A stretch of 64,000 nt of DNA. It comes from Escherichia phage ST0. The DNA is taken from the sequence record MF044457; one strand, 5' to 3'. Each line of letters opens with the position of its first letter. Within the stretch, counting starts at the first letter, position 1. Under the pieces are notes generated by a model. That model saw nothing but the letters and a program-made list of their open reading frames with translations. It made no database searches and had not been told where the DNA came from. Of the stretch, positions 1 through 64,000 are shown piece by piece. Made by a program: the position numbers and the translations under genes.

Positions 1-1
1 A

Positions 2-415
2 GAAGATGTAGTTCGACGTTGTAAGGTTGCGGTCTTTGCAGAGTATGTAGTAGCAAATTGGCTAGACGGATATGTTAATAAAGGTATTGAAGACGTAGAA
101 GACCCGTACACGTATGCATGGGACGTGTTAGCCCATCCCAAGTATTGTGGAATTCGTGTAGAAGTCAAGACACACCAGATAGATTCTAAATGGATTTCTG
201 TTACCACAGGATACAGTGGTGATTATCCAGGTGGCAACGGAATCAACATAGGGCCCTTCTTGAACCATCGAGTCGCAGATTGCATTATTATATTAGATGT
301 CAAAGAAACCTCACCTGACGTCTTCTCTTATTCTATAAAGTTCGTGGGAGACCATGAAGACCTAAAGAAAATCGTCCGCAAGAGCAACTACAACGGGTGG
401 TATCTTCAACTTTAA
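2..415 (+). CDS. hypothetical protein, 5' end outside window; possible PD-(D/E)xK nuclease-like core
   Basis: Frame is open from the window edge to the stop at 413-415; the pattern D...E-V-K (WDVLAHPK...IRVEVKT) resembles a restriction-endonuclease-like core; position is the ndd/denB-side accessory region of T4-like genomes. Confidence 0.4.
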   Translation, partial: EDVVRRCKVAVFAEYVVANWLDGYVNKGIEDVEDPYTYAWDVLAHPKYCGIRVEVKTHQIDSKWISVTTGYSGDYPGGNGINIGPFLNHRVADCIIILDVKETSPDVFSYSIKFVGDHEDLKKIVRKSNYNGWYLQL

Positions 416-427
416 TTTCATAAAAGT

Positions 428-464
428 GTTTACAACTAAGTAGGACTATGATATAGTAGTCCTA
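428..464 (+). promoter_or_regulatory. early sigma70-type promoter with dyad symmetry (PeSL-like)
   Basis: GTTTAC at 428-433, TATAGT about 18 nt downstream, 8-bp inverted repeat TAGGACTA/TAGTCCTA flanking the -10; about 20 nt upstream of the ORF starting at 484. Confidence 0.55.
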
Positions 465-483
465 TCTAAAAGAGGATAACATC

Positions 484-747
484 ATGAAATTTAAATTTTT
501 CTACGCAAAACATAAAGTAACAGGCGAATTTGTTTCAATGTACAACACTGCAGATGACGAAGGGATGATTTATACCCATTTGGGTCTATCTCATTGGGAC
601 TCAGACGTGCCTTATATGTCATCTGAAGCCGAAATAACTCGTCTGGTTAATGGACATATGAACGACCATTTTAGTGTTATTCTTTCTAAAGACCTTAAAG
701 AGGTTATCAACAAAGGATATATGGAACTCGCGGAAGTTGAGATATGA
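484..747 (+). CDS. hypothetical protein (87 aa)
   Basis: ORF preceded by promoter and Shine-Dalgarno AGAGGA; no recognisable motif. Confidence 0.5.
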   Translation: MKFKFFYAKHKVTGEFVSMYNTADDEGMIYTHLGLSHWDSDVPYMSSEAEITRLVNGHMNDHFSVILSKDLKEVINKGYMELAEVEI

Positions 748-939
748 GCTCTAAAATGTGGATCGGAATATGGTTGCTTAGTATCCCTATGATTTGTATA
801 GTATTTTCAATTGTATTGAGGTACTTATGAAAAATGCACTTATTATTGTACTAAGAACAATTTGTGATACGGGTTTTTACATCGCATGTTCGTTCACTGG
901 ATCATGGTTGGCTTTAACATATTTTAATGTAATTTAATT

Positions 940-977
940 GTTTACAACAAGGTAGGATTATGGTATAGTAGTCCTAC
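940..977 (+). promoter_or_regulatory. early promoter with dyad symmetry (PeSL-like)
   Basis: GTTTAC 940-945, TATAGT -10, inverted repeat GTAGGA/TCCTAC flanking the -10. Confidence 0.55.
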
Positions 978-997
978 TGAAACATGAGGAACACAAA

Positions 998-1198
998 ATG
1001 GCTAAGCTTTTTAAAGATGTTGAAATTGGTGAAAAATTTGTTCTGAATAATGGTCAGCAGCTTATTCGTGTAGCTTCTATCGCCGGACAAACTCATAACT
1101 GTATCGCCCCAACGTGTTGGACTCGATTCTTTATTGAAGATGACACTGAATGTTTAACTGTTGAAGAGCTTTTTGAACGTTCTGATATAGCCGAATAA
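998..1198 (+). CDS. hypothetical protein (66 aa)
   Basis: ORF with SD GAGGAA upstream; occupies an ndd.x-type position. Confidence 0.5.
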   Translation: MAKLFKDVEIGEKFVLNNGQQLIRVASIAGQTHNCIAPTCWTRFFIEDDTECLTVEELFERSDIAE

Positions 1199-1200
1199 AA

Positions 1201-1236
1201 TTGTACAAACTCTTGAGAGCAGAGTATAATGCTCTC
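1201..1236 (+). promoter_or_regulatory. early promoter with dyad symmetry around TATAAT
   Basis: TTGTAC -35-like, TATAAT at 1225-1230, inverted repeat GAGAGCA/TGCTCTC bracketing the -10; upstream of ndd. Confidence 0.55.
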
Positions 1237-1274
1237 ATGGATTACAAAAACATTAATCAATTGAGGAAATTAGC

Positions 1275-1721
1275 ATGTCCAAATATTTAACTCGTAAAGA
1301 CCTTCTGGCAGTTGGCGGTGAAGTTGTTGCAGTAGTTCGTAATGGCGAATACGGTTCTGAAGTTTCTAAAGAGTTTCGTTCTCGTGAAGGTTTTTACTTC
1401 TTTGTTAAAGGTTCATCTGACTGGCGTCAAGTTGCAGCACGATTCTTTGTAGGACGTCAACGTTCTAAACAAGGGTTGGATGCAATTCTTTCTCACATTC
1501 GTCAAGGCCGTTCGCAACTAGCCCGTACTATGGGCACTAACAATATTGAATATGATGTAATCTTTGTTGCAGCTAAGAACATGAAACCCCTGACTACTGG
1601 TTATGGTAAAGGACAATTGGCTCTGGCATTCACTCGCAATCATACATCAGAATATCAAACACTCACTGAAATGAACCGTCTTCTGGCAGATAATTTCAAA
1701 TTCGTTCTGCAGAGTTACTAA
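1275..1721 (+). CDS. ndd: nucleoid disruption protein Ndd
   Basis: 148 aa; recalled T4 Ndd similarity ([64 protein letters not shown]). Confidence 0.9.
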
Positions 1722-1729
1722 TTTATACG

Positions 1730-1750
1730 GGCCTATTAAGTTAGGCCTTT
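1730..1750 (+). terminator. rho-independent terminator-like hairpin after ndd
   Basis: GGCCTA-loop-TAGGCC stem followed by a T-rich run. Confidence 0.5.
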
Positions 1751-1773
1751 AATTTATTTTTGAGGTAATTAAA

Positions 1774-1923
1774 ATGGTAGCATGGATTATTGCATTGCTG
1801 TGTTGGTCGTTTTTATTCGTTAACACTTTAGTTACAGGCGAAACAACAGTATTTCAACAGGCTGTGTCACAAGGTACCTTAGCGGTCTTAGCTCTTCTTA
1901 ACGTATTAAAAGGCGAGCAATGA
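1774..1923 (+). CDS. small hydrophobic membrane peptide (49 aa), possibly ac-like
   Basis: ORF MVAWIIALLCWSFLFVNTLVTGE... with a predicted transmembrane segment, SD GAGG upstream; in the ac/52.1 position between ndd and gene 52. Confidence 0.35.
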   Translation: MVAWIIALLCWSFLFVNTLVTGETTVFQQAVSQGTLAVLALLNVLKGEQ

Positions 1924-2060
1924 TTAAGAAAATCTTAGCAGGAGCCTTCGGGCTCTTGTTTTTGCTTACGGTTCTGTACTACGGTGTGATGTTTGGGCTA
2001 ATCCAAGTAGTGCTTTTCATTTCAGATGTTATAATGGTTATTCGTTCATTAATATGGTGA
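1920..2060 (+). CDS. small hydrophobic membrane peptide (46 aa), possibly 52.1-like
   Basis: ORF MIKKILAGAFGLLFLLTVLYYGVMFGL...; start overlaps the previous stop (ATGA), consistent with translational coupling. Confidence 0.3.
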   Translation: MIKKILAGAFGLLFLLTVLYYGVMFGLIQVVLFISDVIMVIRSLIW

Positions 2061-2064
2061 AAAT

Positions 2065-3390
2065 ATGCAATTGAATTCTCGTAATCTAAAAAGTATTATT
2101 GATAACGAAGCCTTAGCATATGCGATGTACACCGTTGAAAACCGTGCAATCCCAAACATGATTGATGGATTTAAGCCGGTTCAACGTTTTGTGGTTCATC
2201 GTGCGTTAGATTTGGCTCGTGGTAATAAAGAAAAATTTCATAAACTTGCGTCAATTGCAGGAGGTGTTGCAGATTTAGGTTATCATCATGGCGAATCTTC
2301 TGCACAAGATGCAGGTGCATTGATGGCTAACACATGGAACAACAACTATCCGTTGTTAGATGGCCAAGGCAACTTTGGTTCTAGAACAGTCCAAAAAGCT
2401 GCAGCATCTCGTTATATTTTTGCTCGTGTAAGTAAAAATTTCTATAACGTATATAAAGATACTGAATATGCTCCAGCTCATGAAGATAAAGAACACATTC
2501 CGCCAAAATTCTATCTTCCTATTATTCCGACAGTTCTTTTGAATGGCGTCTCCGGTATTGCAACCGGTTACGCAACAAATATTCTGCCTCATAGTTTTAA
2601 ATCAGTCAAAAAGGCTGTATTACAAGCTCTTCAAGGTAAAAATGTCACTAAGCCAAAAGTTGAATTCCCGGAATTCCGTGGTGAAGTACATGAAGTTGAT
2701 GGGCGTTATGAGATTCACGGAACATATAAGTTCACATCTCGCACTCAAATGCAGATAACTGAAATCCCATATAAATTCGACCGTGAAACGTATGTGAGTA
2801 AGGTTCTTGACCCGTTGGAAGACAAAGGTCTAATCTCATGGGAAGATGATTGTGGTGAACACGGCTTTGGGTTTAAGGTGAAGTTCCGTAAAGAGTACTC
2901 GCTTCCTGATGATGAAGAGCTACGTCATGAAAAAATCATGAAAGATTTTAGTCTCATCGAACGTCGTTCACAAAACATCACAGTGATTAATGAAAAGGGT
3001 AAATTAGCAGTCTACGATAACGTAGTGGACTTAATCAAAGATTTTGTTGAAGTCCGTAAGACTTACGTTCAGAAACGTATTGACAACAAAATCCTTGAAT
3101 CTGAAAAAGCGTTTAAACTTGCTTTTGCTAAGGCACACTTCATCAAAAAAGTTATTACAGGTGAAATTGTGATTCAGGGCAAGACTCGTAAAGCTTTGAC
3201 TGAAGAGCTAGCACAAATCGAAATGTATAAAGAACATGTCGATAAACTGGTAGGTCTTAACATCTTCCATATCACTTCCGACGAAGCACGTAAACTGGCA
3301 GAAGAAGCTAAAGCTAAGAAAGAAGAAAATGAGTATTGGAAGTCTACCGATGTTGTGACAGAGTACACTAAAGACTTGGAGGCACTTTGA
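2065..3390 (+). CDS. 52: DNA topoisomerase II medium subunit gp52
   Basis: 441 aa; recalled T4 gp52 similarity throughout, length matches T4 (442 aa). Confidence 0.95.
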   Translation: MQLNSRNLKSIIDNEALAYAMYTVENRAIPNMIDGFKPVQRFVVHRALDLARGNKEKFHKLASIAGGVADLGYHHGESSAQDAGALMANTWNNNYPLLDGQGNFGSRTVQKAAASRYIFARVSKNFYNVYKDTEYAPAHEDKEHIPPKFYLPIIPTVLLNGVSGIATGYATNILPHSFKSVKKAVLQALQGKNVTKPKVEFPEFRGEVHEVDGRYEIHGTYKFTSRTQMQITEIPYKFDRETYVSKVLDPLEDKGLISWEDDCGEHGFGFKVKFRKEYSLPDDEELRHEKIMKDFSLIERRSQNITVINEKGKLAVYDNVVDLIKDFVEVRKTYVQKRIDNKILESEKAFKLAFAKAHFIKKVITGEIVIQGKTRKALTEELAQIEMYKEHVDKLVGLNIFHITSDEARKLAEEAKAKKEENEYWKSTDVVTEYTKDLEAL

Positions 3391-3466
3391 GTGCCCTAGC
3401 CTTAGGATTTCTCGGTGCAATAGCTGCACTAGTGATTTGGCTGTATTGGTTGGACAAACATGATTA

Positions 3467-3487
3467 GGGAGCTTCGGCTCCCTTTTG
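3467..3487 (+). terminator. rho-independent terminator
   Basis: GGGAGC-TTCG-GCTCCC hairpin followed by TTTT. Confidence 0.7.
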
Positions 3488-3507
3488 TGCATTTTTCTCG
3501 CAAAACA

Positions 3508-3536
3508 GTTTACATGTGCTTCAAACATGATATTAT
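3508..3536 (+). promoter_or_regulatory. early promoter (GTTTAC, 17-nt spacer, TATTAT)
   Basis: GTTTAC at 3508-3513, TATTAT at 3531-3536; the roughly 70-bp promoter-to-ATG cassette is nearly identical to the one at 3829-3897. Confidence 0.65.
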
Positions 3537-3575
3537 AGACCTATCAAAACAAAACAACCAAATTGGAGAAATAAA

Positions 3576-3791
3576 ATGTCTAAAATGAAATTAACCCAAA
3601 ACACAACTACTCGTTTTGGTAAAGTTAAACCTGGTATGAATGCTCCCCGTAAAGCACTTGTTGAAGAATTAAATTTCTTAGAAGTTGAAATCAATTCTTT
3701 AGTGGTTCGCGGTTCAAATGGTCATCATTTAGAAAAGCTTCGTTCTAAAAAGGCAAAACTTATTGGCCTTATTAAAGAAATGAGTTTGTAA
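3576..3791 (+). CDS. hypothetical basic protein (71 aa)
   Basis: ORF with SD GGAGAA and upstream early promoter. Confidence 0.5.
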   Translation: MSKMKLTQNTTTRFGKVKPGMNAPRKALVEELNFLEVEINSLVVRGSNGHHLEKLRSKKAKLIGLIKEMSL

Positions 3792-3828
3792 ATTTTACCA
3801 GGGCTTTTGAAAAAGAGCCCAAAATAAA

Positions 3829-3857
3829 GTTTACTTTTGCTTCAAACATGATATTAT
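3829..3857 (+). promoter_or_regulatory. early promoter (GTTTAC, 17-nt spacer, TATTAT) upstream of motA
   Basis: GTTTAC 3829-3834, TATTAT 3852-3857; near-duplicate of the 3508 cassette; preceded by hairpin GGGCTTTT...AAGAGCCC at 3801-3820. Confidence 0.65.
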
Positions 3858-3894
3858 AGACCTATCAAAACAAATACTAATTTGGAGAAATAAA

Positions 3895-4527
3895 ATGTCT
3901 AAAGTTACTTACATCATCAAAGCTTCTGAAAACGCTCTGAATGAAAAAACTGCTGCAATAATGGTTTATATCATTAAGAACAACTTCACCACTGCTGCCA
4001 ATGTCCGTGAAGCTCTGGAAGCGGAATACAATGCATCGGTTGTTAACTCTAACATTGGTGTATTGATTAAGAAAGGTTTAGTCGAAAAATCTGGTGATGG
4101 ACTTATAGCAACAGGCGAAGCAATGGATATTATCCAAAAAGCTGCAGACCTCTTTGCCCAAGAAAATGCTCCAGAACTTCTTCAGAAACGTAACACTAGA
4201 AAAGCACGTGGAGTTACTCCTGAAATGCATGAATTAGCAAACTTTGTTTTTGAAAATATTAAAGATAAAGTTGAAGTTAAAGAAATTGGTGAAAACCGTA
4301 GTAACTTGGAAGTTCGATTTGCAAAACGAGTTCTAGGTATTCGTCAGATCGAAATTCGTCGAAATGGTTCTCTTAGAATCTTTGCATACAACATGTCAGA
4401 AACCGAATCAAAGCTGTTTACTTCTCTTGAAAATGATGTTAAGATTAAGATCGGTGGTAAATATACTTACATTGACTTCCCTAATGTGTCCAAAGAAATC
4501 ATTACCCTTGTAACTAACGTACTGTGA
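3895..4527 (+). CDS. motA: middle-transcription activator MotA
   Basis: 210 aa; recalled T4 MotA similarity (MSKVTYIIKAS...NSNIGVLIKKGLVEKSGDGLI...AQENAPELL). Confidence 0.93.
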   Translation: MSKVTYIIKASENALNEKTAAIMVYIIKNNFTTAANVREALEAEYNASVVNSNIGVLIKKGLVEKSGDGLIATGEAMDIIQKAADLFAQENAPELLQKRNTRKARGVTPEMHELANFVFENIKDKVEVKEIGENRSNLEVRFAKRVLGIRQIEIRRNGSLRIFAYNMSETESKLFTSLENDVKIKIGGKYTYIDFPNVSKEIITLVTNVL

Positions 4528-4537
4528 GGAATACATA

Positions 4538-4882
4538 ATGAATAAGCTGAATATTATTAACGAACTTCGTAAATGTGCAGAACCTACTCAGGAAGGATGG
4601 GATATTTGGTACCACGGGGCTTATCTTGGAACTATAGTTAAAGTTAAAGCTGGGTTATATTTAATTATTCGCGAAAATTCTGAATTCCCTAATGGAGTAG
4701 CTCCTGGCGGTATACGTAAAAACTTTATGGCAGCGATCAGTTCATTTGTTGATGCCGCTTACGAAATCTATAAAGAAGATTATAAAGAATATCAGCAGTC
4801 ACAACCGGTTATTCGTTCGATTGGTGTAAATAAACAAGCACAAAAATCTATTTGGCAACGTATTAAGGAATGGTTTAAATGA
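4538..4882 (+). CDS. hypothetical protein (114 aa)
   Basis: ORF with SD; accessory island between motA and asiA. Confidence 0.5.
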
Positions 4883-5340
4883 AATCATTTAAAGAACGTT
4901 TAGAGCTATTAGATTTGGCCTTGTCTCGTGAGACTCCTGAAAGTCTAGCAGAAAAATTCCAGTCCTACGGTTATAATTATTCTGCTGATGATATAATGAA
5001 TGAAGTTCCTGAAATCTGTTGGCAAACGTGCTATTGGAATAATGACCAAAAAGTTCAACGTGTTATAGTATGTGCAGCTAATAGGTTTAAATTGAAGAGT
5101 GGTGGAACTCTGGTTATTCCTGGAGTTCGTCATTACTCTAAAGATATGGCTGAAGTACTTGATATAGTTGGTCCTCAATTAGTCTCGCAACAAGTTTGTG
5201 GTGACGACCAAGGCTTTATCGACCAATACTCTAATTACTGGACTCGTGAAGAAGCAATGATTATTGCAACGTATGCTGGACAGGCACGTATTGAACGTGG
5301 CGGAAGTGAGAAAGAACTTTATTCAGAGGACCTTTATTAA
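4879..5340 (+). CDS. hypothetical protein (153 aa)
   Basis: ORF with ATGA start/stop overlap with the upstream ORF. Confidence 0.5.
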
Positions 5341-5621
5341 TGAATATTAAACAACTCCAGAAAGATGCTATTGAATCACGTATCCAAGATATCAAACGTC
5401 TTAATCATATGATGGAAGAAAACTATGGTATGTATGCTAATCAGCCTGGTTGGGACGCTTTAGACCATCCTTATTTGGTTAATTTATGTAAAGGTGATAC
5501 GTTAGCAATTATTCGTGATGGGTTAAAACCTTTCTTGCGTGACATGTATATTAAAATGAACGAAGAAATTATTAGCTCGTTGCAATATCAATTAAGGAAA
5601 TTAGATGATAAGAATAATTGA
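5340..5621 (+). CDS. hypothetical protein (93 aa)
   Basis: ORF with TAATG overlap; position and size are compatible with an arn-type gene but I do not recognise the sequence. Confidence 0.45.
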   Translation: MNIKQLQKDAIESRIQDIKRLNHMMEENYGMYANQPGWDALDHPYLVNLCKGDTLAIIRDGLKPFLRDMYIKMNEEIISSLQYQLRKLDDKNN

Positions 5622-5823
5622 TTCTAAAGTAGATTATTTTAATTCTGTTAATGATAAGAATAAAGCTTTAATTCGCCACTTTATTACTGAGATGGGATAT
5701 ACTGACTCTAAAGATTTGAAAGAGCACATTATCGAATGTTCTGTGGCTAAAAAGTTTTCTTTTACCGATAAATGTTTAAATGAGGTTATAAATCATTATG
5801 AACAATCTTGTAGCAAAACATGA
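5605..5823 (+). CDS. hypothetical protein (72 aa)
   Basis: ORF in the same island. Confidence 0.4.
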   Translation: MIRIIDSKVDYFNSVNDKNKALIRHFITEMGYTDSKDLKEHIIECSVAKKFSFTDKCLNEVINHYEQSCSKT

Positions 5824-5906
5824 TTTCAATAAGGCTTCCGTCCATAAGGACAAGAAGAAATCAGAACTTCAATCTAAACGTAAACAAAAACATAAGGGTA
5901 AAGACT

Positions 5907-6206
5907 ATGCTTACTAAAATCAAAGAAAATCCTGCCACTGAACTTGTTATTCGTTGTGAAGAACTTGCAGAGCTTTATCAGGTTAACCGAGAAGTATATC
6001 GTAGTGTTGTTGCAGATATGGCAGACGAAGTATGTTCTCGTATTCCTTTTAGTGTTGATTTCAATCACATGAAGCCTGGTGAAATCACTATCGTCTTTGG
6101 TTCTGACTATACTGAAGAACGGGCTCTTAATGCCCTAGAATATGAAATGTCATTCTTCGACATACAGGACTACATTGATAGTTATAAGGAACGATATGAG
6201 TCATAA
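5907..6206 (+). CDS. hypothetical acidic protein (about 99 aa)
   Basis: Start chosen at the ATG preceded by SD TAAGGG; the track ORF begins at 5820, so the true start is ambiguous. Confidence 0.4.
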   Translation: MLTKIKENPATELVIRCEELAELYQVNREVYRSVVADMADEVCSRIPFSVDFNHMKPGEITIVFGSDYTEERALNALEYEMSFFDIQDYIDSYKERYES

Positions 6207-6357
6207 TCTTCAGAACGTAGTAGAGGCCGAACGTGAGCGTGAGGCTTTAGTCTATAATGAACTATTAGTTCAGTTCTTGGCCTTACACTCGTACGAACAG
6301 GAAGACTATACCAATTACGTTAAAAGCGTAGAAAAAGCCGTTTACAATCAACACTGA
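6196..6357 (+). CDS. hypothetical protein (about 53 aa)
   Basis: ATG preceded by SD AAGGAA; overlaps the 3' end of the previous ORF. Confidence 0.3.
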   Translation: MSHNLQNVVEAEREREALVYNELLVQFLALHSYEQEDYTNYVKSVEKAVYNQH

Positions 6358-6403
6358 TATTGGTACTATATCCATATCAACTAAGTGGAATGAATAAAAC
6401 GTT

Positions 6404-6676
6404 ATGAATAAAGACATTGAAATCGTACGTGAAATTATTACTATTGCTTCTATTTTGATTAAATTCTCTAGGGAAGATATTGTTGAAGACCGAGCAAGTT
6501 TCATCGGATTCTTGAATGAGATTGGAATTAAAAAAGATGGTCGGCAGCTAAATCAGAATTCGTTTAGAAAACTAATTACAAATTTAACTGCCGAAGAAAA
6601 GAAAACACTGATTAGTGAATTCAATGAAGGTTTTGAAAATATTTATCGTCATTTAGCGATGTATTCTAACAACTAA
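6404..6676 (+). CDS. asiA: anti-sigma70 factor AsiA
   Basis: 90 aa; recalled T4 AsiA similarity (VREIIT.ASILIKFSREDIVE.RA.FI.FLNEIG...LNQNSFRK...EFNEGFE). Confidence 0.95.
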   Translation: MNKDIEIVREIITIASILIKFSREDIVEDRASFIGFLNEIGIKKDGRQLNQNSFRKLITNLTAEEKKTLISEFNEGFENIYRHLAMYSNN

Positions 6677-7336
6677 TTATTTAGCCCTTCCTAGTATTCG
6701 GACCGCTTGGTTGCATATAGCCGCTAAGCGGTCTTCCTCAAGTATATTACTCCCCTTATACCAATACATCGTCACAGTTCCGGCATAGATGTTATCCAAA
6801 TTAAAGTATGGACAACTATACATATAAGAAAGTTCGGCAGTCTTAGATTTTGTAGGCAAAAATGCAAATTCTGATTTAGATGAGAAATGACGGCCACTTA
6901 AATGAATTATATATTCATTGGCCGTTTTATCCACCGGGAATCCGCCAAGGGACTTTTCAGAAATTGTGCTAGGTAGTTTGCCTTCATAAGCTATAAGGTC
7001 GACGAAATAATTTAAGTTTTTAGGTCTGAAAGAATACACAGCACTAAAATCCGCACCAGATGAGATATGAACTATTTGCAGTTGTTCTAGAGCCGCAGAT
7101 TCAAAACGTAAAGCTCGTTCTTTTTGGATTATTTCAGTATAAGTATCATACTTAGCTCTTACATAATAATCCAGCAAAATACTTCCTTTGTACCATATTA
7201 GTGCCATTAGGAACAAAAGAATAATTACCGCTACTCGGGACATTAAAACCTTTCCAGTAGCGTTATCTTTGAAAATACGATCTAGCAACCCAAATAGAAT
7301 ATCACTAAGTGAAAATGATACTTTTGGTGTTGCCAT
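6677..7336 (-). CDS. t: holin T
   Basis: 219 aa; recalled T4 holin similarity (FSAVYSFRPKNLNYFVD.IAYEGKLPSTISEKSLGG.PVDKT, YMYSCPYFNLDNIYAGT.TMYW), N-terminal transmembrane segment. Confidence 0.95.
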   Translation of the reverse strand: MATPKVSFSLSDILFGLLDRIFKDNATGKVLMSRVAVIILLFLMALIWYKGSILLDYYVRAKYDTYTEIIQKERALRFESAALEQLQIVHISSGADFSAVYSFRPKNLNYFVDLIAYEGKLPSTISEKSLGGFPVDKTANEYIIHLSGRHFSSKSEFAFLPTKSKTAELSYMYSCPYFNLDNIYAGTVTMYWYKGSNILEEDRLAAICNQAVRILGRAK

Positions 7337-7345
7337 AATACCTCC

Positions 7346-7897
7346 TTACTTAAAGATATTTATAATCGCTTTGACAATAGATTTGTTTTCAAGGTCAGGG
7401 AATTTAGGGAATTCACCGCCAAGATGTTCATGCTTTTCTAAAAGGGCAAAGAATTTTTTGAGCTCTTTATATTTTCGTTTTTCTTCTCTATTAGCAACCT
7501 CTGCGTCAATAAGAGAATTTAAAACACTGAATAATTTATAGAGTTCATGAATTTTCTTATCACGTTGAACTACGCGTTTATATGCTTCATCTTCCTTCCA
7601 CCCGTCGCCGGTCCAAATGTCAAATTCACCAGGTTCTTCTGTAGTAACATTTTGAAGAGCACCTGGTGTGTCAATAACAATTTTTTGCTTATCATAAGTC
7701 CATACTGTTTTTCCACGATGGTCTTCAACATATACCCATTCTTGCTCGCGTTCGTCAAATATAACAGCATAGCCTTCTTTAGGGTCTAAAGGTTTTTTTG
7801 GTGTCGAATGAGCCGGAAATCCTACGCCTTTTAATGGTTTATAATTTTCTTCTTTGTAAAATTCTTTAGTGTCAAAATAATAGTGATAGAGTTTCAT
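7346..7897 (-). CDS. 38: gp38, T4-type tail-fibre assembly chaperone (183 aa)
   Basis: Recalled T4 gp38 similarity (M.YHYYFDTKEFYKEENYKP...EKHEHLGGEFP); length is that of the T4 chaperone form, not the longer T2-type adhesin. Confidence 0.9.
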   Translation of the reverse strand: MKLYHYYFDTKEFYKEENYKPLKGVGFPAHSTPKKPLDPKEGYAVIFDEREQEWVYVEDHRGKTVWTYDKQKIVIDTPGALQNVTTEEPGEFDIWTGDGWKEDEAYKRVVQRDKKIHELYKLFSVLNSLIDAEVANREEKRKYKELKKFFALLEKHEHLGGEFPKFPDLENKSIVKAIINIFK

Positions 7898-7926
7898 ATT
7901 ATAAAAGGGACAGAAGTCCCTTCTCC

Positions 7927-10900
7927 TTATGCTAAACGAACGATATAGTTAAAAGCAACGTTTTTAACTGTGTTTTCTGTATTACCTGTACTATTTACAG
8001 TGATAGTATGACCGTGCGAACCAATAGCTACTGAATGAGTGTGAGCGCCAATACCTACGGTGTGAGTATGAGCGCCAATACCTACCGTATGCGCATGGTT
8101 GCCTGTGGTGCTAGTAGTACCAGACCAACTATGGGTGTGGGCACCATCATTTGATGTTTTACCGACCTTAGTTGCTAAAGTCGAACCAGTGATACCTGAG
8201 TTAAGTTTAGCGTATGCGTTTGCACTTATCGTAGTAACCCCGTCTCTAAACAAATCGTCTGCCCATGCAGCAGTGACCTGTGGACCTGAACGCGTGTGTT
8301 GGTGAGCACCAGCGGAACTAGTATTACCACTCACTGTATGGCTATGGTTGCCAGTGGTATTACTGGTCTTAGTACCATAATCAAAGCTTGAAGTCGTTTT
8401 GCTACCGTAATCAAAACTTGACGTATTTTTAGTACCCAAATCTGTGTTTGATGCACTTGCACTATGGCTATGTGACTTAACACCGTCTGCTTCTGTACTT
8501 AATACAGCACGACCAGATGGTTTACCCTTGATAGTTTGACCACGCATATCAGGCAGAGTGCCGGAAGGATACACTGCAGCTAACTTAGGATACAAGCCAG
8601 CATCAAATGTTTGACCTTCCATTATGGCATAGCCTTCAGGAGGTGTATCAGTAGGCCAAGGAATCGGAGCACCAATCGGGTAACTCGAGACAATATCCGT
8701 CTTAAGGTTATTTATTGTGGTATTCAAGTTAGCAAAATTACCAGAACCACCAGTGATATTACCATCAGTACCAATACGAACATTACCAGCGCCTAATTTA
8801 CCAGGAGAATAAAAATCACCGTTTTTATTAAATTCCCATCCAAGATCCTTTATAACAGCACCAGTAGAAACGCCGTCACCACCTTCGTGATAATGAACTC
8901 TAAAGTTACCACCATTAATTAAAGTACCAATAGAATAGCAACTATTATTTTGAACGTATCTTTGTTTCACAATAGGAACATAAGTGCTTGTATCGGTTCT
9001 ATCTATATTCATGTAGAACGGAGCACGAACGTTTTCATTATTTTGTGAAGCAAAAGAACCAGCTCCAGCAGGTCGTGCAGTATCAGTACATTCAGCGTCG
9101 ATATATGCCGATTGTCCTAATTGCATACGGTAATTAGGAGAAATGCGACTATGGCTAGTTATAACAACAAGTTTATTATCATTATCAACGGTCACCATAT
9201 TACCGCCAGCACCGTCATCACCTAACGTAACAGAATGGCGCATTTGAACCATACCATTATTAAGACTAATACTTAGTGGACGGAGATTACTTATTCCACC
9301 ACTTTCACCTGCATCTTTAAGTGTAGGTATAATATGCAAAGACGCTTCAGAACGACGGAAAATAGCTCCATATTCAGCATTGTAAATACGGAAAGCATCT
9401 GCGGTATTACCGATTTTAACTTGACCGGTAATAGAACCGCCACCGGATAAAACAAGCCCGTTATCCATAGTAACTTGTCCGGATAATGCACTTAATCCAT
9501 TAACTCTAAGACTTCCATCGGTGATAATGCTCCCTCTAGCATTAACTTGTCCATTGAACTGGGTTACAACAGGTCCCACAGTTTCTGAATCGGTTGGAGC
9601 TATGCGCTGAGAATAAAAATAATATCCCTGCCCGTCAGCTACTTCAAAAACTGTTTCACGAGTACGATCGCCGGATGCGTTAAATGAATTACCCCATGCT
9701 TTAACAGTTACGTAGCTTTTATTCTGCCCAGCACGAGTACCACCTTCCCACAAAATTTGCTTAGTGCCATCAACTGTAGTAGTTGGAGCGAATGTTAGCC
9801 CGGCAGTAGAATTATTAGCTGCTAAATATACACCATTATATATTGAAAGCTGCTTAGTGGATGTAATACCGCCATCAGCATAAAACATCACATTATTTGC
9901 ACCGGTTACCAATTTCAAAATACCCGGGTTAATTTCCATACCTTGTTGGGTATTGATATTCATCTGACCTGTACCACGGAAATAATGGGAAAATTTACCG
10001 CCAGAATTATATCCAATGTGGGTTTGACCATCACCTGCATTGTTTGTATCAGCCTGGGTTTGAACCGATAAAAGCGCGGCGTTGGTTCCAGGCATTGTCC
10101 AGGTTCCGCCTTGGTCTTCTGAGCGTCCAAATAATGCTTTACGAGTACTACGGAAACTATCAGGAGTAATAGAAGCAACAGAATTCCAATTACCTACTAA
10201 ATCATAAACGCCTTGCTTAATATATTTTAAACCAGTTGCAGCATCGCCCAAAGCAATATATCTTTCTCCCATTGGAGTAGGAGAGCCATAGTTGTTAGTA
10301 TTTTCGTCAGCAGTAATTGTGCCAATAGCAAGTGAACGACGTAATACCATTGCGCCATCATTACGAAGACCCATTAATTTAGTAGTAAGTGTATTTCCGG
10401 TCCACCAAGAAATTTCATCGTTCTTACCAGTTTGAGCTGAAGCGATTTCATGGTAAATAGTTCCGCCTGATTTAGCTCGAACTTTACGAAGATAGTTTAT
10501 ACCATTTTCTTCACCTGTTCCAGGATAAACATATTGAACTAATGATTGTGAATCATATTGTCCGAATGCCTTTGTATCTAAAATAATATTTTTAGTATTA
10601 ATCTGAGGTGAAGTAATATTTCCGAGAGCTGCAATATTTCCAGATGTAGTTATACTACCTCCTGATACTGCTAAACCTCCGCCGTCAACAGTAAATCCGC
10701 CGTCGCGTCGAAACGTCCAATATTTCGAATCGCCAGATTCATTGATATAATGAATCTTCAACGAACCTTCAGAAACTAAAGTACCTAATGAAAAAGTTCC
10801 ATCTTTAAAGCGTTGTTTAATTATAGGATTATATTCCGAAGTAGCGGTTGATGCGGAAATATCCATGAAAATAGGGGCTTTTGCCGTGTGTTGACCTGCC

Positions 10901-11199
10901 CAAGAACCAACTCCGGTGGCCTTATAAGCAAATTCGATATATCCACCAGATGCAACATTTTGTGAGCCTATTAAATTAAATGTACCTGTCTGAGTATAGT
11001 TACCTACGTGAGTTACATTACCGTTAATATCGCCGCCTTTAGCAAAGCCTAGGCTAATAATATTACCGAGGTCATCTTTAGTAAAAAGAGTTCGATCTTT
11101 TAAGTTTATCGCTAATTCGCCTTCGGCTAATTGTGCTGCAGTAGGATTAACTCCTGCCACTTTGCTTCTTTTAAATTGTATCTGTTTTAATGTAGCCAT
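7927..11199 (-). CDS. 37: long tail fibre distal subunit gp37 (receptor-recognising)
   Basis: 1090 aa; Gly/Ser/Thr-rich beta-structure composition; C-proximal histidine boxes (GNHSHT, GAHQHT, GAHTHS, GNHAHT, GAHTHT x2, GSHGHT) typical of the gp37 needle domain. Confidence 0.93.
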
Positions 11200-11207
11200 A
11201 AGTCCTC

Positions 11208-11873
11208 TTAATAATAGCCGAAATCTTGAACAGAATCTTTAATTACAATCTGGTCGAAACGAGGAACATGATTAGCCTCAGACGCCGGATTCTGTGAGAA
11301 AAAGTTTGGTGCTGTTAAAGTACCAGCCATGGTATCGCCAGAACGCAATACACGGGAATTTGCGTTATCTGTAACAATATTTATTCGTCCATCAACGTAA
11401 TCTTTTCTTGTGAGATCATTTGCTGCAACCGGAGCAGTCATATCGCTTCTTACTTGTCCTGAAGCAGATACAACGCCTTTTGTACTAATATCGCCATTAC
11501 GTGTGTTAATTACAACAGTTCGAGCTGCTGAACCTTGCGATGATTTAAAACCAATACCATTCCACGAAACAATATCGATATTTGCTACAGCAAAAGTAGC
11601 ATTATCACCGTTACCTGGATAAACGCCGCATGGGTTTGTGTTGTTTACAGCATACGGAACTTGAACGCCACCGTTAAATGTTACCTTTGATGCATACGTA
11701 CCACCATTAGCTTTAGAAACGAAATCATTATCAGCCGCTTGTGGTTTATTATATTCTGAATAGAGTTTAAACGTTTTATACAGGACGTCATCACCTGCTG
11801 GCATTAAAGGGAAATTACCTTGATGCCATATGACAGCACCGCCAGTTGTACTACCAGCTTTTAAATCGGCCAT
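11208..11873 (-). CDS. 36: long tail fibre distal connector gp36
   Basis: 221 aa as in T4; synteny 34-35-36-37. Confidence 0.9.
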
Positions 11874-11897
11874 AGTTGTCTCCTTATATGTATACCA

Positions 11898-11905
11898 TAT
11901 TTATA
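11898..11905 (-). promoter_or_regulatory. late promoter (TATAAATA) for gene 36/37 transcript
   Basis: Plus-strand TATTTATA is TATAAATA on the minus strand, upstream of the gene 36 start at 11873. Confidence 0.6.
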
Positions 11906-11930
11906 CAAAAATGGGAGACCGAAGTCTCCC
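11906..11930 (-). terminator. terminator hairpin after gene 35
   Basis: GGGAGAC-CGAA-GTCTCCC stem (18 nt) followed on the minus strand by ATTTTT. Confidence 0.6.
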
Positions 11931-11935
11931 TAAAT

Positions 11936-13063
11936 TTATTCCGATGCTTCTTTAAATTCTTGTCCAAATACCTTACCAGTATCAGTTGAAGATTGAGTAG
12001 GTAATGTCATTATGTCTGGGGCACTTAAAGATTCTGAAACATAATTTACACGAATACCATTTATACCAAACTCGGCAGGTTTTGAAACGCTTCCATTACA
12101 TGATACTTCAGTGAATATAACGTTTCTTAATCCACCTTGCCCGACTGGAGCTGTACGATAACAATAAATCGTGAACCCGTCAGCACCAGCAGGAATTTCT
12201 ACGTAGTCTTCATATATCTTCCATTCACCTGCGGCCCCATCAAAGTTTGTATCTTTAAATGAAATAGGTGAAGTAGAAGGAGATTTAAAGAAACGAATAG
12301 AAAGTCGTGTCGTCCCTTGTGCTAACAAATCAGCATCGGCCATTAGTTGGAATTTCATATAAAGGAAATCTCCAGGCTTCAATTTATACCCAGCGAGAGG
12401 TGTAATAAGGGATGTTGTAGGCATCCTTTTAATTTCATTATTAGTACCTCCAACAGCAGATAAAAATGTGTCTGTCGATTCGTACGTACGACTAGGGAAG
12501 CCGGTAGCACCAATATCATCGATCGTGTCGTACACAACATCAAGTGGTGTACTATAGTCGGTTGAAGTTTTCTTATTACTATACTTAATATGCTCTAGTG
12601 CTATAGCATTCTTACCAGAAATATAAAATGCTGAATAAGAAATGTCCACTATATTTAAAACTTGTTGAGCTAATGGAATAACAGAACTCCCAGCTTTAGT
12701 AAACCACGCAAGAACTTCTGGCGGAAAGTTTGTTTTAGCGTTAGTAACAAGAGCAAATATAAAATTAGAAGCGTATGTGTCCATGTAAGTAACAAATGCA
12801 CTTGACGTGGCGTCGTTTTCAGTAGAGAAATTATATGACTTAGATTCAACTACTGCACCTGTTGTAGGATTTATTACACGAACGTTTAATCCAACAGAAA
12901 AAACCTGGGACCCAAGTGGATTATCTTGGAACTTAATATAAGCAGGAGATGTTGATAGCGGGCAAGAGCCCGCTATGCTTAATTTAAATCGTACTGAATT
13001 GCTTTCCGATAAAAATGGCGTTTGGACGTATCCTTGTCCGAACTTAGCCATAAATTTTTCCAT
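11936..13063 (-). CDS. 35: long tail fibre hinge/connector gp35
   Basis: 375 aa (T4 372 aa); synteny. Confidence 0.88.
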   Translation of the reverse strand: MEKFMAKFGQGYVQTPFLSESNSVRFKLSIAGSCPLSTSPAYIKFQDNPLGSQVFSVGLNVRVINPTTGAVVESKSYNFSTENDATSSAFVTYMDTYASNFIFALVTNAKTNFPPEVLAWFTKAGSSVIPLAQQVLNIVDISYSAFYISGKNAIALEHIKYSNKKTSTDYSTPLDVVYDTIDDIGATGFPSRTYESTDTFLSAVGGTNNEIKRMPTTSLITPLAGYKLKPGDFLYMKFQLMADADLLAQGTTRLSIRFFKSPSTSPISFKDTNFDGAAGEWKIYEDYVEIPAGADGFTIYCYRTAPVGQGGLRNVIFTEVSCNGSVSKPAEFGINGIRVNYVSESLSAPDIMTLPTQSSTDTGKVFGQEFKEASE

Positions 13064-13071
13064 AATACCTC

Positions 13072-16000
13072 TTATTCAATCCACTCAAATTTAACAGTTT
13101 TATTCACAGGGTCTGGAATAATGCGAACATTACCAATCCTTAAGAAATCCCTTATTGTCAAGTTTCCGATTGTTGCATTATCAGAAGGTAAAGCGCCAAT
13201 ATCAGAAGGTTGAGGAGGGTTTCCGCCATCAAATACCTGAACAAAACTCGACCAAGAATTTTTAGTTTTCTGCCATGTACGTGTCCAACGGGTTGTACGT
13301 GCTTCTGGAGTTGTTGGATAAGTAATCCAATCTTGGTAAAGTGAATCAAGTGTATTACCAAACTGAGTCAATGTACCAGGAGATTTAACTTCTTCGCCAC
13401 GTTCTAAGTATGGAAGCCCAGTCACTTCATTAGTTTTTTCAACCATTTTAAAATAACCCGGGAATTGGTTATAAGTAGCTGAATCATTAATGTCAATTGA
13501 CCAGAATCCTACAGTATCAGATGTCGGTGCACGGGTGTATAAATCAGCGGTTTTAGTGCCCTGAGAACGAATTCTCGAGTTAACAGTTAAACCACCTGAA
13601 TTTATAGTAGCACCTTTGGCAATGATTAAGCTTTCACCAACCGTTACTTGGCCGGATGCATTATTAATAGCTAAAGGACGTAATCCATTAAATCCGCCAG
13701 TCTGATCACCTGATGCAGTAAGCATAAAATAGGTATTAGCAGCATCATTACGAATAAAGAATCCGTAATTACCACTAATTGCTCTGAATGCGTTTGCACT
13801 ATAGGTTATAAATTCACCCTGTGCTGTCACCGAACGTCCAAATGTTGCCGCACCATTAGCATTCAATGTTCCGGATGCATTAACATTAATCGGCCGAACT
13901 GTACCGTTGATGCTGAAAGTAATATTACCAAGGTTATCCCGTTGTGAATAAAAGTGGTTAGATGTTTCATCACCAACTTCAAATATCGTAGCACGAGATG
14001 TATCAGAACCGCCGGCGAATTGGTTACCCCATACACGGATATTCATCGCCTGAGCAGGGTTGTTTCCAGTTTGTGGACCTTTTTCAAATATTAAGCGAGT
14101 TGAAGCACCTGTATTAGAAATAGTTAATGTACTATTAGCAGATACCGAACCACCAAACGTAGCCGTACTAGATGATACAAGAGGGGCACTCAGATTCGTT
14201 TGTTGGGTTAAGGTTAGTGAACCATTAACCGTCTGTGCAATGTCCCTACGAATGAACTGAGATGAATCTAGGCCATCTAATAAATTTGCGTCAGCAGCTT
14301 TTGCTTTTAATGGCAAGTAATTTGCCAATACACGGTTTAATTCATACGGTGATACTGCATAGCTATTTTTCTCGTATAGCTCTAAGTTTTGTGTAGAACC
14401 GACTGTATCATTACCAACGAATGTAATAGAACCGGATGAAGTTTTAACGAATCCGCGAATTGCTGTAGTAGCAGCCCATGTTGGTTCGTTCTGGACAATC
14501 CATTTTAAATTCTTAGGAGATACAGCAGTGTTCGCTGACGTTCCAGTCACAGTTTCAGCCTGAGTAGCAACCTTGATTACACCTTCAGACGTTTCAGTGG
14601 ACTTAGTCCCTAAAAGCTTTTTAGGAGTAATAAGAACATCATCTAAAGTTCCTGCATTAGATTCTGCCTGGGTCGCTACGCGAAGTGTACCACGTTGTGT
14701 TTCATTTGCTTTAGAAATATCAAGAGTATAATGGTTCCACAAGGTTCCTTCTTCAATAAGTCCGGAATCAGAATTAACACTGGTACGGTCAGAAGAATCA
14801 AAATGAGTTTTAATTTTCAGTGGAGTCGAGATACGAGTATCATCAGTTCCAGTATCAAATTCAACTTGCGTAGCAATTTCGGCTATGCCGGATAATCCTT
14901 CCGTCGCTCTCCTATCATTTAACGTCTTAGGCGTTACTGCACGTGTATAATCAGTCCCAGCATTAGTTTCTGCTTGCGTAGCAATTTCAATTAAACCAAT
15001 ACGTCCATCAGTAGAAGTTTTCTTATGTAGTGTTTCAGGAGTTACTACAGCATGAGAGTATCCAGACTGAGATTGTCCAGCAATTACTTCACTATCAATA
15101 GCTAAAATTACTGCACCTTGTTGGGCGTAAGTTGCTTTATATTGGTCAAGGGCTTTAGGAGAAATAGTTAAATTATTTACGGTTTTATTATAAACGTTAG
15201 TGCCTGCGGCCCCACGAGTTTCAGCAGGAGTAGCAGAAGTAGTTGATACATATTTAACTATACCCGATAGTGTTTCGGAACCCTGACGTGCCTGTAATTT
15301 CTTAGGTGTAATAATCGTTGTGTCATCAAGACCAGCATCGGTTTCAGTCTGAGTAGCAATTTCAGCAAGACCGCGACGAGTTTCAGTTGCTGTACGCTCA
15401 TTTAGTTTTTTAGGCGTAACAATAGTATCGTCCACAAATGATGCTGTGGAATTCTGGTTAACTTGTGCTGTTGTAGCAATTTTAGCGATACCACGTCGAG
15501 CTTCAGTTGCTGTACGATTTGCCAATGTTTCCGGAGTAATAGCAACTTCTTTAGCCGGAGTATTCTCTAAATCAACATTTGCTTGCGCTTGAGTAGCAAG
15601 AGCAATAACACCTAAACGAGCTCGTGTAGCATCAGTTCCAGCATCAACACGTTCTACAGTTGGGACGTTTTGTTGAACAACCCAATAACGTGTACCAGCA
15701 ACGGTGTCTTCGATATACGATAATTCTAATACAGGAACATATGAAGTAGTGCCATTGAATTCTAGTTCAGTAACAGAGACCCATTGAGCATCAGGTGGAT
15801 ATTCAGAACGTTTAGGGAACTGAAGCAACGCAACAGAAGAAGCAATTGTATCACCTTCGGCAGCTTTAATTTTTACGGTTTGGCCTTTACGCATGTAGTT
15901 CATTGAAATTTTAACAGTGTCACCACTCAAAATTCCAGTAGGCAGCGTAAGATTAATAGTTCCGGTTGTAGCGTTATTTGTGCCAAAAATAAGAACTTCT

Positions 16001-16947
16001 TCATTTGGACGAATATTTGAATCAGCACGGATAATACGAAGACGCGATTTCTGGTCGCCTTCCCATATACGCCATAAACTATTTGAAGCATCAAAAACAA
16101 AAAACGCGTCAGAGTCATTTCTGCCTTCGGCAATATGAGTCCCGACTTCACCAATAGACGTTGTATCATCAAATGTTTTAACAATTGTATGATACAGTGG
16201 GTTTAATTTATCTAAATCGACTAGGGTGATTATATCACCATTGTTAGCATTACGTGGAAGTGTAATGTTGATTGGTGCTGCACTAGTAAAACGACGAACG
16301 ATAAAATCATTTGCTTGTGCTTGATATGGTGTCGCAGGTGTAACAGTGATTGATTCTTTACCGTAATCAATGATATACATCTGCCACAAACGATTACTAA
16401 ACACAAACAATAGTTGTGAACGTGGACGCGTCATTAAAACTGTACGAACTTGTTCACCTCTAAAGTTTAAAATACTCTGCACAGACGCGTTAATCTGTAC
16501 TTTAACTGTCCCGGTTCTTCCACCAATATCAGCCAAAACAACAGTATCACCATCAACCGGCGCATTTGGCAACGTGAAAACCATATCATTGCCGGCCCCA
16601 GTGTTAACCGAAATAGAATCACCTGAAGAAAGTTGATAAGTCCCAGAAGAGACAGTTATCCATTGTGCATCGGTACGAACTGCACGCCATTGTAAAAGGT
16701 TAAATGCCCCGGAAGGAGACACGATATCATTTATTGCTTGATATAAACGGTTGTCATAAAGAACAACAAATCCTTTGTTATATCCACGCGTAGAATCATA
16801 TACTTGAACGGTGTTTTCTTGTACCAGGAAGTCAACGTTTACGCCATCAGTACCTACTGTACGGTCGGCTAATGCTACGTTAACAATCTTGTCGCCACCG
16901 GCGTCCAGACCGTCTTCGGCTCTGAACTTACGTTTGATGTCGGCCAT
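13072..16947 (-). CDS. 34: long tail fibre proximal subunit gp34
   Basis: 1291 aa (T4 1289 aa); internal repeated RGxAxIATQAE-type motifs; synteny. Confidence 0.93.
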   Translation of the reverse strand: MADIKRKFRAEDGLDAGGDKIVNVALADRTVGTDGVNVDFLVQENTVQVYDSTRGYNKGFVVLYDNRLYQAINDIVSPSGAFNLLQWRAVRTDAQWITVSSGTYQLSSGDSISVNTGAGNDMVFTLPNAPVDGDTVVLADIGGRTGTVKVQINASVQSILNFRGEQVRTVLMTRPRSQLLFVFSNRLWQMYIIDYGKESITVTPATPYQAQANDFIVRRFTSAAPINITLPRNANNGDIITLVDLDKLNPLYHTIVKTFDDTTSIGEVGTHIAEGRNDSDAFFVFDASNSLWRIWEGDQKSRLRIIRADSNIRPNEEVLIFGTNNATTGTINLTLPTGILSGDTVKISMNYMRKGQTVKIKAAEGDTIASSVALLQFPKRSEYPPDAQWVSVTELEFNGTTSYVPVLELSYIEDTVAGTRYWVVQQNVPTVERVDAGTDATRARLGVIALATQAQANVDLENTPAKEVAITPETLANRTATEARRGIAKIATTAQVNQNSTASFVDDTIVTPKKLNERTATETRRGLAEIATQTETDAGLDDTTIITPKKLQARQGSETLSGIVKYVSTTSATPAETRGAAGTNVYNKTVNNLTISPKALDQYKATYAQQGAVILAIDSEVIAGQSQSGYSHAVVTPETLHKKTSTDGRIGLIEIATQAETNAGTDYTRAVTPKTLNDRRATEGLSGIAEIATQVEFDTGTDDTRISTPLKIKTHFDSSDRTSVNSDSGLIEEGTLWNHYTLDISKANETQRGTLRVATQAESNAGTLDDVLITPKKLLGTKSTETSEGVIKVATQAETVTGTSANTAVSPKNLKWIVQNEPTWAATTAIRGFVKTSSGSITFVGNDTVGSTQNLELYEKNSYAVSPYELNRVLANYLPLKAKAADANLLDGLDSSQFIRRDIAQTVNGSLTLTQQTNLSAPLVSSSTATFGGSVSANSTLTISNTGASTRLIFEKGPQTGNNPAQAMNIRVWGNQFAGGSDTSRATIFEVGDETSNHFYSQRDNLGNITFSINGTVRPINVNASGTLNANGAATFGRSVTAQGEFITYSANAFRAISGNYGFFIRNDAANTYFMLTASGDQTGGFNGLRPLAINNASGQVTVGESLIIAKGATINSGGLTVNSRIRSQGTKTADLYTRAPTSDTVGFWSIDINDSATYNQFPGYFKMVEKTNEVTGLPYLERGEEVKSPGTLTQFGNTLDSLYQDWITYPTTPEARTTRWTRTWQKTKNSWSSFVQVFDGGNPPQPSDIGALPSDNATIGNLTIRDFLRIGNVRIIPDPVNKTVKFEWIE

Positions 16948-16977
16948 TCGTTTTTCCTTTATTGTTTCAATAATACT

Positions 16978-16985
16978 TATTTATA
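16978..16985 (-). promoter_or_regulatory. late promoter (TATAAATA) for gene 34
   Basis: Plus-strand TATTTATA about 30 nt upstream of the gene 34 start codon. Confidence 0.65.
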
Positions 16986-16988
16986 CCA

Positions 16989-17018
16989 GTTTACGCTTTC
17001 AAATGAGTATGTTACTAT
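16989..17018 (+). promoter_or_regulatory. early/middle promoter upstream of rnh
   Basis: GTTTAC 16989-16994 and TACTAT -10 with an 18-nt spacer. Confidence 0.5.
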
Positions 17019-17050
17019 AGATAAGTTGACTAACTGAACAAGAGGTTCAT

Positions 17051-17968
17051 ATGGATTTAGAAATGATGTTGGATGAAGATTACAAAGAAGGTATTGCACT
17101 TGCCGACTTTAGTAACATTGCATTAGCAGCCGCATTAAACAACTTTGAAGACGGTGATAAAATTACTGTTCCGATGGTTCGTCATGTAATCTTGAATTCA
17201 ATTCGTAAAAACGTAGTGATGTTCCGTAAGCAAGGCTATACAAAATTTGTATTGTGTATGGATAATGCTACTTCAGGTTATTGGCGTCGTGACTTTGCTT
17301 ACTATTACAAGAAAAATCGTAAAACCGATCGTGAAGCTTCAAAGTGGGATTGGGAAGGATATTTTACTGCGCTCCGTCAAGTTGTTGATGAGATTAAGAA
17401 ATACATGCCATACGTTGTAATGGATATTGACAAGTATGAAGCGGATGACCATATCGGTGTATTAACTAAATATTTGTCATTAGCTGGACATAAGGTATGT
17501 ATTGTTGCATCAGATGGTGACTTTACACAATTACACAAATATCCTAACGTTAAACAGTGGTCGCCACCACAGAAAAAATGGGTTAAAATTAAGAACGGTT
17601 CTGCTGAAATTGATTGCATGACTAAAATTCTTAAAGGTGACCGTAAAGACGGCGTTGCATCTGTTCGAGTTCGTGGCGACTTCTGGTTTACCAGAGTTGA
17701 TGGTGAACGAACTCCGAGCATGAAAACAACGATTATTGAAGCAATTGCCAATGACCGTTCTCAAGCTGAAGTATTATTAAGTGCGGAAGAATATAAACGG
17801 TATCAAGAAAATTTGGTTCTTATTGATTTTGATTATATCCCTGATAATATTGCTTCAACCATTATAGAGTATTATAACTCATATAAACCACAACCTAAAG
17901 GCAAGATTTATTCATACTTTGTAAAATCTGGACTTTCTAAATTAACAAGTGTAATTAATGAATTCTGA
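17051..17968 (+). CDS. rnh: RNase H (5'-3' exonuclease / flap endonuclease)
   Basis: 305 aa as in T4; recalled T4 RNase H similarity. Confidence 0.93.
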   Translation: MDLEMMLDEDYKEGIALADFSNIALAAALNNFEDGDKITVPMVRHVILNSIRKNVVMFRKQGYTKFVLCMDNATSGYWRRDFAYYYKKNRKTDREASKWDWEGYFTALRQVVDEIKKYMPYVVMDIDKYEADDHIGVLTKYLSLAGHKVCIVASDGDFTQLHKYPNVKQWSPPQKKWVKIKNGSAEIDCMTKILKGDRKDGVASVRVRGDFWFTRVDGERTPSMKTTIIEAIANDRSQAEVLLSAEEYKRYQENLVLIDFDYIPDNIASTIIEYYNSYKPQPKGKIYSYFVKSGLSKLTSVINEF

Positions 17969-17975
17969 GGTAAAC

Positions 17976-18245
17976 ATGGCTAAGAAAGAAGCAGTTGAAT
18001 TTAATCAAGATGTGCATGGTGAAGAACTGGCTAAACTAGTCAAGGAAGCTTCCGATAACAAACTTAAAATTTCTGGTTATAATGAACTGATTAAAGACAT
18101 TCGTACTCGTGCTAAAGAAGAGCTTGGCGTCGATGGAAAAATGTTTAATCGTTTGTTAGCTCTTTATCATAAAGACGCTCGTGATCAATTTGAAGCTGAA
18201 AACGAAGAGGTAGTCGAGCTTTATGACACAGTTTTCACTAAGTGA
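17976..18245 (+). CDS. dsbA: dsDNA-binding late-transcription protein DsbA
   Basis: 89 aa from the internal ATG preceded by GAGG; recalled T4 DsbA similarity (KLKISGYNELIKDIR.RAK.ELGVDGKMFNRLLALYHKD). Confidence 0.9.
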   Translation: MAKKEAVEFNQDVHGEELAKLVKEASDNKLKISGYNELIKDIRTRAKEELGVDGKMFNRLLALYHKDARDQFEAENEEVVELYDTVFTK

Positions 18246-18561
18246 TATTAAACCGGTTGATGAGGCCGGTTTATCTGAACAAGAATTAGCAGTAAAACAC
18301 GATAAAGATGATATCGCTAAATTACTTGACCGACAAGAAAACGGATTCATTATCGAATCCATGGTTGAACGATTTGGTATGTCTTATTTAGAAGCAACAA
18401 CTGCTTTCTTGGAAGAAAATTCTATTCCAGAAACACAATTTGCTAAATTTATTCCTACAGGAATTGTTGAAAAAATTACAAGCGAAGCAATTGACGAAAA
18501 CATGCTTCGCCCATCAGTTGCTCGTGGTGAAAAAACTAATACGTTAGATTTCTTATTATGA
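18223..18561 (+). CDS. 33: late-promoter transcription co-activator gp33
   Basis: 112 aa as in T4; synteny dsbA-33-59. Confidence 0.9.
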   Translation: MTQFSLSDIKPVDEAGLSEQELAVKHDKDDIAKLLDRQENGFIIESMVERFGMSYLEATTAFLEENSIPETQFAKFIPTGIVEKITSEAIDENMLRPSVARGEKTNTLDFLL

Positions 18562-19211
18562 TTAAAATACGCATGCCTCCTGACGGAGAACGTTATATTA
18601 ACGGAAAATCGGTATACAAACTATACTTGATGTGCAAACAACATTTTAATGGTCGGTATGACGTAATCAAATATAACTGGTGCATGCGTGTTTCGGATAA
18701 TGCGTATCAAAAACGCCGAGATAAATATTTCTTTGAAAAGCTAGCAGAGAAATATAAATTGAAGGAACTCACCTTGATATTCATCAGTAACTTAGTTGCT
18801 AACCAAGATGCATGGATTGGTGAGATATCAGACGCTGATGCATTAGTTTTCTATAGGGAATATATTGGACGTCTCAAACAAGCCAAGGAGACGTTTGCTG
18901 AAGATGTACGTAACATCTACTATTTCAGTAAGAAAGTTGAAGTTAGCGCGCTTCAAGAGATATTTGATTATAATAACAACGTTCAGTCGAGCTACATATT
19001 CAAATTGCTACAAAGCAATATAATTTCATTTGAGACTTTCTTATTGTTGGACTCATTTTTGAATATTATAGATAAGCACGACGAACTTACTGACAATTTA
19101 GTCTGGCAAAATTATTCTACCAAATTAAAGGCATATCGAAAAATACTTCAAATCGATGGAAATGCTGCTAAGAAATTGTTCATAGAAACAATCAAATCAT
19201 GTAGGTATTAA
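18558..19211 (+). CDS. 59: helicase loader gp59
   Basis: 217 aa; recalled T4 gp59 similarity (MIK.RMP..GERYI.GKSVYKLYLM.KQH.NG.YDVIKYNWCMRVSD). Confidence 0.95.
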   Translation: MIKIRMPPDGERYINGKSVYKLYLMCKQHFNGRYDVIKYNWCMRVSDNAYQKRRDKYFFEKLAEKYKLKELTLIFISNLVANQDAWIGEISDADALVFYREYIGRLKQAKETFAEDVRNIYYFSKKVEVSALQEIFDYNNNVQSSYIFKLLQSNIISFETFLLLDSFLNIIDKHDELTDNLVWQNYSTKLKAYRKILQIDGNAAKKLFIETIKSCRY

Positions 19212-19240
19212 GCTTTATTTCTTGTGTGTTAAAATTACTT

Positions 19241-19333
19241 TATAAATAAATCATACCAGCTACGAGGTATAAGTGTCGTAGCAACCAACTGTAAGTAAAT
19301 AAATTAAATAATCTAAATAAAAGGTAATAATCC
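19241..19333 (+). promoter_or_regulatory. gene 32 late promoter plus autoregulatory translational operator (pseudoknot and AU-rich tract)
   Basis: TATAAATA at 19241-19248; stem GCTACGA/TCGTAGC at 19259-19282 followed by repeated TAAAT/AAATTAAATAA units to the start codon, as in the known T4 gene 32 operator. Confidence 0.65.
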
Positions 19334-20236
19334 ATGTTTAAACGTAAATCTACTGCTGACCTCGCTGCTCAAATGGCTAAACTGAATGGTAACAAAGGTT
19401 TCTCTTCAGAAGATAAAGGCGAATGGAAGCTGAAGCTAGATGCATCCGGTAATGGTCAAGCGGTAATTCGTTTCTTGCCAGCAAAAACTGATGATGCACT
19501 ACCATTTGCAATTCTTGTTAACCACGGTTTCAAGAAAAATGGTAAATGGTATATTGAAAATTGCTCTTCTACACATGGTGATTACGACTCTTGTCCTGTA
19601 TGTCAGTACATTAGTAAAAATGACCTGTACAATACCAACAAAGCTGAATATTCTCAACTGAAACGTAAAACTTCTTATTGGGCTAATATTCTGGTTGTTA
19701 AAGACCCTCAAGCTCCAGATAACGAAGGTAAAGTATTTAAATATCGTTTCGGTAAAAAGATTTGGGACAAAATCAATGCAATGATTGCAGTTGATACCGA
19801 AATGGGTGAAACTCCAGTTGATGTTACTTGTCCGTTTGAAGGTGCTAACTTCGTTCTGAAAGCTAAGCAGGTTTCTGGTTTTAGCAACTATGACGAATCT
19901 AAATTCTTGGGTCAATCTGAAATTCCTCGTATTAATGATGAAGCATTCCAGAAAGAACTATATGACCAGATGGTAGACCTTACCACTTTGACGGCTAAAG
20001 ACCAGTTCAAATCCTTTGAAAAATTAAATGAATCTTTCGCTAAGGTTCTTGGTACTGCCGCTCTTGGTGGTGCAGCAGCCGCAGCAGCTTCTGTTGCAGA
20101 TAAAGTTGCTTCTGACCTTGACGATTTTGATAAAGACATGGAAGCCTTTAGTTCTGCAAAAACTGAAGATGACTTCATGAGCTCTACCTCATCCTCTGAT
20201 GATGGTGACCTCGATGACCTGTTAGCCGGTCTATAA
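19334..20236 (+). CDS. 32: ssDNA-binding protein gp32
   Basis: 300 aa; recalled T4 gp32 similarity including the zinc-binding H/C cluster ([15 protein letters not shown]) and acidic C-terminal tail. Confidence 0.96.
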
Positions 20237-20243
20237 TAAATCG

Positions 20244-20264
20244 GGAGACTTCGGTCTCCCTTTT
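20244..20264 (+). terminator. rho-independent terminator after gene 32
   Basis: GGGAGAC-TTCG-GTCTCCC hairpin followed by TTTT. Confidence 0.75.
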
Positions 20265-20291
20265 GAGTATCTGTAAATTGCCAAAAAAGAT

Positions 20292-20320
20292 GTTTACTTC
20301 TTCCCTAGATGTGATATTAT
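20292..20320 (+). promoter_or_regulatory. early promoter (GTTTAC, 17 nt, TATTAT)
   Basis: Consensus spacing; about 30 nt upstream of the ORF at 20350. Confidence 0.6.
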
Positions 20321-20349
20321 AGTCCTATCAACAACATGAGGAAATCAAA

Positions 20350-20754
20350 ATGGAAATCGGAAAATCTTATATCATTAACCCTTTGTTTAAAGACGACTTT
20401 GTTCAAGAAGCACCACACAATAACGCTAAGATGTTAAAATTGATTGAACTCCACGGGCCTAGTTTTGTTGTAAACGGAATGGAACCTGATTATGACGGCG
20501 ATACGCCAAACGTAGTAAGTGTAACTATGGAAGATGGTACTGTATGTTCTGCCGGTGGTGAAATTGAAACTTATTTTGAGATTTATCCTGACGAGTTCAA
20601 ATACTTTATTGAGTACTTTACTGAGGTAACTTTAGAAAAGCCTCAACCTACTAACGAAGGTATAACTTTAGGTGTAACAAAAATCCATTGTATCGTAGAT
20701 GAAACCAACGTCGACGAAATCATCAAACTTTTGCAAAAAACTTTTAAAAAGTAG
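20350..20754 (+). CDS. hypothetical protein (134 aa), frd.x-type position
   Basis: ORF with SD GAGGAA. Confidence 0.5.
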   Translation: MEIGKSYIINPLFKDDFVQEAPHNNAKMLKLIELHGPSFVVNGMEPDYDGDTPNVVSVTMEDGTVCSAGGEIETYFEIYPDEFKYFIEYFTEVTLEKPQPTNEGITLGVTKIHCIVDETNVDEIIKLLQKTFKK

Positions 20755-20792
20755 TGTACAATCAGATAGGGTTATGTTATAGTAGCCCTATC
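20754..20792 (+). promoter_or_regulatory. promoter with dyad symmetry (PeSL-like)
   Basis: GTGTAC -35-like, TATAGT -10, inverted repeat GATAGGG/CCCTATC bracketing the -10. Confidence 0.5.
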
Positions 20793-20818
20793 AAATCAAA
20801 AGTGAAGCGGAGAATAAA

Positions 20819-21067
20819 ATGAGATTGCAACGCCAGAGCATCAAAGATTCGGAAGTTAGAGGTAAATGGTACTTCAACATCGTCGGTAAAGACGCTGAAC
20901 TCCTTGAACAAGCTGAAGAAGCTTTACGAGAAATGGGTTGGAACGAAGAATGTGATGGATGTCCACTCTACGAAGATGGTGAAAGTGCAGGATTCTGGAT
21001 TTATCATTCTGACGTCGATCAGTTTAAAGCTGATTGGAAAGTTGTTAAGAAAAATCTGAGGAAATAA
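20819..21067 (+). CDS. hypothetical protein (82 aa)
   Basis: ORF with SD; frd.x-type position. Confidence 0.5.
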   Translation: MRLQRQSIKDSEVRGKWYFNIVGKDAELLEQAEEALREMGWNEECDGCPLYEDGESAGFWIYHSDVDQFKADWKVVKKNLRK

Positions 21068-21069
21068 TT

Positions 21070-21318
21070 ATGAATGTTGTTGTTGAATACTCTCAAGGCG
21101 CTGATGTCGGATATGAAGTTTATACTTCAGTTAATTTAGACCATCCGGATTTGGCCGAATTCATTGGCGACGCATTTGATTTGTCTGGGCGATACACAAC
21201 AAAACCTCGCGTTTGTGTTATAACATTTGACCCGACCGACGGCTGTCAAATCCAGACTGATTTGGTTTCTTCTAAATCACAAATCCAAAAAGTTATTAAA
21301 GGACTTAAAAATGCTTAA
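21070..21318 (+). CDS. hypothetical protein (82 aa)
   Basis: ORF tightly packed between neighbours. Confidence 0.5.
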   Translation: MNVVVEYSQGADVGYEVYTSVNLDHPDLAEFIGDAFDLSGRYTTKPRVCVITFDPTDGCQIQTDLVSSKSQIQKVIKGLKNA

Positions 21319-21898
21319 ATTAGTATTCGCATGTGCTCCGACTAAAACAGTTGATGATAAGCTGGAATATGCTTTTGGATTAGGTGATATGCTTCCATGG
21401 AAGCATATCAAACAAGATATGAGTAACTTTGTTGCTCGCACTAAAAACACTGTAATGGTTATGGGTGCTAAGACTTTTGCATCATTACCTCGTCTACTCC
21501 CAGACCGTACTCATGTGGTTGTCACTGATATGGCCAGAAAACTGCCTAGGACTAAAACTGATGAACTTGCACGGTTCTATATCACCCAATCTGAATTTAT
21601 TACCTTGGTAACAGGTGGTGAAATTAACCTGTTTAGCCATGCAACTGACGTACCGTTTAAACTTTCTACTGAACATGTTGATGTCTCGGTTATTGGTGGT
21701 CCTGCTTTATTAAAACAAGCACTGCCTTATGCCGATGAAATCGTGATGACTAAAATCATTAAGAAATGTCGTGTTAATTCCGATGTTCAACTTGATAAAG
21801 ATTTCGTCCAAGATATTATGCTTCAACGTTCTATGGTAGAATCTCATTACTACAGAATCGATGAACTCACCGAAATTACTGAGAGCGTTTATAAATGA
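21311..21898 (+). CDS. frd: dihydrofolate reductase
   Basis: Start at the internal ATG (MLKLVFA...); recalled T4 Frd similarity (FGLGD.LPW, IMVMGAKTF.SLP.LLP.R.H.VV, SVIGGPALL..ALPYADE). Confidence 0.92.
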   Translation: MLKLVFACAPTKTVDDKLEYAFGLGDMLPWKHIKQDMSNFVARTKNTVMVMGAKTFASLPRLLPDRTHVVVTDMARKLPRTKTDELARFYITQSEFITLVTGGEINLFSHATDVPFKLSTEHVDVSVIGGPALLKQALPYADEIVMTKIIKKCRVNSDVQLDKDFVQDIMLQRSMVESHYYRIDELTEITESVYK

Positions 21899-22755
21899 AA
21901 CAATACCAATACCTGATTAAAGATATCTTAGAAAATGGCTACGAAACAGACGACCGTACAGGTACCGGCACTATTGCCCTGTTCGGAACTAAATTGCGAT
22001 GGGATCTGACTAAAGGATTCCCTGCGGTAACAACTAAGAAATTAGCATGGAAAGCTTGTATTGCCGAGTTACTGTGGTTCATGTCTGGTTCTACCAATGT
22101 TAATGATTTGCGTATTCGTACTCATGGTAGTCTTATTCAAGGTAAAACTATTTGGGACGACAACTATGAAAATCAGGCAAAAGACCTTGGGTATCATAGC
22201 GGCGAACTTGGTCCTATTTATGGTAAGCAATGGCGTGATTTTGGTGGTGTAGACCAATTAGTTGAAACAATCGACCGTATTAAAAAATTACCAACTGATC
22301 GTCGTCAAATTGTTTCTGCCTGGAATCCAGCTGAAATAAATCAAATGGCTCTTCCTCCTTGCCATATGTTCTATCAGTTCAATGTGCGTAATGGTCATCT
22401 TGATTTACAATGGTATCAACGCAGTGTAGATGTTTTCTTGGGTCTGCCGTTCAACATTGCCTCGTACGCTGCCTTGACGCATATTGTAGCGAAGATGTGT
22501 AACCTTATCCCAGGTGATTTAGTGTTCTCAGGCGGCAACACGCATATCTACAGCAATCATGTAGAACAATGCAAAGAAGTTCTTCGTCGTGAACCTAAAG
22601 AGTTATGTTCTCTTGAAATTAATTGGCCTAGTAATTTTGAGAATTGGCCTACAAAAATCCAAATGGACTGGGTTACTGGAACGATGACATATTCTGATTT
22701 CGTTCTTAAAAATTACGAATCACATCCAGCTATCAAAGCTAAAATGGCGGTATAA
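21895..22755 (+). CDS. td: thymidylate synthase, uninterrupted
   Basis: 286 aa continuous ORF with thymidylate synthase motifs (active-site LPPCH, DLGPIYG, QWYQRS.D.FLG.PFNIASYA); no intron insertion. Confidence 0.95.
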   Translation: MKQYQYLIKDILENGYETDDRTGTGTIALFGTKLRWDLTKGFPAVTTKKLAWKACIAELLWFMSGSTNVNDLRIRTHGSLIQGKTIWDDNYENQAKDLGYHSGELGPIYGKQWRDFGGVDQLVETIDRIKKLPTDRRQIVSAWNPAEINQMALPPCHMFYQFNVRNGHLDLQWYQRSVDVFLGLPFNIASYAALTHIVAKMCNLIPGDLVFSGGNTHIYSNHVEQCKEVLRREPKELCSLEINWPSNFENWPTKIQMDWVTGTMTYSDFVLKNYESHPAIKAKMAV

Positions 22756-22756
22756 A

Positions 22757-23011
22757 ATGATTTTACGTTTTATTAATTCATATGGCACCACAATTTTTGA
22801 AATGAAAAATCCTACCGAACTGGATATCCCTTCACCGAATAGTGAAATCACAGTTAAAGGTGAACGATTCATTTGCTATTCACATGAACGAATTTATGAC
22901 TATCGTGAATTTTGTGGTGGTTACGGTATAGAAAAAGAACCGTTGGTTTATTTCGATATCACAGTCTTGACACCTAAAGAATACGAAGAAATTATTGCTG
23001 AGGATAATTAA
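22757..23011 (+). CDS. hypothetical protein (84 aa)
   Basis: ORF with one-nucleotide spacing after td. Confidence 0.45.
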   Translation: MILRFINSYGTTIFEMKNPTELDIPSPNSEITVKGERFICYSHERIYDYREFCGGYGIEKEPLVYFDITVLTPKEYEEIIAEDN

Positions 23012-23019
23012 CGCTTCAG

Positions 23020-23052
23020 TTTAAAAGTGTATAATAAATTAACGGGATAAAT
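23020..23052 (+). promoter_or_regulatory. TATAAT -10 element followed by a stem-loop, upstream of nrdA
   Basis: TATAAT 23020-23025; hairpin ACGGGA...TCCCGT at 23032-23052. Confidence 0.4.
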
Positions 23053-23098
23053 ACTATCCCGTTTGGAGTAATGTCTATCAACCTATACTGAGGACTAT

Positions 23099-25354
23099 AT
23101 GCAAGTAACTAAGAGCAGTGGTGTATCCCAAAATTTTGATGCACAGAAAATTATTCAAGTCTTAACTTGGCAATGTGAAGGAACACAAATTGACCCATAT
23201 GAATTGTACGAAGAAATTAAGACCCATCTTGTTGACGGGATGAGCACCAAAGATATCCAGAAGATTTGTATTAAAGTTGCAGCTAACTCGATTTCTGTCG
23301 AAGAACCTGATTATCAGTATGTCGCCGCCAAAGGGCTAATGTTTGCACTCCGTAAAGATGTATACGGACAGTTTGAACCGCCTGCTTTTATCGACCATAT
23401 TTCTTATTGTGTTAATGAAGGCAAATACGACCCTGAGTTGTTGTCTAGATATTCTGCAGAAGAAATCATTTATCTTGATTCTCAGATTAAACATGAGCGA
23501 GATTTTGACCTGACTTATGCTGGTGCTATGCAGCTTAAAGAAAAATATCTAGTTAAAGATAAAACAACTGGGAAGATTTATGAAACTCCCCAGTTTGCTA
23601 TCATGGCTATTGGCATGGCCTTACATCAAGACGAAACTCATGACCGTTTGAAACATATTATTCGTTTTTATGATGCCGTTTCTACTCATCAAGTTTCATT
23701 GCCTACCCCAATTATGGCAGGTGCTCGTACTCCGACTCGCCAGTTCTCTAGTTGTGTAGTTATTGAAGCAGGTGATTCGTTAAAATCTATTAACAAAACT
23801 TCAGCATCAATTATTGAATATATTTCTAAACGAGCTGGTATCGGTATCAACGTTGGTATGCTTCGTGCAGAAGGTTCTAAGATCGGTATGGGTGAAGTTC
23901 GACATACAGGTGTTATTCCATTCTGGAAACATTTCCAAACTGCAGTAAAATCTTGTTCTCAAGGTGGTATTCGTGGTGGTGCTGCTACAGCGTATTATCC
24001 GATGTGGCACTTAGAAGTAGAGAACCTATTAGTTCTGAAAAATAACAAAGGCGTGGATGAAAACCGTATTCGACATATGGACTACGGAATTCAGATTAAT
24101 GACCTTATGATGGAACGCCTTGGTAAAAATGATTATATTACTTTATTTAGCCCTCACGAAATGTCAGGCGAACTATACTACTCGTTCTTTGAAGATCAAG
24201 ATAAATTCCGTGAGCTTTATGAGAAAGCTGAAAAAGACCCGACAATCAGAAAGAAAAGAATCAAAGCACTAGAACTCTTTGAATTGTTCATGACTGAACG
24301 TTCTGGCACTGCTCGAATTTATCCACAATTCGTTGATAACACGAATAACTACACTCCGTTTATTCGCGAAAAAGCTCCAATTCGTCAGAGTAACTTATGT
24401 TGTGAAATCGCTATTCCGACTAATGACGTGAATGGTCCTGATGCTGAAATTGGTTTATGCACATTATCTGCTTTTGTATTAGATAAATTTGATTGGCAAG
24501 ACCAAGATAAAATTAATGAACTTGCTGAAGTACAAGTACGTGCACTTGATAACCTGTTAGACTATCAAGATTATCCGGTTCCAGAAGCTTTAAAAGCTAA
24601 AAAGCGACGTAACTTGGGTATTGGTGTTACGAACTATGCCGCATGGTTAGCTTCTAACTTTGCTTCATATGAAGACGCTAACGATTTGACTCATGAATTG
24701 TTTGAGAGATTGCAATATGGCCTTATCAAAGCTTCAATCAAACTCGCCAAAGAAAAAGGACCTTGTGAGTATTATTCAGACACTAAATGGTCTAGAGGCG
24801 AATTACCTATCGACTGGTACAATAAAAAGATTGACCAAATCGCAGCCCCGAACTACGTCTGTGACTGGGAAGAACTTCGAGCTGAACTCAAAGAACATGG
24901 AATTCGTAACTCAACGTTGTCTGCACTCATGCCTTGTGAGTCAAGCAGTCAAGTATCGAACTCTACAAACGGTATCGAACCTCCGCGCGGTCCAGTAAGT
25001 ATTAAAGAATCTAAAGAAGGCAACTTCCGTCAGGTTGTTCCTAATATAGAACATAACATGGGTCTTTATGACTACGCGTGGAAACTTGCTAAGAAAGGTA
25101 ATAAACCTTATTTGACCCAAGTTGCTATCATGTTGAAATGGGTGTGCCAATCTGCTTCTGCTAATACTTACTATGACCCTGCAGTATTTGAGAAAGGTAA
25201 AGTGCCAATGTCAGTAATGCTTGACGATCTGCTTTACTTCTGGTACTTTGGCGGAAAAAACCTCTACTATCATAACACTCGTGATGGGTCAGGTACAGAT
25301 GACTATGAATTAGAAACACCTAAAGCTGAAGATTGTTCTGCTTGTAAGCTTTAA
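23099..25354 (+). CDS. nrdA: aerobic ribonucleoside-diphosphate reductase large subunit
   Basis: 751 aa; class Ia RNR motifs (catalytic NLCCEI region, C-terminal Cys pair in ...EDCSACKL). Confidence 0.95.
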   Translation: MQVTKSSGVSQNFDAQKIIQVLTWQCEGTQIDPYELYEEIKTHLVDGMSTKDIQKICIKVAANSISVEEPDYQYVAAKGLMFALRKDVYGQFEPPAFIDHISYCVNEGKYDPELLSRYSAEEIIYLDSQIKHERDFDLTYAGAMQLKEKYLVKDKTTGKIYETPQFAIMAIGMALHQDETHDRLKHIIRFYDAVSTHQVSLPTPIMAGARTPTRQFSSCVVIEAGDSLKSINKTSASIIEYISKRAGIGINVGMLRAEGSKIGMGEVRHTGVIPFWKHFQTAVKSCSQGGIRGGAATAYYPMWHLEVENLLVLKNNKGVDENRIRHMDYGIQINDLMMERLGKNDYITLFSPHEMSGELYYSFFEDQDKFRELYEKAEKDPTIRKKRIKALELFELFMTERSGTARIYPQFVDNTNNYTPFIREKAPIRQSNLCCEIAIPTNDVNGPDAEIGLCTLSAFVLDKFDWQDQDKINELAEVQVRALDNLLDYQDYPVPEALKAKKRRNLGIGVTNYAAWLASNFASYEDANDLTHELFERLQYGLIKASIKLAKEKGPCEYYSDTKWSRGELPIDWYNKKIDQIAAPNYVCDWEELRAELKEHGIRNSTLSALMPCESSSQVSNSTNGIEPPRGPVSIKESKEGNFRQVVPNIEHNMGLYDYAWKLAKKGNKPYLTQVAIMLKWVCQSASANTYYDPAVFEKGKVPMSVMLDDLLYFWYFGGKNLYYHNTRDGSGTDDYELETPKAEDCSACKL

Positions 25355-25407
25355 GACTTTTTATTATAATTTACTCATGGATGAGTTAAACTAAGTGAGA
25401 AAATATA

Positions 25408-26586
25408 ATGAGTACAGTTTTTAACACACAACAAGTCGATGTTTTGAATGAACCGATGTTCTTTGGTTCTGGTCTTGGTATTGCGCGTTATGATATTCAA
25501 CGCCATAAAGTTTTTGAAGATTTGACCGAAAAGCAATTATCATTTTTTTGGCGCCCAGAAGAGGTAAACTTGATGTTGGACTCTGCGCAGTTCAATAAGC
25601 TTCCTCAGTTCCAACAGGACATCTTTACAAACAATCTTAAGTATCAATCATTATTAGATTCTATCCAAGGCAGGGCCCCGTCTGCGGTACTTATGGCACT
25701 GATTTCTGACCCTTCATTAGATACATGGGTTGCAACATGGACATTCAGTGAAACTATTCACTCTCGTTCGTATACTCATATTATGCGAAATCTTTATACT
25801 GATCCATCCAAAGTATTTGATGAGATTGTATTAGACGAAGCAATCATGAAACGAGCTGAATCAATAGGTAAATATTACGATGATGTTCTGGTTAAAACTC
25901 GTTATTGGGAAAACGCTAAAGCTGATATCGAATACCAAAAAGAAATTAATGCAGACGAAGACGTTATTGAAGATGCTATTGAGCATGAGACATATTGGAA
26001 GCGTGAGCTAATGAAATCTCTTTATCTCTGTTTGCATGTTATCAACGCCTTAGAAGCTATTCGTTTTTACGTATCATTTGCATGTACCTTTAACTTCCAT
26101 AAAAACATGGAAATTATGGAAGGTAATGCAAAGATTATGAAGTTCATTGCTCGTGACGAACAACTCCACCTCAAGGGTACTCAGTACATTATCCGTCAAC
26201 TTCAATCTGGTACTGATGGTGATGAGTGGGTTCAAATTGCTAAAGAATGTGAACAGGAAGCAGTTGACATTTTTATGGAAGTAAATAGACAAGAGAAGGA
26301 ATGGGCTGCACATCTCTTTAAAGACGGTACATGCCCAGGTATCAATACACAGAGTATGTGTGCTTTTGTTGATTACTTGACTGTGTCTCGTATGAAACAG
26401 TGTGGTTTGCCATGTCCAATTACTGATGCTCCTACAAAGCATCCGTATCCTTGGATTCGTGAATATCTGAACTCTGATTTAGTTCAAGCAGCTCCTCAGG
26501 AAGTTGAAATCAGTTCTTATCTTGTCGCACAAATTGATAATGATGTAGACCAAAATGTAATCAATTCATACAAAAAATATTTCTAA
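25408..26586 (+). CDS. nrdB: ribonucleoside-diphosphate reductase small subunit, uninterrupted
   Basis: 392 aa continuous ORF with ferritin-like di-iron/tyrosyl radical protein features; no intron. Confidence 0.93.
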   Translation: MSTVFNTQQVDVLNEPMFFGSGLGIARYDIQRHKVFEDLTEKQLSFFWRPEEVNLMLDSAQFNKLPQFQQDIFTNNLKYQSLLDSIQGRAPSAVLMALISDPSLDTWVATWTFSETIHSRSYTHIMRNLYTDPSKVFDEIVLDEAIMKRAESIGKYYDDVLVKTRYWENAKADIEYQKEINADEDVIEDAIEHETYWKRELMKSLYLCLHVINALEAIRFYVSFACTFNFHKNMEIMEGNAKIMKFIARDEQLHLKGTQYIIRQLQSGTDGDEWVQIAKECEQEAVDIFMEVNRQEKEWAAHLFKDGTCPGINTQSMCAFVDYLTVSRMKQCGLPCPITDAPTKHPYPWIREYLNSDLVQAAPQEVEISSYLVAQIDNDVDQNVINSYKKYF

Positions 26587-26612
26587 GGACGGGACTTCGG
26601 TCCCACTTTATT

Positions 26613-27023
26613 ATGAAAGATATTGCCGCCGAATATTCCTTTATTAAATATACAGAATTGGAGCTATTAGAAGATGCAACAATTAAAACAGTTGATGTCC
26701 CTAATAAGAAAAATGTCATATACGCTATTGCTATAGATGACGAACTTGTGTATATTGGTAAAACCAAGAATTTAAAGAAACGCATTAACTATTATCGAAC
26801 AGCCATAAATCGAAAAGACCAGACTTCAGATTCAAGAAAATCTCTTATGATTTTGGATGCCTTAATGCAAGGCAAAAAGGTTGAATTCTGGGCCCGCCAA
26901 TGTTTTGACCTTTCAGTCACCAACGAACTTGGTTCAATGACCATCGCAACAATGGACCTTGAAGAACCGCTTTTTATCAAAAAGTTCAACCCGCCTTGGA
27001 ATATCCAACATAAGAAAAAGTAG
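26613..27023 (+). CDS. denA: endonuclease II (GIY-YIG family)
   Basis: 136 aa exactly as in T4; GIY-YIG-type motifs (VIYAIAIDDELVYIGKTKNL.KRINYYR); recalled T4 DenA similarity. Confidence 0.93.
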   Translation: MKDIAAEYSFIKYTELELLEDATIKTVDVPNKKNVIYAIAIDDELVYIGKTKNLKKRINYYRTAINRKDQTSDSRKSLMILDALMQGKKVEFWARQCFDLSVTNELGSMTIATMDLEEPLFIKKFNPPWNIQHKKK

Positions 27024-27052
27024 TTTACATACCACAAGGATTGTGGTACAAT
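27023..27052 (+). promoter_or_regulatory. early promoter with dyad symmetry upstream of rnlA
   Basis: GTTTAC 27023-27028, TACAAT -10, inverted repeat CCACAA/TTGTGG in the spacer. Confidence 0.5.
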
Positions 27053-27070
27053 TTAAAAAAAACTAACTGA

Positions 27071-28204
<1,134 letters not shown>

Positions 28205-28266
28205 TGGTTTACAAACACCAAGGATGGTGTTACTATGGCTTTTATCAACATCACGAGGAGAAAATT

Positions 28267-28767
28267 ATGAATATGCAATTGATTACTAACGATATGGTTG
28301 TGGCAGCATTTGGTGATTCTTCAGATGGAATCAGGGTCTTTAAGAAAGGACGTCCAGTTGGTTATCTTACTGACCTACGTGTTACACTGGCCAAAAATCT
28401 TAAAAAGAAAGTAAAACAAAAAGAGTATTCCACCCGATACGCTGAAGAGAAACGCGAAGCGATGCCGGAAGCAGTTAATGCTATGGTAGAATTTCTTCAA
28501 AACAATTTGTCTAAATACGACGCTAACGTGTTCATTAATATTAGTCAACCAAATGTACATATCGCAGGTATAAAATTCTACATTATTTGCGACCCTCTTA
28601 CCGACAAATTCAACCGCCTCGGAATTTCAAGTCCGTATCATACAGCAGAAGAGTTGTGTGTATTGTTTGAATCGTACAAAATCCAGTGCGATGGTCCGAA
28701 AACCGTTCTTATCAATGGATTATCCCGAGATGAAATCATTGAGATTATTAAAACATGCTTAAAGTAA
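28267..28767 (+). CDS. alc: probable Alc (host transcription unfolding/termination protein)
   Basis: About 166 aa from the SD-preceded ATG; position between rnlA and the spanin genes and size match T4 alc; sequence not independently recognised. Confidence 0.5.
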   Translation: MNMQLITNDMVVAAFGDSSDGIRVFKKGRPVGYLTDLRVTLAKNLKKKVKQKEYSTRYAEEKREAMPEAVNAMVEFLQNNLSKYDANVFINISQPNVHIAGIKFYIICDPLTDKFNRLGISSPYHTAEELCVLFESYKIQCDGPKTVLINGLSRDEIIEIIKTCLK

Positions 28768-29111
28768 ATCCGATTTATACTATAGTAGCAGCTTTTGCTC
28801 TAGTTTCTACGGTAACAATAGTTGTCTTAAACAACAAAGTTGATTCGTTGAATACTGAATTAGCTTCTGTCAAAGAGACCGCTAAAAACAATGCTAAAGT
28901 ATTAGACGACTTCAAGGTTCAGTATCAGTCAATCGAAGAAATGACTTATAAGAACCGTGTTTTAGTTGACCAACTTAAGGCCGAAAATGAAAAGCTCCGT
29001 AAGGATTCGAAGAAGAAGAACGTGGTGGCGAGTAAGCCAGGATTGGTCGAAAAACAAATCAACAAGTCCTTCGATTCCTTTGCAGAAGACCTCAGGAAGC
29101 TCTCAGAATGA
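28755..29111 (+). CDS. pseT.3: i-spanin (inner-membrane spanin subunit)
   Basis: 118 aa; N-terminal transmembrane helix (IYTIVAAFALVSTVTIVVL) followed by a charged coiled-coil region; immediately upstream of a lipoprotein gene. Confidence 0.8.
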   Translation: MLKVNPIYTIVAAFALVSTVTIVVLNNKVDSLNTELASVKETAKNNAKVLDDFKVQYQSIEEMTYKNRVLVDQLKAENEKLRKDSKKKNVVASKPGLVEKQINKSFDSFAEDLRKLSE

Positions 29112-29398
29112 TTAAATTAACCGCAGTTGTATTATTTATTGGCATTTTGGCCGGATGTGCCCAGGATGTGCCTTTAAGCCCTAAAGAAACTTTACATCCG
29201 CCATGGCCAGAATCTATTGTTGAATATAACCAGAAATGGCAAGTAAAGGTTATTGATGGTAATCCATGGGTTGGAATGCCATTTGAAGACTCTCAAGAAT
29301 TTCGTATCTGGTTAAACGACGTAAAAAGATATGTACATGACCAGAAGACTATGTTATGTTATTATCGTAGTGGTTTAAAAGAGGAAAAATGCCAATGA
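29108..29398 (+). CDS. pseT.2: o-spanin (outer-membrane lipoprotein spanin subunit)
   Basis: 96 aa; signal peptide with lipobox LAGC (MIKLTAVVLFIGILAGC); ATGA overlap with the i-spanin gene. Confidence 0.8.
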   Translation: MIKLTAVVLFIGILAGCAQDVPLSPKETLHPPWPESIVEYNQKWQVKVIDGNPWVGMPFEDSQEFRIWLNDVKRYVHDQKTMLCYYRSGLKEEKCQ

Positions 29399-29613
29399 CT
29401 AAAGAACAGCATGAATACATTAAAGGGCTTATCTATGAATCTGAAATGGCGGCCATGATTTACGGGCGACAGATTCAACGATTAGAATCTTTGCCTCCGA
29501 CTAATGACCGCTTGTTAGTTCAGTCTCGTGCTAATCTGAAAAATGAATATCAGAATAAGTGGGCGGTAGCGACTAAAGCTCTTCATGAGTATATTGAATC
29601 TTTAGTAAAATAG
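29389..29613 (+). CDS. hypothetical protein (74 aa), pseT.1 position
   Basis: ORF overlapping the o-spanin stop. Confidence 0.5.
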   Translation: MPMTKEQHEYIKGLIYESEMAAMIYGRQIQRLESLPPTNDRLLVQSRANLKNEYQNKWAVATKALHEYIESLVK

Positions 29614-29647
29614 TTTACAAACTCTCGGGAGCAGAGTATAATGCTCC
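29613..29647 (+). promoter_or_regulatory. early promoter with dyad symmetry around TATAAT
   Basis: GTTTAC 29613-29618, TATAAT 29637-29642, inverted repeat GGAGCA/TGCTCC bracketing the -10; same architecture as the element at 1201. Confidence 0.6.
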
Positions 29648-29670
29648 TATGGATAATTGAGGAAATCTAA

Positions 29671-29969
29671 ATGAAAACAATACTAGAGAATTACGTCAAA
29701 CGGTCTGATGAGTATATTGATATCTGCCGTGGAATGTCACTTGCCAATTATGACAAAGATGCAGCAAAGGCACTAGATGAAGCAGGTAAAGCTCTTCGTA
29801 AAGCTGCTAAAGAAAAAGGGTTGGATTTGCAACAACTCAAAAGTCATATGATTAAATTTATTTCTTCAAACGTTAGAAGTAAGTCAATTAATAAAAACGT
29901 TGCTGAAATTAATAAAGACCGGCGCGAGCATAACATTCGTATTCTTGAAACTTTCTTAGGAATAAAATA

Positions 29970-29970
<1 letters not shown>
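29671..29970 (+). CDS. hypothetical protein (99 aa)
   Basis: ORF with SD GAGGAA. Confidence 0.5.
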
Positions 29971-31056
<1,086 letters not shown>

Positions 31057-31057
<1 letters not shown>

Positions 31058-31248
31058 TGAAACGATTATATGAAGTGATTGAGGCCATCGAACAGCATAA
31101 AGAATATTTGTTTGTAGTATGGCCTTTAGTAAATGGACGGTTCGGTATTGATGTGCTGGACTATGAACATGAAGAATGGTTGGACGGCGGTATATTTGAT
31201 AACGTCGACCAGGCAATTGAATGGTTAAATGAAAACTATGTACGATAA
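31057..31248 (+). CDS. hypothetical protein (63 aa)
   Basis: ORF with TAATG overlap with pseT. Confidence 0.4.
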
Positions 31249-31453
31249 ACATCATGAAATCGAAGATGAAGCATACAAAATGCTTCGTAAACTAGTGGGA
31301 CTTAATATGAGTCCTACATTAATCAACAAACTCGCAGGAATTCGTAATGATCTGAATACTCGTTACAAAGGTGAATATCATGTAGAGTTTGTTCCTGTAG
31401 GTGAACCGACCGAGCGATTTGTTGTTCGAGTTAAAGTAAATACTGTACACTGA
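31229..31453 (+). CDS. hypothetical protein (74 aa)
   Basis: ORF in the cd.x-type island. Confidence 0.4.
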   Translation: MKTMYDKHHEIEDEAYKMLRKLVGLNMSPTLINKLAGIRNDLNTRYKGEYHVEFVPVGEPTERFVVRVKVNTVH

Positions 31454-31460
31454 GGTAATT

Positions 31461-31736
31461 ATGTTCCCAACTTATTCTGAAATTGTAAAGGTAGTCTTCA
31501 GTCAGATTATTGCTAATAATATGTTTGAAGTGCTTGATAATGCAGCCGAACTCAGAGTTCATGCTCAACTAACTCATGTACTCAATGCTTTGCTCCCAGA
31601 CCAAGTAGATTCTATTGCTATTACTCTTCTCCCTGGGTCTGCACACGTCATAGTGGTATTTGATCTTGACGGCGATTTAGTTATCCAATGTGATATCAAT
31701 TTCGGTACACAAAAAATTGAATGCAAAGCAATTTAA
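31461..31736 (+). CDS. hypothetical protein (91 aa)
   Basis: ORF with SD GAGG. Confidence 0.4.
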   Translation: MFPTYSEIVKVVFSQIIANNMFEVLDNAAELRVHAQLTHVLNALLPDQVDSIAITLLPGSAHVIVVFDLDGDLVIQCDINFGTQKIECKAI

Positions 31737-31739
31737 TGG

Positions 31740-31769
31740 GTTTACAACATGGTGGAGTTGTGATACTAT
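31740..31769 (+). promoter_or_regulatory. early promoter (GTTTAC, 18 nt, TACTAT)
   Basis: Consensus elements immediately after the preceding stop codon. Confidence 0.5.
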
Positions 31770-31797
31770 AACTCTACCAACAAATGAGGAAATAGAA

Positions 31798-32034
31798 ATG
31801 CTAAGTGAAAACCCAATTACAGTACACGAATTTCAGATTAAAGTAAAAGAATTTGCTCAAGCACTCATCAATAAAGTGTCTGAACGTTTCCAAGATGCAA
31901 CATTACGAGTTATTCAAGAATCTCCACGTTCTTTTCTCATAATCGTTAATCCTAAAGATGGTGACCAAATTACTAATCTTAAATTAGGCAGTGATGGTCT
32001 TGTTGAAGCAACTCGAGTATATGGAACACTATAA
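31798..32034 (+). CDS. hypothetical protein (about 78 aa)
   Basis: Start placed at the ATG preceded by SD GAGGAA; the track ORF begins earlier at 31690. Confidence 0.4.
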   Translation: MLSENPITVHEFQIKVKEFAQALINKVSERFQDATLRVIQESPRSFLIIVNPKDGDQITNLKLGSDGLVEATRVYGTL

Positions 32035-32154
32035 TGAGAGCTATCTCATTACTATCGTGAATGCTCATAAATCTGAGCACTACCAACTTAGCCTGTCTAA
32101 TCCGGTTAAAGGTATTGTTGAATCAGAATCTGTTTATATCTCCTAAGGATTGTT

Positions 32155-33147
32155 ATGTTACCTGTCATCAGAAAACTTATTTCTCCAAAAGAACTGGCTG
32201 AGATTATTCCTTTGTCGGAAGCTTACGCATCACAAGTGGCTTCTCATCGCGAACAAGTTAATTCGATTATGAACGGTGAAGACCCACGCAAACTTATTGT
32301 TGTAGGTCCTTGTTCAATTCATGACCCTATTGCTGCTGTTGAATACGGCAAACGTCTGGCTGAACTTCAAACTCGTCTTCCTAATGTTCTGTTAGTGATG
32401 CGCGTTTATTTTGAAAAGCCTCGAACTACCGTAGGTTGGAAAGGTCTTGTAAATGATCCATATCTTGACGGAAGTTTTGATATGAACCACGGTCTTATAG
32501 TTGCACGAACATTGTGTCGTAAACTTCTACGTATGGGACTTCCATTAGCAACTGAAGTATTAGACCCATTCACGATTAAGTATCTTTCTGGTATTTTCTC
32601 ATGGGTTGCTATTGGCGCCCGTACGACTGAAAGTCAGACACATCGTGAAATTGCTTCAGGTCTACCGATGTGCGTAGGCTTCAAGAACGCAACCAATGGT
32701 TCTATTAAAGTAGCTACAGACGCGATGTATAGTGCCGCCTGGCCTCATCGGTATATGGGTATGGACGTCGATGGTACTGTAGGCATTGTTGAAGCTGAAG
32801 GTAATCAGAATACGCATATCGTATTGCGTGGCGGGACTAACGGCCCGAACTATCATTCTTCTGATATTCAAGAAGCTTCTAACAAAGCAAGTGCATTAGG
32901 TCTGAATCATTATGTAATGGTTGACTGTAGCCATGCAAACGCTGATGGGTATTATAGCAATCAAATTGGTATTGGTAAAAATTTAGCAGCTAATGATTTG
33001 GTCAAAGGAATTATGATAGAATCATTCCTACATGAAGGAAATCAAAAAATTTCTGATAATATGTCCTATGGCGTTTCCGTTACCGATGCGTGCATCAGTT
33101 GGGAACAAACTAAAGAGCTGTTAACTTATATTAATAAGGTTCAATAA
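32155..33147 (+). CDS. 3-deoxy-D-arabino-heptulosonate-7-phosphate (DAHP) synthase, class I (AroF/AroG/AroH family)
   Basis: 330 aa; conserved blocks VVGPCSIHDP, MRVYFEKPRTTVGWKGL.NDP, GARTTESQ.HRE.ASGL, VGFKN, HI.LRGG, DCSHAN, S.TDACI.W; SD AAGGA upstream; phage-like AT-rich codon usage. Confidence 0.88.
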   Translation: MLPVIRKLISPKELAEIIPLSEAYASQVASHREQVNSIMNGEDPRKLIVVGPCSIHDPIAAVEYGKRLAELQTRLPNVLLVMRVYFEKPRTTVGWKGLVNDPYLDGSFDMNHGLIVARTLCRKLLRMGLPLATEVLDPFTIKYLSGIFSWVAIGARTTESQTHREIASGLPMCVGFKNATNGSIKVATDAMYSAAWPHRYMGMDVDGTVGIVEAEGNQNTHIVLRGGTNGPNYHSSDIQEASNKASALGLNHYVMVDCSHANADGYYSNQIGIGKNLAANDLVKGIMIESFLHEGNQKISDNMSYGVSVTDACISWEQTKELLTYINKVQ

Positions 33148-33728
33148 TGAAAGCTAGCACATATCTTCAAATTGCTTATTTGATTTCTCAAGAATCAAAA
33201 TGTTGTTCATGGAAAGTTGGTGCCGTCATTGAAAAAGATGGACGCATTATCTCTACTGGATATAATGGCTCACCCGCAGGTGGCGTTAACTGTTGTGAAC
33301 ATGCATCCGAAAATGGTTGGTTGAAGAATAAACCAAGCCCGGTCATCGTTGCTGGACATAAAGAAGGCACTACAGCATTTGGACGGGCAGATAATTTTGT
33401 TTTGGCTAAAGAACATCGGGCCGCTCATAGTGCATGGTCTGCTAATAATGAAATCCATGCAGAATTGAATGCAATTTTGTTTGCAGCTCGTAAAGGTAAT
33501 TCTATTGAAGGTGCTACGTTATATACTACGCTTTCTCCATGTCCTGATTGCACTAAAGCTATTACGCAGTCAGGTATTAAAAAGGTTGTATACGCAGAAT
33601 TATACGATCGATCTCCTGAAAATTGGGCAGACATTCTAAAACAAGCCGGTATTGAAGTAATTCAGTACTCTCGTAATAATCTTCGTTCTCTGAATTGGGA
33701 ACAAATCCGAAACTTTTGTGGTGAATAA
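33147..33728 (+). CDS. cd: dCMP deaminase
   Basis: 193 aa as in T4; zinc-binding deaminase motifs (HAE...PCPDC); recalled T4 Cd similarity. Confidence 0.95.
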   Translation: MKASTYLQIAYLISQESKCCSWKVGAVIEKDGRIISTGYNGSPAGGVNCCEHASENGWLKNKPSPVIVAGHKEGTTAFGRADNFVLAKEHRAAHSAWSANNEIHAELNAILFAARKGNSIEGATLYTTLSPCPDCTKAITQSGIKKVVYAELYDRSPENWADILKQAGIEVIQYSRNNLRSLNWEQIRNFCGE

Positions 33729-34026
33729 TATGATTTTAACTGAACAAGAAACTATGGTTCTTCGTGAACGTATTAAAACTATTCTGTCTGTAGGCGTTCA
33801 TTGTGTTGTATTTGAAAAGGCTAACGGCGAGGTACGCACTATGTTTGCTTCGCGCGATGAACTTGAAGTCAAATATGAAAATAACAATCCAGCAACAGAA
33901 GTTCGTTATGAACCTCGTGAATCAGTTCGAGCATTCGATACCAAGTTAGGCCAGTGGCGTTCTTTCCGCCTTGATAAAGTAATTTCGGTTGATGGTACTC
34001 CGGCGGAACGTTTGCTTCTTATGTAA
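33718..34026 (+). CDS. hypothetical protein (102 aa), 31.x position
   Basis: ORF between cd and gene 31. Confidence 0.45.
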   Translation: MVNNMILTEQETMVLRERIKTILSVGVHCVVFEKANGEVRTMFASRDELEVKYENNNPATEVRYEPRESVRAFDTKLGQWRSFRLDKVISVDGTPAERLLLM

Positions 34027-34083
34027 TATGCTTTACGAATAGTATGGTATTATTAATCTATCGTCAAACAACAAGGAAATAAG

Positions 34084-34416
34084 ATGTCTGAAGTACAACT
34101 CCCAATTCGTGCTGTTGGTGAATATGTCATTCTGGTTTCTGAACCCGCTCAAGCAGGTGATGAAGAAGTTACAGAATCAGGACTTGTGATTGGTAAACGT
34201 GTTCAAGGTGAAGTTCCTGAACTATGTGTAGTTCATTCTGTAGGTCCTGATGTTCCTGAAGGTTTTGTTGAAGTCGGTGATTTGACTCCACTACCAGTTG
34301 GACAAATTCGAAATGTTCCACATCCATTTGTGGCTTTGGGACTTAAACAACCTAAAGAAATTAAACAGAAATTCGTAACATGCCACTATAAAGCTATTCC
34401 ATGTCTTTATAAGTGA
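34084..34416 (+). CDS. 31: co-chaperonin gp31 (GroES analogue for capsid protein folding)
   Basis: 110 aa; recalled near-identity to T4 gp31 over essentially the whole length. Confidence 0.96.
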
Positions 34417-34424
34417 TATAAATA
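34417..34424 (+). promoter_or_regulatory. late promoter (TATAAATA) upstream of rIII
   Basis: Exact TATAAATA on the plus strand directly after the gene 31 stop. Confidence 0.5.
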
Positions 34425-34540
34425 ACTATATGAAGAGAACACTCTTCTAAGCGGTAGCCTACAACTGAGAGACTTGTCGAAAGAAAGTGAAATTCAGAAG
34501 AACGTGGCTACTAAATATTATCTCGAATTGAGAATTTAAA

Positions 34541-34789
34541 ATGATTAAACAATTACAACACGCTCTTGAACTGCAACGCAACGCATGGAATAACGGTCAC
34601 GAAAACTACGGTGCGTCAATTGATGTTGAAGCCGAAGCACTGGAAATCCTGCGTTATTTCAAACACCTGAATCCTGCTCAGGCTACTCTGGCTTCTGAAC
34701 TGGAAGCTAAAGATGAATTGAAATATGCTAAGCCTTTGGCTTCTGCAGCACGCAAAGCAGTTCGTCATTTTGTTATTACTTTGAAATAA
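34541..34789 (+). CDS. rIII: lysis inhibition accessory protein rIII
   Basis: 82 aa; recalled near-identity to T4 rIII. Confidence 0.95.
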   Translation: MIKQLQHALELQRNAWNNGHENYGASIDVEAEALEILRYFKHLNPAQATLASELEAKDELKYAKPLASAARKAVRHFVITLK

Positions 34790-34952
34790 TTGCTATCATG
34801 CGTCAGCAAAAGGTTAGCTGTGTAAGTCATGGTAGGTATGATGACGGGTTTATGGTTATCCTGTCGTTAAATACCCAAAACCTATGTTCCCGTTGAGGGC
34901 TTGCGCAGGCAATGTCAATAAGTCCTGCATTTTCATTTAAAGAGAATTTATA

Positions 34953-35132
34953 ATGGCAAAACAAGCTAAAGCAAAGAAAGCAGTTGAAAAGAAAGTTGAT
35001 GGTACCTCTAAACGCGCTGGATACAAGCGTGGGTCGAACTCTCGTATTAATCAAACAGTTGAGAAGATCATGCGCAGAGCACGTGCAGTTCTTCGAGATG
35101 ATGCTTCTCGATTTGGAAAGGTTGTTGCATAA
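34953..35132 (+). CDS. small highly basic protein (59 aa)
   Basis: ORF MAKQAKAKKAVEKK...; below the 60-aa track threshold; ends directly before a strong terminator; preceded by a 163-bp non-coding stretch. Confidence 0.4.
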   Translation: MAKQAKAKKAVEKKVDGTSKRAGYKRGSNSRINQTVEKIMRRARAVLRDDASRFGKVVA

Positions 35133-35137
35133 TTTTA

Positions 35138-35159
35138 GGGAGACTTCGGTCTCCCTTTT
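35138..35159 (+). terminator. rho-independent terminator
   Basis: GGGAGAC-TTCG-GTCTCCC hairpin followed by TTTT (same hairpin sequence as the gene 32 terminator). Confidence 0.75.
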
Positions 35160-35192
35160 GTGCGTTTAGGGCAGAAAAAGTTTAAAAAGATG

Positions 35193-35220
35193 TTTACTCT
35201 CCTGTAGGATGTGTTACTAT
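35193..35220 (+). promoter_or_regulatory. early promoter (GTTTAC, TACTAT)
   Basis: Consensus elements about 40 nt upstream of the ORF at 35263. Confidence 0.5.
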
Positions 35221-35262
35221 AGACTTGTACCACCTAATCAATAAAACAACCTGGAGAACAAA

Positions 35263-35631
35263 ATGAAAATCAATCTGAACTCATACATCAAATGTAAAGA
35301 CCACGATGGTTATAAAGCTATCGAAATTAAAGAATTCCAGTGGATGTTATACAAAGAGCAATTTGAGTTCGTAGGTTGTATGACCCCTGAAGGTCCTTCT
35401 GATGATTTCTCTTGGAAAATTGTGTTAGCAAACTTTTTCACAGGTGACACGTACGAATTAAAAACTATTATTACCGGTAAAATTCGTTCAGAAACATATG
35501 TTGACGAAGAAACTGGTTACTCTGAAGATGTTACATGGTATCAAAATGGACGCATTACAGCAGATAACCTGATCGAAAAAATGAAAGCCAAAGGTGTTTT
35601 AAATTTAGACAATTGGATTAAAGTTGCATAA
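35263..35631 (+). CDS. hypothetical protein (122 aa)
   Basis: ORF with SD GGAGAA; 30.x-type island. Confidence 0.5.
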   Translation: MKINLNSYIKCKDHDGYKAIEIKEFQWMLYKEQFEFVGCMTPEGPSDDFSWKIVLANFFTGDTYELKTIITGKIRSETYVDEETGYSEDVTWYQNGRITADNLIEKMKAKGVLNLDNWIKVA

Positions 35632-35635
35632 AACA

Positions 35636-35675
35636 GTTTACTTTGGTACAGGTTATGTTATTATAGACCTGTACC
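35636..35675 (+). promoter_or_regulatory. early promoter with 9-bp dyad symmetry (PeSL-like)
   Basis: GTTTAC 35636-35641, TATTAT 35659-35664, inverted repeat GGTACAGGT/ACCTGTACC bracketing the -10. Confidence 0.6.
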
Positions 35676-35705
35676 AATAAACAACTTAAACATCTGGAGA
35701 ATAAA

Positions 35706-36071
35706 ATGAACTACATCAACTTCGAACGCAAATATGTTTCTAACGGTATTGCTGGTTCTTCTGAAGTTATTTGCTTATGGAAACACGAAAACGGTACAGT
35801 TTGTGAAATCGAACAGTGCATGACTCCTAATTACGTTTATATGCGATTTGAAAATGGCATCACGGTTTCAATCACAATGGAAGGTTCCAACTTCAAAATT
35901 GCATTAGATGATGATTTCCGTCAACGTGATTTAGGTACTCATCCTTGCTGGAATGGTGTTAATCGTAAGCTTCTGGTTAAAACTTGGATTCGTCATATCC
36001 TGAGTAACCGAGCTAAACCTGAACATCTCGAAGCAATCTTTGATGTAGTTCTTAATGAATTCGATATCTAA
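35706..36071 (+). CDS. hypothetical protein (121 aa)
   Basis: ORF with SD GGAGAA. Confidence 0.5.
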   Translation: MNYINFERKYVSNGIAGSSEVICLWKHENGTVCEIEQCMTPNYVYMRFENGITVSITMEGSNFKIALDDDFRQRDLGTHPCWNGVNRKLLVKTWIRHILSNRAKPEHLEAIFDVVLNEFDI

Positions 36072-36077
36072 TTTAAC

Positions 36078-36095
36078 TGGGAGCTTCGGCTCCCA
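36078..36095 (+). terminator. stem-loop (weak terminator or RNA processing signal)
   Basis: TGGGAGC-TTCG-GCTCCCA hairpin with no downstream T-run. Confidence 0.35.
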
Positions 36096-36106
36096 CTGAG
36101 GAAATT

Positions 36107-36721
36107 ATGTTTAAAGTTAATACTTTTTATAAAATGAATTTTAAAAATGGGGATATTACTCCACGCCTTAAAAACATGTTCTCATATGATCTTATCGAGC
36201 CTTTTGAAGTTTTAGAAGTTACTGATGCCGGCTCGGTTTGTGAAATTAGAACGTCTGAAGGTAAAATTTATCAGGCTGGTGTTGGTAAATTCAGTAATTG
36301 TTTTACTTTAATATTCTCGACTGATTTAGATGAGCATTTTATTGAATGTCCTAACCCTAAGGTCCATGAAGTTCCACAACAAGAAACTAAGAAAAATGGC
36401 CCGCACGAATATACGAAGGTTGAAACTCCTCACGGCGTGATGTGGCGACATAACTCTCCTTTTGGAAGTAAAGGAACATTTGCTCAACTGGCTAAGCCCT
36501 ACGACGATGAAAAATATGTAGTAGTCCTTTTATCTGAACAGGGTACTCAAGACCGTGGATGCCAACGTTCCGGTTTATTGAGTGAACTCGAAGCTCATAA
36601 CCGAGCACGTGAATTCGTTGAGAAAAATCCTGGTTCTGAAGCTCTAGTCATGAAAGCAATTACTCAATATATCACTGCTCAACCTGTTGTTCATCCGGTA
36701 GAAATTAATTTCATTAAGTAG
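36107..36721 (+). CDS. hypothetical protein (204 aa)
   Basis: ORF with SD GAGGAA. Confidence 0.5.
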   Translation: MFKVNTFYKMNFKNGDITPRLKNMFSYDLIEPFEVLEVTDAGSVCEIRTSEGKIYQAGVGKFSNCFTLIFSTDLDEHFIECPNPKVHEVPQQETKKNGPHEYTKVETPHGVMWRHNSPFGSKGTFAQLAKPYDDEKYVVVLLSEQGTQDRGCQRSGLLSELEAHNRAREFVEKNPGSEALVMKAITQYITAQPVVHPVEINFIK

Positions 36722-36765
36722 TGTACATCCAAGGACGGATTAGAGTATAATGATTTCTTTAGTAA

Positions 36766-36975
36766 GTGGAAAAAAATATGAAATTTTTAATAGCACAAAC
36801 AGTCCAATTAAAAGGTGTTGGAATCCCTGGGGTGATTTTTAAAGTTCTCCCTGAATTTAAAACCGCCGCTGGAATTATCAATGAAGCGTATGCTGTTCAA
36901 TGGGTTGATTGGACTTCTGACATACGTATGGGTAAAGAGTTATCTCCTATTAAAGGGTTGAAACATGTTGAATAA
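36766..36975 (+). CDS. hypothetical protein (69 aa)
   Basis: Short ORF. Confidence 0.4.
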   Translation: MEKNMKFLIAQTVQLKGVGIPGVIFKVLPEFKTAAGIINEAYAVQWVDWTSDIRMGKELSPIKGLKHVE

Positions 36976-37177
36976 ATTAATCCAGAAATTGTTAGGCACG
37001 GAAATGGTCGAAGTTACTTATCGTGTGACTGACTGCTCGCCTATTCATCCACAGGATGAACCGTATATCAAGACAATTAAAATGCTTAAAAATGACGGTG
37101 GTTTATCCATTGAAGACCGTCTGCCTAGTTACGGTCATTGGGCTGATGTTGAAATTATAAGTGTTAAAGATGTCTGA
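36965..37177 (+). CDS. hypothetical protein (70 aa)
   Basis: Short ORF overlapping its neighbours. Confidence 0.4.
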   Translation: MLNKLIQKLLGTEMVEVTYRVTDCSPIHPQDEPYIKTIKMLKNDGGLSIEDRLPSYGHWADVEIISVKDV

Positions 37178-37628
37178 ATTAGAAATAAGAAGTAATTTCA
37201 AGTGGCCGTCATGTGCATTAAGTAACTTTGCTCAATGGCCTTTTGTTATGGATGGTATTCAATTCGGAGGTCTTGAAGGATTTCTCCAAGGATGTAAGGT
37301 GAAAAATGTTGAACAACAAAGACGTATATTTGGGCTGTCAGGTCTGGCCGCACAGCAAGCTGGAAGGTCTTATGCAAGAGCTCAGGACCGTGGGACTCTC
37401 TTCTGGTTAGGAGTTCCATTTTCAAGATACTCTGAAGCGTGGAAAGAATTATACACAAATGCATATTTTGAAGCCGCGATCCAAAACAAGGGGTTTCGCG
37501 ATGCCTTACAAGCCTCTAAAGGAAAAATTTTGAAGCACAGCATGGCCAGCCACCTAACAAAAGATGATACAATATTAACCGAAGCCGAATTTATTGATGT
37601 GTTAAACCTATTAAGAGACTCTTTATGA
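37161..37628 (+). CDS. NADAR (YbiA/DUF1768)-like protein
   Basis: 155 aa; N-terminal motif SNFAQWPF.MDG..F...EGFLQ..K resembles the YbiA-family signature (SNFA.WP...DG); motif-level assignment only. Confidence 0.5.
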   Translation: MLKMSELEIRSNFKWPSCALSNFAQWPFVMDGIQFGGLEGFLQGCKVKNVEQQRRIFGLSGLAAQQAGRSYARAQDRGTLFWLGVPFSRYSEAWKELYTNAYFEAAIQNKGFRDALQASKGKILKHSMASHLTKDDTILTEAEFIDVLNLLRDSL

Positions 37629-38440
37629 AGCCTACTATTTTGACTGATATTGATGGTGTATGTTTAAGCTGGCAATCTGGACTTCCTTATTTTGCCCAAA
37701 AATATAATCTTCCATTAGAACATATTTTAAAAATGATTCAGGACGAAAAATTTATTTCTCCTGGTAAACTGTTCAATACCGACGATAACCTTGGTAAACA
37801 ATTAATAGAAAAATATAATAGCTCTGATTTTATTCGTTACTTAGCGCCTTATTCGGATGCTCTTCGAGTTATCAATAAACTAAAAGAAGACTATAATTTT
37901 GTAGCCGTGACGGCGCTAGGTGATTCAATTGATGCTCGATTGAATAGACAATTTAATTTGAATGCTTTGTTCCCAGGCGCTTTCTCTGAAGTAATGATGT
38001 GTGGTCATGATTCTTCAAAGGAACAATTATTTGAACTAGCTAAAACAAAATATAACGTGATTTGTTACGTTGACGATTTAGCTCATCACTGTGACCATGC
38101 AGCAGAAATTCTTAATGTACCGATTTATTGGTTGGCTCGTGGTGAACGTGATGCCATTCCTCGTACTGCACAACGTGTACACACGTGGGATGATATTGAA
38201 TCTCGATTGGTTCCGCCAGAGCATAATTCAGATTCAGATCGTGAAGACCTTTTAAAACGATTGGCAGATTTGCTTAAAGAATCTGGTGCAACAAGTCCAG
38301 GTGCATGGCCTAATCAAATTGGCACTCCGTCGAATCCGTATACCTGGCGAAACCAAGGACCAACCGATATGCAGCCATGGTGGACGATTCAAAACTTTCC
38401 TTTAGATTCGTCCAAATGGACTTGGTCTATAAATTGTTAA
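37625..38440 (+). CDS. HAD-superfamily hydrolase-like protein (possible nucleotidase/phosphatase)
   Basis: 271 aa; N-terminal HAD motif I (ILTDIDGV) and a later acidic DD motif (YVDDLAHH); ATGA-coupled to the NADAR-like gene. Confidence 0.5.
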   Translation: MKPTILTDIDGVCLSWQSGLPYFAQKYNLPLEHILKMIQDEKFISPGKLFNTDDNLGKQLIEKYNSSDFIRYLAPYSDALRVINKLKEDYNFVAVTALGDSIDARLNRQFNLNALFPGAFSEVMMCGHDSSKEQLFELAKTKYNVICYVDDLAHHCDHAAEILNVPIYWLARGERDAIPRTAQRVHTWDDIESRLVPPEHNSDSDREDLLKRLADLLKESGATSPGAWPNQIGTPSNPYTWRNQGPTDMQPWWTIQNFPLDSSKWTWSINC

Positions 38441-38449
38441 GGGTTAATT

Positions 38450-38719
38450 ATGTTTGTAGTTCATGATATTACAGATGGCAAAAACACAACGCGTGACTAC
38501 GGTCACGTTAACATGTTCTTTAGAGACTGGCCAATGTTTCGTTCAGTAAAAGACGCAGAAATATTTAAAGAGTGTGTTGAACAAGGGTTCATCTACATTT
38601 CAGAATATTATGTTGAAGGACTCGGTAAATGGATTACCACTTATCAGAAAACGCTGAAATCGCTTCTAGATGAAGTGGCTTATAATAGAACCGTAACCAA
38701 AATCGAGGATATCAAATGA
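38450..38719 (+). CDS. hypothetical protein (89 aa), 30.1 position
   Basis: ORF directly upstream of and overlapping the ligase start. Confidence 0.45.
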   Translation: MFVVHDITDGKNTTRDYGHVNMFFRDWPMFRSVKDAEIFKECVEQGFIYISEYYVEGLGKWITTYQKTLKSLLDEVAYNRTVTKIEDIK

Positions 38720-40209
38720 TTTTAGATATTTTAAACCAAATAGCTGCGATCGGTTCTACTAAAACAAAACAGGAAATCCTTAAGAAAAATAAGGACAACA
38801 AATTACTTGAACGTGTATATCGTTTAACGTATGCACGTGGCATTCAGTATTATATTAAGAAATGGCCGGGGCCAGGTGAAAGGTCTCAAGCGTATGGCCT
38901 TCTTGAATTAGATGACATGTTGGATTTTATTGAGTTCACATTGGCCACTCGTAAACTCACTGGTAATGCAGCAATTAAAGAGCTCATGGGTTATATCGCC
39001 GACGGTAAACCTGATGATGTTGAAGTACTACGCCGTGTAATGATGCGAGACCTTGAAGTAGGTGCTTCAGTGTCTATCGCGAATAAGGTATGGCCTGGAC
39101 TTATTCAATTGCAACCACAGATGTTAGCATCTGCATATGATGAGAAATTGATTACTAAAAATATTAAATGGCCTGCATTTGCTCAATTAAAAGCCGATGG
39201 TGCTCGTTGTTTCGCTGAAGTTCGCGATGATGGTGTTCAATTCTTTTCTCGCGCTGGTAATGAATACCATGGTCTTACTCTATTAGCGGATGAACTAATG
39301 GAAATGACTAAAGAAGCTCGTGAAAGACACCCTAATGGGGTTTTAATCGACGGCGAATTAGTTTATCATTCATTTGATATTAAAAAGGCCGTGAGCTCAG
39401 GAAATGACCTGTCGTTCTTATTTGGTGATAATGAAGAATCCGAAGAAGTACAGGTTGCAGACCGTAGCACTTCAAATGGTTTAGCAAATAAATCTCTTCA
39501 AGGGACTATTTCTCCTAAAGAAGCGGAAGGTATGGTTCTTCAAGCCTGGGACTATGTTCCTTTAGATGAAGTCTATTCTGATGGCAAAATTAAAGGTCAG
39601 AAATACGATGTTCGTTTTGCTGCTCTTGAAAATATGGCTGAAGGCTTTAAACGAATTGAACCTATCGAAAACCAGTTAGTTCGTAATCTTGACGAAGCTA
39701 AAGTGGTTTATAAAAAATATGTTGACCAAGGCCTTGAAGGTATTATCCTTAAAAACCGTGATTCATATTGGGAAAACAAACGCTCTAAGAACCTAATTAA
39801 ATTTAAAGAAGTTATTGATATCGCTTTAGAAGTTGTAGGATACTATGAACACTCTAAAGACCCTAACAAATTAGGTGGTGTCGAACTCGTATCACGTTGT
39901 CGTCGTATTACAACCGATTGTGGTTCAGGGTTTAAAGATACAACTCATAAAACAGTTGACGGTGTAAAGGTTCTTATTCCTTTAGACGAGCGTCATGATT
40001 TAGACCGTGAACGATTAATGACAGAAGCCCGTGAAGGTAAATTAATTGGACGTATTGCTGATTGTGAATGTAATGGTTGGGTTCATTCTAAAGGACGTGA
40101 AGGCACTGTAGGTATTTTCCTTCCAATTATTAAAGGGTTCCGTTTTGATAAAACAGAAGCGGATTCGTTTGAAGACGTATTTGGACCGTGGTCCCAGACA
40201 GGTTTATAA
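38716..40209 (+). CDS. 30: ATP-dependent DNA ligase gp30
   Basis: 497 aa; adenylation motif KADGARC; size and synteny as T4 gp30 (487 aa). Confidence 0.93.
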   Translation: MILDILNQIAAIGSTKTKQEILKKNKDNKLLERVYRLTYARGIQYYIKKWPGPGERSQAYGLLELDDMLDFIEFTLATRKLTGNAAIKELMGYIADGKPDDVEVLRRVMMRDLEVGASVSIANKVWPGLIQLQPQMLASAYDEKLITKNIKWPAFAQLKADGARCFAEVRDDGVQFFSRAGNEYHGLTLLADELMEMTKEARERHPNGVLIDGELVYHSFDIKKAVSSGNDLSFLFGDNEESEEVQVADRSTSNGLANKSLQGTISPKEAEGMVLQAWDYVPLDEVYSDGKIKGQKYDVRFAALENMAEGFKRIEPIENQLVRNLDEAKVVYKKYVDQGLEGIILKNRDSYWENKRSKNLIKFKEVIDIALEVVGYYEHSKDPNKLGGVELVSRCRRITTDCGSGFKDTTHKTVDGVKVLIPLDERHDLDRERLMTEAREGKLIGRIADCECNGWVHSKGREGTVGIFLPIIKGFRFDKTEADSFEDVFGPWSQTGL

Positions 40210-40397
40210 TGAAAGCTTATTTAGAAACAGTTATTGTAGCTAAGAAGGATGGTGGAGATGTTTCCACCTCTTGTTCCCAAATTGTATTAGATTTTCCTAA
40301 TAACGATTCCTATCGTATTTTTATGGACAATTTTGATAAGTACGAAAAAGGCCCTAATTTTGAAGTTTATCGTACTTTGCTCCCGATTGTGGATTAA
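40209..40397 (+). CDS. hypothetical protein (62 aa)
   Basis: Start at the TAATG overlap with the ligase stop. Confidence 0.4.
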   Translation: MKAYLETVIVAKKDGGDVSTSCSQIVLDFPNNDSYRIFMDNFDKYEKGPNFEVYRTLLPIVD

Positions 40398-40418
40398 GAG
40401 CCTTCGGGCTCTTTTTTG
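40397..40418 (+). terminator. rho-independent terminator
   Basis: AGAGCC-TTCG-GGCTCT hairpin followed by TTTTTT. Confidence 0.7.
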
Positions 40419-40453
40419 GCATAAATATAAATTATTACTAAAAGGAAAACACT

Positions 40454-42541
40454 ATGTCTGAACAATTAAATGAAGTGTTTGAATCTGAAGGCAGTCTTCC
40501 TGTCGTCAATTTGAACCCTAAAGCTAAAGTTCCACAAGTCTGGAAAATTGGTGATATCGATACAAACATCGTAGTTCGCTTATTCTCTTACCTTTCTGAA
40601 GGCGATGCTGTAAAACAAGTTAAACTTGGCGACAAATACGCCCATGTTGTTATTATGAGTCTGTCTGAAAAGGGTAATCTCGCTGAATTGAAAAATGGCC
40701 TTGGTCCTGCTCCTATTGATGCAATCAACACTATTTTCAATACAGTATATGAACAGGTTAAAGCTCTTCGTATGGATGCAGTTCTGTTCCGGTTCCCTAC
40801 CAAGAAATTGAAAGGACGTGGACAACAGCTTCAAACTCTTCTTGCTCGTTTAGTTTCTACTAAAACTGGCGGTCGTTTTAAAGTATTGTCAGCAATGTAT
40901 CAATTCACAGGTAAACACACCTATGTGATGATGGTTCGTAAAAATGCCAACATTGAAGATATTAAAGGCATCCCTAACATTAACACAGAGTTGTACACGA
41001 AAGTAGATTCTGATGTTGGCGAAGTTTATGTGAGTAAAAAGACTGGCGAAAAGGTCACCAAAGAAACGGCTATCGCTGGTTCTATTGCTGCTGTAGAAGA
41101 AAAACGTAAAGATAAGCCTGTTATTGCTCGTACTAAAATTTCTCGTCGTGCTATTGCAGCAAGTCAATCTTTAGAAGCTGACCGACAAGAAGGTGAGTTA
41201 TTCCAGAAATACGAAAATTCTGCTAAAGAAGTTAGTGGCCCAGCTACAGCCGAATTACTTCCTGAAGCATATGAAATCGTACTAGCCCAAGCATCGTCCA
41301 CAGCAAAAGGCACTTTAGTTGCTGATATCGAAAATAAGATTTATAATCGTATTGATGAATCCTTTAAATTTGCTGATGAAGTTTCTTATGGTAGTGTTAT
41401 TAAGCCGACTTTAGAAAAGTTTGCTAAGAAAATTAAAACTGAAAAAACAACATCTGTTAAAGCATTAGCCGCTTTTGTTGAAGCTGCAAACGAAATTGCA
41501 GACTCTATTAGAGACGAATGGTTTGAAGATTTTAGACGTGATAATTTCCAACTGCCTGACGATGTTTTAGCTGAAGTATCTGAAAGAACTTGGAAACAAC
41601 GTAAATCAGCGTTCTTGTCTAATGTGATGTATACTTATGCACGAGAATCGGCTAGAGGCACCTTTAATATAACAATGAATCGGGACCCTAAACAATACTC
41701 TGTTGCTGAAAAACGAGCTATTCGTGAATATGCCTCTTCTGCGTATACCGATATCAATAATATGTTGTTAGGTCGTTATAAACCAGATTTTTACGATGTT
41801 GCAGATGAAGATGAAGTTAAACGCGCTATTGATGGTCTTGATTCGGCGTTTTTAAATGGAGACCGTTTACCTGAAGGACTAACGTTATATAGAGCTCAGT
41901 CTATCAGAATGCCTATTTACGAAGCAATGGTTAAAAATAAGGTATTCTACTTCAGAAACTATGTTTCCACTTCACTAGCTCCTATTATTTTCGGTGGGTT
42001 TAAAGAGAACGTTGCCCTTGGACTTGCTCCTGAAGAAGTTCGCAAAGAGCTTAACATTGACAATAATGACGAAGGTGTTACTATTTCTCCTAGTCAAGTA
42101 AGAACAGCTATGCATGCACCAGAACAAATCCGTGTTAACGTTGGATGGGCTATTGATGGCGCCCATAAAGTTAACGTGATTTATCCAGGACAGTTGAGTA
42201 ATCACCCTAATGAGCAAGAAATTATTTTGCCTAGAGGCATTCTCTTGCAGATAAATAAAATTACAGATGCGTCATCTGATACTGGTGCAGGTTTAGAATC
42301 CAACCTTAAATTTATTCAAGCTGAAGTCATGTCCTCAGACCAGTTAGATGAAGCTGTCATTTATGATGGTGATGTTCTCATGGAAACAGGCGAGGTAGTT
42401 GCTATGACAGGTGAAATCGAATCAGATGAGCCGGTATCTTTTGCCTCATTTGTAGAAAAAACTAGTGCACCTAAAGGTTTGAAATTGTTAGCATCTTTAA
42501 TGGATTTAGAATCAGTTCCGTTTAAATTTGTCCAAGGATAG
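40454..42541 (+). CDS. alt: ADP-ribosyltransferase Alt (capsid-packaged, modifies host RNA polymerase)
   Basis: 695 aa (T4 682 aa); synteny 30-alt-54; ADP-ribosyltransferase-like C-terminal half. Confidence 0.85.
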   Translation: MSEQLNEVFESEGSLPVVNLNPKAKVPQVWKIGDIDTNIVVRLFSYLSEGDAVKQVKLGDKYAHVVIMSLSEKGNLAELKNGLGPAPIDAINTIFNTVYEQVKALRMDAVLFRFPTKKLKGRGQQLQTLLARLVSTKTGGRFKVLSAMYQFTGKHTYVMMVRKNANIEDIKGIPNINTELYTKVDSDVGEVYVSKKTGEKVTKETAIAGSIAAVEEKRKDKPVIARTKISRRAIAASQSLEADRQEGELFQKYENSAKEVSGPATAELLPEAYEIVLAQASSTAKGTLVADIENKIYNRIDESFKFADEVSYGSVIKPTLEKFAKKIKTEKTTSVKALAAFVEAANEIADSIRDEWFEDFRRDNFQLPDDVLAEVSERTWKQRKSAFLSNVMYTYARESARGTFNITMNRDPKQYSVAEKRAIREYASSAYTDINNMLLGRYKPDFYDVADEDEVKRAIDGLDSAFLNGDRLPEGLTLYRAQSIRMPIYEAMVKNKVFYFRNYVSTSLAPIIFGGFKENVALGLAPEEVRKELNIDNNDEGVTISPSQVRTAMHAPEQIRVNVGWAIDGAHKVNVIYPGQLSNHPNEQEIILPRGILLQINKITDASSDTGAGLESNLKFIQAEVMSSDQLDEAVIYDGDVLMETGEVVAMTGEIESDEPVSFASFVEKTSAPKGLKLLASLMDLESVPFKFVQG

Positions 42542-42570
42542 TTTACAAACACATGGATGTGTGATACTAT
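42541..42570 (+). promoter_or_regulatory. early promoter (GTTTAC, 18 nt, TACTAT)
   Basis: GTTTAC begins at the last base of the alt stop codon; TACTAT 42565-42570. Confidence 0.5.
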
Positions 42571-42599
42571 CATCCCATCAACAACATGAGGAAAACGTT

Positions 42600-42893
42600 A
42601 TGAAATCTATGCTTCGCTTTAATGGTCAAGAACTAGTAGTTGAAGATGCTATCCCAGCGGATGATGTTTTTAACGAAGCTGTGATTGATGAATTGAATCG
42701 AGTATTCCCAGGTGCATTCCATATTGCTATGGAACCTCTTAAAAACTTTCGTGACCCTGAGCACACTGATCAAATTTTTGTCGGTGTAGTGACAGGTCAT
42801 TTAGAAACAGAGGTACCAATGGTCGTATTAGTTAAATACTCTAAAGATGATACTCCATTTCGAGCACCAGCATTCCTTTCATTCCGTAAATAA
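42600..42893 (+). CDS. hypothetical protein (97 aa)
   Basis: Start at the ATG preceded by SD GAGGAA. Confidence 0.45.
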   Translation: MKSMLRFNGQELVVEDAIPADDVFNEAVIDELNRVFPGAFHIAMEPLKNFRDPEHTDQIFVGVVTGHLETEVPMVVLVKYSKDDTPFRAPAFLSFRK

Positions 42894-42902
42894 ACCCCTA
42901 AA

Positions 42903-42925
42903 GGGAGACAACGTCTCCCTTTTTC
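42903..42925. terminator. terminator hairpin between convergent genes
   Basis: GGGAGAC-AACG-TCTCCC followed by TTTTT on the plus strand; lies between the plus-strand ORF ending at 42893 and minus-strand gene 54. Confidence 0.65.
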
Positions 42926-43888
42926 TTATAGTCCTAAAACTCTTGACGCAGAATTCACAACACCTGTCAATGTGTTTATATTAGACACACCACCAGCAGT
43001 CCCACCTAATCTAGAAAGTCTTGATACTGCACTTCCTAGTCCAGAATCATTCTGATTATTTCCAAACATTCCTGAAACACTACTAATAAGTCCTGATTCC
43101 AGCCATTCTAAAGCAGCCTGTCTATTTACAGCACCTGATTGCATAACGCGATAAGCAAATGTTACGTCAAAAACTGTTATCTGATTATCACCATCATACG
43201 TTAACTCAGGAGAAGAGACACTAACAGGAATACATCCAGTGAACATGACAGCGGTATGTGGTAAACCATTTCGTGCATGTAAATTAACCTGAATATCTGC
43301 TTCGACGTCTTGTGGTAAAGCACGAAGACCTGTTACAGGGTCTTGGACTGAGTTTACCCAGTCTTGCATTGCTCTAAAGTTAGATGCTTCAGAATCCATT
43401 CTAAAGCTTATTACTAACGGGTCCATTTCACGGCCGGTAATTCGGATGTTCGGGGAGTTATAGTTGAAATCCGTTTCATAAGATAATCGGTTCTCAGGCA
43501 TTTTTACAGAATAAATCATTAAACCTGTATTATTATATGCCATATTGAAGAAGTCTATCAGATAAGCTCCTACTGTGAACTCGCCTAACAAGCTTTGTAC
43601 CGTACGTTGGCTCATTGCTCCAATCAGATATTTACTTACACCTGATTTTCGAATTAATTTCTGTGTTCCTGCTGTAATCAGGGTTGTTACGCCCTGATTG
43701 ATATCACCTTGAGTCAATCCTAGCCAATCAGAATCCAACCCTAAGTTATTATAAGCAAAACTACCAATTGACGAAATTAGTGAAGATGATTTAGTCGATG
43801 GTGTAGTAGCAAATACACAACTAAACATATTGTTTCGTTGGAAATCTGCATTTATAGCTTGGTTATTAAATTCTTCTAAAGAGTACAT
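42926..43888 (-). CDS. 54: baseplate tail-tube initiator gp54
   Basis: 320 aa as in T4; synteny. Confidence 0.92.
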   Translation of the reverse strand: MYSLEEFNNQAINADFQRNNMFSCVFATTPSTKSSSLISSIGSFAYNNLGLDSDWLGLTQGDINQGVTTLITAGTQKLIRKSGVSKYLIGAMSQRTVQSLLGEFTVGAYLIDFFNMAYNNTGLMIYSVKMPENRLSYETDFNYNSPNIRITGREMDPLVISFRMDSEASNFRAMQDWVNSVQDPVTGLRALPQDVEADIQVNLHARNGLPHTAVMFTGCIPVSVSSPELTYDGDNQITVFDVTFAYRVMQSGAVNRQAALEWLESGLISSVSGMFGNNQNDSGLGSAVSRLSRLGGTAGGVSNINTLTGVVNSASRVLGL

Positions 43889-44997
43889 TAGAAAGTCCCC
43901 GCATAAAGTGAAGAACGGTTTAATGTAATAATTTCTCGCATTGTTATCTCTAACGTAAATGTTGACGGTAAGTTAGGAGCAACAGCGAGACCATTAAATT
44001 GTCCATTTGGAGTTTTATCAAAACGTACGCTTTGAATTTGGCATGGGCCAAATACGTCAGTTAATCCATCAAATTTAGATGTATAACCAAAGTTTTTAAC
44101 CATCCAAATTGTAGGGTTGCTTACAACTAATACATTTGTTAATGACGCAGTAATCTTTTCAAACAATGTCTTATTTTTTACTGCATCATCAGGCGTCATA
44201 GGCTCAATAAACGTTGAACGGTACCATTCGTCTAAATAACTTTTAATCTCTTGGGCGTACTGTGATTTACCGGTCTCACCATATGAGAAATAGTTAAAAT
44301 ACTGGTAAATGTTTATAATAGCCATAAGGTCTTCAGTTGAACGTGGAGTTAAATCCCATGTAAAGACTTTAGTACGGTTCTCAGCACCGCCATACATACT
44401 ACGAGAAGTCGTATAAATCTGTTCGTTATTATCAGCCATAAGCCCTTGAGTAATAGAATCTAATGCACCAAAAACTGCAGTAGAAGCAATGTTACTTAAA
44501 ACACCAGTAGCAGTACCTCCACCTTTAGTAATAAGGCTATCACCAATATCATTAAAACGATGTGAAGTTGTATCAACGTCAGATTTGGAACGTGGCAAAA
44601 GTATATTAGCAACAGGAGTTTTATTTATAGTAGGTTTATTAGCTCCGGCAGGAAGCAACCCATTAGAGAATTTAGTCACTGCATCTTTCACATTATCAGT
44701 TAAATCTGATATGATACCATTAGATGAAGTGCCGGCGTATGCCGGACGTAAATTCCTGAGGGATCCTGAATCGCGTGCAGACATATTGTACGCGGTAAAT
44801 AATAATCCATTCTTATAAAGGTCTGTTACCTGGAAGTCTCCTGTGGAGTCATTTCCGGCTGCTCTTCCTGTAGGAAATTGAGCAACATAAGTTTTAGTAG
44901 TTGTTTCGGTTTTAGTGCTTTGCCCAGCACTTTCTGAGACTGGGATTGCTTTATTTAAATCCTTTGCATCTACTACTATTTCTTTTACACTAATCAT
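43888..44997 (-). CDS. 48: baseplate tail-tube cap gp48
   Basis: 369 aa (T4 364 aa); synteny. Confidence 0.92.
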   Translation of the reverse strand: MISVKEIVVDAKDLNKAIPVSESAGQSTKTETTTKTYVAQFPTGRAAGNDSTGDFQVTDLYKNGLLFTAYNMSARDSGSLRNLRPAYAGTSSNGIISDLTDNVKDAVTKFSNGLLPAGANKPTINKTPVANILLPRSKSDVDTTSHRFNDIGDSLITKGGGTATGVLSNIASTAVFGALDSITQGLMADNNEQIYTTSRSMYGGAENRTKVFTWDLTPRSTEDLMAIINIYQYFNYFSYGETGKSQYAQEIKSYLDEWYRSTFIEPMTPDDAVKNKTLFEKITASLTNVLVVSNPTIWMVKNFGYTSKFDGLTDVFGPCQIQSVRFDKTPNGQFNGLAVAPNLPSTFTLEITMREIITLNRSSLYAGTF

Positions 44998-45008
44998 AAT
45001 AATAATCC

Positions 45009-46781
45009 TTAATTAACACCGGTGGCATGGAAAATTCCAGGAGCCGTTGTACTTGTTACAGGGGTCATATTCTGGACTACGGTATTCTTTTTGACGACAT
45101 TATTTGTGTTACTAATCGCCGCTACCGGTTGCTGTTGTTTAGATTCAGAAGCACGTCCTTTCTCTATTGACTGAACTTGTTTTGCTTCAGGAGATTTAGT
45201 CGAAGATTCAGGCTTAACTGTCGTCTGAGCCTTTTTGGCTTCAGCCATTTTATTATTTAGCTTTTCAAATCTAGCATCTAATTCCTTTTTAACAACAGGA
45301 GTTTTATTAAGTTCAGGGTCTTTAATAAGTTTACTTAAATCAGCATAAGACTTCTCGACGTTTTTAGCATTTTCTGGATTAGTCATATCGATTTTATCGA
45401 TATAATCCTCAAATCTAACTAGTGCCGCACGAGTTTCATTAGCTTTTATATATGCCTCTTTACGCTCCTCTTCAGGTAACTCTTTTAATTTTGCTGATTC
45501 CGCAGCACGCTCATCGCTTGTACTAAACTCTTCTTTATTGTCATTACCACGAACCCAGTTAGTAACGAATGTTTTGCCGCGTTGTAACATATCAAGACCT
45601 TTAGAAACGGTTCCTAATTCCCCATCGTCACGCTTCATTTGATATTTAGCGACTTTCTCTTGGTCTTCTTTCTTTAATTTGTTCCCAGTAGTTTCTTGGA
45701 ATCCTTCCAAAGCACGTCCTTCTATTTCGTCTGCGGTATCACCAAAACCTATAGCACGCAATATAGACGCGGAGAGTTTAGCCATTCCTAATTGAATTAG
45801 TTCACCTAAGTTCATTAATGCTGTTCCTACACCTTTGACAATAGCAACGGTTAAACCACCCCAGTCTCCAGCTTCCCACAATTGTTTTATAGAGTCAATA
45901 GAAGTGAATATATCACTTAAGAATTTACCCCACTCTTTAGCTTCATCGGAGAATTTAGTAAAGTTTTCGTCAAATAAATCCCAGGCAGAAGTGAACTTGT
46001 CTGTCCAATATTTGAAATGGACTATCAATAAATCAATACCGATAACAATACCAAGAATAAGTGCGGCCATTTTTGCTGCTTCAATAGCAGCCGTTATAGT
46101 GTATTTGAAAAGCATTCCAGCAATTCTGTCTGAAATTGATATTGATTTATTAAACCCGGTTTGAACTGTTTTGGTGAGCATTGCAATTTTATCGCTCAAT
46201 TTAAAGCTAATTCCGCCTTTAGAATCGGAAGTAGAATTAGCACTTTCTTGAACCGGGGCTGGGAAGAAATCTTCGTCTGGCTTATTATCAATCTTTTCAG
46301 GTGTAGGTAATGCTTTAAACAGCTCATCAGAAGTTTCATTCTCAACCACTTTAACAGGTATTGCGTTCTCAATTACTTCAAGAGAGGTGCCTCCTGTATT
46401 TTGAATAGCGGTAGATGTTTGTAATTTTTGCTCTAATAATGTAGCTAATCGGTCTAACTTAGAGCTTATTGCACTAGAAACTTCGTTTATACTTTTAGTG
46501 ACTTCAGTTTGTTTTTCAATAACCTCTGCGATAAGCTCTGTGCCTTCAGCAGTATTATCTGTCGAATTCTTTAAGTCTCCAATTGATTCAATAATTCCAT
46601 TGCCTTTATCTTCTACACTTTGTGATGTGAGTTCAGACGCGGCTTGGACATCGTCTAGTTTTGATGAAATGTTATTCAATGCTTCTAATGAATCGGTAGC
46701 TGCTGTTGCAGCTACTTTTTGTGGTTTATTATCGGCAATGACCTTATTTCTACGCATGGATTTCATTTCTTCAGGTTTCAT
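45009..46781 (-). CDS. 29: baseplate hub subunit / tail length determinator gp29
   Basis: 590 aa as in T4; synteny. Confidence 0.92.
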   Translation of the reverse strand: MKPEEMKSMRRNKVIADNKPQKVAATAATDSLEALNNISSKLDDVQAASELTSQSVEDKGNGIIESIGDLKNSTDNTAEGTELIAEVIEKQTEVTKSINEVSSAISSKLDRLATLLEQKLQTSTAIQNTGGTSLEVIENAIPVKVVENETSDELFKALPTPEKIDNKPDEDFFPAPVQESANSTSDSKGGISFKLSDKIAMLTKTVQTGFNKSISISDRIAGMLFKYTITAAIEAAKMAALILGIVIGIDLLIVHFKYWTDKFTSAWDLFDENFTKFSDEAKEWGKFLSDIFTSIDSIKQLWEAGDWGGLTVAIVKGVGTALMNLGELIQLGMAKLSASILRAIGFGDTADEIEGRALEGFQETTGNKLKKEDQEKVAKYQMKRDDGELGTVSKGLDMLQRGKTFVTNWVRGNDNKEEFSTSDERAAESAKLKELPEEERKEAYIKANETRAALVRFEDYIDKIDMTNPENAKNVEKSYADLSKLIKDPELNKTPVVKKELDARFEKLNNKMAEAKKAQTTVKPESSTKSPEAKQVQSIEKGRASESKQQQPVAAISNTNNVVKKNTVVQNMTPVTSTTAPGIFHATGVN

Positions 46782-47311
46782 TCAAGCAATCCAATAATTT
46801 CTGCTATACCCTTAATAGGGCCATTAGGGCCCGGAATAGCAATAGTTGTCGAAAGGTCTTCTGCCCATTTGATTACAAAAGCAGGCATCTCAAGGAAAGA
46901 AATTTCTTTCTCTTCGTCATTAACTTTTATTAAGCAATTTGATAGCATTTCACTGATTGTAGCGAATTGTTCAAATTTGCCTGGGGGTCTAAAATAAAAA
47001 GTATTACCTTGAAATTGGAATTCTGTTCGTTGGCATACATAGACGTCATCTAGTTTATAAGTGAATCCATCTTTTTCAACTTCAGACTTAAGTTTGTTAT
47101 TAAATTCCAATATGTGTAGACATGCAAAATCAAAATCTGCCGGACTCATATTTTTACAAATAGAATCAGCTAAGATTTTCATGTTTTCGTCAGGACCTTT
47201 AACGTCCTTTAAAAGATTATAATGTTTGAGCCCTAATTTAGGAATCATTACCTTTTTATTAGACTGTGGTAGAATTATTTTCTTTAGAGGTAGAATCAGA
47301 TTTAAGTTCAT
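46778..47311 (-). CDS. 28: baseplate hub distal subunit gp28
   Basis: 177 aa as in T4; the start overlaps the 3' end of gene 27 by 53 nt, so the exact start is uncertain. Confidence 0.85.
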
Positions 47312-48431
47312 TTTTAACCTTAACTGGGTTAACAGGTTCTAACACCATTGAGTTGGTAAACATGTACAGATGAGTTTGTGAGTTGTTATTTGATAACTCA
47401 TGAATAACTTCATCTACGTAAAATTCGGATTTGAATTGGTTCTTTTGGTCAACAAATATAATTTTAGTAGCAGGCGTTATGTTAAAATTACCTGTAGTAG
47501 TGCATTTAGCATATCCGTCATATTGAGCCATTGTCTGAAGACGACTTGCTTCTTCAAATCCATTACGATAGGTCATTTCGGAATATCCACCTGATCTTGA
47601 CACAAGAATAGCATTATCACCATCACCTGTAACAATAACCGGAATAGATGTATCTAAAAATGAATGAGCGAATATCGTGGCGTTTTTAATAGGGTCTCTT
47701 GTAAATTGGTTAGCTTTAGTCATCCAGGTGAAATCCCATACTAATGGATACTCAAGCTCTTGAATATACTGACCTACAGTATTTGGCTCGCCTACAACCA
47801 TCTTAATGCCTTCCTGACCAATAAGAGTATCATAGTCAATCATGTTTACGCCTAAAATATCTTGCCATACGAATACGAACTTATCACTCGCTGTAGCAAG
47901 TCCTAATTCTCTGACATATGCCAAATAATCATCAAATGTGCTTGTCCAAGGGATATCAGGAACATAAGCATTAATAGTGTTTATTGGCGGAGTAATTAAC
48001 GTACGGTCTTTATATATGACACCTAACATTTCACGTATAGATTCTCCTGCGTCTGAGAAGAATGGTCGCCCAAATTTAAGATTCTCTATAGAATGTATTG
48101 TTCCAAGCTCAATTGCAATAATATTGTCACCTTTTGAGTCCACAGACACAGAATAATGTCTACATCCATAAATTCGAGTTCTAACTTGGAGAGGTGTGTT
48201 TGAATTTGAAACAGAGATTTGAACTATCTGTCTACCGTCCATTTTAGTGTGGATGTTTTTAGTGTCATAAAATTGAAGAATCCCTTCATTTCTTCCATAT
48301 AGCGAATCTCGCATGGTTAAAGTTGTTATTGTTGCTGCGAGTTCAACGTATCTATTTTCTTGCCAAGCCGAATAATCTTGATATAATTTAACGCTTAAGT
48401 TAGGATATCCTGGACGTTGGAATACTGTCAT
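47259..48431 (-). CDS. 27: baseplate hub subunit gp27
   Basis: 390 aa (T4 391 aa); synteny. Confidence 0.92.
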
Positions 48432-49180
48432 TTTTTATGGTCCTTTTCTACTAATGTTAAAGCAATACCACGTTCAACAGGAATCATTTGCATAATAGAA
48501 TCCAATGTGTATTGACTCTTTACAAGTGAATGGTTTATCTGATAGAATGTAAAAATCTCATCAGGGTTAACTAACAATTTAAAAACCTCTAAGATATCAG
48601 TATATGTTTTAACATGTCGTTCACAACAACCTAATCTAAGGGTCAAATTAATAGGATTCATAGAAGCAATAACCTTCTCAAGAGAGTCAATATCTATTGC
48701 TTCTATTACTTGGATTTGGTTCTCTTCAGTCAAATCATTCCATGGGTACCATTCATCATTATAATATATTTCTTTTATGTTTTCGCTTATCATTAATGCT
48801 TTATTGTCATAAAACTTTTCAGGGAAAGAAAAACGTATTTTTATACCAGCAACATCAAGTTCAGGTTCGACTAGTTCTTTTTGATATATCTCAAATGGTG
48901 CAGTTTTTTCTTTAGAGCATTTAGGGCAAGTGAAAATAACGGGAACTTTTGTTTTGCCTATAGAGCCTGCAAAAACTTGCAGGAATATAAATGGTTGCCA
49001 TGTTTTAGGGTACTCGCCAAAATAATCATCAATCAGATCGGCAATTATTTCTTTTTGTTCTTGCGGCGAACGATGTTCGATATCATTTCTAACTAGTAAA
49101 AAGTCTCTATAATCCGCCACAGTGAACGGCTTAAAACGATGAACACCATCCGGTAATTTACAACGAATTATATTAGCCAT
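48428..49180 (-). CDS. 51: baseplate hub assembly catalyst gp51
   Basis: 250 aa (T4 249 aa); synteny. Confidence 0.9.
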
Positions 49181-49197
49181 AATTACTCCTTTTCTAT

Positions 49198-49209
49198 TAT
49201 TTATAAATA
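49198..49209. promoter_or_regulatory. overlapping divergent late promoters (TATTTATAAATA) for gene 51 (minus) and gene 26 (plus)
   Basis: The 12-mer reads TATAAATA on both strands with an 8-nt overlap; about 18 nt from each divergent start codon. Confidence 0.55.
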
Positions 49210-49227
49210 CACAATAAAGGAGTTAAC

Positions 49228-49854
49228 ATGTACAAATATACGTTTACCGTACGTTTAGGCGATAAAGAAGTGAATTGTAGAGCCTTTACTTTAAAAGAAT
49301 ATTTAGGACTCATTGGTGCGCGGGCTACCGGTACTATTGAATCAGCAGTGAACAATATTATCACTAATTGCTCTAATGCTAAAAACTTGACTAAACAAGA
49401 AGCCGAGCTATTGTTGGTAAATCTTTGGGCACATTCATTAGGTGAAGTGAATCAAGAACACACCTGGAATTGTTCCTGTGGGCATTCATTTCAAGTCTAT
49501 ATGAATTTATTGCACACTCAATTAGATGAACAGGCCGATCCCTGGTATTCGTTCAGCGGTATTAAAATTAAGTTCCGTCAACCTAAATTATTTGATGATA
49601 AAAATATAGCATTAATGATTGCTTCATGTATTGAGGCCGTTTTTGTCAATGGAGAGTCTATCCCTGTTGAAGATTTAACTGAAGCAGAAATAAACGACCT
49701 TTACGGCCTTATAACAGAAGATGACATGATCAATATTAAAAATCTTTTGGTATCGCCATCAATTTATCTGGCAACCCCTATTAAATGTCCCAAATGTGGG
49801 GCGTCACACGTTCACACAATACGAGGCCTCAAAGAATTCTTTGAGTTACTATAA
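49228..49854 (+). CDS. 26: baseplate hub subunit gp26
   Basis: 208 aa as in T4; Cys pairs CSCGH and CPKCG. Confidence 0.9.
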   Translation: MYKYTFTVRLGDKEVNCRAFTLKEYLGLIGARATGTIESAVNNIITNCSNAKNLTKQEAELLLVNLWAHSLGEVNQEHTWNCSCGHSFQVYMNLLHTQLDEQADPWYSFSGIKIKFRQPKLFDDKNIALMIASCIEAVFVNGESIPVEDLTEAEINDLYGLITEDDMINIKNLLVSPSIYLATPIKCPKCGASHVHTIRGLKEFFELL

Positions 49855-50252
49855 TGTCTAATATCAATAAACTTTATTCAGATATCGACCCAGAAATGCG
49901 TATGGATTGGAACAAGGACGTTGCTCGTTCTGTAGGACTTCGTTCTATTAAAAATAGTCTTCTTGGCATAGTGACAACTAGAAAAGGCTCACGCCCCTTC
50001 GACCCTGAATTTGGATGCGATTTGGTCGACGAACTTTTCGAGAACATGACACCACTTACAGCCGATACGATTGAGCGTAATATCCAGGCAGCTGTTCGTA
50101 ACTATGAGCCACGCATCGACAAACTTTCTGTAAGCGTAACGCCAGTATATGATGACTATACGGTTATAGTAGAGATTAGATTTTCGGTCGTAGACAACCC
50201 TGACGATATTGAACAAATTAAACTTCAGTTGGCGTCAAGCAATAGAGTGTAA
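49854..50252 (+). CDS. 25: baseplate wedge subunit gp25
   Basis: 132 aa as in T4; synteny. Confidence 0.92.
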   Translation: MSNINKLYSDIDPEMRMDWNKDVARSVGLRSIKNSLLGIVTTRKGSRPFDPEFGCDLVDELFENMTPLTADTIERNIQAAVRNYEPRIDKLSVSVTPVYDDYTVIVEIRFSVVDNPDDIEQIKLQLASSNRV

Positions 50253-50332
50253 TGCTTCAAAGCAACCTATGTATAATGGTTTTAGGTCCTTCCGATACAG
50301 CCGGGAGATTATTAGTTAAAAGAGAGAATATT

Positions 50333-50746
50333 ATGAAGCTGGAAGATTTACAGGAAGAGTTAGACGCAGACTTAGCTATTGATATGTCAAAGTTGCAATA
50401 TGAGACGGCGAATAATGTTAAGTTATACAGCAAATGGCTACGTAAGCACTCATTTATTCGTAAAGAAATGTTGCGTATAGAGACTCAGAAGAAAACTGCT
50501 CTAAAAGCAAGATTAGACTACTACTCGGGACGAGGTGACGGTGATGAATTCAGTATGGACCGATACGAGAAATCTGAAATGAAAACTGTCTTGGCTGCAG
50601 ATAAAGACGTGCTTAAAATAGAGACTACTTTACAATACTGGGGAATTTTACTTGAGTTCTGTAGTGGTGCACTTGACGCAGTTAAGTCTCGTAGTTTTGC
50701 ACTTAAACATATCCAGGATATGCGAGAATTTGAAGCGGGGCAATAA
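50333..50746 (+). CDS. uvsY: recombination mediator UvsY
   Basis: 137 aa from the internal ATG (MKLEDLQEEL...); recalled T4 UvsY similarity (LQYE.ANNV.LYSKWL.KHS.I.KEMLRIE.QKK.ALKARLDYYSGRGDGDEFSMDRYEKSEMKTVL). Confidence 0.95.
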   Translation: MKLEDLQEELDADLAIDMSKLQYETANNVKLYSKWLRKHSFIRKEMLRIETQKKTALKARLDYYSGRGDGDEFSMDRYEKSEMKTVLAADKDVLKIETTLQYWGILLEFCSGALDAVKSRSFALKHIQDMREFEAGQ

Positions 50747-50970
50747 TGCGTTATTCGATTGAAGATGCCTTTAATAATGATGAAGAATTTGAAACTGAAA
50801 TTAAATTCTTAATGGAAAAGTACCGTCTACGTCGTCAGGATATTCGTATCCTGGCAGACCACCCTTGTGGCGAAGACGTCCTTTATATTAAAGGGAAGTT
50901 TGCTGGGTACATCGACGAGTATTTTTATACAAAAGATATGGGTATCGATATGTGCATGCGAGTGATATAA
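50746..50970 (+). CDS. uvsY.-1: conserved hypothetical protein UvsY.-1
   Basis: 74 aa; synteny and size as T4 uvsY.-1. Confidence 0.7.
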   Translation: MRYSIEDAFNNDEEFETEIKFLMEKYRLRRQDIRILADHPCGEDVLYIKGKFAGYIDEYFYTKDMGIDMCMRVI

Positions 50971-51002
50971 ATAGATATGTAATTTCAACTTAGGAGGCAA
51001 TC

Positions 51003-51170
51003 ATGTCAGATAAGATTTGTGTTGTCTGTAAAACTCCAATCGATTCTGCATTGGTTGTTGAAACAGACAAAGGACCAGCACATCCTGGGCCTTGTTATAA
51101 TTATGTCCAACAAATGCCGGTTTCAGAAAGTTCAGAAGAGCAATTGAACGAAACCCAACTTTTACTATAG
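51003..51170 (+). CDS. uvsY.-2: conserved hypothetical protein UvsY.-2 (Cys-rich)
   Basis: 55-aa ORF (MSDKICVVCKTPID...HPGPCYNY) with SD GGAGG; below the track threshold. Confidence 0.6.
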   Translation: MSDKICVVCKTPIDSALVVETDKGPAHPGPCYNYVQQMPVSESSEEQLNETQLLL

Positions 51171-51195
51171 TGTTACCTTTTTTTGCCTATGGTTT

Positions 51196-51225
51196 TGGCC
51201 CTTCCAAAAAGGTCGGGCCTTTTTT
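51196..51225 (+). terminator. rho-independent terminator between convergent uvsY.-2 and uvsW.1
   Basis: GGCCC...GGGCC stem followed by TTTTTTT. Confidence 0.6.
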
Positions 51226-51228
51226 TAA

Positions 51229-51462
51229 TTAGAAGTCTTCTTCCTCATCCTCATCATCGTCGCCTTCAAGTTCGGCACGCTTACCTGCTAAGGCATCCCT
51301 GACAGAAATATCATCTGTATCTTTTAATTCCGTTTCTTTTATACGTTTCTTATAATAAGCTTCCAATTCTTCAAGCCCTTCTAGGGTATGACAACTAGCA
51401 ATTTTACCCATGAATTCGTCAATAGATGCTTCGTATAAAAATTGTTTAAATTCAAGTACCAT
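51229..51462 (-). CDS. uvsW.1: UvsW.1 (small acidic-tailed protein)
   Basis: 77 aa; recalled T4 UvsW.1 similarity; acidic C-terminus. Confidence 0.85.
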   Translation of the reverse strand: MVLEFKQFLYEASIDEFMGKIASCHTLEGLEELEAYYKKRIKETELKDTDDISVRDALAGKRAELEGDDDEDEEEDF

Positions 51463-51487
51463 TTTTATCTCCTAAGGGCCGAAGCCC

Positions 51488-53002
51488 TTATAAATTAATT
51501 GTTTTCATTACATAGTTAAATTTCTCATCAGCGTAACGTTGGATACGATCAATACCGTGTTTTAACAAGTAATTAAGATGAGTATACTTCTTTTTAGTAT
51601 TTAATGATTTAGGTTTTACACCTGCGTCATCGATGAGATCCCAAACTGTAGCAACAGCTTTAGAACCATGCTTACGAAGCACGCGACCTACGGTTTGAAG
51701 TACGATAATTTTTGATTTAACACCATGAGCAAAAATAACGTGATGAAGATTCTTGACTGAAATACCAGTAGAGAATACTCCATATGATGCGACAATAATA
51801 ATGCCTTTACCATTTTCTGCCATGACTTTAAGCGCGTTACGTGTTTCAGTATCAACTTCACCTGATACGTAATAAACTTTTTCGTATCCAAGCTCTTTAA
51901 TAGCTTCAAATATTTCTTTACCGTGTGTAACGTGTTTAAACATTACAAAGGCGTTCTCGTCTTTCTTAGCCAATTTGACTGAAAGTTGAGCAATCCACTT
52001 TGTACGACGTTTTAGTCCGGTAATAATTTTAACTTCTTCTTGGTATGTTTTACCTTTTAATTTAACAGTGAATTCGTCCGGATAACGAAGGAAAATACTA
52101 TTAATCTTAAGCTCAGTTACCTGTCCATCTTCCATTAATTTAGACGTGCTAACAGGACGGAAGATTTCGCCGAACATACCTACGTACTGCATTACATTGG
52201 CCTTTCCGTCTCTTAATGAGCCAGATAAACCGAATTTAAACATACAATTATTTAATCCTGAGATAATTGAAGAAATACTTTTGCCTGTTGCTAAGTGGCA
52301 TTCATCGTTCATCATCATACCGAACTGAGAGAACCATTCTTTAGGCTGCTTAACTACTGTTTGCCATGTGCCAACAATAATTGGAGCGTCGTTTTTAGCT
52401 CTGTCTGCTTTATCGGCACCGCCGCCAATTTTCTTAATCATCGAATGACTAAACAAGCGATAATCAACAAAATCATTAGCCATCTGGGTTGTCAATGCTG
52501 TTGTAGGGACGATAATGAGAATTTTACCTTCATAGTTCTCTAGATAATACCGAGCTAAAAGTGCTTGGATTAGTGATTTACCTGCTGATGTCGGAAGGTT
52601 TAAAATTCGACGACGATTAACTAGTCCTTCATATACTGCATCTTTTTGATACCAATGTGGTTCGATTTTGGCGTTGCCCGAATAAATCTCTTGTTTAGAA
52701 AGCCATGCGTCAAAATCTTCCCTGGTAAGGTCTTCGGTCTCAAAGATTTTAGGGTCAATCCATACAGAATAACTCATATTGTTACAGAACTTTTTTATTT
52801 GTCCTACAAGTCCATATGGTAACAAACGGTTGTAATCTAAAAGTCGAATTCTACCATCCCATTGCCCATAGCGATATTTTGGGTTAAATTTATACCCGTC
52901 AGCTTCAAAGCTAAAAAAGTCACGAAGTTCGTAAAACGTACTTTCGTCGCATTCAATGCGCACGTGACTAAAATCATAAAAATGTACTTTAATGTCAGTC
53001 AT
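51488..53002 (-). CDS. uvsW: UvsW RNA-DNA and DNA-DNA helicase
   Basis: 504 aa; SF2 helicase motifs (LPTSAGKS Walker A, DECH box); size as T4 UvsW. Confidence 0.95.
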   Translation of the reverse strand: MTDIKVHFYDFSHVRIECDESTFYELRDFFSFEADGYKFNPKYRYGQWDGRIRLLDYNRLLPYGLVGQIKKFCNNMSYSVWIDPKIFETEDLTREDFDAWLSKQEIYSGNAKIEPHWYQKDAVYEGLVNRRRILNLPTSAGKSLIQALLARYYLENYEGKILIIVPTTALTTQMANDFVDYRLFSHSMIKKIGGGADKADRAKNDAPIIVGTWQTVVKQPKEWFSQFGMMMNDECHLATGKSISSIISGLNNCMFKFGLSGSLRDGKANVMQYVGMFGEIFRPVSTSKLMEDGQVTELKINSIFLRYPDEFTVKLKGKTYQEEVKIITGLKRRTKWIAQLSVKLAKKDENAFVMFKHVTHGKEIFEAIKELGYEKVYYVSGEVDTETRNALKVMAENGKGIIIVASYGVFSTGISVKNLHHVIFAHGVKSKIIVLQTVGRVLRKHGSKAVATVWDLIDDAGVKPKSLNTKKKYTHLNYLLKHGIDRIQRYADEKFNYVMKTINL

Positions 53003-53031
53003 GTCAAATTACCATGTAATAAATATAGTTA

Positions 53032-53039
53032 TATTTATA
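53032..53039 (-). promoter_or_regulatory. late promoter (TATAAATA) for uvsW
   Basis: Plus-strand TATTTATA 30 nt upstream of the uvsW start. Confidence 0.6.
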
Positions 53040-53052
53040 ATGAGGAAATATT

Positions 53053-53721
53053 ATGATCGATAAAGACTATATTGAAGAGTTACGTGCTCTTTCTGATAAA
53101 AAGGAAGCCAAAGCTAAACTGTTTGAATATGCGGAACAATTTGGCATTAGTGTTAAGAAAACAAAATCATTCGATAATATTGTTATTGATATCGAAGAAG
53201 CTCTTAACGCACTGGCTGATGAACCATTACCTGAAACTGATGGATTATCTATCACCGATTTAATTACTGCCGCAGATGATGTGGACGGTGTTAATTTCAC
53301 CAACGAAGAAGTTAAAGAAGAAGCTATTCTGTTGTTTGATTCTCCAACAGAACAAGTTGAAGTATTAGAAGTTGTCGAACAAGAAAAAGAATTCGACCAT
53401 GATAAATTCGAAGAAGCAATTACTCAGGTTGTTGAATCTGAAAAAGAGCCTGAGACAGAGGTAAATAAAGAAGTAAAATTTGTTCTGCCTGAAAATTTTA
53501 GTCCTACACTCATTAAATTAGGCAAAGGCCCAGGGTATGTTACTGTTCCTTGGTGGATTTATCAGTGGATAGCCGAAACACCTGATTGGAAATCTCGCCC
53601 AACTAGTTTTGTGCACGCTTCTGCTCACCAAACGTTATTTAGCTTAATTTATTATATTAATCGCGATGGATCAGTTCTAATTCGTGAAACTCGTAATTCT
53701 TCTTTTGTAACATTAAAATAA
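53053..53721 (+). CDS. inh: probable Inh (inhibitor of prohead protease gp21)
   Basis: 222 aa with acidic N-terminal half; position next to hoc as in T4. Confidence 0.7.
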   Translation: MIDKDYIEELRALSDKKEAKAKLFEYAEQFGISVKKTKSFDNIVIDIEEALNALADEPLPETDGLSITDLITAADDVDGVNFTNEEVKEEAILLFDSPTEQVEVLEVVEQEKEFDHDKFEEAITQVVESEKEPETEVNKEVKFVLPENFSPTLIKLGKGPGYVTVPWWIYQWIAETPDWKSRPTSFVHASAHQTLFSLIYYINRDGSVLIRETRNSSFVTLK

Positions 53722-53730
53722 GGATAACTT

Positions 53731-54861
53731 ATGGCTTTTACAGTTGATATAACTCCTAAAACACCTACTGGAGTTATAGATGAGACTAAGCAGTTTACTG
53801 CTACTCCCAGTGGTGAAACTGGAGGTGGAACTATTACCTATGCATGGAGTGTAGACGGTGCTCCTCAAGTAGGATCGGCAGAAACTTTTGATTATGTGTT
53901 AAAAGGACCTGCTGGAACAAAAACAATTAAAGTTGTTGCAACAAATACTATTCCTGACTCTGAAGCTGAAACAGCTGAAATTAGTACAACTATTACAGTT
54001 CAAAACAAAACACAGACAACTACCTTGGCAGTAACTCCCAATAGTCCTCCAACAGGAGTAATTGGAACCCCAGTTCAATTTACCGCCGCCTTAGCTTCTC
54101 AACCATCAGGTGCATCTGCTACGTATCAGTGGCATGTAGATGGTTCTCCTGTGAGCGAAGCAACTAGTGCTACATTCAATTACACTCCTACTACAAGCGG
54201 AGTTAAAAAAATCAAGTGTGTAGCTCAAGTAACAGCGACAGATTATGATGCACTGAGCGTTACTTCTAATGAAGTATCATTGACAGTTAATAAGAAGACA
54301 ATGAATCCACAGGTTGCACTGACTCCTCCTTCTATTAACGTTCAGCAAGATGCTTCGGCTACGTTTACTGCTAACGTAACTGATGCTCCTGAAGAAGCGC
54401 AAATCGAATATTCATGGAAGAAAGATTCTTCTCCTGTAGAAGGGTCAACTAATGTATATACCGTTGATACATCATCTATTGGAAGTCAAACTATTGAAGT
54501 TACTGCAACTATTACTGCAACTGATTACGATAGCAAAACTATTACAGCAGAAGGTCAAGTTCAGGTAACTGATAAAGTTGCTCCAGAACCAGAAGGTGAA
54601 CTACCTTATGTTCATCCTCTTCCACATCGTACTTCAGCTTACATCTGGTGCGGTTGGTGGGTTATGGATGAAATACAAAAAATGACTGAAGAAGGTAAAG
54701 ATTGGAAAACTGAAGATCCGGATAGTAAGTATTACTTGCATCGTTATACGCTTCAGAAGATGATGAAAGACTACCCAGAAGTTGATGTTCAAGAATCACG
54801 TAATGGATACATCATCCATAAAACTGCTTTAGAAACTGGTATCATCTATACATATCCATAA
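53731..54861 (+). CDS. hoc: Hoc, highly immunogenic outer capsid protein
   Basis: 376 aa as in T4; tandem Ig-like repeat units (recurrent T.T.ATD/ITATDYD-type beta-strand motifs); synteny. Confidence 0.9.
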   Translation: MAFTVDITPKTPTGVIDETKQFTATPSGETGGGTITYAWSVDGAPQVGSAETFDYVLKGPAGTKTIKVVATNTIPDSEAETAEISTTITVQNKTQTTTLAVTPNSPPTGVIGTPVQFTAALASQPSGASATYQWHVDGSPVSEATSATFNYTPTTSGVKKIKCVAQVTATDYDALSVTSNEVSLTVNKKTMNPQVALTPPSINVQQDASATFTANVTDAPEEAQIEYSWKKDSSPVEGSTNVYTVDTSSIGSQTIEVTATITATDYDSKTITAEGQVQVTDKVAPEPEGELPYVHPLPHRTSAYIWCGWWVMDEIQKMTEEGKDWKTEDPDSKYYLHRYTLQKMMKDYPEVDVQESRNGYIIHKTALETGIIYTYP

Positions 54862-54867
54862 TCGTAA

Positions 54868-54895
54868 GGGGCTTCGGCCCCTTTCTTCGTTTTTA
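54868..54895 (+). terminator. rho-independent terminator after hoc
   Basis: GGGGC-TTCG-GCCCC hairpin followed by a T-rich run. Confidence 0.7.
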
Positions 54896-54949
54896 AAGCA
54901 TAAAAACACGACTTGAGATTGATGTATATAATGGCACCAACTCGATAAC

Positions 54950-55156
54950 ATGAGATTGATTATGAGAACTGAAGTTGAAGTTTATACATTACATGAGGCG
55001 GGATTTTCATTCGTAGAAATTGCTCAAAAAATCGGTTTACAACCTAAAGATGTTGGATTACTATGGACTAAAGCCGAGACAGCTCGGTCAAAGTTTAAAG
55101 CAAAAGAAAAAGTTGTATACCGTAAACGTTTGATTAACAAAAAGGTGAAGAAATGA
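54950..55156 (+). CDS. small protein with helix-turn-helix-like segment (68 aa)
   Basis: ORF; segment FSFVEIAQKIGLQPKDV resembles an HTH; basic C-terminus. Confidence 0.45.
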   Translation: MRLIMRTEVEVYTLHEAGFSFVEIAQKIGLQPKDVGLLWTKAETARSKFKAKEKVVYRKRLINKKVKK

Positions 55157-55404
55157 GTTTTGCACAGGAATTAAGAGAAAGGGCCCTGGCCACTAAAGCC
55201 AATTTGTTGAAAGATTTTATTGCTAACTTCTCTGTGATGGCAGAGAAAGCCGCTGACAAAGGCCAGACACAATTCACGTACTATCCATCAAAGAATGATT
55301 TAACTATCACTGAGCAAGTTGGGCAGTGGTTACGTGATAACGGCTTTCAGTACAAAATTAATCACGACCAGCGTGATGGGCACTGGATAGAAATCAAGTT
55401 CTAG
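55153..55404 (+). CDS. hypothetical protein (83 aa)
   Basis: ORF with ATGA overlap. Confidence 0.45.
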   Translation: MSFAQELRERALATKANLLKDFIANFSVMAEKAADKGQTQFTYYPSKNDLTITEQVGQWLRDNGFQYKINHDQRDGHWIEIKF

Positions 55405-55423
55405 TATGCTTTACATTTTTTGA

Positions 55424-55486
55424 TGGTATAATGAATCTAGGTTCTATCCATTCAAATTAAACATCGGGTCGGAGACAGAGTCTCTG
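55424..55486 (+). promoter_or_regulatory. extended -10 promoter (TGGTATAAT) followed by a stem-loop, upstream of rnlB
   Basis: TGnTATAAT at 55424-55432; hairpin CGGAGAC-AGA-GTCTCTG at 55470-55486. Confidence 0.4.
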
Positions 55487-55523
55487 CTAATTATTTTGAT
55501 ATTATTATTTATAATGGTGATTT

Positions 55524-56522
55524 ATGTTTAAGAAATACAGCAGTCTTGAAAACCACTACAACTCTAAGTTTATTGAAAAACTCTACACTAATGGTTTGAC
55601 TACTGGTGTTTGGGTAGCACGTGAGAAAATCCATGGGACTAACTTCTCGTTAATAATTGAACGTGACAACGTCACATGCGCCAAGCGCACAGGCCCTATT
55701 CTTCCAGCAGAAGATTTTTATGGCTATGAAATCGTACTCAAGAAGTATGATAAAGCTATTAAAGCCGTTCAGGAATTAATGCACGCAGCTCGAGCCGTAT
55801 CATATCAAGTATTCGGTGAATTTGCTGGTGGTGGAATCCAGAAAGGTGTTGACTACGGTGAAAAAGATTTTTATGTGTTCGATATCCTTATCAATACGGA
55901 AAGTGGTGACAATACGTATTTGACCGATTACGAAATGCAAGATTTCTGTAATGAATTCGGTTTTAAAATGGCACCAATGCTTGGTCGTGGAACATTTGAT
56001 TCTCTTATCATGATTCCAAATGACCTTGATTCGGTCTTAGCCGCTTATAATGCTACTGCGTCAGAAGACCTTGTAGAAGCAAATAATTGTGTATTTGATG
56101 CTAATGTTATTGGCGATAATACGGCAGAAGGTTATGTTCTGAAGCCTTGTTTCCCTAAATGGCTGCCAAACGGTACTCGTGTAGCTATTAAGTGCAAGAA
56201 CTCTAAATTCAGTGAAAAGAAAAAGTCTGATAAGCCTATTAAAACTCAGGTTCCATTAACAGAAACTGACAAAAACTTGCTTGATGTTCTAGCTTGTTAT
56301 GTTACATTAAACCGTGTTAATAATGTTATTTCTAAGATTGGTGCTGTAACGCCAAAAGATTTTGGCAAAGTGATGGGATTGACTGTTCAAGATATTCTGG
56401 AAGAAACTTCTCGTGAAGGTATTGTATTAACATCATCTGATAATCCGAATCTTGTTAAGAAAGAATTGGTCCGAATGGTGCAAGATGTTCTGCGTCCTGC
56501 ATGGATTGAATTAGTATCATAA
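55524..56522 (+). CDS. rnlB: RNA ligase 2
   Basis: 332 aa; nucleotidyltransferase motif I KIHGTN; size as T4 Rnl2 (334 aa). Confidence 0.92.
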
Positions 56523-56529
56523 CAAAAAA

Positions 56530-56552
56530 GGGACCGTAAGGTCCCTTTTTTT
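56530..56552. terminator. bidirectional terminator between convergent rnlB and gene 24
   Basis: GGGACC-GTAA-GGTCCC hairpin flanked by an A-run upstream and a T-run downstream. Confidence 0.75.
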
Positions 56553-57834
56553 ATTCATCAATGATAATTTTTGGTAGTTTAACACCGAGTAAAACAGACA
56601 AGTCTGAACGTCCTGCCATTTTATCCATGTCCCCACCATCAATTACTCTCGCTTCTTTTTCATCTTTTGCTACTGTGTAAGGATTTGCTGATAAAGCATA
56701 TCTAACCAATAATCCGATAGACGGTTGCAAGCTTTCTGGATCAACTACAACTTTAAATGCACCAACATGTTCTGGGTCATCTAAATCTACTCCTTCAGTG
56801 TATGGAGCATAAAAGATGGACCCTACAATTTCTTTTTCGCCGAGATTTTCTACAACACCCACAATAACATAATCTAATGGGCTGTTGGTATCGCAGTAAA
56901 GAGGTAATCCATTTGCCAAGAATCCATAAGCATTTTGTGAAAGATACTTGTCATCTTCTGGCTTATGTTTTAACCAACCGGAAGCAGCAAGAATAGCAGC
57001 TGCACGAGCTGAGGCTACACAAAACGTTGCAGTATAAGTTGTCTCTTTTTGAATGTGTGATACCATTTCACACACCATTCGATATAATGAACGACCTGCT
57101 TCTGGAGCGGATGCATAGCTCAAGTCAATAAATCCAGTGTCAGTAATTCCAGTAACTTTATAACGTTTCGATACAGTAATTAAAGACTGAAGAATATCTT
57201 TATTAATTTCATCTGCCATTTCAGTAGCAAGCAAATCTTCTAAGAAGTTAGGGGCATCAAATCCATTCGCTTCCAAATCTTGCGCTAATTCGACCGTGAG
57301 GCCAGTTTTAAGTTTACGAGATTTGACTGAAGTTTGCCATTTATTAATCTGGAATCTTGCATCAGAAATTTCGCTATCAGAGCTTTCAAATTTGCTTGTT
57401 ACCGCTGCATCTGAAAATAACCGTACCTTTAAATGAACGACCGCAATCTGAAGAGCTAATTCTAGATCACTTTCTTGAATATCTGCAAACGGTGTATCTT
57501 CTAACACTTTATAGACGATATTATTATATTTGAAAAAATCGCCTTTATTTAGTGTGACTTTTGATTCTTCTGTGAGCTCAGTAATTTTTTCTCGGTCTAC
57601 ATATCCAACTTCACCCGCATAAGTAGCACCAGTTTTAAATGTGAATTCATTATCTGGGTTAAGATATTTGATACCATAAAAAGCAGCAACAGGTTGATTA
57701 GTTCTTTGTGTTGCTACAATGTCAGAATATATTAATTTAGTCGTAGCGCGAGTCAAAGCAACGAGATTTGGGCGACCAATTGAGTTGCTAGTAGACGTTG
57801 TAGATTCACGCAATAATTTTTGGATTTTACTCAT
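56551..57834 (-). CDS. 24: head vertex protein gp24
   Basis: 427 aa as in T4; fold-related composition to gp23; synteny. Confidence 0.93.
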   Translation of the reverse strand: MSKIQKLLRESTTSTSNSIGRPNLVALTRATTKLIYSDIVATQRTNQPVAAFYGIKYLNPDNEFTFKTGATYAGEVGYVDREKITELTEESKVTLNKGDFFKYNNIVYKVLEDTPFADIQESDLELALQIAVVHLKVRLFSDAAVTSKFESSDSEISDARFQINKWQTSVKSRKLKTGLTVELAQDLEANGFDAPNFLEDLLATEMADEINKDILQSLITVSKRYKVTGITDTGFIDLSYASAPEAGRSLYRMVCEMVSHIQKETTYTATFCVASARAAAILAASGWLKHKPEDDKYLSQNAYGFLANGLPLYCDTNSPLDYVIVGVVENLGEKEIVGSIFYAPYTEGVDLDDPEHVGAFKVVVDPESLQPSIGLLVRYALSANPYTVAKDEKEARVIDGGDMDKMAGRSDLSVLLGVKLPKIIIDE

Positions 57835-57861
57835 TGCATTTTTTCCTTATGTGATATAGAT

Positions 57862-57869
57862 TATTTATA
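57862..57869 (-). promoter_or_regulatory. late promoter (TATAAATA) for gene 24
   Basis: Plus-strand TATTTATA 28 nt upstream of the gene 24 start. Confidence 0.6.
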
Positions 57870-57875
57870 AAGATT

Positions 57876-57905
57876 GTTTACAACGTATTTGGTATGTGAT
57901 ACTAT
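57876..57905 (+). promoter_or_regulatory. early promoter (GTTTAC, 18 nt, TACTAT)
   Basis: Consensus elements upstream of the ORF at 57936. Confidence 0.5.
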
Positions 57906-57935
57906 AGACTTATCAACTACAGAGGAGTAAACAAA

Positions 57936-58205
57936 ATGACTAAAGCACGTTTCTTACGAGATACTTTAAAAGTTCTAGAAGCTGAAGCGGTTAAGTTAGT
58001 AGAAAAATATGGTGCAAAAGTTAATGGTAATGCCTTCAACAAAGTATGGATGAAAGTTGATTCTGAAGCTCGAGCTAAAGGTTATTGGGCCACTGATAAA
58101 CTTGCATCATTCAAAAACAAAGACGGTTCTCCGGCATATGTCCAAGAAGGTATGCCTAATTGGCAAAATATTTTGAAAACTTACATCGAAATTGCACAGA
58201 AATAA
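57936..58205 (+). CDS. hypothetical protein (89 aa) between genes 24 and 23
   Basis: ORF with SD GAGGAG. Confidence 0.5.
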   Translation: MTKARFLRDTLKVLEAEAVKLVEKYGAKVNGNAFNKVWMKVDSEARAKGYWATDKLASFKNKDGSPAYVQEGMPNWQNILKTYIEIAQK

Positions 58206-58214
58206 AACCAAAAA

Positions 58215-58234
58215 TGGGAGACCGAAGTCTCCCA
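58215..58234. terminator. terminator hairpin downstream of gene 23 (minus strand)
   Basis: TGGGAGAC-CGAA-GTCTCCCA stem with T-run on the minus-strand side. Confidence 0.65.
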
Positions 58235-58257
58235 AAATAAGATTTAATCAATTAAGA

Positions 58258-59826
58258 TTAGATGCCTTTTACATATACACGGCGGAAGTAAGCGTTCTTA
58301 CCAAGGCTGTTCAGGATAGACGGCATACCGGACTGGATGCGAGCACCTGGAGCCTGCAGGGAACTTTCAGCAAACGGGTTAACACCGATACCGTAACGAG
58401 TTTTAAAGCCCATTACCGGCTGGAAGTTCTTAGGATCGGAACCACGCAGTGGGGTAAGTGCAACGTAAGGAGCATAGTAAATACCTGCATCCATTTCGTT
58501 AGCGCCTTTGTAACCAACGGTGAAGTAATCCTGTTTAGCATACTGGTCGATGTATACGCGGTATTTACCACCAAGTACACCGGCAAATACAGACTTAGTA
58601 GTGTCGGTATTAAAACCAGAAGCCAGACCCTGTGCAGCGTAAGAAATACCAGTATCAACTGAAGCCAGTACGTTAACTACGTTACGGGAAGCGATAATGA
58701 AGTTACCTTCACCACGACCGGTTTGACGAGCAATTTCAACTGCTTCTTTATCAATCTGGAACAACAGAGATTTAAAGCTTTCACCGGCCCAACGAGCACC
58801 ACGGATATCAATCGGGTCCTGGAAGTCAAATACACCGGCTTTAGAACCCGGAGTCAGGGTCATACCAGATTTACCAACCTGTGCTGAGTAGTTAATCCAA
58901 TCAACAACTTCACGGTTGATTTCTAGCATAATTTCTGTAGCCAGAATACCGCTCAGTTCAGCATCAGCATCCATACCGTGTACTGCACGGAGGTCTTGTG
59001 CTAATTCGATAGAGTAAGCAGCTTTCAGCTGGCGAGATTTAGCTTCAATAACTTGTTTATCGATACGGAAGCCCATTTCATTCCATGGGTTATCGGTAGA
59101 ACCGTTGAAACCTTCCTGGAGTTCAGCGATAGAAGTAGCCATACCTTCAGCGATTTCTACCAGTGCACCAGCTTCCATTTGTTTCTTAACTTCTGCATCT
59201 AATTTAGCAGCATCAGTCGCACTAGAATCAAGTGTTACGATAGCAGAAGCTTGCAGATATACGGTACCAGTTTCTTGGAAGAAGTGAGTATAGATATCAC
59301 CTACAACAGTAGTAGTGTCAGCAGCCAGAGCTGGGAATTTCTTAGCAGCACCCTGACCAGAGAACATCGCGTCCGGGGCATACATCGGATGGAAAGCTTC
59401 TTTAGCGCCAGCAGCGATAGGGTCTTTACCATATACTGCACGGAGAGCAAATACCTGACCGGTCGGGCTGTTCATAGGCTGAACACCACAAATATCAAAA
59501 GCGATCAGATTAGGAATAGCACGACGAACCATACCCATAACTGCCGGCCCAATTTGGGTTACTGCACCAGAGGTTTGACCTGCTGCGATGTTCTGAGCAT
59601 TATAACCGTGGTCGCCACCAATTTCAGCTTCGGTCAAGAAAGAACCAAATGCCTGAGCGATTTTCTCGTCTTTATATTCAGGGGATACTTCGAAATCTTT
59701 TTCCTGGTTTTCGAAGATTTTAGCGATAATAGCCTGCTTGCTATTAGCGATTTCCGGCAGGCCTTCACCTTCCAGCAGTTCTTTCCATTTGTCTACGAGC
59801 TGAGCTTTAGTTTTGATAGTAGTCAT
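58258..59826 (-). CDS. 23: major capsid protein gp23
   Basis: 522 aa (T4 521 aa); recalled T4 gp23 similarity; synteny 20-67-68-21-22-23. Confidence 0.97.
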   Translation of the reverse strand: MTTIKTKAQLVDKWKELLEGEGLPEIANSKQAIIAKIFENQEKDFEVSPEYKDEKIAQAFGSFLTEAEIGGDHGYNAQNIAAGQTSGAVTQIGPAVMGMVRRAIPNLIAFDICGVQPMNSPTGQVFALRAVYGKDPIAAGAKEAFHPMYAPDAMFSGQGAAKKFPALAADTTTVVGDIYTHFFQETGTVYLQASAIVTLDSSATDAAKLDAEVKKQMEAGALVEIAEGMATSIAELQEGFNGSTDNPWNEMGFRIDKQVIEAKSRQLKAAYSIELAQDLRAVHGMDADAELSGILATEIMLEINREVVDWINYSAQVGKSGMTLTPGSKAGVFDFQDPIDIRGARWAGESFKSLLFQIDKEAVEIARQTGRGEGNFIIASRNVVNVLASVDTGISYAAQGLASGFNTDTTKSVFAGVLGGKYRVYIDQYAKQDYFTVGYKGANEMDAGIYYAPYVALTPLRGSDPKNFQPVMGFKTRYGIGVNPFAESSLQAPGARIQSGMPSILNSLGKNAYFRRVYVKGI

Positions 59827-59843
59827 TTGTGTTAACCTTTAAA

Positions 59844-60656
59844 TTAGAAACGAGATGCGACTTTCGCATATAAACTTACATTAGAATTCTGTTCTACCTG
59901 AGTTGTGGTAGTGTCAACTGCTTCGGCAACAAAATTAAGACCGGCAGCGTCATTGTCAACTGTATTTATACTTTCGGTAATATCGGCTTCTTCTTTAGTA
60001 GAACCTTTAACCATTTCTACAATAGCAGTTAACTTAGTACCAAATGCGTCAGAATAATCCATACCTTCAACCAGGCCAATAACTTTTTCTTTCTGAGATT
60101 CAGTCAGGTCTTTTACGCTTTCATTAATAGCGGTTTCACGCTGAACGTAATTGATATATGCATCACGTTTGGTAACTTCTTCGAACAAACGAGCGGTTTC
60201 TTCTTTATGTTCGGCCAGCTCTTCTTCCATTTCTGCTACAACATCTACAGATTCTTCTGGAATAACAACGTTATGTTCAACAAACAGTTCTTTCAGACCA
60301 CCAAGCATGGATTCGAACAAATCAGCTTTAATGCCTTTATCAACTGCGATTTGGTTTTCTGCGAGCCATTCTTTTGCAAGATGGTCCAGGAATTTAGAAG
60401 CTTGTTCAGCCAATTTTTTATCAGCTTTCTCTTCAGCATCTTCTTTAGCCTTTTCAACTTCTTCTTCGGCTTTTTCGGCGATAGCTTTGATATGAGATTC
60501 AGCTAGTTTGACTGCTTCCTGCTTAACGGTGGCTTCGAATACAGTGCTGAAATTAGCTTTAACGTCCGGAGACAGTTCTACTGATTCGAAAACACTATTA
60601 AGAGCAACTGAAGTCTCGATATTCTGAGCTTCTTTCAAAAGTTGTTCTTTGATCAT
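59844..60656 (-). CDS. 22: prohead core scaffold protein gp22
   Basis: 270 aa; highly charged E/K-rich alpha-helical composition; synteny. Confidence 0.93.
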   Translation of the reverse strand: MIKEQLLKEAQNIETSVALNSVFESVELSPDVKANFSTVFEATVKQEAVKLAESHIKAIAEKAEEEVEKAKEDAEEKADKKLAEQASKFLDHLAKEWLAENQIAVDKGIKADLFESMLGGLKELFVEHNVVIPEESVDVVAEMEEELAEHKEETARLFEEVTKRDAYINYVQRETAINESVKDLTESQKEKVIGLVEGMDYSDAFGTKLTAIVEMVKGSTKEEADITESINTVDNDAAGLNFVAEAVDTTTTQVEQNSNVSLYAKVASRF

Positions 60657-60689
60657 TTTAGTGTCCTGTGGTTTAGATTACATTATTAT

Positions 60690-61331
60690 TTATAATGCTT
60701 TTAAACTCTCTGCGAGAGCTTTAAATGCTTCGTCAGCACTGTTTTTGGTGATTTCCACCGAATTTTCTGATTCTGATATTTGTTTAGGAGTAACCCAAGC
60801 ATCTGGAGCAGAAGGTCCCCATACGGCATCTACGCCGACGGTTAATTTAAATCCTTCGTTCACGATACGGTACCCTTTATTGGTGTCGGTTAAAGAACCA
60901 AGACCACGAGAGGAAACACCTGGAATCCAACCAGCTCGTATATTAGCAGCTAATTTATCACCGGGACCATGGTCGCCTTCAATAATTCTAGCACGTCCAT
61001 ATACATCGTTTCCTTTCCACCACATATCTTCAATAATGATAGCGGCTTGCATAGGGTCAACATTTGCACGAGGTGGATGGTTTAATTCTCCAAGGGCTTG
61101 TTTGGTTGCAACTTGTTCTTTAATATAGTCACTTACTGCTTTTTCCAAAACACGTTTAGGATATAAACGTTTATTTCGGTTAACAACCTCTGCCTGAAGA
61201 AAAATACCTTCTATATAAAGCCCTGGTTTTAAGCCAGAATCTTTTCCATCATGAGATTCCAACATTGGAACACCATCAATAATCTCACCGGGTTGACCCC
61301 AAGTTTCAATAAGTAACTCGGGTTTATTCAT
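60690..61331 (-). CDS. 21: prohead core protease gp21
   Basis: 213 aa (T4 212 aa); synteny. Confidence 0.93.
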   Translation of the reverse strand: MNKPELLIETWGQPGEIIDGVPMLESHDGKDSGLKPGLYIEGIFLQAEVVNRNKRLYPKRVLEKAVSDYIKEQVATKQALGELNHPPRANVDPMQAAIIIEDMWWKGNDVYGRARIIEGDHGPGDKLAANIRAGWIPGVSSRGLGSLTDTNKGYRIVNEGFKLTVGVDAVWGPSAPDAWVTPKQISESENSVEITKNSADEAFKALAESLKAL

Positions 61332-61756
61332 TAGCTTAATCCTAATGCTTTACGACGTTTAAGAGCTTTTTTACGCTTACGCAAGCCTTTAACTTGGCCT
61401 GAAGGGTTAGCTTTTTTAGCTTTAACGACCTTACGAGCGATTTGTCTACGTTTTGCTTTAGAAAGACCAGTTGTTTGGAACGCGGTACGTTCACGAGTTT
61501 TACGGTCTTTAGTGCGAGTGACTTCACCACGAGAAGAAACATGTTTAACGATAAACTCATTTAACTGTTCTTCATTAATAATGGAAGCCATTGCAACAGC
61601 TAAATCCGTTTCAGTTTCAAGCATGTTCTCGATAATAGTATTTATATCGTCAATATCGAGAGCAGAAGACAATGCATCGATTCGGCCCTGTGCTTCAGGA
61701 ATAAGTGCTTCGACATTTTCGAGTACCAATTCATAAGATTCAGGGATAAGATACAT
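61331..61756 (-). CDS. 68: prohead core protein gp68
   Basis: 141 aa as in T4; basic C-terminal tail. Confidence 0.9.
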
Positions 61757-61986
61757 TATTCATCGTCCTCATCATCTTCGTCTTCGTCGTCATCGCCTTC
61801 ATCAGCGTCGTCTTCCGAAGCTTTCTTTTCTTCTTCAGGTTCTTCGCCTTCAATCAAAAATTGAGAAGCGATTTCTGCTTTGCGTGCTTCAATCAAACGA
61901 ACCGTTTTTTCTGCCATTGCACTTTCAAAAAACTTTCGAGTAGCAACGAGGTCGTTTGATTTAATAGCTTGAATTAAATCGTCCAT
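61756..61986 (-). CDS. 67: prohead core protein gp67
   Basis: 76 aa with poly-acidic C-terminus. Confidence 0.9.
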
Positions 61987-63557
61987 TAAAAATCCTCTTG
62001 TTCTTGGTCGGGGTCTTGGAAACGAGCCTCTTTCGACTCTTCTTCAATTTGCTTAGCCTCTTGTTCAATTTCCTCGTCAGACATCTGAAGAATATCTTTC
62101 ATAGCTGTTCTGTGAGAAATATATTTACCAATAAATGGTTCGGCCATCTGAAGCATATTAATGCGACGCTCCAGAATCTCAGCATCCTTTAATTCCGAGA
62201 AATAACTATCCCGATGAAATTTTATCTTAATATTATTTATTTCATCATTCCACTCATCTTCTGTAATAATTCCTTTAAGAATTAAATTAGTTTTAAGCGG
62301 GTCTAGGAATATCTCTTCAAATTTATGTTGCAGCTCACGAATAAATTTACCAAATGACAATTCATCTCGCGTAATAGAAGTACCAGCATCAAACTGTATA
62401 CCACCTTGGTCACTTGGAATACGGGTAATAGGAATACGTAAAGCCATATAAAGCGCATTACGGAACCAACGTACATCTTCCATATTTCCAGTATTATCTG
62501 CACCCGGTAATGTGTCAACTTCTGTTACTGCTTTACCATCACGTCGTTGTAACCAATAATCTTCGGTCATCGACATAATATGCTGCTGGTTTTTAATCTT
62601 GCCTGTAGTAGCATCATATGCAATACGGTTTTTCATCGTATTCATAACATGTTGCATATGTTCTGCTGCTTTTCTTGAAGGCATATTACCTGTATCAACG
62701 TACCATACACGACGATCTGGAGCACGAGTAATACGATAAATTACGACGGCATCTTCAAGAAGTTTTAATTGGTTCGCTGGCTTAATAGCCCGATGCAAAT
62801 AACCGATGATATTTTTACCACAGCAATCAACTAAACCAGAATGGGCATAAACAATCGCGGCTTTAGGGATTTTTATTTTTGTGCCAGCTTCATATATACG
62901 ACCGTCACAAGCATAAGATTCGTGTGATGTGTCATAAATGAAATATTCTTTATAACCCTTGACTATTTTAACACCGGCTTCAGTGGTTGTAATAACTTCA
63001 CGGACATATTGAACTTGGCGTGGGTCTAAACGACGAAGCTCTTTAATACCTTCTTTAGGGCGTTTAGGGTCAATAATTTTATGGAAGAAAATTCGAGAAT
63101 CCACATACCAACGTCTAAAATGATCTGAACCTTTACGTTGGAAAGATAAATGATTTAATACTTCATTAAATTCATCCAACATCATTGATTTGATATTTGG
63201 ACTAAATTTTGTGTTATCTAAATTTATAGAAACGACTTCTGTATCATCTTCATACACGATAGCATCGGAAACTATTTCAGAGACCGCGTTATCCACTTCA
63301 TAGTTCGTCATCAAATTTCGATACGTATCGATTAATTCACGGGTTGATTTGAGCCCTGGTTCTTGACTACCGAACATTCTCTGAAACATAGCATTATATG
63401 TTTGCTGTGCTTCATTTTCAGATACTTCGTATTCTTTAGCGCCGTCGTCTAATTTTGGTGTAGTGATAGATTCTAAATTTTCTTTTTCTTGGTCTTTGTA
63501 ATCACGTTCGTCCATTTTTGCCCATGGAGCAAACAAACTTAAGATATTAAATTTCAT
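61986..63557 (-). CDS. 20: portal vertex protein gp20
   Basis: 523 aa (T4 524 aa); synteny. Confidence 0.95.
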
Positions 63558-63585
63558 TGTATTCTCCGAATGGGAATTATAGTTA

Positions 63586-63593
63586 TATTTATA
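63586..63593 (-). promoter_or_regulatory. late promoter (TATAAATA) for gene 20
   Basis: Plus-strand TATTTATA 29 nt upstream of the gene 20 start. Confidence 0.6.
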
Positions 63594-63641
63594 TGGACTT
63601 CTCCGTCATCACGGGAAGCTGGGGATTTCTCCCCAACCAGA

Positions 63642-64000
63642 TTATTCCCACCAATCAAGAGCAAGAGTTACTTCGAACGTTTCAATCTCGTTATTGCTGT
63701 CCCAGTCAAGAGATACTTCACCAACGTTAGTAGGCCACAAGCCAACAATTTCAACTTCTTTAGTGACCGTTTTAGCATCACGAGCAAATTGACGAACGAT
63801 AGCAGACTTTTTATATTCAGCAGGTTTACCACCGGTAATTTCATTACCTTGTCCTGCTGCAATACCTTGCCAATCAACAAATTTCTGACGAATGCTATGA
63901 GCATCATCGTTCATTACTGTAATAGTCCAATCATCGAATGTACGATCACCGGCCACGTTAATTTTACGGTTCATATAAGAAACAGGAACCTTTTCAACGA
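63642..64000 (-). CDS. 19: tail tube protein gp19, 3' part (N-terminus beyond window end)
   Basis: Reading frame open to the window edge; C-terminal sequence (...WDSNNEIETFEVTLALDWWE) and position next to gene 20. Confidence 0.85.
   Translation of the reverse strand, partial: VEKVPVSYMNRKINVAGDRTFDDWTITVMNDDAHSIRQKFVDWQGIAAGQGNEITGGKPAEYKKSAIVRQFARDAKTVTKEVEIVGLWPTNVGEVSLDWDSNNEIETFEVTLALDWWE

What the first reader, a model, noticed from the sequence alone, without database searches (positions are those of the whole stretch)
3508..3897. Near-identical duplicated 70-bp promoter-leader cassettes flanking a small ORF upstream of motA
The stretches 3508-3577 and 3829-3897 are almost identical (GTTTAC, 17 nt, TATTATAGACCTATCAAAACAAA, then TTGGAGAAATAAAATG). 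This gives the 71-aa ORF and motA the same promoter and ribosome-binding site. Direct repeats of this length are substrates for homologous recombination, so the small ORF between them is prone to deletion or tandem duplication.
Basis: seen in the sequence. Interest (0 to 1): 0.4.

Follow-up and report, generated by a model that had tools for sequence, protein, structure and literature searches.

The report
Twin early-promoter cassettes flanking a dispensable phage gene
In this RB69-like (T4-type) phage, two near-identical promoter-plus-ribosome-site cassettes bracket a small gene just upstream of the master regulator motA, and about half of the close relatives have lost exactly one repeat unit with the gene; this is a clean new example of the already described "PeSL" cassette shuffling, not a new kind of element.

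Summary
3502-3584 and 3823-3903 align at 74 of 83 columns, with perfect runs of 37 nt and 22 nt. In the -35..+11 core the pair is 94% identical, against 47% ± 10% for other early-type promoters in the window.

Each copy has the same parts: a stem-loop, an AT-rich stretch, GTTTAC, 17 nt, TGn-TATTAT, a GGAG ribosome site and ATG-TCT-AAA. Copy A drives a 71-aa gene of unknown function that is under purifying selection (dN/dS 0.20). Copy B drives motA.

Of about 154 Mosigvirus records, 75 carry the gene and about 79, including RB69 itself, lack about 320 bp, one repeat unit. Both states occur among contigs encoding an identical MotA protein. The surviving cassettes are chimeras of at least two junction classes. 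No tandem duplication of the gene was seen.

Two further results:
- The two copies evolve in concert; rare variants are shared by both copies within a genome and within a genus.
- The same slot holds an unrelated 75-aa gene in Dhakavirus IME281 and many Tequatroviruses, and is empty in T4.

This matches the published PeSL (promoter-early stem-loop) model of Arbiol 2010 and Comeau 2014. It is a new member of a known kind, of moderate interest.

The parts
2065..3390 (+). Gene 52 (topoisomerase II medium subunit), the upstream conserved flank of the slot.
   Evidence: A 441-aa ORF. It is annotated as gp52 / DNA topoisomerase II in relatives that are 98-99% identical.
3387..3467 (+). A 26-aa hydrophobic mini-ORF with a TTG start that overlaps the gene 52 stop codon. 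It is the positional counterpart of T4 motA.1.
   Evidence: Read directly from the sequence. T4 has motA.1 at the same place, and JS98 and IME281 have an ATG-started hydrophobic ORF there. It has no Pfam hit. Whether it is coding was not tested.
3466..3490 (+). Stem-loop T1, aGGGAGC-UUCG-GCUCCCu followed by UUUGUG. It is the intrinsic terminator after gene 52 and the stem-loop part of cassette A.
   Evidence: It folds at -15.5 kcal/mol with z -3.8. The equivalent site is annotated as an ARNold terminator in ATK47, WFL6982 and PhAPEC2.
3502..3584 (+). Cassette A. It contains an AT-rich stretch, -35 GTTTAC (3508-3513), a 17-nt spacer, TG plus -10 TATTAT (3531-3536), a leader, GGAG (3565-3568) and ATG-TCT-AAA (3576-3584).
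3576..3791 (+). The 71-aa gene of unknown function (PHROG 6200). Its model shows a basic, low-confidence N-terminus and a helical hairpin. It is the dispensable cargo between the two cassettes.
   Evidence: - PHROG 6200 at E 4e-40.
- Homologues occur only in Mosigvirus (75 records) and Dhakavirus (17 records).
- dN/dS is 0.20 against JS98.
- The AlphaFold2 model has pLDDT 76 and gives no informative fold match.
3801..3820 (+). Stem-loop SL2, GGGCUUUU-GAAA-AAGAGCCC, with an 8-bp stem and no U tract after it. It is the stem-loop part of cassette B.
   Evidence: It folds at -12.3 kcal/mol with z -3.5. JS98 has GAGCUCUU-GAAA-AAGAGCUC at the same place, which gives one compensatory pair change (A-U to G-C) and one C-G to U-G change.
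3823..3903 (+). Cassette B. It contains an AT-rich stretch, -35 GTTTAC (3829-3834), a 17-nt spacer, TG plus -10 TATTAT (3852-3857), a leader, GGAG (3884-3887) and ATG-TCT-AAA (3895-3903).
3895..4527 (+). motA, the activator of middle-mode transcription and the downstream conserved flank of the slot.
   Evidence: PHROG 1345 at E 4e-90. Pfam MotA_activ plus MotCF on the identical protein.

Best explanation
**What it is.** The window comes from a Mosigvirus, an RB69-like T4-type coliphage 99.6% identical to phage HX01. Between gene 52 and motA lie two tandem PeSL-type regulatory cassettes. Each consists of a stem-loop, an AT-rich stretch, a strong T4-type early promoter (GTTTAC, 17 nt, TGn-TATTAT), a short leader, a GGAG ribosome site and the codons ATG-TCT-AAA. 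The first cassette expresses a 71-aa accessory gene and the second expresses motA.

**Shown.**
- The two cassettes are kept nearly identical by gene conversion.
- Recombination between them removes one repeat unit (about 320 bp) together with the gene, leaving one chimeric cassette in front of motA.
- This state segregates at roughly 50% among Mosigviruses. Presence and absence are mixed across both flanking haplotypes.
- The same slot carries a different gene in other T4-type phages.

**Inferred.**
- The gene was present in the common ancestor of Mosigvirus and Dhakavirus, so ORF-less phages are mostly derived deletions.
- The recombination is carried out by the phage's own homologous-recombination and replication machinery acting on 22-68 nt of perfect identity.
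- Both genes are transcribed immediately after infection at similar strength.
- Both mRNAs are probably silenced by RegB cleavage in the GGAG.
- Because SL2 lacks a U tract, motA may also receive read-through transcription from the upstream copy in ORF-carrying phages.
For: **Anatomy.**

**Similarity beyond promoter consensus.**

**Presence/absence.**
- 154 records match the locus at 95% identity or more, and 75 of them hold the ORF.
- Two-piece matches spanning 982 rather than 1301 bases mark the ORF-less records.
- RB69 has a 185-bp gap between gene 52 and motA.
- Of 10 places encoding the identical MotA protein, 6 lack the ORF and 4 carry it.

**Junctions.**
- All 15 ORF-less cassettes read keep T1 and copy A's upstream context fused to motA.
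- 13 of them have the A-type leader. L023 and L028 have the B-type leader.
- AV113, moskry and L027 carry the B-type TTTT after the -35.

**Gene conversion.**
- NHEP11 has the rare -10 variant GATAGTATAG in both copies.
- In NHEP11 and PHB12, copy B has acquired the A-type leader, giving 68 nt of perfect identity.
- In APCEc01 and L030, copy A has the B-type TTTT.
- JS98's two copies are 41 of 41 identical and share genus-specific bases (GCTTTAAAC, GATACTATAG) that differ from both Mosigvirus copies.
- All Dhakavirus-type homologues of the small protein start MNK. The two Mosigvirus-type sequences start MSK, as MotA does, so the tract extends into the coding sequence.

**Ancestral presence.** Between the window and JS98, nucleotide identity is 71.6% for the ORF, 72.3% for gene 52 and 71.4% for motA, and dN/dS for the ORF is 0.20.

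**The slot is a shuffling site.**
- IME281 holds an unrelated 75-aa ORF between the same two cassettes.
- G4498 is a T4 backbone with a roughly 345-bp Dhakavirus-type insert. Its ends lie in the +1 motif CTATCAA and in GGAGATTAAAATGTCTAAA.
- The slot is empty in T4 and holds three small ORFs in Merlin.

**Flank trees.** ORF-carrying and ORF-less phages are intermixed on both flanks.

**Literature.**
- PeSL definition and mini-circle model: PMC2839356 and PMC4122927.
- T4 early promoter consensus: PMC1524935 and PMC2988021.
- RegB cleaves GGAG in early Shine-Dalgarno sites: PMC3014915.
Against: - No transcript, promoter-activity or terminator data exist for this phage. All regulatory roles are read from sequence.
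- SL2 has no U tract, so it may not terminate transcription.
- The polarity (loss versus gain) rests on equal divergence of the ORF and its flanks in one genus pair. The divergent Mosigvirus ESCO47 lacks the ORF, which also fits an ORF-less Mosigvirus ancestor followed by re-acquisition.
- The flank trees are short neighbour-joining trees without support values. Intermixing can come from ordinary recombination in the flanks rather than from repeated excision.
- The different junction classes could arise from one deletion followed by conversion during mixed infection.
- The leader GGAGAAATAAAA matches only 5 of the 7 positions that follow GGAG in the strong RegB consensus GGAGRAYARAA, and I did not check for a regB gene.
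- No reciprocal product (duplication or circle) was observed.
Confidence: 0.8

Rival explanations
1. Gain rather than loss. The ancestral Mosigvirus had a single motA cassette, as RB69 and ESCO47 do. The [71-aa ORF + SL2 + second cassette] unit entered some lineages by recombination of a PeSL mini-circle or of a co-infecting relative's DNA with the resident cassette, and then spread horizontally.
For: - The divergent Mosigvirus ESCO47 and the type phage RB69 both lack the ORF.
- Insertion of exactly this kind is documented for the ORF75 unit in Tequatrovirus G4498.
- Presence and absence are uncoupled from the flanking haplotypes.
- The PeSL model is explicitly reversible (PMC2839356).
Against: - ORF divergence between Mosigvirus and Dhakavirus (71.6%) equals that of gene 52 and motA (72.3% and 71.4%). 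This fits co-inheritance since the genera split rather than a recent import. The imported ORF75 unit, by contrast, differs from IME281 at only a handful of aligned positions in G4498.
- ORF-less cassettes that carry B-type patches (TTTT, or the B leader) require that a copy B was once present or was met in a mixed infection.
Confidence: 0.2
2. The deletion arises by replication slippage or copy-choice between short direct repeats, or by single-strand annealing after a break. It does not arise by reciprocal homologous crossover or mini-circle excision.
For: - Perfect identity in most ORF-carrying genomes is only 22-37 nt. From my own recollection of Singer et al. 1982 (Cell), this is below the roughly 50 bp thought to be needed for efficient T4 homologous recombination.
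- No reciprocal duplication is seen in 92 records.
Against: - Sequence data cannot tell the two mechanisms apart, because both give the same junctions.
- Conversion patches and shared rare variants show that heteroduplex or strand-exchange events do occur between the copies.
- Mini-circles were physically detected for PeSLs in phi1 and RB49 (PMC2839356, abstract).
Confidence: 0.25
3. The two cassettes are alike only because both are strong early promoters under the same functional constraint. On this view the presence/absence of the ORF has nothing to do with the repeats.
For: - T4-type early promoters share an extended consensus (PMC2988021, PMC1524935).
- The core is also 90-93% conserved between genera.
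Against: - Other consensus early promoters in the same window are only 47% ± 10% identical to one another, against 94% for this pair.
- T4's orthologous motA promoter has an unrelated spacer.
- Rare variants are shared by both copies within single genomes.
- The deleted segment equals one repeat period, and the junctions lie inside the repeat.
Confidence: 0.03
4. The 320-bp difference is an assembly artefact caused by collapse of a repeat.
For: None specific. Repeat collapse is a generic risk in short-read assemblies.
Against: - The repeats (about 80 nt, with at most 68 nt perfect) are shorter than typical sequencing reads.
- The ORF-less state occurs in about 79 independent records, including RB69 itself, and in metagenome assemblies.
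- Junction sequences differ between lineages.
Confidence: 0.01

Closest known systems
PeSL (promoter-early stem-loop) cassettes of T4-type phages. Described by Arbiol et al. 2010 (Genome Biol Evol, PMC2839356) for phi1/RB49 and by Comeau et al. 2014 (PMC4122927) for PST/T4 and nt-1/KVP40.
   Same: - The composition is the same: a stem-loop just upstream, an AT-rich stretch, a sigma70-like early promoter that fits the T4/PST-type consensus TTTACW-N17-TAYWAT, a Shine-Dalgarno sequence and a start codon at the 3' end.
- Tandem copies flank a small ORF of unknown function.
- Close relatives differ by exactly the ORF plus one cassette, leaving a chimeric cassette.
- Alternative ORFs occupy the same slot in other phages.
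   Different: - This locus (gene 52-motA) and this genus (Mosigvirus/Dhakavirus) are not mentioned in either paper. Searches for 'motA' and 'RB69' in both texts returned nothing.
- The two copies here are far more alike (94% core identity, up to 68 nt perfect) than a family consensus would give. They show concerted evolution, which those papers do not discuss ('gene conversion' occurs 0 times).
- The repeat extends three codons into both genes.
- The downstream gene is a conserved master regulator rather than another ORFan.
- Promoter, terminator and mini-circle activity were shown experimentally for phi1/RB49, not here.
The T4 motA early promoter and its RegB-sensitive GGAG leader. Sources: Uzan et al. 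1988 and 1990, as cited in PMC3014915, and the T4 early promoter consensus in PMC2988021 and PMC1524935.
   Same: - The gene and its position after gene 52/motA.1 and a terminator are the same.
- The -35 is GTTTAC-type, the -10 is extended (TGn), the ribosome site is GGAG, and the start is ATGTCTAAAGT.
   Different: - T4 has a single cassette and no ORF in the slot.
- Its spacer and leader sequences are unrelated to the Mosigvirus/Dhakavirus type.
- RegB cleavage was shown for T4 early mRNAs and is only inferred here.
Morons and other promoter-plus-terminator gene cassettes of temperate phages. This comparison rests on my own knowledge (the lambdoid moron concept of Juhala et al. 2000) and was not checked with the tools here.
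   Same: An accessory gene with its own promoter and stem-loop is inserted between two conserved genes and is variably present among relatives.
   Different: Morons are not bracketed by near-identical direct repeats that mediate their excision. They are typically expressed from the prophage, whereas this is an immediate-early lytic gene in a virulent phage.

Membership tests
PeSL (promoter-early stem-loop) cassette | A sigma70-like early promoter; for the T4/PST group the consensus is TTTACW-N17-TAYWAT (PMC4122927). | tested here: met
   Copy A reads TTTACA, 16 nt, TATTAT. Copy B reads TTTACT, 16 nt, TATTAT. Counted from the T4 hexamer GTTTAC the spacer is 17 nt. Both copies have TG before the -10.
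PeSL (promoter-early stem-loop) cassette | A stable stem-loop associated with the promoter; in the PST type it lies just upstream. | tested here: met
   T1 (3466-3483) folds at -15.5 kcal/mol with z -3.8 and ends 24 nt before the -35. SL2 (3801-3820) folds at -12.3 kcal/mol with z -3.5 and ends 8 nt before the -35. SL2 is conserved in JS98 with a compensatory pair change.
PeSL (promoter-early stem-loop) cassette | [quoted passage not shown] | tested here: met
   The upstream stretches are CATTTTTCTCGCAAAACA and AAAATAAA. Both copies end in TTGGAGAAATAAAATG.
PeSL (promoter-early stem-loop) cassette | Intergenic position, flanking small non-essential ORFs of unknown function. | tested here: met
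   The 71-aa gene (PHROG 6200, unknown function) is absent from about half of Mosigvirus isolates, including RB69.
PeSL (promoter-early stem-loop) cassette | Indels or replacements between close relatives have their end points inside the cassettes, leaving one chimeric cassette. | tested here: met
   The 15 ORF-less cassettes read are all single A/B chimeras. RB69 has the same short gene 52-motA gap. IME281 and G4498 show a replacement and an insertion with junctions in the promoter +1 motif and in the ribosome-site/start motif.
PeSL (promoter-early stem-loop) cassette | A multi-copy family dispersed through the plastic regions of the genome. | tested here: inconclusive
   - 13 consensus early promoters lie on the + strand of the window, against about 1.5 sites expected by chance on both strands together. 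At least one further adjacent pair with a T1-like terminator lies at 35.1-35.7 kb.
- Only copies A and B are near-identical.
- I saw only 64 kb of the genome.
PeSL (promoter-early stem-loop) cassette | Promoter and terminator activity demonstrated, and formation of PeSL mini-circles. | not testable with these tools
   This needs reporter assays, 5' end mapping and outward-facing PCR on phage lysates, as was done for phi1/RB49 (PMC2839356).
RegB-sensitive early mRNA leader | An unpaired GGAG in the translation-initiation region of an early transcript, with an A-rich 3' context (strong-site consensus GGAGRAYARAA, PMC3014915). | tested here: inconclusive
   - Both leaders read GGAGAAATAAAA. GGAG is present, and 5 of the 7 following positions fit the consensus.
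- The leaders show no significant secondary structure (z -0.96 and +0.27).
- Cleavage, and the presence of a regB gene in this phage, were not tested.
MotA-dependent middle promoter | A MotA box (a/t)(a/t)(a/t)TGCTT(t/c)A placed 11-13 bp upstream of a TAnnnT -10 element (PMC1524935, PMC2988021). | tested here: not met
   Copy B contains a perfect box, TTTTGCTTCA (3835-3844), and copy A contains TGCTTCA. The distance to TATTAT is 7 nt, and no TAnnnT lies at 11-13 nt. These are therefore not canonical middle promoters.

The most novel reading that the evidence does not exclude
The cassette core may be more than a promoter.

- It is 90-93% conserved between genera whose coding flanks are only about 72% identical. 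A core at least 90% identical lies next to motA in Klebsiella T4-like phages, and in the motA region of Tequatroviruses as judged from record coordinates.
- In copy B it carries a perfect MotA-box decamer inside the spacer, at a non-activating distance from the -10; copy A has only the TGCTTCA heptamer.

The most novel reading not excluded is that MotA binds this box and shuts off its own early promoter. The duplicated cassette would then place whatever gene is shuffled into the slot (ORF71 or ORF75) under the same MotA-dependent feedback and the same stoichiometry as MotA. On this reading the slot would be a dedicated expression site for exchangeable partners or modulators of the MotA/AsiA takeover machinery.
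Probability: 0.08. Interest if true: 0.6.

Novelty: new member of a known kind. Interest (0 to 1): 0.35.

Why it matters
**A clean natural example.** The locus shows how T4-type phages gain, lose and swap small early genes. Three alleles (a 71-aa gene, an unrelated 75-aa gene, and empty) occupy one slot next to the master regulator motA. The junctions lie inside conserved promoter and ribosome-site motifs.

**What it adds to the PeSL model.**
- Tandem cassettes are homogenised by gene conversion. This lengthens the perfect homology from 22-37 nt to 68 nt in some genomes, and so should raise the chance of the next excision.
- The 71-aa gene is dispensable yet under purifying selection. That marks it as a candidate host-specific accessory factor, and natural ORF-carrying and ORF-less pairs are available for testing it.

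**Practical consequences.**
- Annotators of Mosigvirus therapeutic phages should expect this 320-bp polymorphism.
- ORF-carrying stocks may be heterogeneous at this site.

Tried and rejected
**Searches that gave little.**
- IMG/VR search with MotA returned only 2 loci, both ORF-less. That was too few for a survey, so I used GenBank phage records and exact-protein look-ups instead.
- Function of the 71-aa protein: Pfam gave only a sub-threshold hit (RACo_C_ter, 14.8 bits against a cut-off of 27). The large protein database returned 8 clusters, all unnamed or 'hypothetical'. The AlphaFold2 model (pLDDT 76) is a generic helical hairpin. Foldseek against PDB gave nothing at E ≤ 0.001. Foldseek against BFVD found only the Bp7 homologue. 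The function stays unknown.

**Ideas tested and dropped.**
- Canonical MotA-dependent middle promoter: rejected because the box-to-(-10) spacing is 7 nt rather than 11-13 nt.
- A third copy elsewhere: none in the window. A 47-nt core query finds 3-7 partial matches per Mosigvirus or Dhakavirus genome. I take these, without inspecting them, to be other early promoters sharing the -10/+1 motif rather than further full copies.
- A single ORF-less clade: not supported by the flank trees. The trees are short and carry no support values, so I do not claim a number of independent events beyond two or more junction classes.
- ESCO47's leader (AACAACCATTTGGAG) as a simple A/B crossover product: the lengths do not fit cleanly, so I left it unexplained.

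**Technical notes.**
- The ungapped 101-nt identity understated the A/B similarity (60%) because of the 2-nt indel and the different upstream contexts. I replaced it with the core comparison.
I re-ran it with 7 rows.
Full report
**Identity of the window and layout of the locus**

The region is 98-99.6% identical to Mosigvirus genomes, the RB69-like T4-type coliphages. The best match is phage HX01 at 99.6%. The local gene order is as follows:

- Gene 52, topoisomerase II medium subunit, 2065-3390.
- A 26-aa hydrophobic mini-ORF, 3387-3467, at the position of T4 motA.1.
- A hairpin with a U-rich tail, T1, 3466-3490.
- Cassette A, 3502-3584.
- A 71-aa ORF, 3576-3791.
- A second hairpin, SL2, 3801-3820.
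- Cassette B, 3823-3903.
- motA, 3895-4527.

Downstream follow the arn.4-arn.1 homologues and asiA, then the holin and tail-fibre genes on the opposite strand, as in RB69.

**Checking the observation**

The full repeat, 3502-3584 vs 3823-3903, aligns at 74 of 83 columns with one 2-nt indel. It has perfect runs of 37 nt and 22 nt and reaches through ATG-TCT-AAA, so both proteins start MSK.

Each copy reads GTTTAC, 17 nt, TG-n-TATTAT, a leader of about 28 nt, GGAG, 7 nt, ATG.

The similarity is not what promoter consensus alone gives.
- Of 14 sites in the window fitting the T4/PST-type consensus TTTACW-N16-18-TAYWAT, 13 lie on the + strand. About 1.5 sites are expected by chance.
- This pair is 94% identical over -35..+11. 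The other pairs average 47% ± 10%, and the next best pair is 71%.
- A 28-base pattern allowing 3 mismatches finds only these two sites.

**Presence/absence in relatives**

A 1301-base query spanning the locus matches 154 records at 95% identity or more. The ORF-only query, and a tblastn search with the protein, each find 92 records: 75 Mosigvirus at 95% or more and 17 Dhakavirus at about 74%. Each record has exactly one copy.

The remaining roughly 79 Mosigvirus records match in two pieces spanning about 982 bases instead of 1301. That is a loss of about 320 bp, equal to the repeat period of 319-321. RB69 itself is ORF-less, with a 185-bp gap between gene 52 and motA.

Looking up contigs that encode the exact MotA protein of the window returned 10 places. 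Six are ORF-less and four carry the ORF, and they include metagenome and SRA assemblies. The polymorphism therefore segregates among very close relatives. No tandem duplication of the ORF was seen.

**Junctions and cassette haplotypes**

I read 26 Mosigvirus loci, 10 with the ORF and 16 without. Three sites tell copy A from copy B:
- the upstream context (T1...CAAAACA in A, SL2...AAATAAA in B);
- the four bases after the -35 (A[T/C]GT in A, TTTT in B);
- the leader (ACAACCAAA in A, TACTAAT in B).

In the 15 ORF-less loci whose cassette I read, there is one cassette with A-type upstream context fused to motA. Thirteen have the A-type leader. If their parent resembled the window, the crossover lay in the last 22 identical bases. 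Two (L023, L028) have the B-type leader, so their crossover lay in the 37-nt core. Three (AV113, moskry, L027) combine A-type upstream context, B-type TTTT and the A-type leader.

Among the ORF-carrying loci:
- NHEP11 carries a rare -10 variant (GATAGTATAG) in both copies.
- NHEP11 and PHB12 have the A-type leader in copy B, which gives 68 nt of perfect identity.
- APCEc01 and a Logan contig have the B-type TTTT in copy A.

These patterns are what gene conversion between the copies produces. They also show that recombination has resolved in at least two different intervals.

Neighbour-joining trees of the gene 52 flank and of the motA flank both intermix ORF-carrying and ORF-less phages. This fits repeated loss or gain, or free recombination of the flanks. 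The trees are short and carry no support values, so I do not count events.

**Depth of the arrangement**

Dhakavirus JS98 and Bp7 have the homologous 71-aa gene at the same position, with the same SL2 and with two promoter copies. Three results stand out.

- *Concerted evolution.* JS98's two copies are 41 of 41 identical. They share bases that differ from both Mosigvirus copies (GCTTTAAAC vs GCTTCAAAC, and GATACTATAG vs GATATTATAG).
- *The Mosigvirus repeat is longer.* In Dhakavirus the leaders, ribosome sites and start regions are not repeated, and the small protein starts MNK. In the two Mosigvirus-type sequences it starts MSK, as MotA does. The Mosigvirus repeat was therefore extended by conversion across the start codon.
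- *Ancestral presence.* Between the window and JS98 the ORF is 71.6% identical, against 72.3% for gene 52 and 71.4% for motA. dN/dS for the ORF is 0.20. It is thus a real gene that has diverged in step with its neighbours, which favours ancestral presence and later loss in ORF-less Mosigviruses. The ORF-less state of the divergent ESCO47 keeps the opposite polarity possible.

**The slot is a shuffling site across genera**

- Dhakavirus IME281 has an unrelated 75-aa ORF between the same two cassettes and hairpins.
- That ORF occurs in 168 phage records, mostly Tequatrovirus.
- In Tequatrovirus G4498 a three-way alignment shows a T4 backbone up to the +1 motif CTATCAA of the T4-type motA promoter. 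Then comes about 345 bp that differs from IME281 at only a handful of positions (leader, ORF75, hairpin, Dhakavirus-type promoter). The T4 backbone resumes from GGAGATTAAAATGTCTAAA.
- T4 itself has a single, unrelated-spacer promoter and an empty slot.
- Moonvirus Merlin has three small ORFs in the slot; early-type promoters precede the first two and motA.

**Mechanism**

The anatomy, polymorphism, chimeric junctions, conversion and slot replacement described above are shown by the sequences.

The following is inferred from established T4 biology.
- Both promoters are immediate-early sigma70 promoters of the UP/-35/TGn/-10 class (PMC2988021, PMC1524935).
- T1 terminates gene 52 transcription. 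The equivalent site is called a terminator by ARNold in three relatives.
- SL2 is a conserved hairpin with one compensatory pair change between genera. It lacks a U tract, so transcripts from copy A may read into motA.
- Both leaders carry an apparently unstructured GGAG with an A-rich 3' side. This is the kind of site cut by RegB in T4 early mRNAs (PMC3014915). The match to the strong-site consensus is partial and regB was not looked for.
- Deletion is most simply explained by recombination, or by slippage, between the direct repeats. The PeSL model also predicts a circular product carrying the ORF and one cassette (PMC2839356).

**Comparison with what is known**

The element meets every sequence-level criterion of the PeSL cassettes described for phi1/RB49 and for PST/T4 and nt-1/KVP40. 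These criteria are the stem-loop, the AT-rich stretch, the early promoter fitting TTTACW-N17-TAYWAT, the Shine-Dalgarno sequence and start codon, a position flanking an ORFan, and indels with end points inside the cassettes. Promoter and terminator activity and mini-circles cannot be tested here.

Neither paper mentions motA, RB69 or gene conversion. The locus and the concerted evolution are therefore additions, not a new kind of element.

It is not a canonical MotA-dependent middle promoter. A perfect MotA-box decamer sits in the spacer of copy B, but 7 nt from the -10 rather than 11-13 nt.

**The cargo gene**

The protein belongs to PHROG 6200, of unknown function. It has no Pfam family, and only Mosigvirus and Dhakavirus homologues. 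The AlphaFold2 model has a low-confidence, basic N-terminus and a two-helix hairpin (pLDDT 76) with no informative structural neighbour. Its function is unknown. It is dispensable in about half of the isolates yet under purifying selection where present.

**Verdict**

The feature is a well-documented new instance of PeSL-mediated modular shuffling. It adds evidence for gene conversion between tandem cassettes and for a three-allele slot next to motA. Interest is moderate at 0.35, and the novelty class is a new member of a known kind.

Noticed in passing
window 3387-3467 (+): A 26-aa hydrophobic mini-ORF whose TTG start overlaps the gene 52 stop codon. It sits where T4 has motA.1, and where JS98 and IME281 have an ATG-started 34-aa hydrophobic ORF. 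Most Mosigvirus records do not annotate it.
   Followed up: partly
window 3466-3483; L012 (PhAPEC2) and L014 (LF82-4), equivalent site: The terminator hairpin GGGAGC-TTCG-GCTCCC occurs as its exact reverse complement, GGGAGC-CGAA-GCTCCC, in PhAPEC2 and LF82-4. This is a hairpin-inversion polymorphism. In moskry and ESCO47 the hairpin has an extra C-G pair next to the loop.
   Followed up: no
window 35138-35720 (+): A second adjacent pair of early-promoter cassettes, with -35 elements at 35193 and 35637. They are 71% identical over -35..+11, the next-best pair in the window. They flank a 122-aa ORF (35263-35631). The first cassette is preceded by a T1-like terminator, GGGAGACTTCGGTCTCCCTTTTGTG. 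This is probably another PeSL pair.
   Followed up: no
window 3835-3844 (copy B) and 3517-3523 (copy A): A perfect MotA-box decamer, TTTTGCTTCA, lies inside the promoter spacer of copy B. Copy A has TGCTTCA. Both are 7 nt from the -10 instead of the canonical 11-13 nt. The motif is conserved as TGCTTTA in Dhakavirus and GCTTTA in Merlin, and is absent from T4's motA promoter.
   Followed up: partly
window 3508-3548 and 3829-3869 vs L003 (JS98) 1428-1468 and 1753-1793: The promoter core is 90-93% identical between Mosigvirus and Dhakavirus, while the adjacent genes are about 72% identical. A core at least 90% identical lies at motA in Klebsiella phage Potts1 and, judging from record coordinates, in the motA region of Tequatroviruses. 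The cause could be functional constraint or inter-genus exchange; this is unresolved.
   Followed up: partly
L019 (Tequatrovirus G4498) 1122-1540; L017 (IME281) 1192-1600: A roughly 345-bp unit (leader, 75-aa ORF, hairpin, Dhakavirus-type promoter) sits between the T4-type motA promoter and motA in G4498 and differs at only a handful of positions from Dhakavirus IME281. This is a recent inter-genus transfer. The ORF is present in 168 phage records and absent from T4.
   Followed up: yes
L016 (Bp7) 1816-2450: In the Bp7 record, motA is annotated as two CDS (1816-2025 and 2025-2450). This suggests a frameshift or a sequencing error in that record.
   Followed up: no
L011 (ESCO47) about 1713-1790: The divergent, ORF-less Mosigvirus ESCO47 has a leader, AACAACCATTTGGAG, that is one base shorter than type A and one base longer than type B. 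It is not a simple A/B crossover product.
   Followed up: no

Follow-up and report, generated by a model that had tools for sequence, protein, structure and literature searches.

[quoted passage not shown] In this trimer the chains leave a knob, go out along a stem, form a head and return, and the HxH motifs of the three chains jointly hold one metal ion per level; the T4 needle comprises seven irons (PMC9603124, PMC11705849). The published limits of these parts in T4 gp37 are residues 811-881 for the knob (domain D10) and 882-931 and 960-1009 for the two strands of the stem (50 + 50 aa), which with the tip makes up domain D11, with 1010-1026 belonging to the knob again, and both the receptor-contact residues and the known host-range mutations fall in the head, at 932-959 (PMC9603124). 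Among other carriers of a T4-type gp37, OmpC is the receptor by experiment for Mosigvirus AV117 and AV118 (PMC10844046) and for Bas40 (PMC8594841), and the tips of G53, KAW3E185 and others, which have 7-9 HxH motifs, have been taken as T4-like needles (PMC6563267).

Here we describe the corresponding tip in Escherichia phage ST0, within a 64,000-nucleotide stretch of sequence record MF044457 (the window) in which a first-pass annotation had drawn attention to a tandem repeat and a histidine-box array in gp37. We consider it probable that this segment is a needle-shaped distal tip in a "long-needle" version common in Mosigvirus and Tequatrovirus, in which the repeat is a length module of the stem and specificity lies in the head. 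The locus itself is an ordinary Mosigvirus tail-fibre gene that has been catalogued before.

Gene 37, gene 38 and the domains of the tip

Gene 37 (7927..11199, minus strand) encodes the long tail fibre distal subunit in an ORF of 1090 aa plus stop (phrog_1699, E = 3.6e-280), which bears out both the length and the gp37 identity first attributed to it. Its best whole-gene nucleotide identity, 93.5%, is to gp37 of Mosigvirus LH01, and full-coverage gene matches have lengths of 3258-3279 nt. In a phmmer search of the PDB with the tip, the match to 2xgf_A (E = 5.8e-88) covers query 23-179, comprising knob and outgoing stem, and query 237-300, comprising returning stem and C-terminus, but leaves the head unaligned. 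Judged by this homology, which takes in the knob, the C-terminus and the two strands of the stem, the tip is a needle of the T4 gp37 type (2XGF architecture).

The gene order 34-35-36-37-38-t-asiA is common to ST0 and T4. As had been claimed, gene 38 (7346..7897, minus strand) encodes a 183-aa protein of the chaperone type, with a tail fibre assembly match (phrog_105, E = 1.6e-49), the Pfam domain Caudo_TAP and 66% identity to T4 gp38. The gene beside 37 is therefore a Tfa-type chaperone gene and not a gp38 adhesin of the T2/T6/S16 type, and T4 likewise has a chaperone-type gp38 next door. In the intergenic region a hairpin between AAGGAG and the gene 38 start codon (7903..7924, minus strand; fold -13 to -16 kcal/mol) is kept in T4 and in 12/12 relatives, with one compensatory change from A-U to G-C.

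Following the chain outwards, the knob or collar, equivalent to T4 domain D10, occupies 8476..8769 (minus strand; aa 811-908) and aligns to 2XGF from residue 2 onward; its limits are those of T4 residues 811-881 (PMC9603124), carried over through a global alignment with T4. Pfam Collar (PF07484) is matched at aa 843-890 with 42.3 bits against a cut-off of 24, and the collar domain thus precedes the stem. The outgoing ("up") stem strand lies at 8296..8475 (minus strand; aa 909-968, 60 aa, corresponding to T4 882-931) and carries HxH boxes at aa 910, 952 and 966. Between its last box and the first returning one is the head or distal tip, a predicted receptor-binding cassette (8158..8295, minus strand; aa 969-1014), which is followed by the returning ("down") stem strand at 7981..8157 (minus strand; aa 1015-1073, 59 aa, corresponding to T4 960-1009), with boxes at aa 1021, 1035, 1044, 1053 and 1062. 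A conserved 17-aa C-terminal segment (7930..7980, minus strand) leads back to the knob and is 96-100% identical at the nucleotide level in all compared phages, T4 included. In both phages the head is inserted between stem strands of near-equal length, 60/59 aa in ST0 and 50/50 aa in T4.

The knob or collar, the HxH stem strands and the C-terminal segment all align with T4, and the 64-residue excess of ST0 gp37 is made up of a net gain of 16 residues in the variable N-terminal part, 11 residues inserted at aa 652, 10 for one repeat unit, about 18 (18 in the alignment) in the head, where the two sequences are unrelated, and 9 for a GIGAHTHxV unit. Within the stem, the only differences are the one extra FDYG unit and the one extra GIGAHxH unit of ST0, which has eight HxH motifs to the seven of T4.

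The histidine-box array is real, but of the seven G.H.HT boxes originally counted only five are exact (aa 950, 964, 1033, 1042 and 1060). A looser G.H.H[ST] pattern gives seven matches, and with SHSHS at aa 910 the tip holds its eight HxH motifs, three outgoing and five returning. The returning boxes are spaced by 14, 9, 9 and 9 residues and include an array of 9-aa (27-nt) histidine-box modules followed by HGH (8008..8097, minus strand), one module more than in T4; Tandem Repeats Finder reports this array with period 27 and 2.4 copies at 8021..8085, and the GIGAHTHxV-type insertion relative to T4 falls at aa 1048-1056 in the global alignment. Divergence is greatest in the returning stem, which has at most 88.7% identity to any database phage.

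Repeat units and proposed rung matching in the stem

The repeat that had been noticed consists of two adjacent 30-nt units, at 8403-8432 and 8373-8402, estimated to be about 75% identical. Direct comparison at these coordinates gives 23/30 identical positions (76.7%), with three of the seven differences synonymous and 8/10 residues identical between the two FDYG units. The pair represents, in shifted phase (8373-8432), the last two of three consecutive copies of a 10-aa (30-nt) module, S-x-D-x-G-x-K, that together span 8362..8451 (minus strand; aa 917-926, 927-936 and 937-946). The unit that precedes the other two (aa 917-926) is more diverged, 18/30 nucleotides being identical to the next by direct count. 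T4 gp37 has one FDYG unit only, as seen both in the 2XGF match and in the global alignment. The first-pass annotation had placed the repeat upstream of the histidine-box array; it sits inside the array, flanked by HxH boxes 1 (aa 910) and 2 (aa 952), and belongs to the standard, widely shared stem of the T4-type tip. One other site in the window reaches 23/30 at period 30, near 61756, and was rejected as a relative of the repeat, the signal there coming from a low-complexity acidic coding run.

We compared tips from two protein databases, IMG/VR and named phages, parsed from the PDMR collar anchor; the word-indexed protein search returned hits of at most 490 aa, chiefly prophage fibres and fragments, and named gp37 proteins were taken from the phage collection. 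Across 213 unique tips, boxes 1 and 2 are separated by a spacer of 29, 39, 49, 59 or 70 aa, and these lengths go with an excess of returning over outgoing histidine boxes of 1, 2, 3, 4 or 5, respectively. This rule is kept in 210/213 unique tips, which are phylogenetically related homologues with only about eight distinct architectures and so do not stand for 210 independent events. Counted by motif, 10-aa units equal 9-aa steps in 197/214 tips, most misses arising where the motif is degenerate but the spacer has the expected length, and the 14-aa steps beside the head are matched in 213/214. The rule is broken by L001, which has three outgoing units and only two 9-aa steps, and by P0224 and P0222. 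A further candidate, P0122, was rejected as a rule-breaker, as it consists of two tandem tip modules of which the first is truncated.

The rule extends to the side or lateral fibre tips of E. coli, Shigella and Enterobacter prophages (lambda Stf-like and P2/Mu-like; Pfam Collar plus Phage_fibre repeat), which share the knob-stem-head-stem arrangement at 55-65% identity and obey rung matching with 2 to about 6 outgoing units, whereas they sit on unrelated N-terminal shafts and their heads range from 30 to 67 aa. We found no explicit statement of the rule in the searchable literature, and the primary structure paper (Bartual et al. 2010) may cover it; it is the sole point reported here that could possibly be new.

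An AlphaFold2 monomer model was used for beta-bridge periodicity only, leaving the head fold aside. It contains short beta bridges with a period of 10 in the outgoing strand (aa 923-925, 933-935 and 943-945) and an equal number with a period of 9 in the returning strand, with pLDDT values there of 65-80; over the whole monomer the mean pLDDT is 64 and pTM 0.32, and pLDDT falls below 50 in the head (tip residues 163-204). The top Foldseek match of the model is 2xgf_A (E = 4.6e-14), yet the global TM is just 0.31-0.38.

Because the outgoing and returning counts co-vary in 210/213 tips, the best interpretation of the repeat is that it forms a structural rung in the needle. From this co-variation and the monomer model we infer that each 10-residue, His-free S-x-D-x-G-x-K module lies alongside one 9-residue xIGxHxHxV returning module, and that one such pair would form one rung and one metal site. 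ST0 would then have three rungs to the two of T4, which would account for stems of 60/59 as against 50/50 residues and for eight predicted metal sites as against seven.

The head cassette and host recognition

With gp38 being of the chaperone type, receptor recognition is expected in gp37; the first-pass annotation had likewise assigned it to the gp37 tip, and the expectation agrees with statements on T4-type fibres (PMC8594841, PMC10844046). Nucleotide similarity to the ST0 head is undetectable in T4, HX01, phi25-307 and Bas42, though the flanks match, and the head is 95-96% identical at the nucleotide level to those of LH01 and G53. At the protein level, 16 phage records carry a head at least 90% identical to that of ST0, and 97 carry heads of the same length with less than 60% identity. 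The resulting mosaic is clearest in HX01, phi25-307, phiD1 and moha, whose outgoing stems are 94-96% identical to that of ST0 and whose heads are essentially unrelated to it: no remnant of identity is seen in the heads of HX01 and phi25-307, and only fragments of 19-31 nt in those of moha and phiD1. The head cassette (46 residues, aa 969-1014) is thus swapped from phage to phage without regard to the stems, and specificity would lie in it. Its target, judging from related phages that have T4-type fibres, is most likely OmpC and/or the LPS core.

The loss in the head of the identity that the outgoing stem shares with these four phages also lends itself to the reading that the conserved DNA repeats, both the histidine boxes and the FDYG units, serve mainly as homology patches promoting exchange of the head cassette, a role that would be compatible with a structural one. 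Megablast matches of many phages end at about query position 202, which is the AHQH box, and the title of a paper by Tetart et al. reportedly points in the same direction. Such patches would leave the matched outgoing and returning copy numbers unexplained; we give this reading a serious but somewhat less than even chance of being correct.

It is improbable, in our judgement, that the FDYG modules instead give the stem a binding surface along its side, to which LPS sugars, for instance, could attach, with copy number tuning host range or how far the fibre reaches through surface glycans. The composition of the motif might suggest this, as Asp, Tyr, Ser and Thr are abundant in it and often in sugar-binding surfaces too; so might copy number, whose variation from 2 to about 6 units in different fibres implies that needle length is evolvable. 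The T4 tip has also been reported to touch receptors at several points along its length, but the T4 host-range mutations lie in the head, at residues 932-959 (PMC9603124), and the motif is near-invariant over fibres with unrelated heads and different hosts, which a structural role fits better. We therefore retain the reading of the repeat as a structural length module of the stem, which would be under purifying selection and would not itself determine specificity.

Distribution and age of the repeat

The duplication and the extra length of ST0 gp37 had been interpreted as recent remodelling of the host-range determinant, with conservation of both the repeat and the length in T4-like gp37 proteins named in advance as the observation that would overturn this. 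We looked for the repeat in relatives and found it conserved: 12/12 sampled phages, from the three genera Mosigvirus, Tequatrovirus and Gaprivervirus, have the same architecture, with two FDYG units at the same position, 3 + 5 histidine boxes and 52 aa between the head-flanking boxes. G53, LH01, PNJ-6, KAW3E185, Aplg8, ATK47 and others (Mosigvirus/Tequatrovirus) combine this architecture with the ST0 head allele, at 90-98% amino acid identity, and their differences from ST0 are allelic only. The repeat is present too in prophage and metagenomic fibres that are just 50-65% identical to ST0 gp37, and the short form of T4 is less frequent than the eight-box long-needle form. A unit is closer to its orthologue in another phage (25-26/30) than to its neighbour in the same phage (about 23/30). 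In VR25 the two units are identical (30/30), so copy homogenisation or re-duplication does occur.

That the tandem duplication is a recent event remodelling the host-range determinant, in the manner of laboratory duplications in T4 gene 37, is thus very unlikely. The single unit of T4 and the identical units of VR25 would accord with it, as would the duplications in the adhesin region of T4 gp37 that Tetart et al. (1996; J Mol Biol 258:726) are said to have found to expand host range, and which resemble the ST0 repeat in being tandem duplications within the C-terminal adhesin region. Unlike those, the ST0 copies are old and have drifted apart, matching at 23/30 positions rather than being near-identical; the same two units recur across genera, in each of the 12 phages sampled, and also in remote prophage fibres; they lie in the stem (aa 927-946), outside the head (aa 969-1014); and they are offset by a second repeat some 300 nt away, to whose copy number theirs is locked. 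The idea that the repeat is a meaningless chance or low-complexity similarity has a negligible probability and is refuted, in spite of Tandem Repeats Finder reporting only the 27-nt repeat and not the 30-nt one at a minimum score of 30, by the failure of all 200 mononucleotide shuffles of the window to reach 23/30 at period 30 (0/200), by the 8/10 identical residues and by the retention of the repeat across hundreds of homologues.

A broader generalisation can be offered tentatively, and may well not hold in full: T4-type needles would be assembled from discrete rungs (10-aa + 9-aa and, nearer the head, 14-aa + 14-aa), their length and their roughly 5-10 metal sites varying only by matched changes at two segments about 300 nt apart, so that the seven-iron needle of T4 would be a short minority form and misfolding would explain the rarity of unbalanced forms such as L001. 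The one solved example, T4, is unrepresentative of the commoner eight-box form, and seven sites should not be assumed in models of eight-box fibres or in estimates of their metal content, such as those used in arguments on "iron in phage tails" (cited in PMC11705849). Host-range engineering of ST0 should take as its target the head cassette at aa 969-1014 and not the repeat, and where stem length is to be engineered, an outgoing unit and a returning histidine-box unit would have to be added or removed together.

Repeat units and histidine boxes in the gp37 tip

The two adjacent 30-nt units in the tip region of gp37 (8403-8432 and 8373-8402), reported in the first-pass annotation as roughly 75% identical, indeed match at 23/30 positions, a level that 200 shuffles of the window never reach at period 30. 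One other natural site in the window attains 23/30 at this period, near 61756 (61756-61830), and was rejected as a structured repeat, being a GAT/GAC/GAA-type codon run that represents acidic low-complexity coding on the minus strand. Tandem Repeats Finder did not report the 30-nt repeat; it did identify a second repeat, of period 27, at 8021..8085, which codes for GIGAHTHxV units. The seven G.H.HT histidine boxes previously described are real but were miscounted: five match G.H.HT exactly and seven match G.H.H[ST], and counting SHSHS (aa 910) as well brings the tip to eight HxH boxes (aa 910, 952, 966, 1021, 1035, 1044, 1053 and 1062). Nor does the 30-nt repeat lie just upstream of the box array, as had been stated; it falls between boxes 1 and 2. 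This spacer is built of 10-aa units with the motif S-x-D-x-G-x-K, of which STDLGTK and SFDYGTK are variants, and contains three such units in ST0 (aa 917-926, 927-936 and 937-946) versus two in T4.

The last 300 aa of gp37 match the solved T4 tip (PDB 2XGF, E 5.8e-88). Global alignment distributes the 64 aa by which the protein exceeds T4 gp37 over a variable N-terminal part (net +16), aa 652 (+11), aa 924-933 (+10, one FDYG unit, the 10-aa module encoded by the 30-nt repeat), the head (+18) and aa 1048-1056 (+9, one GIGAHTHxV unit); T4 has only one FDYG unit where ST0 has two. In T4, each chain extends from the knob as far as the tip and then doubles back; the stem is made up of residues 882-931 and 960-1009 (50 and 50 aa), and a tip subdomain, 932-959, holds host-range and receptor-binding mutations (PMC9603124). 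Transferring these limits through the alignment gives ST0 an outgoing stem of 60 aa (909-968), a head of about 46 aa (969-1014) and a returning stem of 59 aa (1015-1073), so that the extra outgoing 10-aa unit is balanced by an extra returning 9-aa His box.

Age of the duplication

The duplication and the extra length had been taken as signs that the host-range determinant was recently remodelled. That proposal is refuted on its own terms, as one repeat architecture, with two FDYG units, 3+5 His boxes and a distance of 52 residues from the last box before the head to the first one after it, is found in 12/12 sampled phages: the Mosigvirus LH01, G53, HX01, phi25-307 and moha, the Tequatrovirus Bas42, KAW1E185, R5505, teqdroes, KMB23 and phiD1, and the Gaprivervirus VR25. 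Full-coverage whole-gene matches are 3258-3279 nt long. Orthologous units average 25-26/30 identity between phages, versus about 23/30 for paralogous pairs, and the two units within one phage are 21-24/30 identical except in VR25, where they agree at 30/30, which suggests gene conversion or re-duplication within the array and points to homogenisation from time to time. Three of the seven differences between the ST0 units are synonymous, and the remaining four fall in two codons with conservative changes (N/T and S/T). Prophage and metagenomic fibres with no more than 50-65% identity to that of ST0 have the two-unit form as well.

Heads of the ST0 length class are found in at least 113 phage records, whereas the T4-like short tip is found in only 33, several of which come from T4 stocks or are fibres of Felixounavirus. 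The eight-box form is accordingly the commoner and that of T4 the rarer. Within the phage collection, T4's own short tip (9210-9560 of its locus) has 86-92% DNA identity to fibre genes of the Felixounavirus REP11, AYO145A and phiWec177, a similarity that would imply tip exchange between unrelated myovirus groups. Variation in His-box number is already in the literature, with 7-9 HxH motifs recorded in gp37 of G53, KAW3E185, KAW1E185, R5505 and others and read as T4-like needles (Korf et al., PMC6563267).

The head cassette and its locus

Segment-wise comparison shows cassette behaviour of the head. In the outgoing stem the window is matched at 94-96% identity by HX01, phi25-307, phiD1 and moha, yet their heads have no detectable nucleotide similarity to it or only short fragments. 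LH01 and G53 share the head at 95-96% identity. Many of the megablast matches break off at the AHQH box. The ST0 head allele is present at ≥90% protein identity in 16 phage records (98.4% in PNJ-6), while a head of the same length is <60% identical in 97 others. The returning stem (7981-8157) is the most diverged tip segment, with at most 88.7% identity to any database phage and 83.6% to LH01 and G53, whose adjoining segments are 93-100% identical; conversion between His-box units within the gene could account for this, as could a donor not yet sampled. The cassette pattern fits recombination between conserved motifs, to which Tetart et al. 1998 refer in their title. It also agrees with published work in which the head of T4-type gp37 is described as variable and as the determinant of binding (PMC10844046). 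For the Mosigvirus AV117 and AV118 (PMC10844046) and for Bas40 (PMC8594841), all with T4-type gp37, experiments have shown OmpC to be the receptor, and by analogy one might guess that it serves the ST0 head allele.

The locus itself belongs to a well-known family and is unremarkable within it. The gp37 reading frame (7927..11199, minus strand, 1090 codons, with the tip region at its 3' end) is covered entirely by phrog_1699, the long tail fibre distal subunit (PHROG search, E 3.6e-280), includes a Pfam tail collar domain (aa 843-890), and sits in a T4 long-tail-fibre module in T4 gene order, with gp34-, gp35- and gp36-like genes upstream and, downstream, a 183-aa tail fibre assembly protein (phrog_105, Pfam Caudo_TAP, 66% identity to T4 gp38) and then holin t. 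The earlier framing of gp37 as the host-recognition protein and gp38 as its chaperone was right. Elsewhere in the window, a 20-kb region matches the Mosigvirus genomes F2, HX01, JS09 and PNJ-6 at 98% identity, and the window therefore derives from an RB69-like Mosigvirus; its gp37, best matched over the whole gene by LH01 (93.5%), is a mosaic allele. Two plus-strand ORFs antisense to gp38 and holin, 117 aa (7188-7541) and 80 aa (7547-7789) long, encode low-complexity sequence and are in all likelihood spurious.

The interval separating the g37 stop from the g38 start (7898-7926, minus strand) contains a hairpin, AGAAGGGAC-UUCU-GUCCCUUUU, placed after the AAGGAG directly past the stop and before the g38 ATG. 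It is kept in T4 and in 12/12 relatives, with a compensatory A-U to G-C change (GGGAC/GUCCC versus GGGGC/GCCCC), and is annotated in G53 as a putative terminator. T4 gene 38 is a textbook example of a distant Shine-Dalgarno sequence being brought near the start codon by a hairpin.

Matching of repeat number between the two stems

We parsed tips from 120 proteins of a word-indexed search, 150 cluster representatives at 50% identity, 75 IMG/VR loci and 13 named phages. In all but two of 213 unique tips the spacer between boxes 1 and 2 measures 29, 39 (38 in two), 49, 59 or 70 aa, and in 210/213 the returning strand exceeds the outgoing one by 1, 2, 3, 4 or 5 His boxes, respectively, although these tips are related and represent about eight architectures, so that this is not a count of independent events. 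The pattern is consistent across a five-fold range of copy number. Motif-counted 10-aa units equal the 9-aa steps between returning His boxes in 197/214 tips, most of the misses having degenerate motifs with the right spacer length, and the 14-aa steps adjoining the head match on both strands in 213/214.

Genuine exceptions are two degenerate tips (P0224 and P0222) and a single clear full-length case, the metagenomic locus L001 (IMGVR_UViG_3300030021_000020, tip approximately 3260-4069), which combines three outgoing 10-aa units with just two 9-aa steps on the returning strand (3 His boxes outgoing, 4 returning) and so is one returning unit short; either the imbalance is genuine and marks an intermediate, or the metagenome assembly has collapsed a 27-nt repeat. 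The 938-aa fibre protein P0122 was rejected as an exception, since it contains two tip modules in tandem: a first one with the knob, the outgoing stem and an incomplete head, then a new shaft, then a complete second tip.

An AlphaFold2 monomer model built from a 64-sequence alignment, of only moderate confidence (mean pLDDT 64, head <50), places short beta bridges on the outgoing strand with period 10 (aa 923-925, 933-935 and 943-945), an equal number on the returning strand with period 9 (1038-1040, 1047-1049 and 1056-1058), and 7-residue strands either side of the head (954-960 and 1023-1029). Its sole significant Foldseek match in the PDB is 2xgf_A (E 4.6e-14), with a TM-score of 0.31-0.38, which is low, as would be expected when one chain of an interwoven trimer is modelled alone. 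The model hints at the pairing of 10-aa with 9-aa modules that we infer.

The rung-matching rule was not found stated in the accessible literature, and it may be the only new point here. The best explanation of the repeat is that it forms a structural rung in a metal-stapled needle, with an additional His box on the returning strand as its counterpart; the ST0 tip would then have eight predicted metal sites.

Follow-up and report, generated by a model that had tools for sequence, protein, structure and literature searches.

The window analysed here, a 64-kb stretch of DNA, comes from a Mosigvirus, an RB69/JS09-type relative of T4, with 97.8% identity to Mosigvirus PNJ-9 over 6.1 kb. Position 21895 opens the td start codon and position 26586 closes the nrdB stop codon, within a cluster that extends from frd to denA (Table 1). 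The Mosigviruses PNJ-9, JS09, RB69, and phi25-307 share this gene order, with 95–98% nucleotide identity across frd–denA, and their td, nrdA, and nrdB genes are continuous like those of the window. Among the matches listed, no record was identical to the window. Its local alleles form a mosaic, with a td junction nearest to that of phi25-307 (99.3%, among the matches listed).

Table 1. Genes, empty insertion positions, and other features of the frd–denA region, in window coordinates.
Feature	Position	Strand	Description	Basis
frd	21311..21898	+	Dihydrofolate reductase, 195 aa from ATG	Pfam DHFR_1, E 3e-21; PNJ-9 and T4 frd in the same place
td	21895..22755	+	Thymidylate synthase (TS), 286 aa, uninterrupted	Pfam Thymidylat_synt, E 5e-98
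Empty td intron site	22417..22455	+	With I-TevI-type target (-27 to +12)	Insertion point 22443|22444
Small ORF	22757..23011	+	84 aa, DUF5496 / phrog_2458, not an endonuclease	Pfam DUF5496, E 9e-13; PHROG 2458
Empty HNH gene site	23064..23119	+	Just upstream of nrdA; free-standing 211-aa HNH gene in SSE1 and NRG-P0074	blastn
nrdA	23099..25354	+	RNR large subunit, 751 aa, uninterrupted, without intein	Pfam ATP-cone, Ribonuc_red_lgN, Ribonuc_red_lgC
Empty HNH gene site in nrdA	~24434..24444	+	236-aa HNH gene of ZQ3, splitting nrdA in two	blastn, 24433/24445 vs ZQ3 locus 3934/4850
nrdA–nrdB spacer	25355..25407	+	53 nt; mobE and nrdB.1 here in T4	T4 annotation, window sequence
nrdB	25408..26586	+	RNR small subunit, 392 aa, uninterrupted	Pfam Ribonuc_red_sm
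Hypervariable nrdB cassette	25918..26025	+	aa ~171–206	Alleles compared among relatives
Empty nrdB intron point	26083..26084	+	TTTGCAT|GTACC, within the Cys codon of FAC	Exon junctions of T4, 348Ecol098PP, and NRG-P0074
denA	26613..27023	+	Endonuclease II (EndoII), 136 aa, GIY-YIG	Pfam GIY-YIG, E 2.5e-6; phmmer, E 1.6e-74 to T4 DenA

Continuous genes and empty insertion positions

An earlier note on this DNA had described td and nrdB as single uninterrupted ORFs and the region as free of introns and homing-endonuclease genes (HEGs), and both the state and the gene identifications proved correct by alignment, Pfam, and Rfam with a positive control. Each of the three genes td, nrdA, and nrdB is one ORF, collinear with the spliced T4 protein and covered by Pfam from end to end. 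Thymidylate synthase matches its family (PF00303) through residues 2–286 at profile positions 1–266 of 266, and global alignment with the spliced T4 protein (286 aa in both) gave 237 identical residues. NrdA is recognisable as a class Ia RNR alpha subunit (PF02867) by its ATP-cone, all-alpha, and barrel domains, with 655 residues identical between the 751 aa of the window and the 754 aa of T4 (global alignment). NrdB is a class Ia RNR beta subunit by its Ribonuc_red_sm match (PF00268), aligns to E. coli R2 over residues 3–388 (E 2e-127), and shares 339 residues with spliced T4 NrdB (392 vs 388 aa, global alignment). Gaps between neighbouring genes measure 1 nt (td to the ORF at 22757), 87 nt (23012–23098), 53 nt (25355–25407), and 26 nt (26587–26612), so that no space is left for a gene between neighbours; at only 53 nt, the nrdA–nrdB gap has no room for Hef.

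Five empty sites were placed at or near nucleotide resolution by alignment with T4 and four near-identical insertion-bearing relatives. Alignment of td and nrdB to the T4 exons, a check proposed in the earlier note, located the two intron sites at 22443|22444 and 26083|26084. For td, the breakpoints that blastn gave with T4 and with two intron-bearing Mosigviruses coincided at 22443|22444, and the exon-1 equivalent is 549 nt long, as in T4. The I-TevI cleavage motif CAACG is retained at 22417–22421 (-27 to -23 from the insertion point), and 33 of the 39 bases of the T4 I-TevI target are identical in the window, with three of the six substitutions lying consecutively in the spacer that adjoins CAACG; the conserved segment reads TTCTTGGGT|CT.CCGTT. 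As sequence, the window td thus has what an I-TevI homing site requires, a CNNNG 23/25 nt upstream and a binding region (PMC5009752, PMC2988022).

At the nrdB point, T4, 348Ecol098PP, and NRG-P0074 carry introns of 598, 1091, and 1090 nt, respectively. Of the 20 bases upstream of it in the window, 17 agree with the joined exons of T4 nrdB; the window departs from these at -14 (C in the window, T in T4), -8, and -2. According to PMC1865063, RB3-type I-TevIII cuts 14 and 16 bp upstream of this insertion point. Polymorphism between the window and both T4 and some relatives is also seen where MobE nicks (nrdB nt 114–131). Upstream of nrdA, SSE1 locus positions 2564/3246 correspond to window positions 23063/23120, with 681 nt between them in SSE1 vs 56 nt in the window, and a hairpin (~23041–23063) directly precedes this empty site. 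The ZQ3-type site within nrdA (aa ~445–449) is located just 3' of the stretch that encodes the conserved NLCCE motif (aa 432–436).

The hypervariable cassette inside nrdB, 58–165 nt upstream of the intron site, was present as five different alleles in seven near relatives, and the region is length-polymorphic across 39 T4-like NrdBs. Its counterpart in E. coli R2 (residues ~170–190) is gapped in the alignment and poorly conserved. The window has the allele of ZQ3 and 348Ecol098PP, while those of PNJ-9 and SSE1 differ; in NRG-P0074, a tract unlike the otherwise identical ZQ3 takes in the cassette together with the intron site.

Searches for intron RNA and homing endonucleases

Intron RNA was sought with Rfam in 'evalue' mode, using the known T4 introns as positive control, and these were recovered at 40.3 bits (td, E 9e-8) and 35.7 bits (nrdB, E 2e-6). 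In this mode the group I intron family (RF00028) had no match in 21000–27200 at E<=10, nor across the whole window at E<=0.1. The window td and nrdB do not belong among group I intron-bearing genes, their ORFs running straight through both insertion points. A null result at the Rfam gathering threshold was discarded as evidence, as that mode also misses the known introns of T4 and 348Ecol098PP. A mir-1 hairpin match at 26071–26138, found on both strands (E ~0.3), is insignificant and reflects a 9-bp inverted repeat in coding sequence that also occurs in T4; this repeat lies just 3' of the nrdB site.

For endonucleases, all six-frame ORFs of at least 40 aa in the window were searched by phmmer with 13 queries (T4 I-TevI, I-TevIII, MobE, SegD, SegE, SegG, and DenA, plus six endonucleases of Mosigvirus relatives) and by hmmsearch with two profiles built from query subsets. 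Pfam and PHROGs were further applied to 20 otherwise unassigned ORFs, and Pfam to 27 small ORFs, other large ORFs being assigned from T4 gene order. The earlier note had seen no homing-endonuclease ORF between frd and denA and had suggested extending the search for seg/mob genes; Pfam, phmmer, and hmmsearch found only the non-homing DenA in the region, and no homing-endonuclease domain was detected by these tools and PHROGs in the full 64 kb. For a negative observation such as this, chance is not at issue.

With the GIY-YIG queries (I-TevI of T4 and Mosigvirus, SegD, SegE, SegG, and the profile), the best match was DenA itself (E 0.04), which was also the only GIY-YIG protein in the Pfam scans of the scanned ORFs; a 43-aa ORF at 37029–37157, the one other match in a GIY-YIG motif scan, looks like chance. 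With the HNH queries (MobE, three I-TevIII versions, the ZQ3, SSE1, and NRG HNH proteins, and the profile), the best match (E 0.007) was judged to be chance, and no HNH family appeared in Pfam scans of window ORFs. The I-TevIII/HNH matches in question (56681–57433, + strand, E 0.007–0.08) are short fragments, the best of them 43 aa, antisense within gene 24 (56551–57834, minus strand). DenA is identical to T4 DenA at 107 of 136 positions and is flanked by nrdB on one side and RNA ligase 1 (rnlA) on the other, as expected of this family. Judged from its sequence, the sole GIY-YIG protein of the window is thus the ortholog of T4 endonuclease II and no homing endonuclease.

Occupied and empty alleles in T4-related phages

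T4 has orthologous genes in the same order, and its introns are inserted at codons matching the empty points of the window (td following nt 549, nrdB at the FAC Cys). Unlike in the window, however, the T4 annotation places a ~1016-nt intron with I-TevI in td and a 598-nt intron with a relic of I-TevIII in nrdB, along with mobE and nrdB.1; the syntenic 64 kb of T4 also includes segG, segD, and segE, all three absent from the window. T2 resembles the window, from its description, in that nrdB is intronless and the nrdA–nrdB interval is free of endonuclease genes. When T4 and T2 are crossed, gene conversion transfers mobE and the nrdB intron to the T2-type allele (PMC2790892). The window belongs to another genus than T2, and at many third codon positions its sequence in the MobE target region is not that of T4.

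Closer comparisons come from 348Ecol098PP and NRG-P0074, two Mosigviruses with a backbone 95–96% identical to the window. In contrast to it, both have their td interrupted by a 1016-nt intron that encodes a 245-aa I-TevI homologue, and their nrdB by a 1090/1091-nt intron whose I-TevIII-type ORF is full-length (229–269 aa). In NRG-P0074 the HNH gene ahead of nrdA, again missing from the window, is present as well, and the td exon flanks of this phage differ from those of the window at 2 of 90 bases around the site. Copies sharing at least 99% identity with the nrdB intron of 348Ecol098PP occur in 44 records, one or more of Tequatrovirus included, and T4-like co-conversion tracts flank the nrdB site in the intron-bearing Mosigviruses. 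No such tracts were found in their td exons; a recent import of the td intron from T4 was ruled out, because these exons are Mosigvirus-type throughout and the intron is only ~90% identical to that of T4. Homing into the Mosigvirus lineage has occurred, judging from these intron-bearing relatives and the nrdB tracts.

Taken together, the region is very probably the standard frd–td–nrdA–nrdB–denA nucleotide-metabolism operon of an RB69/JS09-type Mosigvirus in an uninvaded state, with td, nrdA, and nrdB continuous and all five T4/Mosigvirus insertion positions empty, and with td and nrdB probably still presenting their targets. No observation spoke against this anatomy.

The variable presence of td and nrdB introns and of seg/mob genes in T-even-type phages was already recognised in the late 1980s. 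In the records searched, the td intron was found in ~260 records vs 1269 with a td match, leaving ~80% of phage td records without it, and the nrdB intron in ~129 vs 1537 (~92% without it), all approximate counts because redundant records and distant td/nrdB matches are among them. These intron counts were taken with intron sequences as queries, since junction searches merge short nrdB introns into one place. Within the 40 closest relatives, both introns were present in five rows. Table 5 of PMC2993671 gives RB69 as free of HEGs, and T4 has been described as an outlier among its relatives for these elements (PMC2993671; PMC2988022). The intron-free, HEG-free td/nrdA/nrdB region is thus the usual, documented state for such phages, with T4 the exception, and the notability that the earlier note implied for it does not hold up. 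While the finding is minor alone, it provides a clean intron-minus, HEG-minus recipient for crosses with intron-bearing Mosigviruses, in which homing and co-conversion within the genus could be measured.

Susceptibility to homing and origin of the empty state

The earlier note had proposed that this phage could act as a recipient of intron homing, which is plausible from the sequence: CAACG is kept at td, the NRG-P0074 flanks are near identical, and relatives have nrdB co-conversion tracts. TS and RNR would be made without splicing. The td and nrdB alleles would still be open to cleavage by the intron endonucleases of relatives in the same infected cell, and the intron would be copied in as the break is repaired from the donor genome.

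Alternatively, the alleles could be intron-minus but resistant, synonymous target changes or donor exclusion blocking cleavage or repair so that the phage is no practical recipient. The six differences in the I-TevI target, with three in a row beside CAACG, would fit this reading, as would the C for T at nrdB -14, an I-TevIII cut position (PMC1865063), and the MobE nick region, polymorphic vs T4 and some relatives (PMC2790892). RB69-type phages are also reported to exclude T4, without recombination between them (PMC2993671). However, the native CAACG is intact and I-TevI tolerates many substitutions if C1 and G5 of CNNNG are kept (PMC5009752), intron-bearing Mosigviruses have nearly the same td flanks (2/90 differences), and the co-conversion tracts indicate that homing has worked in this genus. 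We consider resistance rather unlikely.

The empty state could also be secondary, an ancestor with introns or HEGs having lost them precisely, e.g. by recombination with an intronless relative or spliced cDNA. Loss once fixed is predicted by the homing-endonuclease life cycle (PMC5009752), some records have shortened td introns without an endonuclease ORF (e.g. ESh30, 32% coverage), and T4 I-TevIII is itself a relic. Against this, the window flanks at both sites are of ordinary Mosigvirus type, as in the intronless PNJ-9, ZQ3, and SSE1, with no donor-like tract, most of the 40 closest relatives are intronless, and RB69 is without HEGs (PMC2993671), which makes secondary loss very unlikely. It is barely credible that a remnant of an intron or endonuclease, cryptic and highly degenerate, escaped detection: default scans are weak, the Rfam gathering threshold missing even the T4 introns, but the sensitive mode that recovers these finds nothing in the window, the proteins run collinear to those of T4 and E. 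coli with no extra segment, the sole length-variable part of NrdB (aa ~171–206) is in frame and aligns to the gapped, poorly conserved E. coli R2 stretch, and intergenic gaps are <=87 nt.

Beyond the reading of the region as an uninvaded operon, the window might represent the ancestral allele in a genus under current colonisation, in which the NrdB cassette would be shuffled between lineages in endonuclease-driven co-conversion tracts, a scenario that we regard as speculative and unlikely. In 2010, RB69-type phages were described as HEG-free and beyond the range of T-even introns; some Mosigvirus members now carry both td and nrdB introns.

Continuity of td, nrdA, and nrdB and location of the empty insertion sites

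A 6.1-kb query spanning the td-nrdB region matched 847 phage records, the best of which were genomes of Mosigvirus, the RB69/JS09-type relatives of T4 (97.8% identity to PNJ-9, 97.4% to pEK20, and 97.2% to phi25-307). The earlier note had described td and nrdB as uninterrupted, within coordinates that run exactly from the td start to the nrdB stop, and both genes are indeed single ORFs, collinear with the spliced T4 proteins; nrdA is continuous as well. Thymidylate synthase has 286 aa in both phages (237 identical), NrdA 751 aa vs 754 in T4 (655 identical), and NrdB 392 aa vs 388 (339 identical). The td product fits the Pfam thymidylate synthase profile over its entire length (E 5e-98), and NrdA displays the ATP-cone, all-alpha, and barrel domains. 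For NrdB, there is a match to the RNR small-chain profile as well as an alignment with E. coli R2 that covers residues 3-388 (E 2e-127). Intergenic gaps in the td-denA stretch measure 1, 87, 53, and 26 nt, leaving no space for an endonuclease gene between genes.

Empty sites were placed using blastn breakpoints between the window and T4 plus four close relatives carrying insertions (348Ecol098PP, NRG-P0074, SSE1, and ZQ3), and the alignment against T4 located both the td and the nrdB insertion points. At the td site, T4, 348Ecol098PP, and NRG-P0074 carry a ~1016-nt intron with a 245-aa I-TevI-type ORF. At the nrdB site, T4 contains a 598-nt intron with an I-TevIII relic, which the window lacks, while the introns of 348Ecol098PP (1091 nt) and NRG-P0074 (1090 nt) each include a full-length I-TevIII-type ORF. 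In SSE1 and NRG-P0074, a free-standing 211-aa HNH gene takes the place of 23064-23119, and in ZQ3 (2600-5759 of its locus, L004) a 236-aa HNH endonuclease gene breaks nrdA into two ORFs. This last arrangement resembles the split nrdA of Aeromonas phage Aeh1 (PMC3045599), this time in a coliphage.

Genes of the window and positions occupied by introns or endonuclease genes in T4 or close relatives
Feature	Position	Strand	Remark
T4 segG position (59/32)	19212-19333		122-nt gap, empty
59, 32, frd.2, and two small ORFs	5' of frd	+	
frd	21311-21898	+	
td	21895-22755	+	
td intron site	22443/22444		after nt 549 of td, exactly the T4 position
84-aa DUF5496 ORF	22757-23011	+	between td and nrdA
Free-standing HNH gene site	23064-23119		directly 3' of hairpin; empty
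nrdA	23099-25354	+	
nrdA-splitting gene site	~24434-24444		just past codons of conserved NLCCE motif
T4 mobE and nrdB.1 position	25355-25407		53-nt spacer
nrdB	25408-26586	+	
nrdB intron site	26083/26084		TTTGCAT/GTACC (slash, site)
denA	26613-27023	+	
rnlA	27080-28204	+	followed by alc
T4 segE position (uvsW/inh)	53003-53052		50-nt gap, empty
T4 segD position (24/23)	57835-58257		unrelated 89-aa ORF 57936-58205, phrog_6003

Just 3' of the intron site, the nrdB coding sequence displays a 9-bp perfect inverted repeat, CTTCCATAA ... TTATGGAAG (~26096-26124), with a similar 8-bp counterpart in T4, CTTCCATA ... TCATGGAAG. Matches of this repeat to the mir-1 hairpin were non-significant on both strands.

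Searches for homing endonucleases and group I intron RNA across the 64 kb

The search for seg and mob genes covered all 568 six-frame ORFs (each ≥40 aa) from the whole 64 kb, using 13 query proteins (T4 I-TevI, I-TevIII, MobE, SegD, SegE, SegG, and DenA, along with six endonucleases from Mosigvirus relatives) together with a GIY-YIG and an HNH profile, each derived from some of these proteins. DenA was the sole match among the 568 ORFs. Pfam was also run on twenty ORFs without synteny assignment and on 27 small ORFs tested as one set, and PHROGs on nine of the twenty (mostly Pfam-negative) plus the DUF5496 ORF; GIY-YIG, HNH, and LAGLIDADG families were absent from these scans of unassigned and small ORFs. 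Other large ORFs are core T4 genes, judged by order and size. The T4 segG, segE, and segD positions are either empty or hold an unrelated ORF, and the 64 kb therefore includes no homing-endonuclease gene, whereas the syntenic interval of T4, from gene 20 to ndd, holds six such elements, namely segD, segE, the I-TevIII relic, mobE, I-TevI, and segG. DenA itself has a GIY-YIG domain (Pfam) but is an EndoII ortholog (107/136 residues identical to T4 DenA) and not a homing enzyme. Hence, the wording of the earlier note, that no GIY-YIG or HNH homing-endonuclease ORF lies between frd and denA, is accurate.

A default Rfam scan of the window yielded no match and was uninformative, since the T4 and 348Ecol098PP introns were missed by the same scan. 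At the Rfam gathering threshold, the T4 td and nrdB introns and their Mosigvirus counterparts go unreported; they score 36-40 bits, below the cut-off of 50, and their large ORF insertions are the probable cause. The “evalue” mode alone detects these introns, and RF00028 controls in this mode recovered those of T4 at 40.3 bits (td, E 9e-8) and 35.7 bits (nrdB, E 2e-6). With the same settings, RF00028 was found neither in 21000-27200 (E≤10) nor across the whole 64-kb window (E≤0.1).

Between pseT and cd, the window encodes a 330-aa DAHP synthetase I family ORF (32155-33147, + strand; Pfam PF00793, E 2e-74), whereas the T4 interval contains only small cd.x ORFs.

Intron-minus and intron-bearing relatives

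The intron-minus state is ordinary and already documented for RB69-type phages. A 400-nt query over the td site matched 1269 records, 791 of them spanning the site unbroken, with td intron sequence present in about 260; the query over the nrdB site matched 1537 records, with the intron present in about 129. The intron-minus share is thus roughly 80% at td and 92% at nrdB, both figures being approximate owing to redundancy among the records. Of the 40 closest relatives retrieved with the 6.1-kb query, five (H17, H20, H21, H31, and H35) contain both introns. Published counts list no endonuclease genes in RB69 or RB26 and one in T2 (PMC2993671, Table 5), and T4, with 15, is still the outlier (PMC2988022). 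The td genes of ESh30 (ON528740) and N2 (ON645936) align, in two pieces, to no more than 24-32% of the td intron, which points to shortened introns from which the I-TevI ORF has been lost.

Group I introns with full-length I-TevI- and I-TevIII-type ORFs are present in td and nrdB of some Mosigviruses, including 348Ecol098PP (2445-3460 and 7102-8192 of locus L002) and NRG-P0074 (L005). Homing has reached this genus: the 348Ecol098PP nrdB intron has ≥99% identical copies in 44 records, one Tequatrovirus included, and the nrdB site is surrounded by T4-like tracts in 348Ecol098PP and NRG-P0074 while the rest of the gene is Mosigvirus-type. No T4-like tract was seen in td of intron-bearing Mosigviruses, and their td intron is only ~90% identical to that of T4. 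A 2010 review had reported no evidence of these introns spreading beyond the T-even cluster (PMC2993671).

We infer, in agreement with the earlier note, that the phage is a potential recipient of intron homing. I-TevI requires a CNNNG at a fixed distance, with C1 and G5 critical and many other changes tolerated (PMC5009752, PMC2988022); the window keeps the native CAACG at -27..-23 of the td site (22417-22421), and 33/39 target bases are identical to T4. The td exon flanks differ from those of intron-bearing NRG-P0074 at 2/90 bases. At the nrdB site, I-TevIII is described as cleaving at 14 and 16 bp on the upstream side (PMC1865063); here the window departs from T4 at -14, -8, and -2, so that cleavage may or may not occur. 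RB69, however, reportedly excludes T4 and does not recombine with it (PMC2993671), which counts against easy exchange with T4 itself.

A hypervariable cassette in NrdB

A cassette in NrdB (aa ~171-206, 25918-26025), 58-165 nt upstream of the intron site, is wholly different between relatives otherwise ~97% identical, with five distinct alleles in a set of seven near relatives and the remainder of NrdB highly conserved. It is length-polymorphic in 39 T4-like NrdBs, and recognisably related alleles are common to otherwise diverged T4-like genomes. The corresponding part of E. coli R2 (residues ~170-190), probably its surface β-hairpin, is gapped in the alignment and poorly conserved. Between NRG-P0074 and the otherwise identical ZQ3, the differing tract spans cassette and intron site together, a pattern compatible with co-conversion during homing.

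What the first reader, a model, noticed from the sequence alone, without database searches (positions are those of the whole stretch)
32155..33147. Phage-encoded class I DAHP synthase inserted in the pseT-cd accessory interval
A complete 330-aa AroF/AroG/AroH-type DAHP synthase, the first committed enzyme of aromatic amino acid biosynthesis, sits between polynucleotide kinase and dCMP deaminase. All conserved blocks I recognise are present (VVGPCSIHDP, MRVYFEKPRTTVGWKGL, GARTTESQ.HRE, VGFKN, LRGG, SHAN, TDAC). T4 itself has only small cd.x ORFs in this position. Codon usage is phage-like and AT-rich, so the gene looks long-resident rather than recently captured. A phage-supplied DAHP synthase could boost or deregulate host shikimate-pathway flux during infection. 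I cannot tell from sequence alone whether related phages already carry it.
Basis: partly seen in the sequence, partly recalled or inferred. Interest (0 to 1): 0.75.

Follow-up and report, generated by a model that had tools for sequence, protein, structure and literature searches.

The report
Known phage-encoded DAHP synthase gene
A T4-like coliphage of the RB69/JS09 group carries an intact, probably active copy of the enzyme that opens the aromatic amino-acid pathway, with a rebuilt regulatory pocket; the same gene is already annotated in over 200 public phage genomes, and I found no experimental test of its function.

Summary
Window 32155-33147 (+) is a 330-aa type I-alpha DAHP synthase. It passes the curated family cut-offs, and every metal, PEP and E4P residue is intact. 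The predicted fold superposes on solved DAHP synthases at TM 0.96.

It is not new. tblastn finds it in 211 phage records, 138 of them at 95% identity or more. The window is 100% identical in protein to Escherichia phage pEK20 (Mosigvirus JS09), where the gene is annotated as DAHP synthase. It sits in the same pseT-cd slot in Kanagawavirus, Marfavirus and Bragavirus. T4 has cd.1 there, and RB69 has nothing.

Three further results:
- The phage clade lacks roughly the first 9-11 N-terminal residues.
- An unbiased scan finds only seven clade-specific fixed substitutions (AroG P150I, Q151K, D155G, L156I, S180P, F209Y, T223A). All lie in or next to the feedback-inhibitor pocket, several at positions where engineered changes abolish feedback inhibition.
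- Within Mosigvirus, the 1.1-kb cassette missing from RB69 is about ten times less diverged than its flanks and is edged by a 19-nt direct repeat.

Best reading: an early-expressed DAHP synthase with lost or altered feedback control. I found no functional study in the searched library.

The parts
31740..31769 (+). T4-early-type promoter-like site (GTTTAC-N18-TACTAT) between the cd.3 and cd.2 homologues. It is the likely start of the transcript that carries cd.2, the DAHP synthase gene and cd.
   Evidence: Pattern scan; also listed in the sigma-70 scan (TTTACA/TACTAT). The T4 record annotates an early promoter (Pe133295) at the same place between cd.2 and cd.3. Not shown experimentally here.
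31798..32034 (+). cd.2 homologue (DUF7320), the gene immediately upstream of the cassette.
   Evidence: Pfam DUF7320 E=4e-35. Annotated in pEK20, and as 'similar to Cd.2' in PhAPEC2.
32031..32049 (.). Left copy of a 19-nt direct repeat (ATAATGAGAGCTATCTCAT). It looks like a degenerate copy of the cd.2-stop/cd-start junction.
   Evidence: the repeat finder family D6, 16/19 identical to the right copy. It coincides with the left edge of the indel relative to RB69.
32050..33143 (.). 1,094-bp cassette (leader with a small ORF, plus the DAHP synthase gene). It is absent from RB69 and Shigella phage JK42.
   Evidence: blastn of the window against RB69: homology at 97% over 31001-32049 and 33144-34100, and nothing in between. 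RB69 and JK42 cover only 52% of the cd.3-cd query. Variable sites per 100 bp are 0-4 inside, against 8-41 on the left flank and 5-15 on the right.
32021..32146 (+). Small ORF (41 aa), annotated as hypothetical in relatives. It overlaps the end of cd.2 and fills the leader upstream of the DAHP synthase gene. Whether it is a real gene is unknown.
   Evidence: Annotated in pEK20 and AlbertHofmann. Translation. No counterpart is annotated between cd.2 and the synthase gene in CIP9 or F48.
32144..32148 (+). Shine-Dalgarno-like AAGGA, 6 nt upstream of the ATG.
   Evidence: Sequence read directly.
32155..33147 (+). DAHP synthase (3-deoxy-7-phosphoheptulonate synthase), type I-alpha, 330 aa.
   Evidence: AlphaFold2 model with pLDDT 94.7. 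Foldseek TM 0.96 to solved DAHP synthases. 100% identical to pEK20 UAW07066.
33144..33162 (.). Right copy of the 19-nt direct repeat (ATAATGAAAGCTAGCACAT). It spans the synthase stop codon and the cd start codon (TAATG overlap).
33147..33728 (+). dCMP deaminase (cd). Its start codon overlaps the synthase stop codon. This adjacency is conserved in Mosigvirus, Kanagawavirus, Marfavirus and a metagenomic T4-like contig.
   Evidence: Pfam; synteny.

Best explanation
The gene encodes a catalytically competent type I-alpha DAHP synthase, which condenses PEP and erythrose-4-phosphate into DAHP and phosphate. It is transcribed with the early/middle nucleotide-metabolism genes, from the promoter between cd.3 and cd.2, and its translation is coupled to cd.

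Its catalytic barrel is unchanged, but its feedback-inhibition module is not. The tip of the N-terminal extension is missing. The conserved inhibitor-contacting residues of cellular enzymes (P150, Q151, S180, F209 and neighbours, in AroG numbering) are replaced by a different, phage-specific set. The enzyme is therefore most likely insensitive to Phe, Tyr and Trp, or else regulated differently.

During infection, host transcription is shut off and the host isozymes can be neither induced nor released beyond their feedback set-point. In that setting the phage enzyme would keep carbon entering the shikimate pathway. Host AroB-AroC would complete the route to chorismate, giving aromatic amino acids and other chorismate products for phage production.

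Shown here: family membership, an intact active site, the fold, the remodelled pocket, and conservation and synteny across phage genera.

Inferred: activity, loss of feedback inhibition, early expression and the physiological benefit.
For: Family and fold:
- Pfam and NCBIfam scores are above the curated cut-offs.
- The best solved relative is E. coli AroF, E=1e-104.
- The model has pLDDT 94.7 and superposes on N. meningitidis and E. coli DAHP synthases at TM 0.96, rmsd 1.4 A.

Active site:
- C61, H268, E302 and D326 (metal ligands), R92, K97, G163-A164-R165, K186 and R234 (PEP binding) and K97-P98-R99-T100 (E4P binding) are invariant in all 24 phage-clade and 99 bacterial sequences, apart from T100S in 3 bacteria. 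The assignment of roles to these residues comes from my knowledge of the AroG structures.

Regulatory site:
- The phage clade has 8-12 residues before AroG-P19, against 16-53 in the bacterial sequences; the single bacterial-set value of 8 appears to be the 324-aa Providencia phage sequence P0030.
- An unbiased scan for columns fixed differently in phage (25 sequences) and bacteria (98 sequences) returns only seven: P150I, Q151K, D155G, L156I, S180P, F209Y and T223A.
- PMC9529685 reports AroG P150L as fully feedback-resistant and S180F and F209A/S as resistant. It reports that Q151 and S180 contact the inhibitor, and that D155 forms a salt bridge stabilising that region.
- PMC5879953 lists aroF P148L, aroG P150L and ARO4 Q166K as resistant alleles.

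Selection and age:
- The clade is monophyletic (197/200 NJ bootstraps) and is not nested in enterobacterial AroF.
- Its amino-acid divergence between genera (77%, 66%, 59%) tracks that of pseT, cd, gp31 and rIII.
- Codon usage is phage-like.

Expression context:
- An early-type promoter-like site lies at 31740, matching the T4 early promoter annotated between cd.2 and cd.3.
- There is an SD-like AAGGA.
- No terminator-like site lies on the + strand before cd.
- The stop codon overlaps the cd start codon.
Against: - There is no experimental evidence of activity, expression or feedback behaviour, here or in the searched literature.
- The replaced pocket residues are themselves strongly conserved within the phage clade (23-25 of 25). 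That fits a pocket retained for some purpose (dimer interface, or a different ligand) as well as it fits simple loss of inhibition.
- RB69, JK42 and T4 do without the gene, so it is dispensable at least under laboratory conditions.
- Only the first of seven pathway steps is supplied by the phage.
- Within-Mosigvirus dN/dS values rest on very few substitutions and are uninformative (0.0-0.9).
Confidence: 0.6

Rival explanations
1. The enzyme is active but still allosterically controlled. The pocket has been re-tuned, not destroyed, and binds a different effector. Candidates include another pathway intermediate such as chorismate or prephenate, or a metabolite that reports the state of the infected cell.
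For: The seven clade-specific substitutions are fixed at 96-100% within the phage clade across genera that are only 57-77% identical overall. This looks like constraint rather than decay. The beta-hairpin that forms part of the site is retained in the model (strands 198-203 and 209-214). G211, which I recall as the AroF/Tyr-type signature residue, is retained.
Against: The substitutions fall at the positions whose mutation abolishes inhibition in cellular enzymes. The N-terminal residues that cap the site from the neighbouring subunit are missing. The same residues also belong to the tight-dimer interface, which could explain their conservation without any ligand.
Confidence: 0.15
2. The benefit to the phage is removal of substrates, not supply of aromatic products. 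An irreversible, unregulated sink for erythrose-4-phosphate would pull the non-oxidative pentose-phosphate pathway (fructose-6-P + glyceraldehyde-3-P -> E4P + xylulose-5-P) towards pentose phosphates for nucleotide synthesis. Alternatively, chorismate would feed folate synthesis for the phage thymidylate and hydroxymethyl-dCMP enzymes.
For: The gene is always embedded in the nucleotide-precursor block (frd, td, rnlA, alc, pseT, cd). Its stop codon overlaps or abuts the start of dCMP deaminase in Mosigvirus, Kanagawavirus, Marfavirus and a metagenomic T4-like contig. Many carriers also encode an arabinose-5-phosphate isomerase, so they draw on pentose phosphates.
Against: Gene order in T4-like phages largely reflects timing of expression, not pathway. 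Co-occurrence with the pentose-using DNA-modification genes is not strict. DAHP would accumulate or be converted onward anyway. There are no direct data.
Confidence: 0.12
3. The enzyme uses a different aldose phosphate, for example arabinose-5-phosphate in a KDO8P-synthase-like reaction. In that case it would serve sugar or DNA-hypermodification chemistry linked to the arabinosyl-hydroxymethylcytosine of RB69-type phages.
For: The DAHP synthase and KDO8P synthase families share PF00793 and a fold. The genera carrying the gene overlap those carrying the RB69-type arabinose-5-phosphate isomerase: Mosigvirus, Kanagawavirus, Serratia CHI14, Proteus phiP4-3 (PMC6024577 and PMC8056088).
Against: It passes the aroFGH equivalog model. 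It keeps the KPRT erythrose-4-phosphate motif and every DAHP synthase active-site residue. RB69 itself, the phage in which arabinosylation was shown, lacks the gene but has the isomerase. 25 Klebsiella phages carry the synthase, whereas Klebsiella is absent from the ten commonest host names among isomerase hits (lowest count listed: 3). 57 Acinetobacter phages have the isomerase against 4 records with the synthase.
Confidence: 0.03
4. The gene is a functionless passenger or a decaying relic of a captured host gene.
For: It is dispensable in RB69, JK42 and T4. Within-Mosigvirus dN/dS values are noisy and sometimes high.
Against: The ORF is intact in 211 records. All catalytic residues are invariant across phage genera 57-77% identical. 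Codon usage is phage-adapted. The position is conserved across at least four genera. The clade is deep and monophyletic, with no close cellular donor; the best bacterial hits are 52-55% identical.
Confidence: 0.05

Closest known systems
E. coli AroF (Tyr-sensitive DAHP synthase; PDB 6AGM/6AGL)
   Same: This is the best solved relative (E=1e-104, about 52-54% identity). It has the same type I-alpha barrel, identical metal, PEP and E4P residues, Gly at the position equivalent to AroG-211 and Pro at AroG-147, both as in AroF.
   Different: The phage protein starts about nine residues later. It has Ile, Lys and Pro where AroF has P148, Q152 and S181, plus D->G, F->Y and T->A changes around the inhibitor pocket. 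It also has two short loop deletions near the C-terminus. It is not nested within enterobacterial AroF in the tree.
Engineered feedback-resistant alleles (aroG P150L, S180F, F209A/S, D146N; aroF P148L; yeast ARO4 Q166K)
   Same: The phage clade naturally carries non-wild-type residues at the same positions: P150I, S180P, F209Y and Q151K (alleles from PMC9529685 and PMC5879953). I infer the equivalence of yeast Q166 to AroG Q151 from the 15-residue numbering offset. I did not verify it by alignment.
   Different: The substituting residues are not identical to the engineered ones (I versus L, P versus F, Y versus A/S). D146 is retained. No assay has been done on the phage protein.
The same gene in other T4-like phages (Mosigvirus JS09, HX01, PhAPEC2, phiC120, Bas47 AlbertHofmann; Kanagawavirus CIP9, EcS1, KLB31; Marfavirus F48, Marfa; Bragavirus phiP4-3; Serratia CHI14)
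   Same: It is 100% identical to pEK20, AV112, AV113 and others, and 95% identical or more in 138 records. It occupies the same pseT-cd slot in all genera examined. It is annotated as phospho-2-dehydro-3-deoxyheptonate aldolase or DAHP synthase. It is mentioned as a domain hit in PMC8022965 and as an auxiliary metabolic gene in PMC11845039.
   Different: Nothing of substance. The window copy is simply one member.
Phage auxiliary metabolic genes that supply the rate-limiting step of a host pathway (for example cyanophage transaldolase talC; from my own knowledge)
   Same: A single host-type enzyme at a flux-controlling step, carried by a lytic phage and expressed with early metabolic genes.
   Different: The pathway differs, and here the regulatory module of the enzyme has been specifically altered.

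Membership tests
Type I-alpha DAHP synthase (AroF/AroG/AroH; PF00793, TIGR00034) | Sequence scores above the curated family cut-offs | tested here: met
   PF00793 scores 250 bits against a cut-off of 25.5. TIGR00034 (equivalog) scores 426 against 173. NF009395 scores 454 against 343.
Type I-alpha DAHP synthase (AroF/AroG/AroH; PF00793, TIGR00034) | (beta/alpha)8 barrel superposable on solved type I-alpha enzymes | tested here: met
   AlphaFold2 model with pLDDT 94.7 and pTM 0.92. Foldseek top hits are 4HSO, 5CKS and 1GG1, with TM 0.96 and rmsd 1.4-1.5 A over about 334 columns.
Type I-alpha DAHP synthase (AroF/AroG/AroH; PF00793, TIGR00034) | Metal ligands Cys61, His268, Glu302, Asp326 (AroG numbering) | tested here: met
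   Invariant in the window protein and in all 24 phage-clade sequences.
Type I-alpha DAHP synthase (AroF/AroG/AroH; PF00793, TIGR00034) | PEP-binding residues (Arg92, Lys97, Gly163-Ala164-Arg165, Lys186, Arg234) and the KPRT erythrose-4-phosphate motif | tested here: met
   All invariant. Motifs located.
Type I-alpha DAHP synthase (AroF/AroG/AroH; PF00793, TIGR00034) | Regulatory additions: N-terminal extension plus beta-hairpin forming the inhibitor site | tested here: inconclusive
   The hairpin and the two N-terminal helices are present in the model. The first ~9-11 residues are absent, and seven pocket residues are replaced clade-wide.
Type I-alpha DAHP synthase (AroF/AroG/AroH; PF00793, TIGR00034) | Catalyses PEP + E4P -> DAHP + Pi | not testable with these tools
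   Needs an enzyme assay or complementation of an aroF aroG aroH mutant.
Isozyme assignment: AroF (Tyr), AroG (Phe) or AroH (Trp) | Passes an isozyme-specific model, and keeps the conserved inhibitor contacts (Gln151, Ser180) with the specificity residue at 211 | tested here: not met
   It scores below the AroG-specific cut-off (362 against 568) and the AroH-specific cut-off (384 against 463). Gly at 211 is AroF-like, but Q151K and S180P remove the conserved contacts. It should not be labelled 'Tyr-sensitive', as some GenBank records do.
KDO8P synthase (the other branch of PF00793) | Arabinose-5-phosphate-specific active site; best match to KDO8P synthase models | tested here: not met
   Only aroFGH-type NCBIfam models were returned. 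The KPRT motif and the Cys metal ligand of DAHP synthases are present. That KDO8P synthases lack KPRT is from my own knowledge.
Phage auxiliary metabolic gene | Host-type metabolic enzyme encoded inside a phage genome between bona fide phage genes, with phage-like composition, conserved among related phages | tested here: met
   It is flanked by pseT, cd.2-cd.4 homologues, cd, gene 31 and rIII. GC3 and RSCU are phage-like. It is syntenic in four genera.

The most novel reading that the evidence does not exclude
The phage clade has converted the aromatic-amino-acid feedback pocket into something else. One possibility is a site for a new effector. Another is a permanently 'on' dimer interface. 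In either case the enzyme's real role in infection may lie in nucleotide or DNA-precursor supply rather than amino-acid supply: as an erythrose-4-phosphate sink driving pentose-phosphate formation, or as a chorismate/folate feed. That would explain its invariant coupling to dCMP deaminase. Its spread through Mosigvirus as a discrete 1.1-kb cassette would then mark a recent selective sweep.
Probability: 0.15. Interest if true: 0.6.

Novelty: already known. Interest (0 to 1): 0.27.

Why it matters
As a gene, it is routine. It is identical to an annotated gene in many sequenced coliphages, several of them phage-therapy or biocontrol candidates.

It still deserves a modest follow-up for two reasons.
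- It is a widespread, deeply conserved phage metabolic gene whose function I did not find tested in any paper searched.
- The sequence pattern makes a sharp, cheap prediction: a naturally feedback-insensitive type I-alpha DAHP synthase.

If confirmed, it would show that T4-like phages override the main control point of aromatic biosynthesis. It would also give metabolic engineers a naturally deregulated enzyme. RB69 and JK42 (no cassette) against JS09-type phages (cassette present, flanks 97% identical to RB69) form a natural comparison for measuring the fitness effect.

Tried and rejected
1. Recent capture from the enterobacterial host: rejected. The best bacterial hits are only 52-55% identical. 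The phage clade is monophyletic (197/200) and not nested in AroF. GC3 is 0.29 against 0.51-0.57 for the host genes.

2. Strict linkage to the RB69-type arabinosyl-hmC / UDP-arabinose genes: tested with tblastn of RB69p055 (arabinose-5-phosphate isomerase) and rejected as a rule. RB69 has the isomerase but not the synthase. 25 Klebsiella phages have the synthase, whereas Klebsiella is not among the ten commonest host names for the isomerase. 57 Acinetobacter phages have the isomerase against 4 with the synthase. Neither PMC6024577 nor PMC8056088 mentions the synthase.

3. Literature search for a functional study. Ten searches found only annotation-level mentions, for phiC120 ORF64 and Kanagawavirus KLB31 (16, 61). 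The AV110 early-protein screen does not cover it. The library does not hold most subscription-journal papers, so a study could have been missed.

4. Search of 50%-identity cluster representatives. It added no closer relatives. The top hit is a 799-aa protein with two DAHP synthase stretches.

5. Verification that yeast ARO4 Q166 equals AroG Q151. I tried to reach the yeast chain through a PDB search with P0149, but that protein turned out to be AroG-like. The equivalence stays an inference from numbering.

6. dN/dS within Mosigvirus as a test of purifying selection. There were too few substitutions (2-8 per pair) to be informative. The same calculation did reveal the anomalously low dS of the cassette.

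7. tRNA and Rfam scans of the whole window: nothing found.

8. The 19-nt direct repeat at the cassette edges is no better than about 15 other chance-level repeat families in the same 1.7 kb. Only its position at both indel edges gives it meaning.
Full report
**1. The observation**

The ORF exists exactly as described: 32155..33147 on the + strand, 330 aa, ATG start.

- It lies between polynucleotide kinase/phosphatase (30158-31057; Pfam HAD_PNKP and AAA_33) and dCMP deaminase (33147-33728).
- An AAGGA Shine-Dalgarno-like sequence lies 6 nt upstream of the ATG.
- An in-frame TGA at 32119-32121, with no ATG, GTG or TTG after it, rules out a longer N-terminus (sequence).
- The stop codon overlaps the cd start codon as TAATG.

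**2. What it is**

Family scores are unambiguous. Pfam DAHP_synth_1 scores E=2e-74. NCBIfam TIGR00034 aroFGH, an equivalog model, scores 426 bits against a cut-off of 173. NF009395 scores 454 against 343. The AroG- and AroH-specific models are not passed.

The nearest solved structure by sequence is E. coli AroF (6AGM, E=1e-104), followed by the N. meningitidis enzyme and E. coli AroG.

An AlphaFold2 model built on a 65-sequence alignment has mean pLDDT 94.7 and pTM 0.92. It superposes on solved type I-alpha DAHP synthases at TM 0.96 and rmsd about 1.4 A.

I aligned it with E. coli AroG, AroF and AroH taken from MG1655. Every residue I know to bind metal, PEP or E4P is invariant:
- metal: C61, H268, E302, D326;
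- PEP: R92, K97, G163-A164-R165, K186, R234;
- E4P: K97-P98-R99-T100.

They are invariant in the window protein and in all 24 phage-clade sequences examined.

**3. It is already known**

tblastn against 50,697 phage records finds the protein in 211 records:
- 30 at 99% identity or more;
- 108 at 95-99%;
- 47 at 60-80%;
- 26 below 60%.

The window protein is 100% identical to that of Escherichia phage vB_EcoM-pEK20 (Mosigvirus JS09). [quoted passage not shown]

Other carriers include HX01, JS09, PhAPEC2, phiC120, the O157 typing phages, BASEL phage Bas47 (AlbertHofmann), Kanagawavirus (CIP9, EcS1), Marfavirus (F48, Marfa), Bragavirus (phiP4-3, PM2), Serratia CHI14, and Erwinia and Edwardsiella phages.

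In the literature library I found only annotation-level mentions. The phiC120 paper notes a DAHP synthetase domain in ORF 64 (PMC8022965). A 2025 paper lists it as an auxiliary metabolic gene of the Kanagawavirus KLB31 and speculates that it boosts aromatic amino acids (PMC11845039). No functional study turned up.

**4. History**

The slot is variable:
- T4 has cd.1 between cd.2 and cd.
- RB69 has cd.2 abutting cd.
- The window has the synthase gene.

The gene occupies the same slot in Marfavirus F48, Kanagawavirus CIP9, Bragavirus phiP4-3 (there with two extra small ORFs before cd) and a metagenomic T4-like contig only 57% identical.

Between genera its amino-acid identity to the window copy is 77%, 66% and 59%. 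That falls in the same range as pseT, cd, gp31 and rIII for the same phage pairs.

A neighbour-joining tree puts all 28 phage-type sequences in one clade (197/200 bootstraps). The clade is not nested in enterobacterial AroF. The best bacterial hits are only 52-55% identical. GC3 (0.29) and RSCU (r=0.90 with the window's ORFs) are fully phage-like, whereas E. coli aroF/G/H have GC3 of 0.51-0.57.

Aeromonas phage HJ05 has an unrelated, 38%-identical copy in a different context, probably an independent acquisition.

**5. A twist within Mosigvirus**

RB69 matches the window at 97% over 31001-32049 and over 33144-34100, but lacks the 1,094 bp in between. Shigella phage JK42 shows the same 52% coverage.

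The two edges carry a 19-nt direct repeat, at 32031-32049 and 33144-33162 (16/19 identical). It is in effect a second, degenerate copy of the 'TAATGAAAGCTAGC...' cd start. RB69 has exactly one copy.

I compared five Mosigvirus genomes from at least three species: the window, AlbertHofmann, p000v, LF82-3 and PhAPEC2.
- Variable sites per 100 bp are 8-41 on the left flank and 5-15 in cd.
- They are only 0-4 across 32060-33159.
- Pairwise dS is 0.009-0.032 for the synthase gene against 0.13-0.23 for the adjacent cd gene.

The low-diversity block coincides with the RB69 indel. The simplest reading is that one allele of the cassette spread recently through Mosigvirus by recombination, with occasional loss or non-acquisition in RB69 and JK42. 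This rests on a small sample and needs the full set of about 150 genomes.

**6. The regulatory site**

This is the most informative result for mechanism.

Phage-clade proteins are 319-343 aa, against 341-388 aa for bacterial ones. They have only 8-12 residues before the invariant Pro equivalent to AroG P19. Bacterial sequences have 16-53; the one exception in the bacterial set appears to be another phage sequence, P0030. The residues aligned with AroG D6, D7 and L8 are absent from all 24.

I then scanned every alignment column for positions fixed (90% or more) to one residue in the phage clade and fixed (85% or more) to a different residue in 98 bacterial sequences. Only seven columns qualify: AroG P150->I, Q151->K, D155->G, L156->I, S180->P, F209->Y and T223->A. 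None is in the active site. All are in or beside the inhibitor pocket.

Published work on cellular enzymes says the following:
- AroG P150L is completely feedback-resistant.
- S180F and F209A/S are resistant.
- Q151 and S180 hydrogen-bond the bound amino acid.
- D155 forms a salt bridge that stabilises the region (all PMC9529685).
- aroF P148L and yeast ARO4 Q166K are standard deregulated alleles (PMC5879953).

That yeast Q166 corresponds to AroG Q151 is my inference from the 15-residue numbering offset. I could not verify it. That N-terminal residues of the neighbouring subunit cap the inhibitor is from my memory of the AroG-Phe structure.

The prediction follows: the phage enzyme is not inhibited by Phe, Tyr or Trp in the way host isozymes are.

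The caveat is that the substituted residues are themselves tightly conserved among phages. The pocket may therefore have been re-purposed rather than simply disabled. GenBank labels such as 'Tyr-sensitive' are not justified.

**7. Expression**

A T4-early-type promoter-like site (GTTTAC-N18-TACTAT, 31740-31769) lies between the cd.3 and cd.2 homologues. The T4 record annotates early promoter Pe133295 at that same position.

No terminator-like site lies on the + strand before cd. A MotA-box-like site (34026) and a late promoter motif (34417) appear only further downstream, around gene 31.

The synthase is therefore most likely made early, on one transcript with cd.2 and cd. This is inferred, not shown.

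**8. Mechanism and rivals**

Best explanation (confidence 0.6): an early, catalytically normal DAHP synthase with lost or altered feedback control. It keeps carbon entering the shikimate pathway in a cell whose own aro genes can no longer be transcribed. Host enzymes complete the pathway.

Rivals:
- A re-tuned allosteric site with a new effector (0.15).
- A substrate-sink or folate role tied to nucleotide metabolism, suggested only by the conserved coupling to cd and the nucleotide block (0.12).
- A link to arabinosyl-hmC chemistry or a KDO8P-like reaction (0.03). This is contradicted by the active-site motifs and by imperfect co-occurrence: RB69 has the arabinose-5-phosphate isomerase but not the synthase. 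25 Klebsiella phages carry the synthase, whereas Klebsiella is not among the ten commonest host names for the isomerase. Acinetobacter phages show the opposite pattern.
- A functionless passenger (0.05), contradicted by deep conservation.

**9. Verdict**

The finding is real and correctly interpreted, but the gene is already annotated in more than 200 public phage genomes and has been noted in at least two papers.

What this analysis adds is the remodelled regulatory site, the clean presence/absence cassette relative to RB69, and its low diversity within Mosigvirus. These are testable but incremental. Interest 0.27. Novelty: already known.

Noticed in passing
window 32050-33143 (cassette), compared with flanks 31461-32049 and 33144-33728: Among five Mosigvirus genomes the DAHP synthase cassette has 0-4 variable sites per 100 bp and dS of 0.01-0.03. 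The adjacent cd gene has dS of 0.13-0.23, and the left flank has 8-41 variable sites per 100 bp. The low-diversity block coincides with the segment missing from RB69, which suggests recent horizontal spread or a sweep of one allele.
   Followed up: partly
window 32031-32049 and 33144-33162: A 19-nt imperfect direct repeat (16/19) sits at the two edges of the RB69 indel. The left copy looks like a duplicated start of cd (ATGAGAGCTATC against ATGAAAGCTAGC). RB69 retains a single copy.
   Followed up: partly
window 33718-34026 (+): An ORF with a WYL_2 / Sm-like SH3 beta-barrel domain (Pfam E=2e-9), homologous in position to T4 31.1. Its counterpart is annotated 'tail fibers protein' in pEK20 and F48, which looks like an annotation error.
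   Followed up: no
window 34953-35132 (+): A 59-aa lysine/arginine-rich ORF at the position of T4 30.9. Its pEK20 counterpart is annotated '1,4-alpha-glucan branching enzyme, GH-13-type', which is implausible for a 59-aa protein.
   Followed up: no
window 34026-34053 and 34417-34424: A MotA-box-like middle promoter (ATATGCTTTA...TATTAT) lies just upstream of the gene 31 homologue (34084-34416). A late-promoter motif TATAAATA lies immediately downstream of it.
   Followed up: no
P0001 (protein cluster, 164 member sequences): A 98%-identical copy is labelled by NCBI as '3-deoxy-7-phosphoheptulonate synthase [Escherichia coli]' on a 170,875-bp contig. That contig is evidently a Mosigvirus genome sitting in an E. 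coli assembly, so the host attribution is misleading.
   Followed up: no
P0121 (799 aa) and P0123 (730 aa), from the representative library: The top-scoring representatives are about twice the normal length, and each matches the query in two stretches. They may be tandem-duplicated or fused DAHP synthases of unknown origin.
   Followed up: no
L010:3899-5062 (Aeromonas phage HJ05, 79 kb, not T4-like): A 387-aa DAHP synthase homologue only 38% identical to the window protein, in an unrelated gene context and annotated hypothetical. It is probably an independent acquisition of the same enzyme by another phage lineage.
   Followed up: partly
L008:4457-5082 (Proteus phage phiP4-3): In Bragavirus, two extra small ORFs (112 and 94 aa) lie between the synthase gene and cd. 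The slot upstream of cd therefore accepts further insertions.
   Followed up: no
window 1-64000: No tRNA genes and no Rfam family at gathering threshold anywhere in the 64-kb window.
   Followed up: yes
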